DNA from: Nostoc sp. CCY 9925 | GTDB lineage: Bacteria; Cyanobacteriota; Cyanobacteriia; Cyanobacteriales; Nostocaceae | Assembly: GCF_963920935.1 (NCBI RefSeq) | Contig: NZ_CAWUDO010000034.1 | Span: 49,138-81,137, forward strand | Length of the DNA stretch: 32,000 nt | Reading direction: 5' to 3' | Shown here: in pieces, positions 1 through 32,000 of the stretch | Layout of the letters: the number at the start of each line of letters is the position of its first letter | How positions within the stretch are numbered: the stretch's first letter is position 1 | Made by a program: the position numbers and the translations under genes | Notes under the pieces: model-generated | Seen by the model: the letters and a program-made list of their open reading frames with translations, nothing else | What the model was told of the DNA's origin: nothing | Database searches by the model: none

Positions 1-1851
1 CAACTGTTTAACGGCTTGTTATCAGGGATTTTATTCTTTACAGTTTGGTTTGCTAATTTTGCTGAAGCCGTAGCTGAAGGGCGGGGAAAAGCTCAAGCTG
101 ATGCCCTGCGGTCTACAAAATCAGAGACGATCGCTAAAAAACTCGCTGCCGATGGCGCAGTTAGTGAAGTTTCATCCACTAGCCTCAAACAAGGCGATCA
201 TATTTACGTAGTTGCTGGCGATATTATACCCGCGGATGGTGAAGTCATCATGGGTGTTGCCTCGGTGGACGAATCGGCAATTACTGGGGAATCCGCACCA
301 GTATTAAAAGAATCAGGTTCCGATGTTGCCAGTTCCGTCACCGGTGGGACACGCATTATCTCAGATGAATTGATTATCCGCATCACATCCGACCCAGGTA
401 AAGGTTTTATTGATCGGATGATTGCCTTGGTGGAAGGCGCCGAACGCAGCAAAACACCCAATGAAATTGCTTTGACGGTGTTGTTAGCAGTTCTCAGCTT
501 AGTATTTTTGTTTGTTGTGGCGACTTTGCCTGCACTTGCCTACTATGTCAATAGTCCAGTTAGCGTCCCAATTTTGATTGCCTTATTAGTGGCATTGATC
601 CCCACCACCATCGGCGGATTACTGAGTACCATCGGCATTGCCGGTATGGATCGAGTCGCTCAATTTAACGTCATTGCCACCTCAGGACGAGCCGTAGAAG
701 CCTGTGGTGATATCAACACTCTAGTTCTTGATAAGACAGGTACAATTACCCTTGGCAACCGTTTGGCAGAAGAATTTATCCCGATCAACGATCATACTAT
801 GGCAGAAATTGCCAGTGTTGCTTGGGCAGCTAGTGTATTTGATGATACTCCAGAAGGCAAATCGATTGTGCGGTTGGCAGAAAGATTAGGGGCAAGATTT
901 GATTTTGACTCCAGTCAGGCTGAAGGAGTCGATTTTTCCGCAAAAACACGTATGAGTGGTACAAACTTACCTGGTGGACACGAAGCCAGGAAGGGAGCAG
1001 TAGGAGCTATTAAAGGATTTGTTCGTTCGCGCAACGGACGCGATACTCCAGAACTAGATGCAGCCTACGAACGAGTTTCTCACCTGGGAGGTACACCCCT
1101 AGCAGTCAGTCTAGATAACGAAATCTACGGAGTTATTTATCTTAAAGATATTGTAAAACCTGGTATCCGCGATCGCTTTGTTGCACTGCGACGTATGGGA
1201 GTGCGTACCGTCATGCTAACAGGGGATAACCGAATTACAGCTTCCGTCATTGCCAGAGAAGCTGGGGTGGATGACTTCATCGCCGAAGCCACACCAGAAG
1301 ATAAAATCAGCGTCATTCAACAAGAACAAGCAGCAGGTAAACTAGTCGCCATGACAGGGGATGGAACTAACGATGCTCCCGCATTAGCCCAAGCTAACGT
1401 CGGCGTCGCTATGAATACAGGAACCCAAGCCGCTAAAGAAGCCGCCAACATGGTAGATTTGGACTCCGATCCCACAAAATTAATCGACATTGTGAGCATT
1501 GGCAAACAATTGCTGATTACTCGCGGCGCATTGACTACATTTTCCATCGCTAATGATATTGCTAAATACTTTGCGATTATTCCAGTAATCTTTGTCGCTG
1601 CTAACCTGCAAAGCCTGAATATTATGAATTTGACCAGCCCTAATTCTGCTGTATTATCAGCACTGATTTATAACGCTTTGATTATTCCAGCATTAATTCC
1701 CTTAGCATTGAAGGGCGTGCGTTTTAGACCCTTAACAGCTAACCAGCTATTGCAACGTAACATCTTAATTTATGGTTTAGGTGGGGTAATTGCGCCGTTT
1801 ATCGCCATTAAATTTATAGATATGCTGATTACGGCTGTAGGCTTAGCTTAA
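1..1851 (+). CDS. kdpB: K+-transporting P-type ATPase subunit B (KdpB), 5'-truncated by the window edge
   Basis: Frame 1 is open from base 1, and the 'M' at 16 is a TTG inside that frame. P-type ATPase signatures are present: phosphorylation motif [13 protein letters not shown] and hinge [21 protein letters not shown], plus C-terminal TM helices. kdpC and kdpD follow on the same strand. Confidence 0.95.
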
Positions 1852-1966
1852 CAACACCAAAAGTAGAGATGCTGCCAAACAAGTGCTTCTTACCTTGGTA
1901 AGATAATGGACATTTTTGCCAGTTTGATTTTTACTTTTAGCTGTTGAGGGCATAAACAAAAGGAAT

Positions 1967-2197
1967 ATGAATAAATATAGTTGTTATTCAACAATAGACC
2001 TCTTGCAAGAAGCAGGGAAAAGGTTAAAGGGCAAAGGTAAAAGGAAAATTAAATCCCTTTCCTTCTTCCCCCTTCCCCTTCTTGATAAACAACATTTACT
2101 ACTCGCTATTTTTAGCCTGCTGTGGTTGAATGTGGTAGTTCTCCCAATTATTGATGCTGTTGACAGCATCCTATTTGGCAAAAGAATTAAAAATTAA
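1967..2197 (+). CDS. Possible small membrane protein in the kdpB-kdpC spacer (the position where kdpG lies in Anabaena kdp operons). It is doubtful because the N-terminal half is encoded by a repeat element.
   Basis: 76-aa ORF. The C-terminal part HLLLAIFSLLWLNVVVLPIIDAV is hydrophobic. Codons ~10-39 are read from the palindromic G-rich/C-rich repeat at 1995-2083. I see no convincing SD. Confidence 0.3.
   Translation: MNKYSCYSTIDLLQEAGKRLKGKGKRKIKSLSFFPLPLLDKQHLLLAIFSLLWLNVVVLPIIDAVDSILFGKRIKN
1995..2083. repeat. MITE-like palindromic repeat, same family as 19594-19732
   Basis: It contains 'tagacctcttgcaagaag', then the G-rich arm gggaaaaggttaaagggcaaaggtaaaagg (2015-2044), which faces the C-rich arm ccctttccttcttcccccttccccttctt (2055-2083). 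The element at 19594-19732 shares 'tagacctcttgcaa' and 'gggaaaaggttaaaggg'. Confidence 0.7.
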
Positions 2198-2238
2198 AAA
2201 TTAAAAATTAATTTATAGGAGCAAGTAGAAAATTTATT

Positions 2239-2841
2239 ATGGCAATTATTCGAGAAACAATCAGAGCAATTTTCATAACTCTAATGCTTTGGTTGTTGAC
2301 TGCAATCATCTATCCTCTCGTAATCCTTGTAGTGGGTCAAGTTTTCTTGCCCTACCAAGCTAATGGGAGCATCATGCGGAATTTAAATAATGAACCAATT
2401 GGCTCAGCTTTGATTGGTCAAACTTTTACATCTGAGCGATATTTCCATTCTCGCCCCAGTACTGTTAGATATAGCCAAGGAAAAAAAGCCAGGCCAACTG
2501 GCATATCTGGAGCCAGCAATCTTGCTGCTAGCAATCCAGAGTTACTCAATCGGATTATAGAGCAGTCAAATCAATTGCGAGAGGAAAATCTGGAAGCGTT
2601 CGCTGATATTATTTACACCTCTGGTTCGGGTTTAGATCCCCATATTTCCTTCAAAGCAGCCCGCCAGCAATTAGAGCGAGTAGCTCGCGCCCGTGGACTC
2701 GAGCAAGACGAAATTTTGCGTCTAATTAATAAGTATACTGATGGCAGATTTTTATGGATTTTTGGCGAACCTGGTGTCAACGTCCTGCGATTAAATTATG
2801 CTCTTGACCTACAAGATGTTAATCGTCAGCAAAATCAGTAA
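2239..2841 (+). CDS. kdpC: K+-transporting ATPase subunit C (KdpC)
   Basis: 200 aa with a single N-terminal TM helix (IFITLMLWLLTAIIYPLVILVVGQVF). It carries KdpC-typical motifs (SGSGLDPHIS, AARQQLERVA) and lies between kdpB and kdpD. Confidence 0.92.
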   Translation: MAIIRETIRAIFITLMLWLLTAIIYPLVILVVGQVFLPYQANGSIMRNLNNEPIGSALIGQTFTSERYFHSRPSTVRYSQGKKARPTGISGASNLAASNPELLNRIIEQSNQLREENLEAFADIIYTSGSGLDPHISFKAARQQLERVARARGLEQDEILRLINKYTDGRFLWIFGEPGVNVLRLNYALDLQDVNRQQNQ

Positions 2842-3045
2842 ATGGGGCATTCGGCATTGAGCATTGGCTATGGGTACTGCTCAGTTAGAAATTGAGAGTA
2901 AGATTTATCGTAAATAAAAGGGTTTAAGACCCCTACCTCTACAGGTAGCCCCAGTTTCAGTCGGGGTTTAAATCCCCCGGAGTTGCTCCTCTTGGGGAGA
3001 CCCCAAGACCGCACTCCTCTTCGTCTGAAATTGTCTTTAATGCGT

Positions 3046-3111
3046 GAATTTTGAATTTTGAATTGTTAATTTCCCCCTGCCTCCCCTGCCTCCCTCATCC
3101 CCACTCCCTGC
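3046..3111. repeat. STRR-type heptamer repeats (GAATTTT x3, then a CCCCTGC-like C-rich heptamer run)
   Basis: gaattttgaattttgaattg at 3046-3066. ccccctgcctcccctgcctccctcatccccactccctgc at ~3071-3111, with C-runs spaced 7 nt apart. Confidence 0.8.
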
Positions 3112-3133
3112 AATAATAGGTACTAAAACTGAG

Positions 3134-4282
3134 ATGTCAGATAATACTGGTTTGTCTGGGAATGCGCCTTTAAATTCTGTAAGTTACTCGCTTTATCCGC
3201 CACGGCGAGGTAAGCATAAAATCTTTATTGGTATGGCTCCTGGGGTAGGCAAAACCTACCGGATGTTGGAAGAGGGACACGCACTCAAACAAGAAGGAAT
3301 TGATGTCGTTGTTGGGCTTTTGGAAACCCACGGACGTAAGGAAACAGCAGACAAGGGAGAAGGACTAGAGATTGTACCTCGCAAGAAATATCCTCGCGGT
3401 GAGTTGATGCTAACCGACATGGATACAGATGCTATTGTAAAGCGATCGCCCCAATTAGTCTTAATCGATGAACTTGCCCATACTAATGTCCCTGGTTCCC
3501 CACGCGAAAAACGCTACGAAGATGTAGAAGTAGTCTTGACGGCAGGTATCGATGTTTACTCGACAATGAATGTCCAACATCTGGAAAGTCTCAATGACTT
3601 AGTAGCCAGAATTACCGGAGTTGTAGTCCGCGAACGTGTTCCTGATAGGATTCTGGATGAAGCGGATGAAGTAGTGTTAGTCGATGTGACCCCGGAAACA
3701 CTACAAGAACGATTATTAGAAGGCAAGATTTACGCACCGCAAAAAATCCAACAATCCCTCGATAACTTTTTCCAACGTCGTAATTTAATTGCTTTGCGCG
3801 AGTTGGCTTTACGAGAAGTCGCAGACAACGTAGAAGAAAACGCCATCGCCACTACCCCAAATGGACAATTTTGTAACATTCACGAACGAGTATTAGTATG
3901 TGTATCTACTTATCCTAACTCTGTGCAACTGTTACGCCGTGGTGCGAGAATTGCGAACTATATGAATGCACCCCTGTATACTTTGTTTGTTGCCGATCCA
4001 GAACGCTTCCTTACTAAAGAGGAAAGTTTACACATCCACACTTGTGAAAAATTGTGTAAAGAATTTGAAGGGACTTTTATTCGAGTAACTAATAGTAACG
4101 TAGCTAATGCGATCGCCGAAACAGCAGAGAAATATCGGATTACTCAAATTGTAATTGGAGAAAGTCAGCGATCGCGCTGGCAAATACTCCTGAAAGGCTC
4201 TTTAACGCAAAAATTGGTGCGCTTGCTCAAAAATATTGATTTACATATCATTGCTAGCGAAAAAATGGTTTCACCTAAATAG
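3134..4282 (+). CDS. kdpD: Short KdpD: KdpD N-terminal sensor domain plus Usp-like domain, with no histidine-kinase part
   Basis: It has a Walker-A-like GMAPGVGKTYRMLEEG, then LIDELAHTN and YSTMNVQHLESLND, which are typical of the KdpD N-terminal domain. The C-terminal part resembles a universal stress protein (RVLVCVS...ITQIVIGES). The protein ends at 382 aa without TM or HisKA/HATPase regions, as is known for Anabaena-type kdpD. Confidence 0.9.
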   Translation: MSDNTGLSGNAPLNSVSYSLYPPRRGKHKIFIGMAPGVGKTYRMLEEGHALKQEGIDVVVGLLETHGRKETADKGEGLEIVPRKKYPRGELMLTDMDTDAIVKRSPQLVLIDELAHTNVPGSPREKRYEDVEVVLTAGIDVYSTMNVQHLESLNDLVARITGVVVRERVPDRILDEADEVVLVDVTPETLQERLLEGKIYAPQKIQQSLDNFFQRRNLIALRELALREVADNVEENAIATTPNGQFCNIHERVLVCVSTYPNSVQLLRRGARIANYMNAPLYTLFVADPERFLTKEESLHIHTCEKLCKEFEGTFIRVTNSNVANAIAETAEKYRITQIVIGESQRSRWQILLKGSLTQKLVRLLKNIDLHIIASEKMVSPK

Positions 4283-4411
4283 CCCTTTTCTTCTTAAAAG
4301 GCAATGGGTAAATCCCATAATTAAAATTAACCTGAATTCGGTGGCTCATATATTGTCTGCCCAATTTACTCCATCAAAAAACTTCTTAAAGGTTTTACTA
4401 GACAAAACCGT

Positions 4412-4432
4412 CCCTCTCCGACTCGGAGAGGG
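4412..4432 (-). terminator. Candidate intrinsic terminator for the DegT-family gene, possibly bidirectional
   Basis: Perfect 10-bp stem ccctctccga / tcggagaggg with a 1-nt centre, 50 nt beyond the - strand stop at 4482. On the - strand RNA the stem is followed by ACGGUUUUGUC. There is no U-tract on the + strand side. Confidence 0.45.
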
Positions 4433-4481
4433 ATAGGCTTGAACTAAACTTCAAGGCAGGGAGAGGTTAGTCGAACTCACG

Positions 4482-5630
4482 TTAATTCAAGCAATCTTTT
4501 AGCGCATAAATCACCTGGTCTTGCTGTTGTTGTGTCAGTTCTGGGAACATAGGCAAAGATATAACTTCATGACAGGCTTGCTCTGCCACTGGTAAGTCAC
4601 CAATTTGATAGCCCAAATTTTGATAAACTGGCTGCAAGTGTAAAGGGTAAGGGTAGTAAATCATTGAACTGACGCCTTGGTCTTGCAATTGAGTACGTAC
4701 CCAATCTCGATATTTGGCGCTGGCGCCATTTCGTTTTTCGCCTGATATGCGAATAGTATATTGGTTCCATACCCCAAAACCGCCTGGTAATTCTTGGGGT
4801 GGAACGATGGCGGGAATTTGACTCAGGAATTGATAGTAATAATTGGCAATTTCTCGCCGCCGTTCATTCCAAATATCCAAATAACGCAATTTAATTTGCA
4901 AAATAGCCGCTTGTAGAGCATCCAAGCGGCTATTTACACCTATTTCCTCGTGCAAATATCGAATTTTACTTCCATGATCTCGTAGGATTCTCAGTTTTGC
5001 GGCGATCGCTGGATCTTTAGTCGTTATTGCTCCGCCATCACCGCAACCACCAAGATTTTTGGTAGGGTAGAAACTAAAGCAACCAATATGTCCAATGCTT
5101 CCGACTTTTTGATCGCCCCACATTGCGCCTGTAGATTGAGCGCAATCTTCAATTACTGACAAATTGTGAGTCAGAGCGATCGCCATCAATGATGTCATAT
5201 CCACTGGTTGCCCAAATAGGTGAACCGGGATAATCGCTTTGGTTTTTGGTGTAATCGCCGCTGCTACTTGCTCTACATCTAAATTAAATGTAGTAGCATC
5301 AATATCAACGAAAACAGGTTTTGCACCCACGGCGCTAATCACTTCAGAAGTAGCGATAAAAGTGAAAGGCGTTGTGATCACCTCATCGCCTGCACCAATT
5401 CCCAAGACTCGTAGAGCTAAATAGAGGGCATCAGTACCAGAATTACAAGCTACACATTGACTAACACCATGATAGGCGGCAAACTGTTGCTCGAAGCCTT
5501 CGACTAAAGGGCCACCGATATAACGGCCAGAAGCCAGAACTTCTAAGACGGCTGCACTTACTTCTGCTTCGATGCTAGTGTATTGTTGCTTGATGTCAAA
5601 AGCAGGGACGGGATTTACGCTTTGGATCAT
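4482..5630 (-). CDS. DegT/DnrJ/EryC1/StrS-family PLP-dependent sugar aminotransferase
   Basis: 382 aa. N-terminal FDIKQQY...IEAEV...VLASGRYIGGPLVEGFEQQFAAYHG, SGTDALYLAL, a PLP-lysine context FSFYPTKNLG and C-terminal ISLPMFPELT are all typical of the family. Confidence 0.9.
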   Translation of the reverse strand: MIQSVNPVPAFDIKQQYTSIEAEVSAAVLEVLASGRYIGGPLVEGFEQQFAAYHGVSQCVACNSGTDALYLALRVLGIGAGDEVITTPFTFIATSEVISAVGAKPVFVDIDATTFNLDVEQVAAAITPKTKAIIPVHLFGQPVDMTSLMAIALTHNLSVIEDCAQSTGAMWGDQKVGSIGHIGCFSFYPTKNLGGCGDGGAITTKDPAIAAKLRILRDHGSKIRYLHEEIGVNSRLDALQAAILQIKLRYLDIWNERRREIANYYYQFLSQIPAIVPPQELPGGFGVWNQYTIRISGEKRNGASAKYRDWVRTQLQDQGVSSMIYYPYPLHLQPVYQNLGYQIGDLPVAEQACHEVISLPMFPELTQQQQDQVIYALKDCLN

Positions 5631-5953
5631 GAGTTTTTATTTTATCGGAAGATACAAAGGATGCACTTCGAGAGTCAATTTTTGCTGATTGAATTGTTAA
5701 TCAAAGAGCTGTTCAAAGACTATCGCCCAAATTAGGCATCTATTAGGGTTTTTGCTTAAATTGTGGTGTAGTCAACTACTGCACGTTTAATTACAGATAG
5801 TAGTGTTACTAAGTGATTACCATGTTAAAGTTGTACCATTTTGAATTTTGAATTGATGAAGGTGATGTATATCAACCAAGAGCCAACACATCGACCCAAA
5901 GTTCCATGTGTAGGTGCTGCTGTGAGAAAAAAATACCAGGAGATAGAAAACCC

Positions 5954-6730
5954 ATGCAGGATCTAATCGAGCTAGATTTTGTGGATTTAGGTATTGCTTT
6001 AGGATTAATGGCGATCGCCATTGGCGTATCTATCTGGGAAAAATTAGGACTAGAGTTGAACTTAGCCCTTGCTACTGGAAGAACCATCTTACAACTACTT
6101 GTATTGGGATACATTCTAGATTTCATCTTTGCTTTGGACAATGCTTGGGCGGTTTTGGCAATATTAGCAATTATGCTGACGATTACGGCGATTGTCGCAC
6201 GAAATCGCATCAGCCAAAAGATACCTTATGTATTACCTTTGGTCTGGGGTGCAATTTTCATCAGTACTGTTCTAACAGTGCTTTACACCAACTTCTTGAT
6301 TCTGCAACCAAACAGATGGTATCAAGCACAGTACGTGATTCCCTTAGCAGGAATAGTCATAGGTAATGCCATGAACGCAGCGGCGATCGCCGGGGAACGC
6401 CTTGTCAGCACTATTAATTCCAGCCATCTCGAAATAGAAACCCACTTGAGCTTAGGCGCAACTCCAGAGCAAGCAGTTAGCCAGTATCGCAAAGACGCCA
6501 TCAGAGTTGCATTGATTCCAACTCTCAATCAAATGATACTTATAGGTATGGTGGCAATACCAGGAATTACCACAGGTCAGTTACTAGCTGGTGTGAAGCC
6601 TTTGGATGCAGTATCCTACGAAATTTTAATTACATTCATGGTTGCTTTTGCTAATTTACTGACCACAGTTTTGCTGACTAAGGGATTGTGTCGTCAGTTT
6701 TTTAATTTTGCCGCGCAGTTAATCAGGTGA
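5954..6730 (+). CDS. UPF0014/FetB (YbbM)-type ABC-transporter-like permease
   Basis: Polytopic membrane protein with family-like segments (LALATGRTILQLLVLGYIL, IPLAGIVIGNAMNAAAIAGERL, ETHLSLGATPEQA, IPTLNQMILIGMVAIPGITTGQLLAG). I chose the start at ATG 5954 (MQDLIELDF). The upstream extension MCRCCCEKK from 5906 looks non-genic. Confidence 0.8.
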   Translation: MQDLIELDFVDLGIALGLMAIAIGVSIWEKLGLELNLALATGRTILQLLVLGYILDFIFALDNAWAVLAILAIMLTITAIVARNRISQKIPYVLPLVWGAIFISTVLTVLYTNFLILQPNRWYQAQYVIPLAGIVIGNAMNAAAIAGERLVSTINSSHLEIETHLSLGATPEQAVSQYRKDAIRVALIPTLNQMILIGMVAIPGITTGQLLAGVKPLDAVSYEILITFMVAFANLLTTVLLTKGLCRQFFNFAAQLIR

Positions 6731-6744
6731 AGCAGTAATCTATA

Positions 6745-6954
6745 GCAGGGAACAGGCAATAGGCAAAGAAAGTATTTTAGCCTTCAGATTTTACGATCGC
6801 GTTATGTCCTAAACTATACTTCAACTGCTACACATCCAAAAGTCAAAAAGAATTACATTGTATAGGAATCCGGTTTGATTTCTGAAAAAAATCCGTACAC
6901 TTCTAATCCCTTTCTTTCTTCACTATTGCCTATTGCCTATTGCCTGTTCCCTGC
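6745..6954. repeat. Inverted repeat built on CTATTGC heptamers, bracketing ~140 bp between convergent genes
   Basis: Left arm gcagggaacaggcaataggcaaagaaag (6745-6772). Right arm ctttctttcttcactattgcctattgcctattgcctgttccctgc (6911-6954). The outer ~19 nt are perfectly complementary. Confidence 0.8.
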
Positions 6955-7064
6955 TTGTACGAGTAATTTCAAAAATCAAATACTAGTTCTATATTATCTC
7001 TATGTATTGAAGTTAGAAGTAAAAATAAAAACTCCTAACTCTTAACTTATCACTCATAACTTTT

Positions 7065-8855
7065 TTACCCTCCCAAAGTCCGCGTATAAATTACCTGACC
7101 TTGAGAATCATAGAGAAAAAGAGACAAATTGGCATTGTCACTAATTACAGCTAGGGCTTCCTGTAAGATTTGTAAGTGAGTAGTAAAGTCAACACCATTA
7201 TCCGAGTTTTCAGAATCAGGATTAGCCGAACTATTTTGCCTTAATTGGTCATACTCACGGGTTAACCGGACAATAATTCCAGCATTGTCCATACTAAAGG
7301 TGCAAATCCGAATTCCATTAATACAGGTTTTATCTAAGTCAGCGCGGGTTTGTTGCAAACCACTAACAACTTGTACTTTTTCTTGTGCTTGTTTGAAGGC
7401 TGTTGAGTAGGGTTCAATCAAGGACTGAGCCTGAGTGTAATACAAACTATCTTGGGAAACTTTTTTAGCAGTTTCCAAAGCCTGCTCCCAGTATGTCGCT
7501 GCTGCTTGCCATTGATTTTGTTGTTGATAGACCTTGGCTTGGTTGGCGGTGCTAACAGCTTGTTGGTAAGTTCTAGCAGCTAATTGCTCTTTAGTAGCGC
7601 GATCGCGTGCTGTTACTAACTTGGGTTTATAGTCTAGCAACAAATTTTGGGCTTCTTGATATGCAGGGCTAGTCTGGGGAATTACCCTCAAGGCATTAAT
7701 GACTACCTGCCAGTTAGATTGTACCTTTTGCCAGTCCTTCAAGGATTTAGCACTAGCTTGGCGACTTTCGGCTGTATTGGCTACATCTTTTGCTGCTGCT
7801 AGTTTTTTCAGCCATTTTTCTTCAGTTTGCATCTGCTGATTCACAGTGTGCAGACTAATACGATAACTAAATAATTTTGCTTGTATTAGTGGATAAAGTT
7901 CACTATTGGGAGTTATAGCCTCTAGTGGTGCGATCGCCTGTCGCCATAAATGTTGTCTACCTTGTATTTCTTCTAAACTACGTGCGGGAGTTTTAATTTT
8001 TTCTGCCGCCAAAGATGCCGTTTGTAAAGCCTTAACTACTTGGTTGATTTTTTCTGACCGTCCAGACAAACTTGCTTTGAGTTCTTCTGACATCTGGTAA
8101 CGGGGTGACCAACTAGGAATTGCACTCAAGGCTGCGCTAGCCGCTGTCAGTCGCTGCTGTACTGCCATTAATTCTTTTTCCGACTTGGCGCGACGCATCA
8201 ATTGGGGGGATTTTGTTTTTAATTGTTCGGCAACTTGTATTTCTTTACACTCAGACATCACACAAGGGCGAGTCAGTAAATAGCCAGCAATGCCTAAACC
8301 AACAATTCCCACCAAGGCTACACCTACGAAGATGGGTTTGACTTGGCGTGCTGGCTTAGAAGCCGGCAAATTCGGTGCATCTGCAAATGGGTCAAATACT
8401 TCCTCTTCTTCAGTTTCATCCAGCGATGGAAAATAGGTTAGAGCTGATGAGGAAGATGAAGAGGAAAACGAAGATATTACTTCCTCATCCCCCCCTGCTC
8501 CCCTTACTTCCCCAGATCCCCAGACCCCCACCTCCCCATCATTCGATTCCGCCCTCTGCTTGAGAGCGAGAAAACGTTTGGCATAAGGAAGTTGTTCGCC
8601 AAAAACTCTGAGGAAACATTGTACTCGTTGCTCTCTGTAGGGTGCTAAAGACTGAAGTGCGTCTTCAATGACTGCAAAGATCGCCTGAGCATCAACTATT
8701 ACACCTGATGGGTGTTGGGTTAAAATCATTAGCTCGTCTTTATTGACGGCACACTTAACTTGAAAGACTCCAGCCAATGGGACTTCTACAAGCAATTGTT
8801 CCTGCAAAGTTTTGGCTAAAAGCTGTAAATCTTCCTGCTGAACTGCTACTTTCAT
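7065..8855 (-). CDS. Hypothetical membrane-anchored protein (N-terminal globular part, acidic/poly-Ser linker, one TM helix, long helical Q/A/K-rich C-terminal region)
   Basis: The 596-aa ORF is uninterrupted. The TM helix is IFVGVALVGIVGLGIAGYLL. I recognised no catalytic motif. Confidence 0.75.
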   Translation of the reverse strand: MKVAVQQEDLQLLAKTLQEQLLVEVPLAGVFQVKCAVNKDELMILTQHPSGVIVDAQAIFAVIEDALQSLAPYREQRVQCFLRVFGEQLPYAKRFLALKQRAESNDGEVGVWGSGEVRGAGGDEEVISSFSSSSSSSALTYFPSLDETEEEEVFDPFADAPNLPASKPARQVKPIFVGVALVGIVGLGIAGYLLTRPCVMSECKEIQVAEQLKTKSPQLMRRAKSEKELMAVQQRLTAASAALSAIPSWSPRYQMSEELKASLSGRSEKINQVVKALQTASLAAEKIKTPARSLEEIQGRQHLWRQAIAPLEAITPNSELYPLIQAKLFSYRISLHTVNQQMQTEEKWLKKLAAAKDVANTAESRQASAKSLKDWQKVQSNWQVVINALRVIPQTSPAYQEAQNLLLDYKPKLVTARDRATKEQLAARTYQQAVSTANQAKVYQQQNQWQAAATYWEQALETAKKVSQDSLYYTQAQSLIEPYSTAFKQAQEKVQVVSGLQQTRADLDKTCINGIRICTFSMDNAGIIVRLTREYDQLRQNSSANPDSENSDNGVDFTTHLQILQEALAVISDNANLSLFLYDSQGQVIYTRTLGG

Positions 8856-9474
8856 AGAGCTTTCGTACTAAACTTCTATATTGTTTTGATTATCTTTAAG
8901 GAGGTCAAATGAACTGTTTGGGTTTTTTGAATAAAGATGCACAGTTTAACCAACCACAGGCTGAAAATCTAATCGAACAACTTTCTAACACAAATTCCAA
9001 CTTTTAACCAAAAATTCAAATACTAGTGATTGTTCGCACGGCTACATTTTCAACTTAGTAGATACGAGATTAGATAATCTATCCACAGGTATATATTTTC
9101 CTGAAAAAATGGGAATACTAATGTTTTTGAGTATTTTCACTGCATGATTTTGTGGCAATTAAATTCACAACAGCTACTCTCGGACAAAATTATAGTTGCA
9201 GAGGAATTGTGACAAAATTATCCACAGGTTAAGGAAATGTTGCGTTGTTAGAGGTTTTTGACAGGAATGCTAGTTATCTTCTATGCTGGAAAATCTACTG
9301 AGGAGATTAATTAGGTCTTATGGCTAGAAGAATTAATTTGCCTCATTTGCTGAATTCGATAAAATTGATACATGAAAAATAAGTTTTTATAGCTGTCAAT
9401 ATGTAATCAAGGTGCTGCCAAATATTTAGACAGCAATAATCAAAAGCTTGGAAAGAGTCAATCAAGGTGTATCA

Positions 9475-10701
9475 ATGGATTTATTAGAGTACCAAGTTAA
9501 AGAATGGTTTGGGAAGATAGGCATTCCTGTATTGCCTTCCCAACGAATTGACCATCCCACAGATTTGAAACGTTTAAAAATTGGTTTTCCAATTGTACTG
9601 AAATCTCAAGTGCATGGAGCAGAACGGGCAAAAGCAGGTGGAGTCAGATTTGCCGAAACAACAATCGATGCGATCGCAGCTGCCCAAAATATCTTTAGTT
9701 TACCCATATGGGGCGAGTTGCCGGAAGTCGTGCTGGCAGAATCCCAATACGACGCCAACCAAGAATTTTATCTGGCGGTGGTTTTAGACACTGCTGTTTG
9801 CCGGCCTGTACTTTTAGGTTGCAAAGAAGCAGACATCGATTGGGAATCCGCTGGCGAAAAAATGCACCATGTCGTCGTTGAACAAGAATTCTCGCCATTT
9901 TATGCGCGACGACTGGCTTTGAAAATGGGTTTGCAGGGAACGCTGATGCAATCGGTAAGCAGCGTTCTCCAGAAGATGTACCAGTTATTTGTGCAAAAAG
10001 ACCTGGATTTAGTCGAAATCAATCCCTTGGCAGTCAATCCTAACGGCGAAGTTATGGCTCTTAATGGTAAAGTCAGGGTGAATGAACGAGCCATCAAGCG
10101 TCATCCAGATCTTGGGGAAATGGCAGCAAAAATCATCAGCCGTCATCCAAGTACTGAAATCAACGGTATTTTGGGCGATTGGGATGGTGTGCAAATGCAC
10201 GGAAAAATCGGTATTTTAGGTAATGGTACTGGTTCAGTAATGGCAACTTTGGATTTAGTCGCTAATGCTGGCGGTAAACCAGGTGTTTGTTTGAATCTAC
10301 GCCATGCTTTCCTTACTGATACTACACCAACTACATTTAGCGATCGCCTAGAAACAGGGTTGAAAATTTTGGCTGCTGACAAAAGCATCGAAGTTATACT
10401 AATAAACTTCCTGGGTAACATTCCTCAGGCTGAGGAAGTAGCCCAAATCATTGCCAAATTTGTACAGGAAGACAACAACGAACTCAAATTAAAAATAGTA
10501 CGCTCTAATGGTAGTAAAATTCCACGAGATCTGAATATTCCCTCCTTAGTTGTTCGTCTTGCTGGTTCTGAGTTGAATGCGACTAAAAATTATTTAGCAA
10601 CACTTAAAACTCAGAGCAGTGCCCTTATTGTGGTAGAAAATTTAGATGAGGCAGTGGAAGTAGCAGTTCGTCTTGCTAAACCAAGTACAAAGAAGAAATA
10701 G
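9475..10701 (+). CDS. sucC: Succinyl-CoA synthetase beta-subunit-like ATP-grasp protein, with divergent motifs
   Basis: MDLLEYQVKEWFGKIGIPV... aligns by eye with E. coli SucC MNLHEYQAKQLFARYGLP. Also VHGAERAKAGGV aligns with VHAGGRGKAGGV, INPLAV is present, and ILGNGTGSVMATLD aligns with MVNGAGLAMGTMD. I chose the start at ATG 9475; the ORF-track start at 9448 is a TTG. Confidence 0.8.
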   Translation: MDLLEYQVKEWFGKIGIPVLPSQRIDHPTDLKRLKIGFPIVLKSQVHGAERAKAGGVRFAETTIDAIAAAQNIFSLPIWGELPEVVLAESQYDANQEFYLAVVLDTAVCRPVLLGCKEADIDWESAGEKMHHVVVEQEFSPFYARRLALKMGLQGTLMQSVSSVLQKMYQLFVQKDLDLVEINPLAVNPNGEVMALNGKVRVNERAIKRHPDLGEMAAKIISRHPSTEINGILGDWDGVQMHGKIGILGNGTGSVMATLDLVANAGGKPGVCLNLRHAFLTDTTPTTFSDRLETGLKILAADKSIEVILINFLGNIPQAEEVAQIIAKFVQEDNNELKLKIVRSNGSKIPRDLNIPSLVVRLAGSELNATKNYLATLKTQSSALIVVENLDEAVEVAVRLAKPSTKKK

Positions 10702-10707
10702 TCAGAC

Positions 10708-10754
10708 AATTTTGAATTTTAAATTTTGAATTTTGAATTTTGAATTTTGAATTC
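10708..10754. repeat. STRR heptamer array (AATTTTG, ~6.5 copies) in the sucC-sucD spacer
   Basis: caattttgaattttaaattttgaattttgaattttgaattttgaattcc, followed by the small hairpin ccccgaagggg (10754-10764). Confidence 0.9.
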
Positions 10755-10797
10755 CCCGAAGGGGTTAACTGGCTTGCCAAGCTTACGGTAAATTATT

Positions 10798-11679
10798 ATG
10801 AACATAACGCCAGAGAGTAAAGTCTTAATTCAAGGCTTTTGTGAATTTATATCAGGCACTCATGTTGCTCAAATGAAAGCCTATGGCACGAATTTGGTAG
10901 CTGGTGTCAATCCTGGATGCGGCGGACAGGAACTGCACGAAATACCAGTATTTGACTTAGTAGAGGAAGTAGTAGAACAATTTGGCCCAATTGACACGAC
11001 AATTATCTGTGTAGATCCTTACGATGTTTTGGATGCGGCATTAGAAGCGATCGCATCTCAGATTCGCCAAATTATTATTATCACCGCTGGAGTGCCACCT
11101 TTGGATATGGTGCAATTACTCCGCAAAGCCGAGGCCTGTGAAACCTTGGTAGTCGGGCCAAATAGTCCGGGGATCATTGTGCCAGGAAAAATTCTCTTAG
11201 GAACTCAACCAAGTGAATTTTATACACCAGGGCCAGTGGGGATTGTCAGTCGTAGCAGTACCCTTACTTACGAAGTCGCCTACGAATTAACAAAAGCTGG
11301 TTTGGGGCAGTCGATTAGTGTCAGCATCGGTAGTGATGCGATCGTTGGTTCTTCGTTTTTGCAATGGCTACAAATTCTCGACGAGGATGAGACTACAGAA
11401 GCGATCGTTTTAGTCGGTCAACCTGGTGGTGGTAGTGAAGAAGCAGCGGCGCGCTACATTGCTGAGGCCATTGATAAACCAGTAATTGCCTACATTGCAG
11501 GCAGACTTGCACCACCAGGGAAAAGTTGGCGCCAAACCGGCACTTTAGCAACAGTTATCGGACGCGACCCCAATTTTGGCACAGCCCAAAGTAAATTAGC
11601 TGCTTTCAAAGAAGTACAAGTTCCCGTAGCTGAACGCCCTTCTCAAATTCCACAATTGGTGAAAAAAGGGATTAATTAA
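10798..11679 (+). CDS. sucD: Succinyl-CoA synthetase alpha-subunit-like CoA-binding protein, with a degenerate catalytic loop
   Basis: It is collinear by eye with E. coli SucD: KVLIQGF, PVFDLV, IIIITAGVPPLDM, VGPNSPGII, VGIVSRSSTLTYE, TEAIVLVGQPGGGSEEAAA, VIAYIAG. The phosphohistidine loop GHAGA, however, reads RQTGT. Confidence 0.8.
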   Translation: MNITPESKVLIQGFCEFISGTHVAQMKAYGTNLVAGVNPGCGGQELHEIPVFDLVEEVVEQFGPIDTTIICVDPYDVLDAALEAIASQIRQIIIITAGVPPLDMVQLLRKAEACETLVVGPNSPGIIVPGKILLGTQPSEFYTPGPVGIVSRSSTLTYEVAYELTKAGLGQSISVSIGSDAIVGSSFLQWLQILDEDETTEAIVLVGQPGGGSEEAAARYIAEAIDKPVIAYIAGRLAPPGKSWRQTGTLATVIGRDPNFGTAQSKLAAFKEVQVPVAERPSQIPQLVKKGIN

Positions 11680-12028
11680 ACCAGATGCAATCTGCCAATA
11701 AAAACTCGTCGGCTACTCACAGTAATAATTGCTCATAGCTTCAATAAATTTGTACGAATAATTCCAACATTAGAATTTCGTAATTCGGTCTTTGCTAAAT
11801 ATTTATTTCCTAGGACATTGCTGAAAATATAAGTAATGGAGGAAAACCACAGACATAGCTGATTTCCGGCAAAATCAAAAAATCAAACTGCTTTTTGAGG
11901 CGAAAATCTCCTAGAGTTAGAGAAGGTATCAGCTTATCTAATATTGTCTTTAAAAAGAAAAACGCGTTGAAAGCATTAGGAATGAAGCTTAACTGTACTG
12001 TAGTATACTACATCTAAATAATAATCCT

Positions 12029-13720
12029 GTGTTTAATAGTTTAATAGTTGAAAGCAGTGTGAAAAAAATCCTGATTTTGTCAGCCAATCCGCAAAATACA
12101 GAAAAGCTACGCCTGGATGAAGAAGTACGGGAAATTCAGGCTGGTTTGGAACGTGCTAGAAGCCGAGATCGGTTTGAAATTATCACCAGATGGGCAGTCC
12201 GGACTGATGATTTACGCCGTGCGCTTTTGGATCACGAACCGGAAATTGTTCACTTTTCTGGGCATGGGGCTGGAAATCAGGGTTTGGCCTTAGAAAATAA
12301 TGTAGGGCAAATGCAACTGGTGAGTACAGCTTCACTGGCAAGGCTATTTAAGTTATTTAAAAATCAGGTTGAGTGTGTGCTATTGAATGCTTGCTATAGC
12401 GAGGTACAAGCTGAAGCCATTCATCAACACATTGATTGTGTAGTGGGCATGAATCAGGCAATTGGCGATCGGGCGGCGATTAAATTTGCCGTTGGTTTTT
12501 ATGATGCACTGGGCGCTGACAGAAGCTATGAAGATGCTTATGAGTTTGGCTGTAGTGCGATTGATTTAGAAAGTATTCCTGAGTCTGCAACTCCAATTTT
12601 GAAAAGCCGCAACAAGCCAAAAGATAGCCCAGGGATTGCACAACAGCGCCAGCCAGAACAGATTCCCCAAAACTCAATACCGACAGTAACAGTAATCTCT
12701 CTAGAAAATCCAGAAGGGCAAGTACCTCTAGATTCTGCTTTTTATGTTGAGCGTCCCCCAATTGAAACAGACTGTTACGAAACTATTCTCAAGCCAGGTG
12801 CTTTAATTCGGATCAAAGCTCCTCGGCAGATGGGCAAAACCTCCTTAATGACGCGAATTCTGAGTCACGCTCATCAAAATAATTATCAAAGTGCATCTTT
12901 AAACTTTCAATCAGCCGATGCAGAATTTCTCAATAGCTTGGATTTATTTTTACAGTGGTTTTGTGCCAGCATTACTAACGAATTGAATTTACCAGATAAA
13001 CTCAGTGATTATTGGAAAGGAGTTTTGGGTAGCAAAAATAAATGTACAAATTACTTTCAACGGTATTTATTACCTGCAATTAATAGTCCTATTGCTTTGG
13101 GTTTGGATGAAGTGGATGAAGTTTTCAAACATCCGATAATTGCTGCCGATTTTTTTGGATTGCTGCGGGCTTGGCATGAGCGCTCAAAAAATGAAGTACT
13201 TTGGAAAAATCTCAGGTTAGTAATTGCTCATTCTAAAGAAGTTTACATTCCACTTAATATTAATCAGTCACCTTTTAATGTGGGTTTACCAATTGAATTA
13301 CCAGATTTGAATCAAATACAAGTACAAGATTTAGTCAAGCGTCACAGCATAAATTGGTCTGATTCACAGGTGGAAGAGTTGAGAAAGTTGGTGAATGGTC
13401 ATCCTTATTTAGTGCGGATGGCGCTTTATGAAATTGCCCGTGGTAGGATGACGCTGCCAAAACTACAGCAAATTGCAGCCACAGAGGAAGGTCCTTACAG
13501 CGATCATTTGCGCCGCCATTGGCTGAATTTGCAAATAGATCCAGAATTACTGGATGCAATTCAACAAGTGGTGACAGCAGATTCTCCTGTGGATGTGGGA
13601 GCAGAAGCAGCATTTAAACTCCGCAGTATGGGGGTGGTAAAATTTCAGGGTAATGAAGTGATACCTTTATGTGATTTGTATAGACAGTATTTTTGCGATC
13701 GCCTGGGAATTAACAATTAA
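12029..13720 (+). CDS. Caspase/CHAT-like (His-Cys dyad) N-terminal domain fused to an AAA_35-type STAND-like P-loop NTPase
   Basis: N-terminal domain: KKILILSANPQNTEKLRLDEEVREIQ...EIVHFSGHG...CVLLNACYS. After a P/Q-rich linker comes FYVERPPIE...LIRIKAPRQMGKTSL (Walker A) and ALGLDEVDEV (Walker B). The start may instead be GTG 12059 (VKKILILS...). Confidence 0.8.
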   Translation: MFNSLIVESSVKKILILSANPQNTEKLRLDEEVREIQAGLERARSRDRFEIITRWAVRTDDLRRALLDHEPEIVHFSGHGAGNQGLALENNVGQMQLVSTASLARLFKLFKNQVECVLLNACYSEVQAEAIHQHIDCVVGMNQAIGDRAAIKFAVGFYDALGADRSYEDAYEFGCSAIDLESIPESATPILKSRNKPKDSPGIAQQRQPEQIPQNSIPTVTVISLENPEGQVPLDSAFYVERPPIETDCYETILKPGALIRIKAPRQMGKTSLMTRILSHAHQNNYQSASLNFQSADAEFLNSLDLFLQWFCASITNELNLPDKLSDYWKGVLGSKNKCTNYFQRYLLPAINSPIALGLDEVDEVFKHPIIAADFFGLLRAWHERSKNEVLWKNLRLVIAHSKEVYIPLNINQSPFNVGLPIELPDLNQIQVQDLVKRHSINWSDSQVEELRKLVNGHPYLVRMALYEIARGRMTLPKLQQIAATEEGPYSDHLRRHWLNLQIDPELLDAIQQVVTADSPVDVGAEAAFKLRSMGVVKFQGNEVIPLCDLYRQYFCDRLGINN

Positions 13721-13882
13721 GAAATTACATTAGGAGGTATGAAAGACTTTTATTTTGAACCACTATTAAAGTAAAAAGGTATAAATTCATGGTTCAAGTT
13801 ATTCTAGGCAAAAGATATCACCTTAACCGAACTCCTTGAGCAATTTAACCTACAACTTGCAGTTTAAAGCGCCTAGCTGATT

Positions 13883-13949
13883 TAATTCGTAATTCGTAAT
13901 TCGTAATTAATAAATAATGTCTTTTTCCTACTCCCCAGTCCCCAGTCCC
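13883..13949. repeat. STRR heptamer arrays (AATTCGT x3, then CCCCAGT x2.5) just upstream of the 1242-aa gene
   Basis: taattcgtaattcgtaattcgtaatt at 13883-13908. ccccagtccccagtccc at 13933-13949. CCCCAGT is the classical STRR1 unit of heterocystous cyanobacteria. Confidence 0.9.
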
Positions 13950-13961
13950 TATAAATAGCCT

Positions 13962-16900
13962 ATGACGCAGTATCAGTATCAAGTCGGGGGTAGTCTGCCT
14001 CAAGATGCGCTAACCTACGTTAGAAGGCAAGCTGACTATGATTTTTATGAAGGCTTAAAAGCTGGGGAGTTTTGTTATGTTCTCAACTCACGGCAGATGG
14101 GGAAATCTAGTTTGCGCGTGCAGGTGATGAAGCAATTGCAGGAAGAGGGTTTTGCCTGTGCTGCTATTGATATTACAGCGATCGGCACGGCAGATATTAC
14201 CCCAGAAGAGTGGTACGCGGGGGTAATTGATACGCTGGTGGGGAGTTTTAATATTTACAATGAGTTTGATTTAGATACTTGGTGGACTGAGAACGGGTTG
14301 CTGTCACCAGTGCAGCGGTTTAGCAAGTTTATTGAAACGGTTTTACTCAAAATAATTACTGCAAAGATAGTTATTTTTATTGATGAAATAGATAGTATTC
14401 TCAGCCTTTCCTTCAACTTGGATGACTTTTTTGCTGTGATTCGGGATTGCTATAACCGACGCGCTGACTATCCTGATTATCATCGTCTCACCTTTGCTTT
14501 GATTGGGGTGTCTACGCCTTCAGATTTGATTCAAGACAAACGCCGCACACCTTTTAATATTGGACGGGCAATTGATTTAACTGGCTTTCAACTCCAAGAG
14601 GCGCAACCCTTAGCCCAAGGATTAGCAGAGGTGGGCGATTCTCAAGAATTGATGCGGGTGGTGCTGGAATGGACTGGGGGACAGCCGTTTTTGACACAAA
14701 AAGTCTGTAAATTGCTGGTGCAGAGAGGACTGGAGACTAGGGATTGGGGACTAGCGACTGGGGACTGGGTAGAAGAGTTGTTACGCCAGCGGATTATTGA
14801 GAATTGGGAAGCGCAGGATGAGCCGGAGCATTTGAAGACGATTCGTGACAGAATCATGCGGAGTGGGGAACAGCGGACTGGGCGATTGTTGGGGTTGTGT
14901 CAGCAAATTTCGCAGCAGGGAGAGATAGTTGCTGATGACAGTCCCGAACAAACGGAACTGCGGCTGACGGGGTTGGTGGTGAAGCGGGAGGGAAAGCTGC
15001 GAATTTATAACCGCATTTACGCAGAGGTGTTTAAGCAGGAATGGAGTGAGAAAATCTTAGCAAAGTTGCGTCCTTACTCTGGTGCATTAAATGCTTGGGT
15101 TGAGTCGGAACGTCAAGATGAGTCGCGCTTGTTGCGGGGAAAGGCTTTGCAAGATGCTCAAGAATGGACAGTCGGTAAAAGTTTAAGCGATTTGGATTAT
15201 CAGTTTTTAGCTGCTAGCCAAGAATTAGAAAAGCGCGATGTGCAGAAACGGCTGGAGGCAGAGGAACAGGCAAGGCAGGTATTAGCAAAGGCAAACCATA
15301 AAGCTAATCAGCGGATTCAGATTGGCTCTGTGGTGCTAGGGTTGGCTGTAGTGGGGGTGATAGCTTCGTTAATATTGGCTCAATATCAATTGGGGCAGGC
15401 GCGGCAAGCACAAGCTGATGTTAACAAGGCAGAATCTGACCGCAAACAAGCAATAGCCGATCAGCAGCAAGCCCTCGAACGGGTAAAAAAGGCAGAATCT
15501 GACGGTAAACAAGCAATAGCTGATGCTAATAAGGCTAAGAAACAACAGGAGCAAGCCCTAGCACGGGCAAAAAAAACTGATGACGATGCAAAAAAAACTC
15601 GAACTGAAGCACAACAATCCGTTTTAGCAGCGCAGTCTAAGAGTAAAATCGCCCGCGAACAGCTACAAAAGGCACTCAAAGCAACAGAACTGGCAGAACG
15701 AAAAAAACAAAAAGCAGAGGCATCTCAAAAACAGGCAGAAGCAAAAACACAGATTACACGGGAAGGTGCAAAACTGGAAGGGTTATTTGTCCAAGCTTTA
15801 GCACAATTTGAGTTGGATCGGGTAAAAGCTTTGCTAGCAGCAATAAAATACGGAAATGATTTCAAAGCCTTACTAGAGAAAAATCATCTGCAAACACTCG
15901 ACTTTGAAGCTAATCCAGTGCTAGCTTTACAAATCATCTTTGAAAATATGCCGCAAGTGCTAAGGCATCAGTATCCGGTTACCAGCGCCAGTTTTAGCCC
16001 TGATGGTCAGTATATTATCACTACCTCCAGTGACAATGTTGGTCACTTATGGAAAATGGGACGGCAAATTTACAGCTTAAAAGGTCATCAAGGTATTGTC
16101 TACAATGCCAGTTTCAGCCCTGATGGAAAATACATTGTCACAACTTCATCTGATAAGACCGCTAGAGTTTGGGACTTGACAGGACAGCAAATTTCCATCC
16201 TCAAAGGGCATGAGGGCATGGTCTGGAGTGCCAATTTTAGCCCTGATGGAAAATACATTGTCACAACCTCATCTGATAAGACCGCCCGAGTTTGGGACTT
16301 GACAGGACGGCAAATTTCTATCCTCAAAGGGCATGAGGGCATGGTCTGGAGTGCCAATTTTAGCCCTGATGGAAAATACATTGTCACAGCTTCCGGTGAC
16401 AAGACTGCTCGAGTTTGGGACGAGTTGACGGGAAAGAAAATTGCTTTGTTTCGAGAGCATAAGAGCGCCGTCTATAGTGCCAGTTTTAGCCCAGACGGAA
16501 AATCTATCGTTACAGCTTCCGGTGACAAAACCGTACAGAAATGGGAATGGAAGCAATACCTGCAAGAAAAGGAAGATCCACAGACACCATCTAAGGAAAG
16601 CGAAGAAAAAAAATGGGGAATTACACTTGATGATATTGTCTGGAGCGCCAGTTTTAGCACTGATGGAGAGCGCATTATCACTGCCTCCCGCGACGGTACT
16701 GCCCGAGTGTGGGACTTGACAGGAAAGGAGATTACTACTTTGAAAGGGCATCATGGCACGGTTTGGAGTGCTAGTTTTAACCGCCATGGGCAACGCATTG
16801 TCACAGCCTCATCTGATAAGACTGCTTTGGTTTGGTTGCAGCAAGAACAGAATGCTTTAAATAACTATCTCAGTAGTGCTAATGATGAATCCAAGAAAGA

Positions 16901-17690
16901 GAACACTTTTTTAAATGACAAAATTGTCAAAGTAGAAACTTTAGAAAAACTATTAAATCAGAGTTGTGAATGGTTGCAGGGCTATTTACCATATGCAGCT
17001 GATATGAGTAATGGCGACGTGAGCGTTCGAGTTAGCCAAAGCCAAAATCGGATGCAAGAAGTTCGTCAAATCTGCGGATTTGCCTCAGAAATAGTACCTT
17101 CTCAAACATCAACTACTACAGTGAGTAAGCCTTCTAAGACCGGAATTGTAGTAGTTATTGACCCTGGACATGGCATGACCCCAGACACGGGTTCGAGAGG
17201 CATTTATGAACTGCGAGAAGAGGATGTAGTTCTACCTATTAGCAAAAAAATAGCAGAGATTTTAGAGCAAAGTGGTGTGTCGGCAGTACTAACACGGGAT
17301 GCAGAATATGTCTCGTCTAGCGTCACAGACAGCCTCTCCTATAGAGTAGAAATGGCAAATCGAGTTAGCGCAACCTTGTTTATTAGCGTTCACGCAAATG
17401 TATTCAACGGACAAGCTAATGGTATTGAAATATATGCTACTTCAGATGATAGTAAGCGTCTAGCTGAAATAGTTCTTGATAAAATTATTAAGGTTAGTGG
17501 CTTATCTAACAGGGGAGTAAAAAATACTGGTTTTTATATTTTAAAGAAAAACACTATCCCAGCTATTTCAGTACTAACAGGTTTTATCGATAATGCAAAA
17601 GATGTTGCTGTATTAACTAATCCAGATTCACAAAATAAGATGGCCGAAGCGATCGCTCGTGGTATTCTCCAGTATTTAGGAGAAAAGTAG
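13962..17690 (+). CDS. Multidomain protein: AAA_35-type STAND-like NTPase, one hydrophobic helix, K/A/Q-rich coiled coil, 7-bladed WD40 propeller, and an Amidase_3-type N-acetylmuramoyl-L-alanine amidase
   Basis: [24 protein letters not shown]...[12 protein letters not shown] (Walker A at nt 14100-14108) and [10 protein letters not shown] (Walker B). Hydrophobic helix [24 protein letters not shown] (nt ~15318-15383). Seven SPDG...(S/T)(S/A)S(D/G)(K/N)T(A)RVWD WD40 units (nt ~15960-16835). C-terminal domain VVVIDPGHG...LFISVHANV...GIEIY...[12 protein letters not shown]...[13 protein letters not shown]. Confidence 0.85.
16116..16361. repeat. Two near-identical 123-bp tandem units (41 aa each) inside the WD40 region
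   Basis: 16116-16238 and 16239-16361 both encode [23 protein letters not shown](Q/R)[18 protein letters not shown] counted only about six nucleotide differences by eye. Confidence 0.9.
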
Positions 17691-17758
17691 ATAGTTAACT
17701 CAAATGGGAATACCCATCGATGGGCTATTGTGGAGCGATGCCTGCCACAACACTAAGC

Positions 17759-18859
17759 TTAAATTTCTGGCTGCTGCGTTGATGTCCGTGTCTCCCGTTC
17801 AAGAAGAGTGCGTTTGCGTTCCACGCCCCATCGATAGCCCGACAATGCGCCGTCATGACGCACAACACGATGGCAAGGAATCGCTACTGCTAAGGGATTT
17901 GCACCGCAGGCTTGGGCAACTGCCCGAACTGATTTCGGCAAACCGATGGACTTGGCGATGTCCGTATAGCTTGCCGTCGAACCGTGCGGAATCTTCTGTA
18001 ACGCTTGCCACACGCGCTGCTGGAAGGCAGTACCGCGGATATCGAGAGGCAAGTCCAGCCCCAATGCTGGCACTTCAACAAAGCCCACAACTTTCGAGAC
18101 GAGTTCCTCGAACTCGGCATCGCCACCGATGAAATTGGCCTGTGAGAATCTGTCTTGCAAATGGCGTGTTAGTGCGTCTGGTTCGTCGCCCAGAAAAATG
18201 GCGCAGATCCCGCGATCGCTTTTGGCAACGAGGATCGATCCCAAAGAGCATTCGCCGACAGCGAAGTGTATGTCTGTATCAGCGCCACCAGCGCGATAGT
18301 TTGAAGGTGTCATACCCAATACTCGATCTGATGTTTCGTAGAACCGTCCGTTGGAATTGTATCCGGCGTTGTAAATTGCCTCCGTCACCGTACCGCTTTT
18401 CTTGAGCGTTTTCCGCACGCGGTTCTGGCGATGAGCCGCCGCGTATTCTTTCGGTGTCAGTCCAGTAATTGCCTTGAACACACGGTGGAAGTGATACTTA
18501 CTCAATCCCACATGCTTTGATAGTTGTTCCAGACTCGGCATCTCCTGAGATTTCTCAATGAGTCGGCAAGCGATCGCAATTTTTGCTAGCTGCTGTTCCT
18601 TCGCCGAGTCCCGATCCGGCTTACAACGCTTACACGGGCGGAACCCAGCTTTCTCGGCATCCTTGCAGGTTGCATGGAAGCGCACATTTTCCGGTCGCGC
18701 CAGACGCGCGGCACACGATGGACGGCAGTACACGCCGGTAGTCTTAACTGAGTAGTAGAATTTGCTATCCGCCTGAGGATCGCGAGCGACAACGGATACC
18801 CAACGGGCATCGTTCTCCGTTACCGCTGCCAGTTGGGCGTTTTTCGCTGAGATGTTCAT
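17759..18859 (-). CDS. ada: Bifunctional Ada: methylphosphotriester-DNA methyltransferase/AraC-type regulator fused to O6-methylguanine-DNA methyltransferase
   Basis: N-terminal Zn-Cys domain (YYSVKTTGVYCRPSCAARLARPENVRFHATCKDAEKAGFRPCKRCKP). AraC HTH (LEQLSKHVGLSKYHFHRVFKAITGLTPKEY). C-terminal MGMT domain with the active site IPCHRVV. Confidence 0.93.
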   Translation of the reverse strand: MNISAKNAQLAAVTENDARWVSVVARDPQADSKFYYSVKTTGVYCRPSCAARLARPENVRFHATCKDAEKAGFRPCKRCKPDRDSAKEQQLAKIAIACRLIEKSQEMPSLEQLSKHVGLSKYHFHRVFKAITGLTPKEYAAAHRQNRVRKTLKKSGTVTEAIYNAGYNSNGRFYETSDRVLGMTPSNYRAGGADTDIHFAVGECSLGSILVAKSDRGICAIFLGDEPDALTRHLQDRFSQANFIGGDAEFEELVSKVVGFVEVPALGLDLPLDIRGTAFQQRVWQALQKIPHGSTASYTDIAKSIGLPKSVRAVAQACGANPLAVAIPCHRVVRHDGALSGYRWGVERKRTLLERETRTSTQQPEI

Positions 18860-18970
18860 ATGCGTTCGTTTTAACGATTCGCGTTCAGAATACTAATCTA
18901 ACAGCGGTTCTTGTTCCCAACACTCCGCTTCTTGCTTTCAAATTCGTGTGGGTTTGGAGAGACTACAGAT

Positions 18971-19021
18971 GTATACTAGACCTGCTTTGAAAATAGGAAC
19001 TGGGGATTGGGGACTGGGGAA
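18971..19021. repeat. Solo copy of the GTATACTAGACCT repeat end followed by an STRR1 array (ACTGGGG-type heptamers)
   Basis: gtatactagacctgctttgaaaataggaactggggattggggactgggga. The first 13 nt equal the left end of the element at 19594. Confidence 0.7.
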
Positions 19022-19138
19022 GAAATATTTTCATTCCTTCGTTGTGCTCGCGTAGCGTGCGCTTTGCGCTCACCGTGTTCATGGAGTCTCTTGCAAAAGT
19101 CCCTAAACCCCACCCACAACCCCTCTTTGCTTGCAGGG

Positions 19139-19521
19139 CTACGGTGTACACACATCTGTGTAGGAAACCAAAATCCTTGTAGATCCGTCATTATCCTCCT
19201 TAAAAAGGAGGACTTTGAGAGGTTTTTGCCCGCCTTTCCAAGGCAGGGCTGTTTCATTTTATTTCAAACACAATTTGTCAAGATGGTCAGCGAGAAAAAT
19301 TGTAAGTGAGAGTGACGACCAGATGAACTTTTAAGCACTTAAACAACAGTAAAATTGTTCATTTTATCGGCACGTTGGTAACAAAATAATCAATCTTTAA
19401 TTGCTATAACCCTTGATTTTTCAGGCTATTTAGGGAATGAAACAGCCCTGCTTGGAAAAGGGGGGTTGGGGGGATCAAAAGTCTGCGGGGCAACTCTAGA
19501 AGACTTGTGTGTACACCGTAG
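19139..19521. mobile_element. MITE-like element: long imperfect inverted repeats flanking a 177-bp unique core, with no transposase
   Basis: The outer arms ctacggtgtacacaca (19139-19154) and tgtgtgtacaccgtag (19506-19521) are exact reverse complements. The inner arms are tttccaaggcagggctgtttcatt (19235-19258) and aatgaaacagccctgcttggaaa (19436-19458), which match 23/24 with a 1-nt indel. Confidence 0.6.
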
Positions 19522-19593
19522 GCTTGCGGGGAGGGGAGCGTTTGCTGCCTTCAAATGCGGAGTGGGGTTCTTTATTTTTGATTTATGCAAGAT

Positions 19594-19732
19594 GTATACT
19601 AGACCTCTTGCAAAAGTAACTTTTGCAAGAGGGGGGAAAGGGAAAAGGTTAAAGGGAAAAGGGTTTTTATGAGCCGCTTTCCCCTTTACCCCTTACCCTT
19701 TTCCCCACTTCTGCAAGAAGTCTACTGTATAC
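19594..19732. mobile_element. 139-bp palindromic MITE-like element with GTATAC-terminated inverted ends
   Basis: The left end is gtatactagacctcttgcaaaag. The reverse complement of the right end is gtatacagtagacttcttgcagaag. Internally, a G-rich arm ggggaaagggaaaaggttaaagggaaaaggg faces a C-rich arm cccctttaccccttacccttttcccc. The element ends 10 nt from the stop of the TPR gene. Confidence 0.7.
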
Positions 19733-19742
19733 CCCACTTTCA

Positions 19743-21587
19743 TTAGATATCTTGCTGATATTCTTCTAATAATTGCGGGATGTAATCATAGCCATCTACA
19801 CCAATAAGGGCAATGATTTTAGAGCGATGTTGCTGTAAGAATTTTTGGAAAACTTCTGCTCCTATTTGTCCCTGTAAAATTGTCAGTAACCCTGCTGGTT
19901 GACGCCATTCACGAGAAGCAATTTGGTTCAAAAGATACATTCCTAAACTACCTGTGTAAATAGTTTTCTCGGCATTTTGTAAATGATAATAAGCTTCTCC
20001 TAAATAAGCTAAATTCCGTCCTTGGAGATACAAATCACCGGAAAATTGCGCTATTTTAAAACCTTCTTCCAGGTATTTAATTGCTGTTTCGTGTTGTCCA
20101 ATTACTAAATAAGCAATTCCTAAGCTGCTGACACATAAGGCTTTACTTGGAATATCGCCTAATTTTTCTGATAACTTTAAACCTTGTTCCAAATAGTTAA
20201 TCGCTGATTCATAGGTTTCTGGTTCTATGTTTTCCAGTTGCTGAGCCTGCATGACTTCGCTGTAGCCTAAATTTACCAGCGCGTTTGCTTCTCCTGTTTT
20301 ATCGCCTGCTTGCCGACTCAGTATTAATCCTCGTTGACTATAGTTAATTGCCTCGGCATAATTTTGCTGTTGTACGTAGGTACGGCTGAGGTGGTTGAGA
20401 TTGGCAATTTCACAGGGGCGATCGCCTGCACTCCTAGCTATCTCCAAGGCCTGCTGGTGAAAGTCTACAGAGCGCTGATATTGTCCCAAAGCACGCTGAG
20501 AATAACCTAAAAGTGTCAAAATCCGGGCTTTCTCCTGGGTTCCATCCACAGTTCGCAGTGGTTCATCCAAATAATCTAGAGTGTTGCGGAGATAACTGCC
20601 AGAAAAGGAGGCAAAAATGCCGCCGTAAAGGGGAAAATATGAGCGTTGGGCAAAGGTTCGCAAAATCTGGAGCATAATTTGAGAACAAGCATCGCTATAT
20701 CCTGCACCAATGCTCTGAAAACCGCTTGCTAACTGACTCCAAATCACTGCGAAGGTCAAAAAAGTGGAAATGGACAACCTTGGCCCGGCTTTCACATCGT
20801 AAGCTTGTTGGTCAAACCAGTTTATTAAGCCCCGTTGCAAATATTGTAAAATCAACGCCATTTCTACCCAATCTCTGAGGGTGATACCCCGCTGCTGTTC
20901 GGCAAATTGAATTGCAGATTCCTCCATCGCTAAGGTGCGAAACAGCGCTTGGGGTAACTCACTATTAACTTGCTTCGCCCAACTCGCCCAAGGGCCGCGT
21001 TCACCTGGTACACCGCCAAATCCTAAAGATTCTCTTTGCTCATACATCCAACTGAGCAAATTCTCTTGTAGGTGTTGCCAAGAAGCTAAACCACGGGTAA
21101 TACCTTCAGAAAATTGTTGTAAATCGGCATCTAGCTGGGCAAATTGCTGTAATGATTTTGATAGCTGCTGTAACTGTGGCAAATTTAGCGGATACTTCTG
21201 ATTGGGGTCAGTGACACGGACAAATGCTGCCAGACGCTCATTAGCAGAAGCTGTAGTAATTTCTGTAACTGCAAAAGCGATCGCTTCTGTGGCTTTGTTT
21301 TGCTCTTGCCAGCGTTGCCATTGAGTTTGAATGGTTTTAATGGCTCTCAAACTGCGAGTAGCTTTAGCTTTTTTAAGTTCGTCTTTTTCGCTATCTACTT
21401 GGCTTTGGAGAACATTTAGGCGATCGCTCAAAGCTAGCTCAAACACTTCCCCTGTACCAGAAGTGATGTTTTTAACCAGCATTTGATACACCTGTTCCAC
21501 AGAGCTAATTTTGCCCTTGAGGGTAGTTTCGACAATTTCATCGATTAAGGCAAGATAGCGATCGCGCAATGGCAGAGAGTCTGACAC
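19743..21587 (-). CDS. TPR-repeat protein (helical N-terminal region and a C-terminal array of TPR motifs)
   Basis: 614-aa ORF. The C-terminal ~270 aa show repeated 34-40-aa A/Y/L-patterned units (ALGQYQRSVDFHQQALEIAR, NYAEAINYSQRGLILSR, YESAINYLEQGLKLSEK, HETAIKYLEEGFKIAQ, NAEKTIYTGSLGMYL). Confidence 0.75.
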   Translation of the reverse strand: MSDSLPLRDRYLALIDEIVETTLKGKISSVEQVYQMLVKNITSGTGEVFELALSDRLNVLQSQVDSEKDELKKAKATRSLRAIKTIQTQWQRWQEQNKATEAIAFAVTEITTASANERLAAFVRVTDPNQKYPLNLPQLQQLSKSLQQFAQLDADLQQFSEGITRGLASWQHLQENLLSWMYEQRESLGFGGVPGERGPWASWAKQVNSELPQALFRTLAMEESAIQFAEQQRGITLRDWVEMALILQYLQRGLINWFDQQAYDVKAGPRLSISTFLTFAVIWSQLASGFQSIGAGYSDACSQIMLQILRTFAQRSYFPLYGGIFASFSGSYLRNTLDYLDEPLRTVDGTQEKARILTLLGYSQRALGQYQRSVDFHQQALEIARSAGDRPCEIANLNHLSRTYVQQQNYAEAINYSQRGLILSRQAGDKTGEANALVNLGYSEVMQAQQLENIEPETYESAINYLEQGLKLSEKLGDIPSKALCVSSLGIAYLVIGQHETAIKYLEEGFKIAQFSGDLYLQGRNLAYLGEAYYHLQNAEKTIYTGSLGMYLLNQIASREWRQPAGLLTILQGQIGAEVFQKFLQQHRSKIIALIGVDGYDYIPQLLEEYQQDI

Positions 21588-21697
21588 TTTGGCTACTAGG
21601 AAACGTCACGTCAATTCTAATTCTAGTCTTCGGAGTGGAGAGTGTGGGGAGATGGGGAGATGAGGGAGACGCGGGGACACGGAGAAAAAGCTAATGA

Positions 21698-22990
21698 CTA
21701 ATTAATTCCTTTTAATAGATAAGTCATCATTTCTCCTTTACCTTTAACTTTAATTAAACCTCGTTCTTCCAATAGATATTTATGTTTTAGAAGCTGATAA
21801 CTTGCTTCACAAACTTGGATACTACCAGCTATGCCGTGTGATTCCATGCGACTAGCTGTATTGACTGTATCTCCCCAAAGGTCGTAGGCGAACTTTTTCA
21901 AACCAATTACTCCTGCTACTACTGGACCTGTGCTAATGCCGATGCGAATGCGAAAAGATTGGTTATTTTCTTCATTAAACTGAGCTACAGCATTTTGCAT
22001 ATCCAACGCCATGTTAGCTATGGCGATCGCATGATTATTAGATTGATTTGGCAACCCAGCAACGGCCATATATGCATCGCCAATCGTCTTGATTTTTTCC
22101 ACTCCATGACGTTCTGCTAACTGGTCAAATAAACAGAATATTGTATTTAATAAATCAACTAATTCCGCAGGAGATGTCCTAGCTGAAAGTTCTGTAAAAC
22201 CAACAATATCAGCAAATAATACAGTAACTTCCAGAAAACTATCAGCAATAGTTGTAGGCTGTTGTTTTAATTGTTCGGCAATCATCGCTGGCAAAATATT
22301 TAGTAGCAGCCTTTCTGATTTTTGCTGGGCTACCTCCATTGCTTTACGGGCGTCGAATTCATTTTTTTGTAATCGTTCATATAAATAAACAGAAAAAACA
22401 CAAATTATGCAAGTCCAAAAAAAATATATGCCGCTTTCAACATAATGAGCTAAGGGATTTTCTAGTGTCGGTTTATATAATGTATATAAAACTAGATAGC
22501 AGAAAAGTGTCCCAATTTGCGATCCTAAATGCATCCACCATTTTACTGGTATCAGTGTAGCTTGAGTTAAAAACATTAAATTCCAGAGATTGTTTGTCGG
22601 TTCAAAATCATTAAATAGCAGCGCTATATCAATTTGAACAACACAAGTTACAGACCAGCATAAGCTTAAAAAAATTAAATCTGGATGACGGCGGCCTATG
22701 GAATTTTTACATAAAGCCCAACAAATAAAAATGAATAATTCAACTATAAAACCAATCTTAAAAGCGTATATTTTGCCTTCTACCTGTGAATTTATCCAAA
22801 GGAAAAAAGCGATTAAAGTCAAACCAGCAATCAGCATAATCTGAGCCTGCAATTGTAGTCGCTTGAGCAGGAAGCGCTGTCGCTGTTCTTTGTAGGATTT
22901 GTCAAAGTTATTGCTTAATTGCCAATGGGGCATCCCTTGACTCATGAGCGCATCTAGTTGAGTTTTGTCAGAGTTATTTGGATGAATCAT
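21698..22990 (-). CDS. Membrane-anchored class III adenylate/guanylate cyclase
   Basis: The N-terminal ~220 aa are polytopic and hydrophobic. The C-terminal CHD domain reads VTVLFADIVGFTELS...KIKTIGDAYMAVAGLP...IRIGISTGPVVAGVIG...YDLWGDTVNTASRMES. Confidence 0.9.
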   Translation of the reverse strand: MIHPNNSDKTQLDALMSQGMPHWQLSNNFDKSYKEQRQRFLLKRLQLQAQIMLIAGLTLIAFFLWINSQVEGKIYAFKIGFIVELFIFICWALCKNSIGRRHPDLIFLSLCWSVTCVVQIDIALLFNDFEPTNNLWNLMFLTQATLIPVKWWMHLGSQIGTLFCYLVLYTLYKPTLENPLAHYVESGIYFFWTCIICVFSVYLYERLQKNEFDARKAMEVAQQKSERLLLNILPAMIAEQLKQQPTTIADSFLEVTVLFADIVGFTELSARTSPAELVDLLNTIFCLFDQLAERHGVEKIKTIGDAYMAVAGLPNQSNNHAIAIANMALDMQNAVAQFNEENNQSFRIRIGISTGPVVAGVIGLKKFAYDLWGDTVNTASRMESHGIAGSIQVCEASYQLLKHKYLLEERGLIKVKGKGEMMTYLLKGIN

Positions 22991-23027
22991 GCACTTTTTA
23001 CGTTATTAGTAATCAATGGACTAGAGA

Positions 23028-23120
23028 ATGGGGCATAGGGCATGGGGCATAGAGAATAGAAATAATTACCGATGCTCAATGCTCAATGCTCAATGTCCAA
23101 TGCCCAATGCCCAATGCCCA
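23028..23120. repeat. Palindromic STRR arrays (ATGGGGC/ATAGGGC facing ATGCTCA/ATGCCCA heptamers)
   Basis: atggggcatagggcatggggcat ... atgctcaatgctcaatgctcaatgtccaatgcccaatgcccaatgccca. GGGCAT is the reverse complement of ATGCCC, so the two arrays can pair. Confidence 0.85.
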
Positions 23121-23126
23121 ACAATT

Positions 23127-24698
23127 ATGGCTCGTACCCCAACATTAACTTTCGATCGCGGCACACTCATTTTGCATCCACCACCACGTGGCAAAGCTTG
23201 GATGGACTACGCCACATGGGATGATAGAGTTGAAAAATTCCGCATTCCAGCGATTAGATACCGATCGCTGGTGGAAGCACTACAAGCGGAAGATGTGAAC
23301 TTTATCGATGAAGCAAAGGAGTTTTATCCTCTAGATTTGGTTTCTAGTTTGGAAATGGAACCTTATCCTCATCAGAGTGAAGCCCTAGCAGCTTGGAAAG
23401 TAGCGGGTAGGCAGGGGGTGGTTGTGCTTCCCACGGCGGCGGGAAAGACTTATTTAGCACAAATGGCGATGCAGTCAACCCCCCGCACGACGCTGATTGT
23501 AGTGCCAACTTTGGATTTAATGCATCAGTGGTATGCACATTTAGTGGCGGCTTTCCCGGATGCTGAGGTGGGATTGCTGGGGGGTGGTTCGCGGGATAAG
23601 ACAGCGATTCTCGTGGCGACTTACGATAGTGCCGCAATTCACGCGGAAGCTATCGGAAATCAATATGCTTTGATTGTTTTTGATGAATGTCATCACTTAC
23701 CAACAGATTTTAATCGGGTGATTGCGGAATATGCGATCGCACCCTATCGCTTGGGACTTTCTGCAACACCAGAACGCACCGATGGCAAACATGCTGATTT
23801 AAATATTCTCATTGGTCAAGAAGTATATCGCAAACGCGCTGAAGATTTAGCGGGGAAGGCGTTAGCAGAACACGAAATTGTCCAAATTAAGGTCAAGTTA
23901 TCGCAAAATGAACGAGAAAGATACAACCAATTAATTCAAACTCGCAACGACTTTTTAAAGCAATCTCGTATTTCTTTGGGCAGTCTTCAAGGTTGGCAAA
24001 TGTTCGTGCAAATGAGTGCGCGATCGCAAGCTGGACGTAGAGCTATGTTAGCGCATCGCGAAGCCAAAGATATTGCTTTGGGTACTGATGGGAAGTTGCG
24101 AATTTTAGCTAATTTATTGGCAGAACATTATCCGGCAAGAATTTTAATTTTTACTGCTGATAATTCTACGGTTTATCGCATTTCTCAAGAGTTACTAATT
24201 CCGGCAATTACCCATCAAACGCCTGTGAAGGAACGCCATGAAATATTAACAAAGTTTCGTGAGGGTACGTATAACACTTTGGTTGCTTCTCATGTGTTGA
24301 ATGAAGGTGTTGATGTGCCGGCGGCTTCTGTGGCAATTATTTTATCGGGAACGGGTTCGGCTAGAGAGTATACTCAGCGCTTGGGGAGGATTTTACGGAA
24401 GGGAAATATTGAGAATAAACAGGCGATTTTGTATGAGGTGGTGGCGGAGGATACGAGTGAAGAGGGGACTTCGGCGAGGCGGAGAGGGGAGAGTGGGGGA
24501 CAAGGGGAGAAGAAGGGGAATTTGCAGGTTGTGTATGGGAGTGGGAAGGGAAGGAGTTTGAAGGCGGCGGAACAGTTAGAAATTAATTATTCAACTGGAA
24601 GTTCAAAATCTAAAATCAAAAATTCAGATGTTACCGACAGATTTACTGATGCATCGCCAAAACGGGGAAGAGATCATCCCGAAGAGACTGAAGATTGA
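23127..24698 (+). CDS. XPB/Ssl2-like superfamily-2 DNA helicase (DEAD/DEAH box, ResIII-type)
   Basis: The start MARTPTLTFDRGTLIL resembles an XPB-type N-terminal domain. Helicase motif I is LPTAAGKT, motif II is FDECHH, motif III is LSATPER and motif VI is YTQRLGRILR. The C-terminal tail is low-complexity and G/E/R/S-rich. I chose the start at ATG 23127, because upstream codons are read from the heptamer array. Confidence 0.85.
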   Translation: MARTPTLTFDRGTLILHPPPRGKAWMDYATWDDRVEKFRIPAIRYRSLVEALQAEDVNFIDEAKEFYPLDLVSSLEMEPYPHQSEALAAWKVAGRQGVVVLPTAAGKTYLAQMAMQSTPRTTLIVVPTLDLMHQWYAHLVAAFPDAEVGLLGGGSRDKTAILVATYDSAAIHAEAIGNQYALIVFDECHHLPTDFNRVIAEYAIAPYRLGLSATPERTDGKHADLNILIGQEVYRKRAEDLAGKALAEHEIVQIKVKLSQNERERYNQLIQTRNDFLKQSRISLGSLQGWQMFVQMSARSQAGRRAMLAHREAKDIALGTDGKLRILANLLAEHYPARILIFTADNSTVYRISQELLIPAITHQTPVKERHEILTKFREGTYNTLVASHVLNEGVDVPAASVAIILSGTGSAREYTQRLGRILRKGNIENKQAILYEVVAEDTSEEGTSARRRGESGGQGEKKGNLQVVYGSGKGRSLKAAEQLEINYSTGSSKSKIKNSDVTDRFTDASPKRGRDHPEETED

Positions 24699-25842
24699 TC
24701 GGCAAACTTCGGAGTTGGCGATTGAGTTAATTAATTATTTTCAATCAGCAGTGGGGAAAACTCAGGGTATGCTTGAGCGACAACTGACTGATTTTGAAGG
24801 AGATTCGACAGATTATCGAGTGAAGCGGGGATTAGCTTATATTCTCAAAAGCAGTTTTTGTACTTTTGAGGTGGTTAGTCCTTTAGAACCACAAATGTTA
24901 AGAGAACGGGTGTTTTCTCTGGCTGCAAAGTCTGTTTCTAGTCGGGAATCCACACAAGTTACTTTGACGAAAGTTGCTGATGAGTTAACTCAAGAACTTG
25001 AACGGGAAGTGTTACCAGAACAGGTTCGCAATGGATTATATGCTGATTTATCTGAGAATAAAATTTTGACGGTTTTTGATGCACCAACAGCGCCAGATTT
25101 GTTAAATCGCTATAACTTATCTCAGGTGCAGGGTGTGTTTTATAAAGCAAGTCAGTTGGTGTTAAATGCTCATCGGAATGTTCCGGGAGAATATAAGCTG
25201 TTATTTCGTTATTTAAAGTTGTTTCAATTGATGGCTTATATTGAAGGTGATGCTGACCACGGATTTACAATTACAATAGATGGTCCGACGAGTTTGTTTA
25301 ATCCTAGTACGCGATATGGCTTGGCGATCGCTAAACTCATTCCCGCTTTACTTCACGTTACAAAATGGAGTCTTTCTTCAATTCTCCAAACCCGTGACGT
25401 TTATACAAATACTTGGAAAACTGGACGTTTTACTCTGAATTCCGAATGTGGTTTAGTATCTCATTATCCACCAGGAAAGCCTTACGATAGTATGCTAGAA
25501 GCATCCTTCGCTGATAAATGGGATGCCTTGAAAAGTGGTTGGGCTTTAGAGAGAGAAGTTGATTTGATACCAATTCCTGGTAGTGTGATGATTCCTGATT
25601 TTCGCTTAGTGCATCCTGATGGACGCACTTTCTTATTAGAAATTGTTGGTTATTGGCGTCCAGAATATTTACAAAAGAAGTTTTCTCAGGTGCGGCGTGC
25701 TGGACGAGATGATTTGATTTTGGCTATTTCCGAACGACTTAATTTAGAAAAGGCGGGAGTAAAATTAAATGATGTCCCCGCCAGAATTGTTTGGTTTAAA
25801 GATAAATTATTGCCAAAAGCTGTCTTAGCTGTGATGGATTGA
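24628..25842 (+). CDS. DUF790/Bax1-family nuclease (partner of XPB-like helicases)
   Basis: It starts MLPTDLLMHRQNGEEIIPKRL and continues DYRVKRGLAYIL. The C-terminal nuclease-like core reads MIPDFRLVHPDGRTFLLEIVGYWRPEYL. The gene overlaps the helicase 3' end by 71 nt. Confidence 0.8.
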   Translation: MLPTDLLMHRQNGEEIIPKRLKIDRQTSELAIELINYFQSAVGKTQGMLERQLTDFEGDSTDYRVKRGLAYILKSSFCTFEVVSPLEPQMLRERVFSLAAKSVSSRESTQVTLTKVADELTQELEREVLPEQVRNGLYADLSENKILTVFDAPTAPDLLNRYNLSQVQGVFYKASQLVLNAHRNVPGEYKLLFRYLKLFQLMAYIEGDADHGFTITIDGPTSLFNPSTRYGLAIAKLIPALLHVTKWSLSSILQTRDVYTNTWKTGRFTLNSECGLVSHYPPGKPYDSMLEASFADKWDALKSGWALEREVDLIPIPGSVMIPDFRLVHPDGRTFLLEIVGYWRPEYLQKKFSQVRRAGRDDLILAISERLNLEKAGVKLNDVPARIVWFKDKLLPKAVLAVMD

Positions 25843-25853
25843 ACAAGTAAATC

Positions 25854-25939
25854 GTAGGGTGCGTTACGGCTTTAGCCTAACGCACCGCCATACATTATAT
25901 CAATTGAGGTGCGTTGCGCTTTGCGACAACGCACCCTAC
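25854..25939. repeat. Twin GC-rich hairpin repeat (gtgcgtt...aacgcac family) downstream of the Bax1-like gene
   Basis: The hairpins are gtagggtgcgttacggctttagcctaacgcacc and ggtgcgttgcgctttgcgacaacgcaccctac. The outer gtagggtgcgtt / aacgcaccctac ends are also mutually complementary. Confidence 0.8.
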
Positions 25940-25966
25940 TAATCACTTTGAACGAGGAGAAATGAG

Positions 25967-26203
25967 ATGAAAGCTATAGAAACAATTGCTACAGTTACCA
26001 AAGATGGTAAGATTACAGCGCAGTTACCATTGGATATTCCAGAGGGTGAGCATCAGGTGGTAATAGTAATTGATGAAAAGCCTTTGGCTAAACAAGAACA
26101 GAACAAACAAAAGAAAGCGCCTCTCAAATTTTCCGCCTATCCTGTAGGATTAGTCTCGGAAAGTTTAACCTTCCGCAGAGAAGACCTTTATGCAAACGAC
26201 TAA
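25967..26203 (+). CDS. Small antitoxin-like protein (VapB-position partner of the PIN toxin)
   Basis: 78 aa. Its stop overlaps the start of the PIN gene by 14 nt. The N-terminal beta-rich segment KAIETIATVTKDGKITAQLPLDIPEGEHQVVIVI is followed by a charged tail. Confidence 0.7.
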   Translation: MKAIETIATVTKDGKITAQLPLDIPEGEHQVVIVIDEKPLAKQEQNKQKKAPLKFSAYPVGLVSESLTFRREDLYAND

Positions 26204-26639
26204 TAACTCTGTTTTCATCGATACAAATATTTTAGTTTATGCAAATTTAGCCTTGTCACCATTTCATGTACAAGCTAAAGAACGACTTCAAGCATTTACA
26301 GAACAAGGTATTGATTTATGGATTAGTCGCCAAACTTTGAGAGAATATTTGGCAGCCATGACAAGACGAGGCGACTTAACTGGGAACATTCCTATTGCAT
26401 CTTTAGTGGCAGATGTACAGTATTTTGCTAGTTATTTTCGCTTGGTTGAAGATAATTTACTCGTGACAGAAAGTTTACTAACACTTATGGAGGAAATTCC
26501 TAGCGGTGGTAGGCAAGTTCATGATGCAAATATTGTTGCGACGATGCTAGTTTATGGCATTCCTCAATTATCCACTCACAACACAGGTGATTTTGCTGGA
26601 TTTTCAAGATTAATTACTGTGTTGCCATTACAAAATTAG
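26190..26639 (+). CDS. vapC: PIN-domain ribonuclease toxin (VapC-like)
   Basis: 149 aa with PIN acidic residues in the expected contexts: VFIDTNILVYA (N-terminal Asp), LREYLAAMT, and VHDANIVATM (C-terminal Asp). Confidence 0.8.
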   Translation: MQTTNNSVFIDTNILVYANLALSPFHVQAKERLQAFTEQGIDLWISRQTLREYLAAMTRRGDLTGNIPIASLVADVQYFASYFRLVEDNLLVTESLLTLMEEIPSGGRQVHDANIVATMLVYGIPQLSTHNTGDFAGFSRLITVLPLQN

Positions 26640-26664
26640 ACTGCTTGGTATTTTGCAATCCCAC

Positions 26665-27360
26665 TCACGAACTCCAAACACTTCTGCGTTGCCAATATTG
26701 GGCGACTCTTTTTTCCCACTCTTCCCAGTAATCTTTAATCATTGCTGGTTCAAACCAAAATACCTCGGCTGGCATCTCTGGAATTGCTACTACCAACAAA
26801 GCATGATTTAGCTGAATGCCATAATCTCGATAATAGTTGTTAATTGCTCCAATGTATGCTGTAAGTTGCAGTGGATGTTCGTATAAACGCTCAATTGAAC
26901 CTTTAGGTTTGTCTGCTGTTTTCCACTCGCAAATACAGGGGATGCCTTGATAACTGGCAATACAATCCACTTTGCCAGAATAGCTCAAATCGTAATGAAA
27001 AACGGAGCCTTCTACGAGTCTCACTGTGTCGATTTCTTCTAAAACTGGCTTAATACTTTCCCAATAAGGGCGACTACCTTCGGGACAAACAGGATTTTGT
27101 CCAAGGAGGTAGCGCTCAATTTGTTTGTGTGTTTGGGTTCCCCGACGACTGGCATTTGTAGATATGCGGTTGGCTTCTTCTGTTCCAACACGCGTTTTCC
27201 AATTTAATAATCTGTCTCTATCTTCTTGGGGTTTGGTGACATTAAGTATTGTGGTGACGCTAGGCAAGCGGTTTCCTTTGGCGTCTACATAATATTGTTT
27301 ACCATTTTCTCTCAGGGATTTACTATTAATTTGAGGTAGCAGTTGGGTATCAAATTGCAT
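26665..27360 (-). CDS. PD-(D/E)XK (RecB/Cas4-like fold) nuclease family protein
   Basis: 231 aa. The motif order is typical of RecB-type nucleases: RGTQTHKQIE, then GKVDCIA, then CEWKT, then QLTAYIGAI. There is no Cys cluster, so it is not a canonical Cas4. Confidence 0.65.
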   Translation of the reverse strand: MQFDTQLLPQINSKSLRENGKQYYVDAKGNRLPSVTTILNVTKPQEDRDRLLNWKTRVGTEEANRISTNASRRGTQTHKQIERYLLGQNPVCPEGSRPYWESIKPVLEEIDTVRLVEGSVFHYDLSYSGKVDCIASYQGIPCICEWKTADKPKGSIERLYEHPLQLTAYIGAINNYYRDYGIQLNHALLVVAIPEMPAEVFWFEPAMIKDYWEEWEKRVAQYWQRRSVWSS

Positions 27361-27880
27361 CAGTTTTTGTGTTGGCTTTGTGATTCTCTTTTGTAGGCAA
27401 GTGAATAAAACCCCATTCCATTGTAAGAAATAGGCTTGAAGATAAGCGTTTGTAAGATTGCAAAATGTGACTTTTACTTCAAATCATCCGCGTCTATCTC
27501 CTTTGATTCCAGCAATTTTTGCATAGGCGTAGCACATCGGATACATCGCTCACTTAAAATGTATTAAACTCAAGTTTGTAACTCGGCGATATTCCGTCTG
27601 TTGCATCACCCGCTATAGGTTAGAAACCTATGGCTAATAGCTAAAGTCTTCTCAAGAAGACTGAGAGTGGATTTGTGCTAAGCTAATGAGCATTTAAGTT
27701 GCATAAAACCAGGGCTGGAGCCGCTTCCTACAAGCAAATCACTCTGGAAAAATGAATGACGATTAGCTTATCGGCCTTGCAATTGATTGCAAGGTGGGAT
27801 ATGGGGTTAATTACTAAATGTGTGTACTTTCCGAAATAGACACAATTGCATTTGTATCTTCAAGTGCAATGAACTATTTC

Positions 27881-28348
27881 ATGATTATGGAACCTGTAAC
27901 ACTAACGGCAGCTGCAATCACAACTTTAATTTTCTCAGAAGCTTTGAAAGAAGGTGGGAAAGCTTTAGGAAAAAGTGTTTCAGAAAAAGTTGCTCAACTA
28001 TTGAGTGCTATTCGTGAAAAGTTTCAAACTGTGCAAACTGAAGGGCTACTGACACGAGCGCAAGAAAATCCAACAGATAAGAATACCTCAAAGTTCCAAG
28101 ATGAATTGGAAACGCAAATGGAGGAAGATAAAGTCTTTGCTAACCGCTTGGAAGAATTAATGACGCAGCTTAAATCGAATGAAACGATTAATCAAATTGT
28201 TCTCAAGGGAGTTAGGGTAACGGGTAAGGCTAAAGTCGGCAATATAGATTTAGTAGCTACAAGAGACGGTTCTGTGAATCAAGAAGCGCTAGTTGATTCT
28301 CAATTTAGCGACGATCTTGACGTTGGTAATGTGAACATCAAAGCCTAA
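27881..28348 (+). CDS. Small helical protein of unknown function, translationally coupled to the NB-ARC/TPR gene
   Basis: The ORF is open from 27818. Likely starts are ATG 27881 or 27887 (M-I-MEPVTLTAAAITTLIFSEALKEGGKALGK). A charged helical middle is followed by a G/V/N-rich C-terminal segment. The stop at 28346-28348 lies 4 nt before the next ATG. Confidence 0.6.
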   Translation: MIMEPVTLTAAAITTLIFSEALKEGGKALGKSVSEKVAQLLSAIREKFQTVQTEGLLTRAQENPTDKNTSKFQDELETQMEEDKVFANRLEELMTQLKSNETINQIVLKGVRVTGKAKVGNIDLVATRDGSVNQEALVDSQFSDDLDVGNVNIKA

Positions 28349-28352
28349 AATC

Positions 28353-31300
28353 ATGAACGATCGCCCTAACTTTGAGAAAATACAGCAGAGTGCGTTTAAC
28401 AATGTTCAAGCCCACGATATCACAGTTGGCAGCATTACCCAAATTGTAAACCAGGGTAAAACTCCGAAAGCAAAAGGTATTCCGCAAAATTTACCCATGA
28501 GTGGAGTGGTGAAGTTTGTTGGACGTGAAGCTGAGCTGCAAAACCTCCACCAGATGTTACAGGAAAATAATCAGGTGGCGATTGCAGCGATCGCTGGCAT
28601 GGGTGGTGTTGGTAAAACAGAACTGGCCTTACAATATGCAATAGCTCACCGTGAAAACTACAAAGGTGGAATTTGCTGGTTGCTGGCAAAGACTGGAGAT
28701 GTCGGCATTCAAGTTGTGCAGTTTGCGAGAACGCAACTTGACTTAAACCCACCAGAAGATTTAACAGAAGATCCTCAAAATAAATTACTCGCCCAAGTAG
28801 AATATTGCTTTCGCCATTGGCGTGAGGGTGATGTGCTGCTAGTGTTGGATGATGTCGCGGTATATAAGGAAGTCAAGCCTTATTTACCATCGTCATCTCC
28901 ACGGTTTAAAGTGCTGATGACTACGCGATTACGTTTAGGAGCATCCATTAAGCAATTATCTCTGGATGTATTGCAACCAGAAGCAGCCCTAGAGTTATTC
29001 CAGTCACTCATTGGCGCAGAACGGTTACAAAAAGAGCTTGATGTTGCTAAGTCTCTGTGTAAATGGCTGGGATATTTGCCTTTAGGGTTGGAATTAGTAG
29101 GGCGGTATCTATGTCAAGAAGGGCAACAAGACCTCTCCTTAGTAAAAATGTTGCAACGCTTGGAGAAAAAGCGACTAGAACAAACCGCCCTTGTTGAGCC
29201 AGAAGACGATATGACAGCACATCTGGGCGTGCAAGCAGCTTTTGAGTTGAGTTGGCAGGAATTAAAAGACACAGATAAGCAAATGGGTTGTTTGCTAAGT
29301 TTATTTGCCGCCGCGCCTATACCTTGGAATTTAGTAGAACAATGTTTACCAGAGGAAGACGAGGAAGATTTAGAGGAAATCAGAAATAATAAACTCCTGA
29401 AACTGCATTTGCTCCAGCGTCAAGGTGAGGAAACCTACCAATTGCATCCCCTACTGCGGGAGTTTTTCCAATATAAGCTTACAGATTTAGAACAGGCAGA
29501 GGAATTAAAGCGTTCCGTTTGCAAGGTAATGGTAGGAATTGCCGAAAATATTCCTTATACTCCCACCCTTGAGCAAATCAACGCTGTTTCCCCAGCTATA
29601 CCTCATATAGCTGAAGTAGCGAATCATCTCATTCAATACATCAGCGATGATGATTTAATTTGGCCATTTATCGGTAACGCTTGGTTTTACAATGGTCAGG
29701 CATTGTATGAAAAAGTAGCACCTTGGTTAGAGGAGTGTCTAGAAGTCACTAAACAGCGCTTAGGAGAAGAACATCCAGATGTTGCCGCTACCCTCAACAA
29801 CCTGGCACAACTCTACTACTCCCAAGGAAAATACAGCGAAGCTAAACCCCTGTACCTGCAAGCTTTAGAACTATGGCGACGCTTGCTGGGAGAGGAACAT
29901 CCATCTGTTGCCACTACCCTCAACAACTTGGGACAACTCTACTACTCCCAAGGAAAATACAGCGAAGCTGAAACCCTGTACTTACAAGCTTTGGAACTAT
30001 GGCGACGCCTGCTGGGAGAGGAAGATCCATTTGTTGCCACTACCCTCAACAACTTGGGACAACTCTACTACTCCCAAGGAAAATACAGCGAAGCTGAAAC
30101 CCTGTACTTACAAGCTTTGGAACTATGGCGACGCCTGCTGGGAGAGGAAGATCCATTTGTTGCCACTACCCTCAACAACTTGGGACAACTCTACTACTCC
30201 CAAGGAAGATACAGCGAAGCCGAATCCCTGTATTTGCAAGCTTTGGAACTAACGCGACGCCTGTTGGGAGAAGAACATCCTAATGTTGCACTTAACCTCA
30301 ATAATCTAGCAGCACTCTACTACTCCCAAGGTAGATACAGCGAACCTGAAACCCTAAACCTGCAAGCTTTGAAAATATGGCGACGCCTGCTAGGTGAGGA
30401 ACATCCTAATGTTGCACTTAATCTCAACAACCTGGCTTTACTCTACTACTCCCAAGGAAGATACAGCGAAGCCGAACCTCTGTACCTGCAAGCTTTGGAA
30501 ATATGGCGACGCCTGCTGGGAGAGGAACATCCTAATGTTGCACTTAATCTTAACAACCTGGCTTTACTCTATTACTCCCAAGAAAGATACACCGAAGCCG
30601 AACCTCTGTATCTGCAAGCTTTAGAACTATGGCGACGCTTGCTGGGAGAGGAACACCCTAATGTTGCACTTAATCTTAGCAACCTGGCTTTACTCTACTA
30701 CTCCCAAGAAAGATACAGCGAAGCTGAACGCCTGAACCTGCAAGCTTTGGAACTAAGACGACGCCTGCTGAGTGAGGAACACCCTGATGTTGCACAAAGC
30801 CTCAACAACTTAGCGGGACTTTACGAATCTCAAAAAAGATACAGCGAAGCTGAACACATGAATCTGCAAGCTTTGGCACTCACACGCAAGTTGCTGGGAG
30901 AGGAACACCCTAATGTCGCCACTAGCCTCAACAACCTAGCGGGACTCTACGAATCGCAAAAAAGATACAGTGAAGCTGAACCCTTGTACATTCAAGCTTT
31001 AGCACTCACACGCAAGCTGCTGGGAGAGGAACACCCAGATGTCGCCACTAGCTTCAAGAACCTAGGATTACTCTACTACTTCCAAGACAGATACAGCGAA
31101 GCTGAACCCCTTTTAATCGAAGCTTTGGCACTCAGGCGCAAGTTGCTGGGAGAGGAACACCCAGATGTCGCCACTAGCCTCAACAACTTAGCGTACGTCT
31201 ACGAATTCCAAGACAGATACAGCGAAGCTGAACCTCTGTACATTCAAGCTTTAGCAATCAGACGCAAGTTGCTGGGAGAGGAACACCCAGATGTCGCCAC

Positions 31301-32000
31301 TAGCCTCAAGAACCTAGGATTACTCTACTACTTCCAAGGCAGATACAGCGAAGCTGAACCTCTGTACATCCAAGCTTTGGCACTCACACGCAAATTGCTA
31401 GGAGAGGAACACCCAGATGTCGCCACTAGCCTCAACAGCTTAGGATTACTCTACTATTTCCAAAACAGATACAGCGAAGCTGAACCTCTGTACATTCAAG
31501 CTTTAGCAATCAGACGCAAGTTGCTGCCAGAAGAACACTCAGATGTCGCCATTAGCCTTAACAACTTAGGATTACTCTACTATTCCCAAGGCGGATACAG
31601 CGAAGCTGAACCTCTTTTAATCCAAGCTTTAGCAATCAGGCGCAAATTGCTGCCAGAGGAACACCTAGATGTCGCCGCTAGCCTCAACAACTTAGGATTA
31701 CTCTACTATTCCCAAGCCAGATACAGTGAAGCTGAACCTCTTTTAATCCAAGCTTTAGCACTCAGGCGCAAGTTGCTGCCAGAAGAACACTCAGATGTCG
31801 CCACTAGCCTCAACAACTTAGGATTACTCTACTATTCCCAGGGCAGATATAGCGAAGCTGAATCTTTGTACATCAAAGCTTTAGATATTTGTGAGCAACA
31901 GTTAGGAGTAAATCACTCAACTACTGTAATTATTCAAAAAAATTTAGCAGATTTGCGCGTAGGCGAAGCCCGCCGCAGGCATCGCCCCACTTCACAATAG
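28353..32000 (+). CDS. NLR-like STAND protein: NB-ARC NTPase followed by 17 tandem 42-aa TPR units (TPR_10/12 type)
   Basis: Walker A IAGMGGVGKTELA (nt 28596-28619), Walker B VLLVLDDV, KVLMTTR, and a GLPL-type motif LGYLPLGLELVGRYL. From ~nt 29755 come 17 units of LLGEEHP.VA.SLNNLA.LY.SQGRYSEAEPLY.QAL...R. The stop TAG is at 31998-32000, the last triplet of the window. Confidence 0.9.
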   Translation: MNDRPNFEKIQQSAFNNVQAHDITVGSITQIVNQGKTPKAKGIPQNLPMSGVVKFVGREAELQNLHQMLQENNQVAIAAIAGMGGVGKTELALQYAIAHRENYKGGICWLLAKTGDVGIQVVQFARTQLDLNPPEDLTEDPQNKLLAQVEYCFRHWREGDVLLVLDDVAVYKEVKPYLPSSSPRFKVLMTTRLRLGASIKQLSLDVLQPEAALELFQSLIGAERLQKELDVAKSLCKWLGYLPLGLELVGRYLCQEGQQDLSLVKMLQRLEKKRLEQTALVEPEDDMTAHLGVQAAFELSWQELKDTDKQMGCLLSLFAAAPIPWNLVEQCLPEEDEEDLEEIRNNKLLKLHLLQRQGEETYQLHPLLREFFQYKLTDLEQAEELKRSVCKVMVGIAENIPYTPTLEQINAVSPAIPHIAEVANHLIQYISDDDLIWPFIGNAWFYNGQALYEKVAPWLEECLEVTKQRLGEEHPDVAATLNNLAQLYYSQGKYSEAKPLYLQALELWRRLLGEEHPSVATTLNNLGQLYYSQGKYSEAETLYLQALELWRRLLGEEDPFVATTLNNLGQLYYSQGKYSEAETLYLQALELWRRLLGEEDPFVATTLNNLGQLYYSQGRYSEAESLYLQALELTRRLLGEEHPNVALNLNNLAALYYSQGRYSEPETLNLQALKIWRRLLGEEHPNVALNLNNLALLYYSQGRYSEAEPLYLQALEIWRRLLGEEHPNVALNLNNLALLYYSQERYTEAEPLYLQALELWRRLLGEEHPNVALNLSNLALLYYSQERYSEAERLNLQALELRRRLLSEEHPDVAQSLNNLAGLYESQKRYSEAEHMNLQALALTRKLLGEEHPNVATSLNNLAGLYESQKRYSEAEPLYIQALALTRKLLGEEHPDVATSFKNLGLLYYFQDRYSEAEPLLIEALALRRKLLGEEHPDVATSLNNLAYVYEFQDRYSEAEPLYIQALAIRRKLLGEEHPDVATSLKNLGLLYYFQGRYSEAEPLYIQALALTRKLLGEEHPDVATSLNSLGLLYYFQNRYSEAEPLYIQALAIRRKLLPEEHSDVAISLNNLGLLYYSQGGYSEAEPLLIQALAIRRKLLPEEHLDVAASLNNLGLLYYSQARYSEAEPLLIQALALRRKLLPEEHSDVATSLNNLGLLYYSQGRYSEAESLYIKALDICEQQLGVNHSTTVIIQKNLADLRVGEARRRHRPTSQ
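29755..31900. repeat. Array of 17 tandem 126-bp repeats (the TPR units at DNA level), including one perfect 126-bp duplication
   Basis: 29907-30032 and 30033-30158 are identical base for base. Neighbouring units are highly similar in blocks. Confidence 0.95.

Follow-up and report, generated by a model that had tools for sequence, protein, structure and literature searches.

Our best explanation, held with about even confidence once the mechanism proposed below is included, is that this locus belongs to a very large "split NLR-like" family of gene pairs, built on paired paralogous AAA_35 (ORC/STAND-like) NTPases. The module is best read as a bipartite, NLR-like, trans-envelope receptor/protease, in which gene 1 encodes an output chain (chain A) and gene 2 encodes a membrane-spanning chain (chain B). 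The tail of gene 2 looks more like a wall-sensing receptor than a lysis weapon.

The window is a 32,000-nucleotide stretch of the genome of Nostoc sp. CCY 9925. The open reading frames, their coordinates and plus strand, the 241-bp spacing between gene 1 and gene 2 and all motifs quoted in an earlier sequence-only reading are present. That reading joined two NTPases to a protease and a lytic amidase; its paired paralogous NTPases stand, but its amidase as a lysis effector is not supported. It also knew of no characterised system with this combination, and none was found in PADLOC or the literature searched, where the paired AAA_35 family is not described and PF14516 is mentioned in none of about 8 million papers. 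PADLOC matched the CHAT domain alone of the cassette.

Domain architecture and predicted topology

The features of the locus are as follows.

12059 (longest frame from 12029) to 13720, + strand: gene 1, chain A (ORF calling, Pfam, orthologue starts, AF2 and Foldseek)
12074 to 12529, + strand: CHAT (caspase-fold) domain (Pfam, PADLOC, 8TL0 profile, Foldseek)
12263 to 12265 and 12392 to 12394, + strand: codons of the CHAT catalytic His and catalytic Cys
12710 to 13696, + strand: AAA_35-A NTPase module (Pfam, motif invariance, ORC/STAND-like fold)
12836 to 12838 and 13106 to 13108, + strand: AAA_35-A Walker A Lys and Walker B Asp; the module also has SPFNVG and GHPYL (GxP)
13789 to 13899, + strand: deletion remnant of an HSDR_N / PD-(D/E)xK nuclease-like ORF (tblastn, blastn, DNA alignment, Pfam)
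13962 to 17690, + strand: gene 2, chain B, 1242 aa (ORF calling, Pfam)
13962 to 15314, + strand: AAA_35-B NTPase module with helical extension, predicted cytoplasmic (Pfam, motifs in 120 homologues, paralogy to module A)
14103 to 14105 and 14382 to 14384, + strand: AAA_35-B Walker A Lys48 and Walker B Asp141; the module also has TPFNIG and GGQPFL
15315 to 15386, + strand: single TM helix, aa 452-475, with a basic N-terminal flank, predicted N-in/C-out (hydropathy, positive-inside rule, tail partition)
15393 to 15881, + strand: Lys/Ala/Gln-rich coiled-coil stalk of ~160 aa, predicted periplasmic (sequence, AF2)
15954 to 16886, + strand: seven-bladed WD40 propeller with one inserted loop (Pfam, AF2, TRF)
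17151 to 17669, + strand: AmiC2-type Amidase_3 domain (Pfam, 5EMI residue alignment)

The longest frame of gene 1, from GTG 12029, encodes the 563 aa originally given, but the true start is probably GTG 12059 (553 aa), because orthologues and the syntenic relative begin MKKILIL. Pfam assigned aa 16-167 to CHAT (E 1.3e-11, 44.9 bits against a cutoff of 24), and the PADLOC "chat" model matched the head at 7e-22. Comparison with the SAVED-CHAT protease 8TL0 gave a profile E of 7e-18 with the HF.GHG and LNAC motifs aligned, and Foldseek of the AF2 model of gene 1 placed 8TL0 at the top (E 7e-12), followed by caspases 4/8/9/11. The proposed caspase/CHAT dyad is borne out by these matches, and His79 and Cys122, together with G269/K270 of Walker A and D360/E361 of Walker B, are invariant in 16 orthologues. 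AAA_35-A occupies aa 228-556 (E 4.5e-145), and no recognisable sensor domain was found in gene 1 by Pfam.

Gene 2 consists, in order, of AAA_35-B, the TM helix, the coiled coil, the seven-bladed WD40 propeller and Amidase_3; hydropathy, AF2 and Pfam recovered every one of the non-NTPase parts named from the sequence. AAA_35-B covers aa 10-261 (E 1.2e-25), and the two NTPase modules are paralogues, as had been claimed (26% identity over 249 aa, E 1e-16). Their nearest folds are 2QEN, 2FNA, ORC2, the NLR RPP1 and Avs4, and the GxP motif, Walker A and Walker B are kept in both, which agrees with their assignment as STAND-like NTPases. The AF2 model of the tail (pLDDT 81) shows helices at 2-96, 100-176 and 180-200 and 28 strands in the propeller, for which Pfam reported seven WD40 stretches (9e-68). 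Three of the blades form a DNA tandem array of 123 bp x 3 at 16059-16421, with 88% matches (TRF).

The position of the TM helix is conserved in 86/120 homologues in a hydropathy scan; among the 13 amidase forms, 12 have it. Flanking charges follow the positive-inside rule in 74 cases versus 4 (Wilcoxon p 6e-11). Envelope-type tails (PG_binding_1 x5, ARC6_IMS, Reg_prop and a PBP-like tail, whose helix is borderline) were found exclusively after a TM helix, and GAF/PAS/HATPase_c/cyclase tails are restricted to TM-less members (0/20 vs 5/10, Fisher p 0.002). WD40, TPR and GUN4 tails occur with and without the helix, which is unusual for domains regarded as cytoplasmic. Judged from hydropathy, charge bias and domain co-occurrence, gene 2 probably spans the inner membrane, with its WD40 and amidase facing the periplasm while the CHAT-NTPase chain stays in the cytoplasm. 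The suggestion that the protease releases or activates the tethered amidase does not fit this topology, as the conserved helix, its flanking charges and the distribution of tail types all put the two in separate predicted compartments.

Pairing, modularity and selection

The family comprises at least 4,500 clusters at 50% identity. A g2-type AAA_35 gene lies directly downstream of a g1-type gene, on the same strand, in 63/83 related cases, which span Nostocales, Oscillatoriales, Pseudanabaena and Leptolyngbya-like genomes, and stop and start codons overlap in 13 of the pairs. Modules A and B also co-diverge (Mantel r 0.83, equalled in 0/2000 permutations), three single-chain A+B fusions occur among the representatives, and a Chloroflexota plasmid carries the pair in reversed gene order. 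Since the paralogous NTPase genes are co-conserved and co-diverging, co-assembly of AAA_35-A and AAA_35-B is a reasonable inference.

Both ends of the pair are modular. Chain A heads in the sample were Pkinase (23), CHAT (10), TIR (7), caspase (1), cyclase (1) and HTH (1), and a Trypsin-TIR head with Trypco1 as a neighbour was also found; chain B tails include WD40, TPR, GUN4, PG_binding_1, ARC6_IMS, Reg_prop, GAF/PAS and HATPase_c. Because kinase heads are the commonest in the sample, the family may be one of general signalling and not of immunity or cell death.

Some chain B proteins bear CHAT (at least six) or trypsin (two) domains past the TM helix, and tails are therefore able to be effectors. 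Signalling might thus run inside-out, with a cytoplasmic cue sensed by the NTPase pair or the CHAT chain and the periplasmic tail as the output, acting on the wall through active amidase, CHAT or trypsin tails in relatives or, here, merely tethering the complex to peptidoglycan; chain A has no recognisable sensor domain, and over half of the fused amidases retain the catalytic Glu. We consider this direction quite unlikely. Sensing in STAND/NLR architectures normally falls to C-terminal WD40 or TPR repeats and the effector role to N-terminal heads (compare PMC7159879), and an intact effector head is already present on chain A. Furthermore, the tail in the window is catalytically disabled, and the GAF/PAS tails of TM-less members are classic input domains.

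The ratio dN/dS was ~0.1 for CHAT and AAA_35-A, 0.13-0.19 for AAA_35-B and 0.18-0.28 for WD40. Because it is low in CHAT, both AAA_35 modules and WD40, the cassette is, on this measure, maintained. Across many genera of Nostocales, orthologues of gene 1 share 66-90% identity, and the neighbours in the window form no defence island, with SucCD-like genes and Ada flanking the pair. Such conservation (dN/dS ~0.1) and such metabolic and DNA-repair flanks would suit a housekeeping or developmental use of the same machine, which would monitor wall or septal peptidoglycan during growth, at septal nanopores, in hormogonia or during fragmentation, with CHAT acting as a regulatory protease. It would be comparable to HetF, a protease of caspase fold that acts on a specific regulatory substrate in Anabaena (PMC9457339). 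The amidase has its nearest relative in AmiC2, which works at septal nanopores, and kinase, HTH, cyclase, GAF/PAS and HATPase_c partners resemble ordinary signal transduction. A housekeeping role is nevertheless unlikely: conflict systems typically have heads of the TIR, caspase and trypsin-Trypco1 kinds and nuclease-like genes such as the third one of this family, and paralogous pairs are multiple per genome or contig. Plasmid carriage is frequent (67 records), the locus varies between close strains, and some loci adjoin transposases, Prim-Pol or toxin-antitoxin genes. In addition, the sensor region is a recombination mosaic, with WD40 blades repeated at the DNA level.

The amidase-like tail and the remnant of a third gene

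Amidase_3 spans aa 1064-1236 of gene 2 (Pfam, 8e-44), and its best PDB match is AmiC2, 5EMI (6e-42). The alignment to 4BIN (E. coli AmiC) splits around the autoinhibitory helix insert, which is missing in the gene 2 domain. The three zinc ligands are all retained (H1070, E1086 and H1144), but the position of the catalytic Glu, which lies on strand beta-6 and corresponds to Glu145 in AmiP (residue roles from PMC9929850), is Leu1205 (codon CTA, 17574-17576). The two closest fused relatives also have Leu there. The catalytic Glu is present in 63/63 stand-alone relatives versus 7/13 fused domains (p 8e-6), and it has been lost at least four times independently among the fused amidases. PG_binding_1 repeats occupy the amidase position in other family members. 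The amidase-like domain is here most likely a non-hydrolytic peptidoglycan-binding or anchoring module, as predicted from these residues. It may instead be decaying rather than repurposed, because its dN/dS (0.33-0.57) marks it as the folded domain under the weakest constraint.

These results bear on the original proposal that the NTPases co-assemble and CHAT cleaves or activates the tethered amidase, causing lysis in abortive infection or necridium formation. Both domains are present by Pfam, and all six amidase-tailed cassettes whose neighbours were examined have a protease head (CHAT in five, including the window, and Trypsin-TIR in one). All catalytic residues are kept in seven of the 13 fused amidases, and the domain lacks the autoinhibitory helix insert, like AmiC2. 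However, Leu replaces the catalytic Glu in the window and its two closest relatives, the inner membrane is predicted to separate the protease from the amidase, by far most of the family has no amidase, and non-catalytic PG_binding_1 repeats fill its position elsewhere. We consider two cooperating death effectors very unlikely. CHAT plus amidase is not the defining combination of the family, as an amidase tail was seen in 0/80 species-representative loci and 3/150 cluster representatives. The amidase is not a plausible lysis effector in this strain, given the lost Glu, its predicted periplasmic location versus cytoplasmic CHAT, and the rarity of the tail.

The spacer between the genes holds the remnant of a third gene, whose full ORF encodes ~206-208 aa and scores 32 bits against the Pfam HSDR_N cutoff of 25.1. 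The remnant consists of ATG and ~25 codons with a 1-bp insertion, a ~517-bp internal deletion, and the last ~10 codons with the stop. The gene is intact at three other loci: L084 (Nostoc ChiQUE01a, the syntenic, closest relative), L081 and L085. The deletion in this strain was recent, and losing the middle gene may have disabled the system here.

The cassette as a whole could accordingly be viewed as a decaying, non-functional remnant, given the deletion and frameshift of the HSDR_N gene, not seen in syntenic L084, and an amidase without its catalytic Glu and with raised dN/dS. This is highly improbable, the least probable of the alternatives we weighed. Both large ORFs are intact with all NTPase and protease motifs; gene 1 shows zero amino-acid differences from L084 over CHAT head, linker and AAA_35-A, and dN/dS is ~0.1 against more distant relatives. 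The Leu substitution is common to three diverged lineages and is therefore old and tolerated, and many family members are two-gene pairs without a middle gene.

Proposed mechanism and relation to known systems

In the trans-envelope receptor/protease reading, chain A would deliver the output in the cytoplasm, as a minimal CHAT/caspase-fold protease joined to AAA_35-A, and chain B would be a bitopic inner-membrane receptor with AAA_35-B inside. A cue from the periplasm or cell wall would reach the WD40 and amidase-like ectodomain and be relayed via the stalk and TM helix to AAA_35-B, which would form an NTP-dependent hetero-oligomer with AAA_35-A. The CHAT heads gathered in this way would be activated in the manner of the apoptosome or the SAVED-CHAT filament and would cleave cytoplasmic targets, leading to arrest, death or signalling.

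The NAIP-NLRC4 inflammasome and paired plant NLRs consist of a sensor and an executor paralogue. In a functional analogy, the cassette likewise pairs two paralogous NOD-type NTPases, one with sensing repeats and the other with an effector or adaptor head, encoded together and co-evolving. Unlike those systems, with which it has no sequence-family relationship, both of its P-loops are intact, and its hetero-oligomer is putative. PASTA-domain Ser/Thr kinases (PknB/StkP type) carry extracytoplasmic peptidoglycan-binding domains that are read as wall-state sensors. Their cytoplasmic enzyme, one TM helix and outer peptidoglycan-binding part match the topology predicted for chain B, and many chain A proteins of the family bear Ser/Thr kinase heads; the PASTA kinases differ in having neither an NTPase switch nor a second chain, and in their wall-binding fold. 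With Nostoc punctiforme AmiC2 (5EMI) and other Amidase_3 enzymes, the tail shares the conserved H/E/H zinc ligands, but it has Leu1205 in place of the catalytic Glu, lacks AMIN targeting domains and is fused behind an NTPase-TM-WD40 chain.

The NTP-dependent conflict systems of multicellular bacteria (Kaur, Burroughs, Iyer and Aravind 2020/2021) likewise hold the NTPase core constant, vary the peptidase, TIR or cyclase heads and include repeat sensors. They share further logic, in that captured enzyme domains are often inactive and some have TM and peptidoglycan-binding tails (iSTAND), and their Trypco1 adjoins one amidase-tailed cassette. Their cores differ (MoxR-vWA, DO-GTPase-GAP1 or EACC1-caspase); no MoxR/vWA genes flank the pair, and neither "AAA-like" nor a CHAT domain nor an amidase was found in text searches of either paper. 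Among solved structures, the gene 1 head is most closely related to the SAVED-CHAT protease of type III CRISPR-Cas (8TL0), a CHAT protease turned on by regulated oligomerisation (entry title "activated SAVED-CHAT filament"). Unlike the cassette, it is regulated by cyclic-oligoadenylate-binding SAVED rather than an NTPase, and has no partner chain or membrane component.

Finally, the Apaf-1 apoptosome and bacterial Apaf-1-like caspase-STAND-WD40 proteins (compared via PMC7159879 and a 2026 STAND survey) differ from the cassette, which uses AAA_35 instead of NB-ARC/NACHT, divides effector and sensor between two chains whose NTPases are paralogous, and has a WD40 propeller with a predicted periplasmic location, preceded by a TM helix and coiled coil. 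What they have in common is an ORC/STAND-like NTPase, C-terminal WD40 repeats and a caspase-fold output, and by this parallel NTP-dependent oligomerisation would be the natural model for activation.

Protease head and NTPase modules of the two genes

The two co-oriented genes are separated by 241 bp, and the features discussed here are as follows:

12029-13720, + strand: gene 1, an ORF with CHAT followed by AAA_35 (Pfam)
13789-13899, in the 241-bp spacer: remnant of an HSDR_N / PD-(D/E)xK nuclease-like gene
13962-17690, + strand: gene 2, an ORF with AAA_35, seven WD40 repeats and Amidase_3 (Pfam)

All motifs quoted in the sequence-only reading were found in the two ORFs, and its domain calls were upheld by Pfam. 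The gene 2 product is 100% identical to P0121, a protein of Nostoc sp. CCY 9925, the strain from which the window derives. The real start of gene 1 is probably the GTG at 12059, since the orthologues begin with MKKILIL and the gene of the syntenic relative encodes 553 aa; residues are numbered here from the longest ORF (563 aa). Pfam identified CHAT (E 1.3e-11; 44.9 bits, cutoff 24) and AAA_35 (PF14516; E 4.5e-145) in gene 1, for which NCBIfam contained no family. The putative catalytic dyad, H79 and C122, is invariant in an alignment of 16 orthologues, and its His-then-Cys order and spacing are canonical for the caspase-hemoglobinase fold of clan CD. Moreover, the one solved structure matched by the orthologue profile was 8TL0, a SAVED-CHAT protease (E 7e-18); the HF.GHG and LNAC catalytic motifs of its CHAT domain align with H79 and C122. 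A Foldseek search with the AF2 model of gene 1 (pLDDT 72) also returned 8TL0 as the best match (E 7e-12), followed by caspases 4/8/9/11 (~1e-4), and the PADLOC 'chat' model matched at 7e-22. The caspase/CHAT fold previously proposed for this N-terminal domain is thus confirmed by Pfam, profile and structural comparison.

The AAA_35 module of gene 2 (E 1.2e-25) shares 26% identity with that of gene 1 over 249 aa (E 1e-16), and on this similarity the two modules are paralogues. Both contain Walker A, Walker B, [ST]PFN[IV]G and a STAND-like GxP motif (GHPYL, GGQPFL). The Walker A and Walker B residues of gene 1 are invariant in the 16 orthologues, and all four motifs are strongly kept in 120 gene 2 homologues. 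For the AAA_35 part, Foldseek matched two archaeal Walker-type ATPases (2QEN, 2FNA), ORC2, Avs4 and the plant NLR RPP1, with E-values of 4e-7 to 1e-4 but low TM-scores. No recognised STAND clade (NB-ARC/AP-ATPase, NACHT, MalT-like) exceeded its Pfam threshold; only AAA_35 did so, with NPHP3_N (14.3 bits), AAA_22 and AAA_14 below cutoff. Neither gene has the single-chain effector-NOD-sensor architecture: the head and one NOD lie on chain A (gene 1), the other NOD and the repeats on chain B (gene 2). The label "STAND-like" is nevertheless justified for both NTPases by the ORC/Cdc6-like AAA+ fold matches and the Walker and GxP motifs. The earlier proposal of paired STAND-like NTPases is therefore borne out by fold matches, motifs and paralogy, together with the conservation of the pair described below.

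Amidase-like tail and predicted topology of gene 2

Pfam detected Amidase_3 at the C-terminus of gene 2 (8e-44). Among solved structures, the domain is nearest to the catalytic domain of AmiC2, the N. punctiforme amidase of septal nanopores (5EMI, E 6e-42); NCBIfam gave only sub-threshold amidase and TolB matches for this gene. In Amidase_3 enzymes, two His and one Glu coordinate the zinc, and catalysis falls to a further Glu on strand beta-6, which is Glu145 in AmiP (PMC9929850). All three zinc ligands are kept (H1070, E1086 and H1144, aligned with the ligands of 5EMI and 1JWQ). At the position of the catalytic Glu ('LVETGY' motif), gene 2 carries Leu1205 ('SVLTGF', codon CTA). The Glu is retained in 7 of 13 amidase-tailed homologues, the others having Leu (three, the window's clade), Tyr, Gln or Lys (one each), whereas all 63 stand-alone relatives covering the site keep it (Fisher p 8e-6). 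This distribution implies at least four independent losses among the fused amidases. The control set for the active site came from a search with the amidase domain alone, which returned ordinary, mostly partial cyanobacterial amidases and revealed no donor lineage.

The dN/dS ratio of the amidase domain is 0.33-0.57, compared with ~0.1 for CHAT and AAA_35-A, 0.13-0.19 for AAA_35-B and 0.18-0.28 for WD40, which points to relaxed but not absent constraint. In other family members, non-catalytic PG_binding_1 repeats fill the amidase position. Given the loss of the Glu, the relaxed-but-present constraint and the PG_binding_1 repeats at the same place, it is most economical to read the amidase as a peptidoglycan-binding module acquired by capture, not as a lytic effector. 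The role of lysis effector assigned to it in the sequence-only reading is therefore abandoned for this locus.

The only hydrophobic helix of gene 2, aa 452-475, comes just after a basic 'NQRIQIGS' stretch. An equivalent helix occupies the same position in 86 of 120 homologues, and its N-flank is more positive than its C-flank in 74 cases vs 4 (Wilcoxon p 6e-11 on K+R counts, in a non-independent sample of related sequences). The topology is best supported by the way in which tail domains are partitioned. Among the cluster representatives, PG_binding_1 (five), ARC6-like IMS and Reg_prop follow a TM helix, and a PBP-like domain lies behind a borderline one; GAF/PAS, HATPase_c and cyclase tails are confined to TM-less members (0/20 vs 5/10, Fisher p 0.002). 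The amidase tail itself shows no significant association with the helix (12/13 vs 74/107, p 0.11), so that the argument draws on the charge bias and on how tails at large are partitioned. Together, the helix, the charge bias and the co-occurring envelope-type tails are indirect evidence that the gene 2 tail is most likely periplasmic, with both NTPases and the CHAT head of gene 1 in the cytoplasm. Protease action on the tethered amidase, also suggested earlier, is rejected for this locus because the two are predicted to lie in opposite compartments. As modelled by AF2 (pLDDT 81), the tail comprises a helical stalk of ~200 residues, 28 strands forming seven blades (seven WD40 repeats, Pfam 9e-68), a helical linker and an amidase domain that is well folded.

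In some other B chains, the TM helix and coiled coil are followed by a complete CHAT domain, in some cases as TPR-CHAT, and in others by trypsin (family representatives P0315, P0326, P0344, P0388, P0397 and P0443). If their C-termini likewise lie outside, these tails would be extracytoplasmic proteases, the CHAT ones with a caspase fold.

Conservation and apparent turnover of the AAA_35 pair

A survey of one genome per species yielded 80 loci, all cyanobacterial, in which a B-type AAA_35 gene follows an A-type gene on the same strand in 63 of 83 cases. Spacers in these pairs range from -8 bp upward, with overlapping stop and start codons in 13 pairs. Across 51 pairs, distances among the A modules correlate tightly with those among the B modules (Mantel r 0.83, a value reached by none of 2000 permutations). 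The window conforms to this pattern, with an A-type gene bearing an N-terminal head adjoining a co-oriented B-type gene bearing a C-terminal tail. The scan found no terminator-like site between gene 1 and gene 2, and promoter and terminator scans of 11600-18000 remained at background level, giving no firm word on co-transcription. Three representatives fuse A-type and B-type modules in one chain, which lends weak Rosetta-stone support to the pairing since metagenomic read-through could produce them.

The amidase tail is rare (0/80 species-representative loci; 3/150 representatives). Of the adjacency suggested in the sequence-only reading, the AAA_35 pair thus holds and the combination of CHAT with amidase does not: the conserved unit is the pair. 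In all six amidase-tailed cassettes whose context was read, the partner head is a protease, namely CHAT in five (the window, Nostoc ChiQUE01a, Nostoc C110, a Nostoc MAG and Fischerella JS2) and Trypsin-TIR in N. punctiforme UO1. The UO1 cassette (locus L083, 1-15326), which includes a Trypco1 gene and the Trypsin-TIR-AAA_35 partner, is bounded by Tn3/IS630 transposase fragments on one side and a Prim-Pol/DUF3987 gene on the other, suggesting a mobile island.

Heads and tails vary widely on this core.

Table. N-terminal heads of A chains in 41 sampled loci
Ser/Thr kinase head: 23
CHAT head: 10
TIR head: 7
Caspase C14 head: 1
Nucleotide cyclase head: 1
HTH head: 1

In one locus, a Trypco1 gene lies upstream of a Trypsin-TIR head. 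Identity to the A module of the window is 58-73% for kinase-headed modules but only ~40% for the CHAT-headed ones of Pseudanabaena. Because head type is out of step with the NTPase phylogeny, heads must have been swapped. B-chain tails are WD40 in 31-32 of 47 sampled loci; tails found elsewhere are TPR, GUN4, PG_binding_1, ARC6-like IMS, Reg_prop, CHAT, trypsin, GAF/PAS, HATPase_c and cyclase.

An exhaustive search for the B-type module (E <= 1e-30) gave 4,542 cluster representatives at 50% identity. Plasmid records with the A-type module number 67, and no gene 1 homologue or A-type module was found in phage genomes. A 39-kb Tolypothrix plasmid encodes CHAT-AAA_35 with AAA_35-GUN4; the neighbour of this pair, named 'peptidoglycan-binding protein' by NCBI, has no Pfam match and was thus set aside as evidence. 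Outside Cyanobacteria, a paired cassette was found in the filamentous phototrophic Chloroflexota member Ca. Chlorohelix allophototropha (plasmid NZ_CP128402.1, 1744-8380; locus L087). Its gene order is reversed, with AAA_35-WD40 and an A chain that has a kinase head and a LuxR-type HTH tail (Pkinase-AAA_35-LuxR HTH).

The closest relatives of the window locus have an ORF of 206-208 aa between the two genes that matches HSDR_N, a PD-(D/E)xK nuclease fold (32 bits, cutoff 25.1). The frameshifted remnant in the window comprises an ATG at 13789, ~25 codons with a 1-bp insertion and, beyond a ~517-bp internal deletion, the final ~10 codons, ending at 13899. Nostoc ChiQUE01a (locus L084) is syntenic with the window, with SucC/SucD-like genes upstream and Ada downstream, and retains the third gene intact, so that the deletion is judged to be recent. 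An HSDR_N-type gene also accompanies CHAT-headed pairs in Pseudanabaena (loci L069 and L077). Tandem heptamer-type repeats (TAATTCG x3, CCCCAGT x2-3) at 13886-13905 and 13932-13950, and also at ~11779, flank the remnant and precede the start of gene 2; similar TAATTCG repeats occur at the same place in relatives, and they resemble the STRR-type repeats of cyanobacteria.

Gene 2 is a recombination mosaic, with NTPase and amidase ends nearest to ChiQUE01a (dS 0.13 and 0.065) and a TM-coil-WD40 middle nearest to Nostoc C110 (dS ~0.2 vs ~0.6 to ChiQUE01a). At the DNA level, three of the WD40 blades are tandem copies of a 123-bp unit (88% matches). Both features suggest that the sensor region is under recombinational turnover.

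Several further genes lie downstream in the window:

17759-18859, - strand: Ada-type methyltransferase/AraC regulator, immediately downstream, as in the syntenic relative
21698-22990, - strand: membrane adenylate cyclase
23028-24698, + strand: XPB-type helicase ORF (XPB_DRD, ResIII, Helicase_C)
24628-25842, + strand: DUF790 ORF (E 9e-157), overlapping the preceding ORF
27818-28348: small ORF directly upstream of the next gene
28353-32000, + strand: classical single-chain STAND gene, NB-ARC with ~17 TPR repeats, running off the window end

Neither the Ada-type gene nor the adenylate cyclase appears linked to the cassette. The two overlapping ORFs form an apparent XPB/Bax1-like helicase-nuclease pair, where GC skew is as strongly positive as in gene 2. 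The NB-ARC-TPR gene, ~10.7 kb downstream of the AAA_35 pair, gives the neighbourhood a second, unrelated NLR-like gene.

A proposed trans-envelope reading and known systems

Taken together, the favoured explanation is that the window locus may be a bipartite trans-envelope receptor/protease module that uses NLR/STAND-type NTPase signalling, a reading to which we assign an even chance. Its biological role may lie in conflict or in wall/developmental signalling. The broader proposition, that paired AAA_35 cassettes constitute a major unrecognised class of bipartite NLR-like receptors in filamentous and multicellular bacteria, whose TM-bearing branch senses extracytoplasmically, is more doubtful and is offered tentatively. 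Under extracytoplasmic sensing, a periplasmic WD40 domain docked on peptidoglycan by the dead amidase, or by PG_binding_1 repeats, would detect wall damage, phage entry or neighbour-cell lysis; hetero-oligomerization with the paralogous executor NTPase would then switch on the cytoplasmic caspase-like protease. The direction of signalling is a proposal only, chiefly because some B chains carry CHAT or trypsin tails beyond the TM helix.

If true, the locus would be a prokaryotic, envelope-spanning equivalent of the NAIP-NLRC4 pair of sensor and executor. The model would also define a very large family of two-chain NLR-like switches, with at least 4,500 clusters at 50% identity across Cyanobacteria, some Chloroflexota and many plasmids, in which sensor and executor NTPases are split, a design for which the literature searched gave no bacterial example. 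In the TM-bearing branch, NLR-type sensing would reach beyond the cytoplasm into the periplasm and cell wall, and an AmiC2-type housekeeping wall hydrolase would have been captured and repeatedly inactivated as a binding module. The exchange of heads (CHAT, kinase, TIR, trypsin) and of tails (WD40, PG_binding_1, GAF/PAS) on one chassis provides natural experiments, through which regulated cell death and wall surveillance could be tested directly in filamentous cyanobacteria.

Known systems were also considered. PADLOC-DB v2.0.0 matched gene 1 with domain models only ('chat' and, weakly, 'SAVED_CHAT') and gene 2 only with the WD40-like stretch of HEAT-ARM_XIII; neither AAA_35 module was matched, and a known PADLOC system was rejected as no system-specific core component matched. 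The ternary systems of Kaur et al. 2020 combine MoxR AAA+ and vWA neighbours with a VMAP or iSTAND third component. Membership of these ternary/iSTAND systems was rejected, since the flanks are SucC/SucD-like and Ada, and MoxR and vWA are absent in the window and the related loci inspected. No mention of PF14516 was found in the literature searched, and no paired AAA_35 system is described in Kaur 2020, Kaur 2021, the DGR/STAND paper or the main text of a 2026 STAND survey. The earlier statement that the pair lacks a described precedent thus stands for this literature and PADLOC.

The cassette resembles the conflict systems of the Aravind-lab papers in its constant NTPase core, variable peptidase, TIR and cyclase heads, repeat sensors and inactive captured enzymes, and Apaf-1-like caspase-STAND-WD40 proteins follow a similar logic. 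It differs from both in its AAA_35 core, in the split of effector and sensor between two paralogous NTPase chains, and in a sensor predicted to be periplasmic in most members. Separate paralogous sensor and executor NTPases are a known design in animal and plant immunity, where NAIP-NLRC4 and paired plant NLRs may be regarded as functional analogues of this split-chain arrangement.

Follow-up and report, generated by a model that had tools for sequence, protein, structure and literature searches.

Introduction

Gene pairs in which a Bell-domain effector with a bacterial amyloid signalling sequence (BASS) accompanies an NLR have been published (Dyrka et al. 2020, bioRxiv 10.1101/2020.01.06.895854; J Mol Biol 432:6005). 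The literature describes Bell domains as bearing a hydrophobic, acidic-capped N-terminal helix, and BASS4 as a motif that, as in HET-s, is frequently present in more than one copy on the Bell side. Assayed precedents are the fibrils and prions of BASS1 and BASS3, the abortive infection conferred by Bab/Agp, and HET-S/NWD2, whilst what Bell/NLR pairs do biologically 'remains to be elucidated' according to the 2024 paper on Bab/Agp (10.1101/2024.11.07.622273). Here we describe two adjacent genes at the end of a 32-kb stretch of DNA (the window), which belong to this published class and in our judgement probably form a Bell-BASS4/NB-ARC-TPR amyloid-signalling module, a bacterial counterpart of the fungal HET-S/NWD2 pair.

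Results

A published relative of the window's pair is found in Suppl. Table 2 of Dyrka et al. (2020), where the orthologous pair OYD94771.1/OYD94772.1 of Nostoc sp. 210A is entered under BASS4. OYD94771.1, matched by organism, motif text and coordinates, corresponds to the small ORF of our locus L006, and the window's small protein is 83 % identical to it. Pairs corresponding to two further loci, L021 and L028, are also entered under bass_04 (cluster cya_02); the window's exact locus may be absent from the table. Everything tested matches these published pairs, with no qualitative difference: a Bell protein of 153 aa in which helix 1 is hydrophobic and position 2 acidic, a twice-repeated C-terminal BASS4, a single N-terminal copy on an adjacent, co-linear NB-ARC/TPR protein, a gap of < 10 bp and a filamentous cyanobacterial host. 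In its details the window has the 'ARDITVGSITQ' variant of the NLR motif, in which one residue is deleted by comparison with the 'GGNITVGNITQ' form, and an effector tail ending ..GNVNIKA as opposed to ..GNLNQEA. As the pair falls within a named family, the novelty suggested for it in the initial annotation does not hold.

The effector gene lies on the + strand at 27887..28348 (TAA stop at 28346-28348) and encodes a 153-aa Bell-domain protein with a C-terminal BASS4 motif, as called from the ORF, its homologues and the orthologue in the published table. The longest reading of the small ORF begins at 27818, and other in-frame ATGs occur at 27869, 27881 and 27887. Because almost every one of the 135 homologues is 150-153 aa long and begins ME[PL], we placed the start at 27887 (MEPVTLT...); the ORF proposed initially is thus real, but position 27881, from which it had been read, lies two codons upstream of the homologue-supported start.

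The protein opens with a hydrophobic helix (MEPVTLTAAAITTLIFS; 27887..27937, + strand) that, on the basis of hydropathy, an AF2 model and conservation, is putatively membrane-inserting or pore-lining. On the Kyte-Doolittle scale, aa 1-17 average +1.31 and aa 18-100 average -0.89, the residue at position 2 is acidic (a 'MEPIS-type' N-terminus), and E2, A8, L14, F16, S17, E18 and A19 are near-invariant among homologues. This agrees with the earlier proposal of a HeLo/MLKL/CC-like membrane-targeting helix, as the literature defines that kind. In the AF2 model, helix 1 forms part of a Bell-type helical globular domain (aa 1-106; 27887..28204, + strand) with helices at 3-15, 18-21, 29-48, 53-60, 64-80, 82-96 and 99-106 and a pLDDT of 67-94 across aa 1-100, followed by a tail of low confidence with short strands. 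The small protein belongs to the Bell-domain family and has a hydrophobic, acidic-capped helix 1, a ∼100-aa helical domain and a flexible tail. The domain has no match in Pfam, PADLOC or PDB, a profile search for structural relatives was empty, and the Foldseek comparison of the predicted fold with PDB that had been recommended as a check gave no significant HeLo, MLKL or Bab match (best E=0.42).

The tail itself is G/V/N-rich, with an N+Q+G+V+I fraction of 0.49 vs 0.23 in the remaining protein and zero proline, a composition that agrees with that published for BASS; in contrast to the average BASS, it shows no depletion of K or L. The C-terminus is complete and conserved among homologues, ending ..GN[VL]N[IQ][KE]A.

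Some database sources name the small protein a 'Fis family transcriptional regulator', and NCBIfam returns a weak GvpT match (E=1.6e-4, 22 bits), which would make it either a regulator or a GvpT/GvpP-like gas-vesicle accessory, that is, an unrelated helical protein adjacent to the NLR only incidentally. The GvpT score is, however, far under the curated cut-off of 80 bits, no Pfam HTH or Fis domain was found in the small protein, and an incidental neighbour would not predict the conserved gene pair, common motif and co-variation reported below. We therefore rejected both identities, which are contradicted by pair conservation and motif co-variation and carry almost no credibility.

Downstream of the effector gene, a 4-nt spacer (aatc; 28349..28352, + strand) leads to the ATG of the co-directional NLR gene. 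The small ORF, its hydrophobic N-terminal helix and a stop 4 nt before the NLR start in a different frame are all present as first annotated. No terminator-like site was found between the two genes, which are probably carried on one transcript and are possibly translationally coupled.

The comparison covered 63 cyanobacterial loci, of which 35 combine an intact small ORF with a following gene for an NB-ARC protein that bears the N-terminal motif. A stop codon, 3-4 nt and an ATG follow one another in 27 of these 35, with TAA, TAG and TGA all used, and the genera with the conserved junction comprise Nostoc, Nodularia, Anabaena, Scytonema, Brasilonema, Gloeocapsopsis, Stigonema, Rivularia, Aetokthonos and Drouetiella, plus unclassified Nostocales and Oscillatoriophycideae. 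Filamentous and colonial cyanobacteria keep both this gene order and spacing and the presence of the motif on each partner; the proposed check of orthologous loci for fused or separate ORFs is thus in favour of separate ones. This bears directly on the suggestion that a frameshift recently cut the small ORF off from a single-chain NLR, of which it had been the N-terminal effector domain. Two ORFs in different frames and only 4 nt apart would fit such an origin, and 'All-in-one' Bell-NLR fusions are known elsewhere according to the literature, but the persistence of the junction in 27/35 loci, over many genera and with all three stop codons, refutes it and indicates that the genes are separate by long-standing design. 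Moreover, each gene has its own motif copy: that of the NLR is conserved and starts around residue 10, straight after the initial Met, the effector C-terminus is complete, and in a fusion two motif repeats and a third copy would stand in tandem, an arrangement seen at no locus. We accordingly regard a frameshift origin as extremely improbable.

The effector tail consists of two pseudo-repeats of a ∼24-residue motif, and the NLR has one copy at its extreme N-terminus. Repeat 1 (INQIVLKGVRVTGKAKVGNIDLVA; effector aa 101-124, 28187..28258, + strand) was called by PSSM, six-frame scan and hhalign, repeat 2 (VNQEALVDSQFSDDLDVGNVNIKA; aa 130-153, 28274..28345, + strand) by hhalign, in-register score and co-variation, and the NLR copy (IQQSAFNNVQAHDITVGSITQIVN; NLR aa 10-33, 28380..28451, + strand) by a profile of other loci's NLR N-termini. 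Aligned with the NLR copy, the family motif reads Q..hh.NV.A.[GR][ND]I.h.G[DN]I.Q. Repeat 1 coincides with the stretch published as the BASS4 motif in OYD94771.1 (aa 96-122), and the window's NLR-side motif is the same as the published BASS4 NLR-side entries.

When the PSSM of the NLR-side motif from other loci was applied to the effector, the best site lay at residues 102-125, in repeat 1 (5/5000 shuffles), and a six-frame scan of the whole window (21,803 positions) ranked the NLR N-terminus first (score 10.0) and repeat 1 second. Using hhalign, all three matches fell in a single register (repeat 1 vs NLR motif, P=2.3e-4; repeat 1 vs repeat 2, P=2.1e-6; repeat 2 vs NLR motif, P=9.2e-5), and in-register scores against the window's own NLR motif were 20 and 26, compared with -18 ± 10.5 for shuffles; the value of 26, that of repeat 2, was reached by 0/5000. 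Furthermore, across 41 unique loci repeat 2 varies together with the motif of its cognate NLR (0/5000 permutations, in a test without phylogeny control), the window's own NLR being rank 2 of 41, whilst repeat 1 gave no co-variation with the partner motif. Near-identical effector tails in close relatives adjoin NLRs of two motif variants, ARDITVG.. and GGNLTTGNITQ.

The 'same flavour' that the initial annotation saw in the tail and the NLR N-terminus is therefore borne out by full-length register and profile comparison, but not by simple pairwise local alignment, in which 366/2000 shuffles were equally good, nor by HMMER local scoring, which was not significant. As the window's tail repeats are only ∼26 % identical to the NLR motif and these local tests were not significant, the motif call rests on family-level profiles. 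Together, the conserved pair and the common motif uphold the idea of a separate effector acting in trans and functionally tied to the NLR.

The NLR gene (28353..32000, + strand; ORF and Pfam) encodes a 1215-aa NLR-type STAND NTPase with BASS4 motif, NB-ARC and TPR array, its stop being the window's last codon and ending at base 32000. The NB-ARC nucleotide-binding oligomerisation domain (aa 59-279; 28527..29189, + strand; Pfam PF00931, E=2.5e-19) contains every core motif previously noted: Walker A GMGGVGKT (within GMGGVGKTELA) at aa 82, Walker B LLVLDD (within LLVLDDV) at aa 162, LMTTR at aa 188 and the GLPL-type GYLPLGLELVG at aa 240. The TPR sensor array (29760..31997, + strand; unit list, Tandem Repeats Finder and Pfam) comprises 17 tandem 42-aa units (aa 470-1183), as originally counted, and a truncated capping unit. 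Tandem Repeats Finder reports a 126-bp period with 16.8 copies and 86 % matches at 29763-31882, adjacent units share DNA identities of 0.76-0.98, and Pfam finds 18 stretches of TPR_10 and 16 of TPR_12. PADLOC has no defence model for the small protein or the NOD, and the NLR matches generic TPR models only.

Elsewhere in the window we observed conflict-type genes (VapBC-like, PD-(D/E)XK, CHAT-AAA_35 and AAA_35-WD40-amidase), as well as housekeeping genes (Kdp, DegT, a succinyl-CoA-ligase-like pair and Ada). XPB and DUF790 (the Bax1 family) form a conserved helicase-nuclease pair that is usually tied to repair. The defence island proposed earlier is thus only partly supported, as housekeeping genes are mixed in with those of conflict type.

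Discussion

By analogy with BASS1/BASS3, Bab/Agp and HET-S/NWD2, the pair likely proceeds from ligand to NLR oligomerisation, amyloid templating and membrane killing. The TPR array would bind a ligand of phage or other non-self source, upon which NB-ARC-driven oligomerisation would gather the N-terminal motifs into a cross-beta fold. This nucleus would template the two-repeat Bell tail, probably as a two-rung unit like HET-s; refolding of the tail would free helix 1 from its helical sheath, and the helix would then insert into the membrane and bring about a cell death that is altruistic in the filament.

The same module might instead be coupled without amyloid, with the motif serving as a stoichiometric beta-strand adaptor or docking peptide, or with the small protein regulating, inhibiting or chaperoning the NLR. 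Such a coupling would sit well with the low identity between tail repeats and NLR motif, the lack of partner co-variation in repeat 1 and an AF2 model that has no confident tail fold, and the fibril or prion assays in the literature concern only BASS1, BASS3 and BASS11, not BASS4. We nevertheless consider it improbable, as motif length, beta-propensity, N/Q/G/V/I enrichment and freedom from proline all match the assayed amyloid motifs (HET-s/NWD2, BASS1, BASS3 and BASS11), as do the layout of two repeats vs one and the terminal position on both partners, and it is not obvious what a conserved hydrophobic helix 1 would do in a protein that is purely an adaptor or inhibitor.

If amyloid-templated killing is the mechanism, its role could still be other than antiphage. 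It might serve allorecognition from one filament to another, cell death within a filament during development or under stress, or a reaction to grazers or partners in symbiosis. The family occurs only in cyanobacteria that are multicellular or colonial, the closest relatives include many lichen cyanobionts (Peltigera Nostoc), fungal HET-S acts in allorecognition and not in direct antiviral killing, PADLOC has no model match and the surrounding genes fall short of a clean defence island. Set against this, Bab/Agp, the sole bacterial amyloid-signalling pair tested in vivo, is an antiphage abortive infection system, TPR arrays of high internal conservation and variable copy number suit fast-evolving non-self recognition, and further conflict-type genes lie nearby. 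A role other than antiphage is therefore somewhat unlikely, though the most credible of the alternatives.

Amongst other known systems, the single-chain bacterial NLRs (Avs/antiviral STAND NTPases and bNACHT) likewise join a STAND NTPase to a C-terminal repeat sensor, and Avast2 and bNACHT02/11/23 have a MEPIS-type N-terminal helix. There, however, the effector is fused in cis, whereas that of the window is a separate polypeptide recruited via a common motif; nor does any Avs or bNACHT PADLOC model match the window's NLR, which has generic TPR matches only. Bab/Agp of E. coli ECOR25 (Ibarlosa et al. [quoted passage not shown] In comparison with HET-S/NWD2 of Podospora anserina, in which a HeLo pore-forming domain with an HRAM amyloid motif is paired with a NACHT-WD NLR, the Bell domain is without detectable sequence or fold similarity to HeLo, the motif sequences are unrelated, and bacterial NB-ARC and TPR stand in place of fungal NACHT and WD40. 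Nevertheless, both systems have adjacent effector and NLR genes, an effector with an N-terminal membrane-targeting helical domain and two C-terminal pseudo-repeats, an NLR with one N-terminal copy, and repeat arrays of high internal conservation.

Organization and conservation of the gene pair

Two forward-strand ORFs in different frames were found at the end of the window, in agreement with the initial annotation: a small ORF terminating with TAA at 28346-28348, and a large ORF of 1215 codons (the NLR, 28353-32000) that begins with the ATG at 28353 and whose stop codon occupies the window's final three nucleotides. The spacer between them is 4 nt (aatc). The small ORF opens at 27818, and three more ATGs lie in frame with it, at 27869, 27881 and 27887. 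Its product has 135 homologues in the databases, almost every one of them 150-153 aa in length and starting with ME[PL], and we therefore assign the real start to 27887, which yields a predicted protein of 153 aa (MEPVTLT...; 27887-28348), hereafter the effector. In the database entry with an exact match (P0001, 176 aa) the gene starts at the ATG at 27818; this gene call is probably over-extended, because its 23 additional N-terminal residues (27818-27886) show no conservation among homologues. A promoter and terminator scan of 27300-28500 revealed no terminator between the two genes and no signal exceeding chance, and an Rfam scan of the whole window returned no RNA families.

Using the small protein to scan one genome per species, we identified 63 loci, all of them cyanobacterial, in Nostoc, Nodularia, Anabaena, Scytonema, Tolypothrix, Brasilonema, Fischerella, Pseudanabaena, Microcystis and other genera. 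At 35 of these an intact small ORF precedes a same-strand gene of the GMGGVGKTEL-type NB-ARC class, and in 27 of the 35 the junction is a stop codon (TAA, TAG and TGA are all represented) followed by 3-4 nt and ATG. The small ORF is thus conserved beside NB-ARC orthologues as a separate rather than a fused gene, and because this junction is conserved, the alternative that it is a former NLR N-terminus split off by a frameshift is excluded. Truncated or interrupted effector genes of 51-145 aa that have lost the tail were seen at loci L017, L050, L053, L055, L056, L059, L062 and L063, and these copies resemble modules in decay or breaks in the assembly; at L055 the broken effector gene is still followed by an NB-ARC gene with the motif.

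The small protein has the features of a Bell-domain effector

Bell proteins have been described as being about 120-150 aa in length, with a hydrophobic N-terminal helix and an acidic residue at position 2-3 (Dyrka et al., 2020). The product of the small ORF, at 153 aa, is of this size and starts with MEPVT. Its helix 1 (MEPVTLTAAAITTLIFS) has E at position 2, a mean hydropathy of +1.31 and a predicted helix at residues 3-15, and is nearly invariant across 30 homologues. Residues E2, A8, L14, F16, S17, E18 and A19, a KEGGK motif and also the tail are conserved in the family. An AlphaFold2 model built with 30 homologues contains confidently placed helices at 3-15, 18-21, 29-48, 53-60, 64-80, 82-96 and 99-106 (pLDDT 67-94), whilst aa 110-153 are of low confidence (pLDDT about 50) with short strands; as modelled, the protein fits a globular Bell domain followed by a flexible, amyloid-prone tail.

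Searches with Pfam, PADLOC and NCBIfam assigned the small protein to no family, and Pfam detected no HeLo or related domain in it; Pfam is without a Bell model, and Bell homology was assessed through a published orthologue (see below). Weak matches to GvpT (NCBIfam; 22 bits, cut-off 80), Sigma70_ner and NFACT-C were discounted as noise of low-complexity or helical origin, and the source name 'Fis family transcriptional regulator' carried by some entries is without a supporting domain. The possibility that the small protein is an incidental neighbour of the NLR gene, GvpT-like or of the 'Fis family', has these names and matches in its favour, but the scores are below threshold and the gene pair is conserved, and we exclude it. 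Comparison with HeLo- and CC-type folds, as proposed in the initial annotation, gave nothing below E=0.4: Foldseek with the AlphaFold2 model against the PDB had a best hit of E=0.42, with no HeLo, MLKL, CC or Bab match, and searching PDB sequences with a profile likewise produced no relevant match to these four. As both searches were empty, we claim no fold kinship of the modelled Bell domain with HeLo, MLKL, CC or Bab.

The partner is an NB-ARC protein with a long TPR array

The NB-ARC domain occupies aa 59-279 of the NLR (Pfam, E=2.5e-19), and the motifs first read from the sequence were located at aa 82, 162, 188 and 240, bearing out the claim of a full core. The count of 17 TPR units was equally accurate: the array consists of 17 complete tandem 42-aa units and a truncated cap, seen in the DNA as a 126-bp period of 16.8 copies with 86% matches, in which adjacent units are as much as 98% identical (29760-31997). 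Strong internal conservation of such NLR repeats has already been treated in published work. Close orthologues at loci L003-L009 range from 398 to 962 aa, compared with 1215 aa in the window, a spread that fits repeat-number instability, reshuffling or repeat collapse in MAG assemblies.

The NLR scored 487 against NCBIfam NF040586 (FxSxx-COOH system TPR protein; cut-off 300), a score that arises across four stretches from the NB-ARC domain and the many TPR repeats. In an FxSxx-COOH system such a protein is accompanied by a short FxSxx-COOH peptide together with a partner of the radical-SAM/SPASM type. No radical-SAM protein is present among the ORFs of the window, and the small protein ends in ..VNIKA, unlike FxSxx. 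Despite the above-cut-off score we dropped this name, because the system context is absent, and regard it as a repeat-inflated mis-assignment. PADLOC-DB 2.0 matches on the NLR were confined to the TPR region (the generic TPR model PDLC01169 and PDC-M71B), and no system-specific model of Avs/bNACHT or another catalogued defence STAND system in that database matched the pair.

The effector tail and the NLR N-terminus share a motif

Across the related loci the NLR N-termini follow the consensus Q..hh.NV.A.[GR][ND]I.h.G[DN]I.Q.h, and the tails of the small-protein family carry two pseudo-repeats of the same pattern. The window's copies are R1 (INQIVLKGVRVTGKAKVGNIDLVA, effector aa 101-124) and R2 (VNQEALVDSQFSDDLDVGNVNIKA, effector aa 130-153), and the NLR-side motif is IQQSAFNNVQAHDITVGSITQIV (NLR aa 10-32). 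The initial annotation had ascribed the 'same flavour' to tail and NLR N-terminus, a likeness that stood in profile and full-length tests but not in pairwise local alignment (equalled by 366 of 2000 shuffles) or in a local HMMER comparison of the NLR-side motif HMM with the tail (equalled by 2560 of 3000 decoys). Because local scoring is underpowered for a strand motif of 24 residues, we adopted a full-length PSSM and global hhalign.

When the small protein was scanned with a PSSM that drew only on NLR-side motifs from other loci, aa 102-125 came out highest, scoring -0.8 against -31 +/- 6.7 for shuffles (5 of 5000 reach it), and this result persisted when the whole subfamily of the window was omitted. 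In a six-frame scan of the 32-kb window (21,803 positions), the NLR N-terminus ranked first (10.0) and R1 of the tail second (-0.8), the top unrelated site scoring -17.4. Global hhalign in a single register gave P=2.3e-4 for R1/NLR, P=9.2e-5 for R2/NLR and P=2.1e-6 for R1/R2. Scored in register against the window's own NLR motif, R1 reached 20 and R2 reached 26, compared with -18 +/- 10.5 for shuffles (2 of 5000 and 0 of 5000, respectively, attain these values). Such motifs are published as rich in Q, N, G, V and I, depleted in P as well as in K and L, and prone to form beta-strands (Dyrka et al., 2020). The combined N, Q, G, V and I fraction is 0.49 in the tail vs 0.23 in aa 1-100, and proline is absent from the tail; K (0.08) and L (0.08) are neither of them depleted.

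The two repeats differ in their relation to the partner. Over 41 unique loci R2 scored 26.6 against the motif of its own partner and 24.0 against those of other partners (0 of 5000 permutations; phylogeny uncontrolled), whereas R1 showed no co-variation in the same permutation test. Since R2 co-varies with the partner and R1 does not, BASS4 (the class of bacterial amyloid signalling sequence, or BASS, represented here) may work in the manner of HET-s as a two-rung unit, where specificity for the cognate NLR lies solely in R2 and R1 supplies a generic second rung.

The pair belongs to a published family

Dyrka et al. (2020) reported that Bell proteins end in a BASS of ~25 aa which is found again at the N-terminus of a neighbouring NLR (NB-ARC or NACHT, with repeats of the TPR or WD type), that 91% of pairs are co-linear and 57% lie ≤10 bp apart, that BASS4 is often repeated on the Bell side, and that Bell/NLR pairs are confined to multicellular Actinobacteria and Cyanobacteria. 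The neighbour in the window conforms to this description, having an NB-ARC domain and 17 TPR units on the same strand after a 4-nt gap. Moreover, three loci of our scan (L006, L021 and L028) appear in Supplementary Table 2 of that study under bass_04/cluster cya_02. L006, from Nostoc sp. 210A, is OYD94771.1, which it matches exactly in the wording of the motif and in its coordinates (aa 96-122, KSNETINQIVLKGVEVKGKAKVGDINL), and its small protein is 83% identical to that of the window; L021 corresponds to OYE01065.1/OYE01066.1 and L028 to BAZ20404.1/BAZ20405.1. We are therefore nearly certain that the window contains a Bell-BASS4/NB-ARC-TPR amyloid-signalling gene pair. The main proposal of the initial annotation, a separate effector, was right, whilst its suggestion of novelty falls: the pair is known as a kind, its family, motif class and 83%-identical orthologue having already been published.

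Other partners of Bell-BASS4

At four loci the gene downstream of Bell-BASS4 lacks a NOD/NTPase domain (L014:6730-8064, L020:6540-8561, L034:6467-8665 and L052:6461-8032) and instead specifies an N-terminal BASS4-like motif, 1-4 TM-like segments and TPR repeats. This predicted layout points to TPR receptors anchored in the membrane that would be paired with the same effector. Such partners were beyond the reach of the 2020 screen, because it covered NB-ARC and NACHT neighbours alone. Further partners are NACHT-like with several TM-like segments (L039:1145-3205), NB-ARC+APAF1_C+TPR (L040:6460-10611, 1384 aa), of 171 aa and devoid of known domains apart from a very strong BASS4 motif (L015:6461-6973 and L042), or of 655-940 aa with no Pfam match or a HEAT-like one only (L043:6471-9119, L051, L054:6541-8505 and L058:5058-7877). 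The effector appears to be a portable module, and it may act as an executioner also for receptors without a NOD. The combined reading, in which BASS4 is a two-rung unit with specificity in R2 only and the Bell-BASS4 executioner also serves NOD-less receptors, is tentative, and we rate it as rather doubtful; the pair in the window enters both extensions simply as a typical member.

Genomic neighbourhood

Upstream of the pair, an XPB-type helicase gene (XPB_DRD + ResIII + Helicase_C; 23028-24698, + strand) overlaps by 71 nt a DUF790 gene (24628-25842, +), DUF790 being what we take to be the Bax1 nuclease family. The helicase matches PADLOC PbeA models (E=8e-53), probably due to the common helicase core, and its start, with a predicted N-terminus of MGHRAWGIENRNNYRCSMLNAQCPMPNAQCP..., looks over-extended. 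A VapBC-like toxin-antitoxin pair follows (25967-26203 and 26190-26639, +), in which the gene for a 78-aa protein overlaps a PIN-domain gene by 14 nt, and convergent with it is the gene for a divergent PD-(D/E)XK nuclease family member with weak Cas4-like similarity (26665-27360, -). Two STAND/NLR-like proteins are encoded 10-15 kb upstream of the pair: one of 563 aa with a CHAT caspase-like domain and AAA_35 (12029-13720, +), the other of 1242 aa with AAA_35, multiple WD40 repeats and a C-terminal Amidase_3 domain (13962-17690, +). Amidase_3 is an N-acetylmuramoyl-L-alanine amidase, and joining a cell-wall amidase to a NOD-WD40 protein makes an unusual effector combination. A six-frame scan detected no BASS4-like motif in a 614-aa TPR protein (19743-21587, -), a 430-aa membrane adenylate/guanylate cyclase (21698-22990, -) or a 596-aa protein with one weak TPR_10 match as its only Pfam hit (7065-8855, -). 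The earlier comparison of this region to a defence island holds in part: the VapBC-like pair, the PD-(D/E)XK nuclease and the two STAND-type proteins are nearby, but housekeeping genes (Kdp, DegT, a succinyl-CoA-ligase-like pair, Ada and adenylate cyclase around the upstream STAND genes) are intermixed.

Proposed mechanism and relation to known systems

What we observe is a pair of tightly linked, separate genes with a motif shared 2:1, a hydrophobic helix 1, NB-ARC and TPR domains, conservation and partial co-variation. By analogy with HET-S/NWD2, with the fibrils and prions of BASS1 and BASS3, and with Bab/Agp abortive infection, we infer a mechanism in which the TPR array would bind a ligand, NB-ARC oligomerization would gather the NLR N-terminal motifs, these would build a cross-beta nucleus that would template the effector tail, and helix 1 would be freed to attack the membrane, resulting in cell death. 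We consider amyloid-templated killing in this full form reasonably probable. Fibril or prion formation by BASS motifs has been published for BASS1, BASS3 and BASS11 only; a role of the small protein as a non-amyloid adaptor or regulator is in our judgement unlikely. The biological trigger of amyloid-templated killing may be phage, allorecognition or developmental death.

Bell/BASS-NLR pairs are a bacterial counterpart of the amyloid-controlled cell-death signalling of fungi and animals, and as such are relevant to the deep ancestry of NLR immunity. The present locus is a clean, typical case, with a complete effector bearing a duplicated motif, a complete NB-ARC protein whose array holds 17 TPR units, and a junction of 4 nt, and could be a test case for BASS4 and for cyanobacterial Bell/NLR pairs. 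Compared with known systems, the small protein showed in the PDB and Pfam searches no similarity to a solved member that would place it in the HeLo/Hell/MLKL-4HB/plant CC superfamily; the pair agrees with the BASS4 family, cluster cya_02, in carrying the motif on both partners and the R1/R2 duplication on the Bell side.
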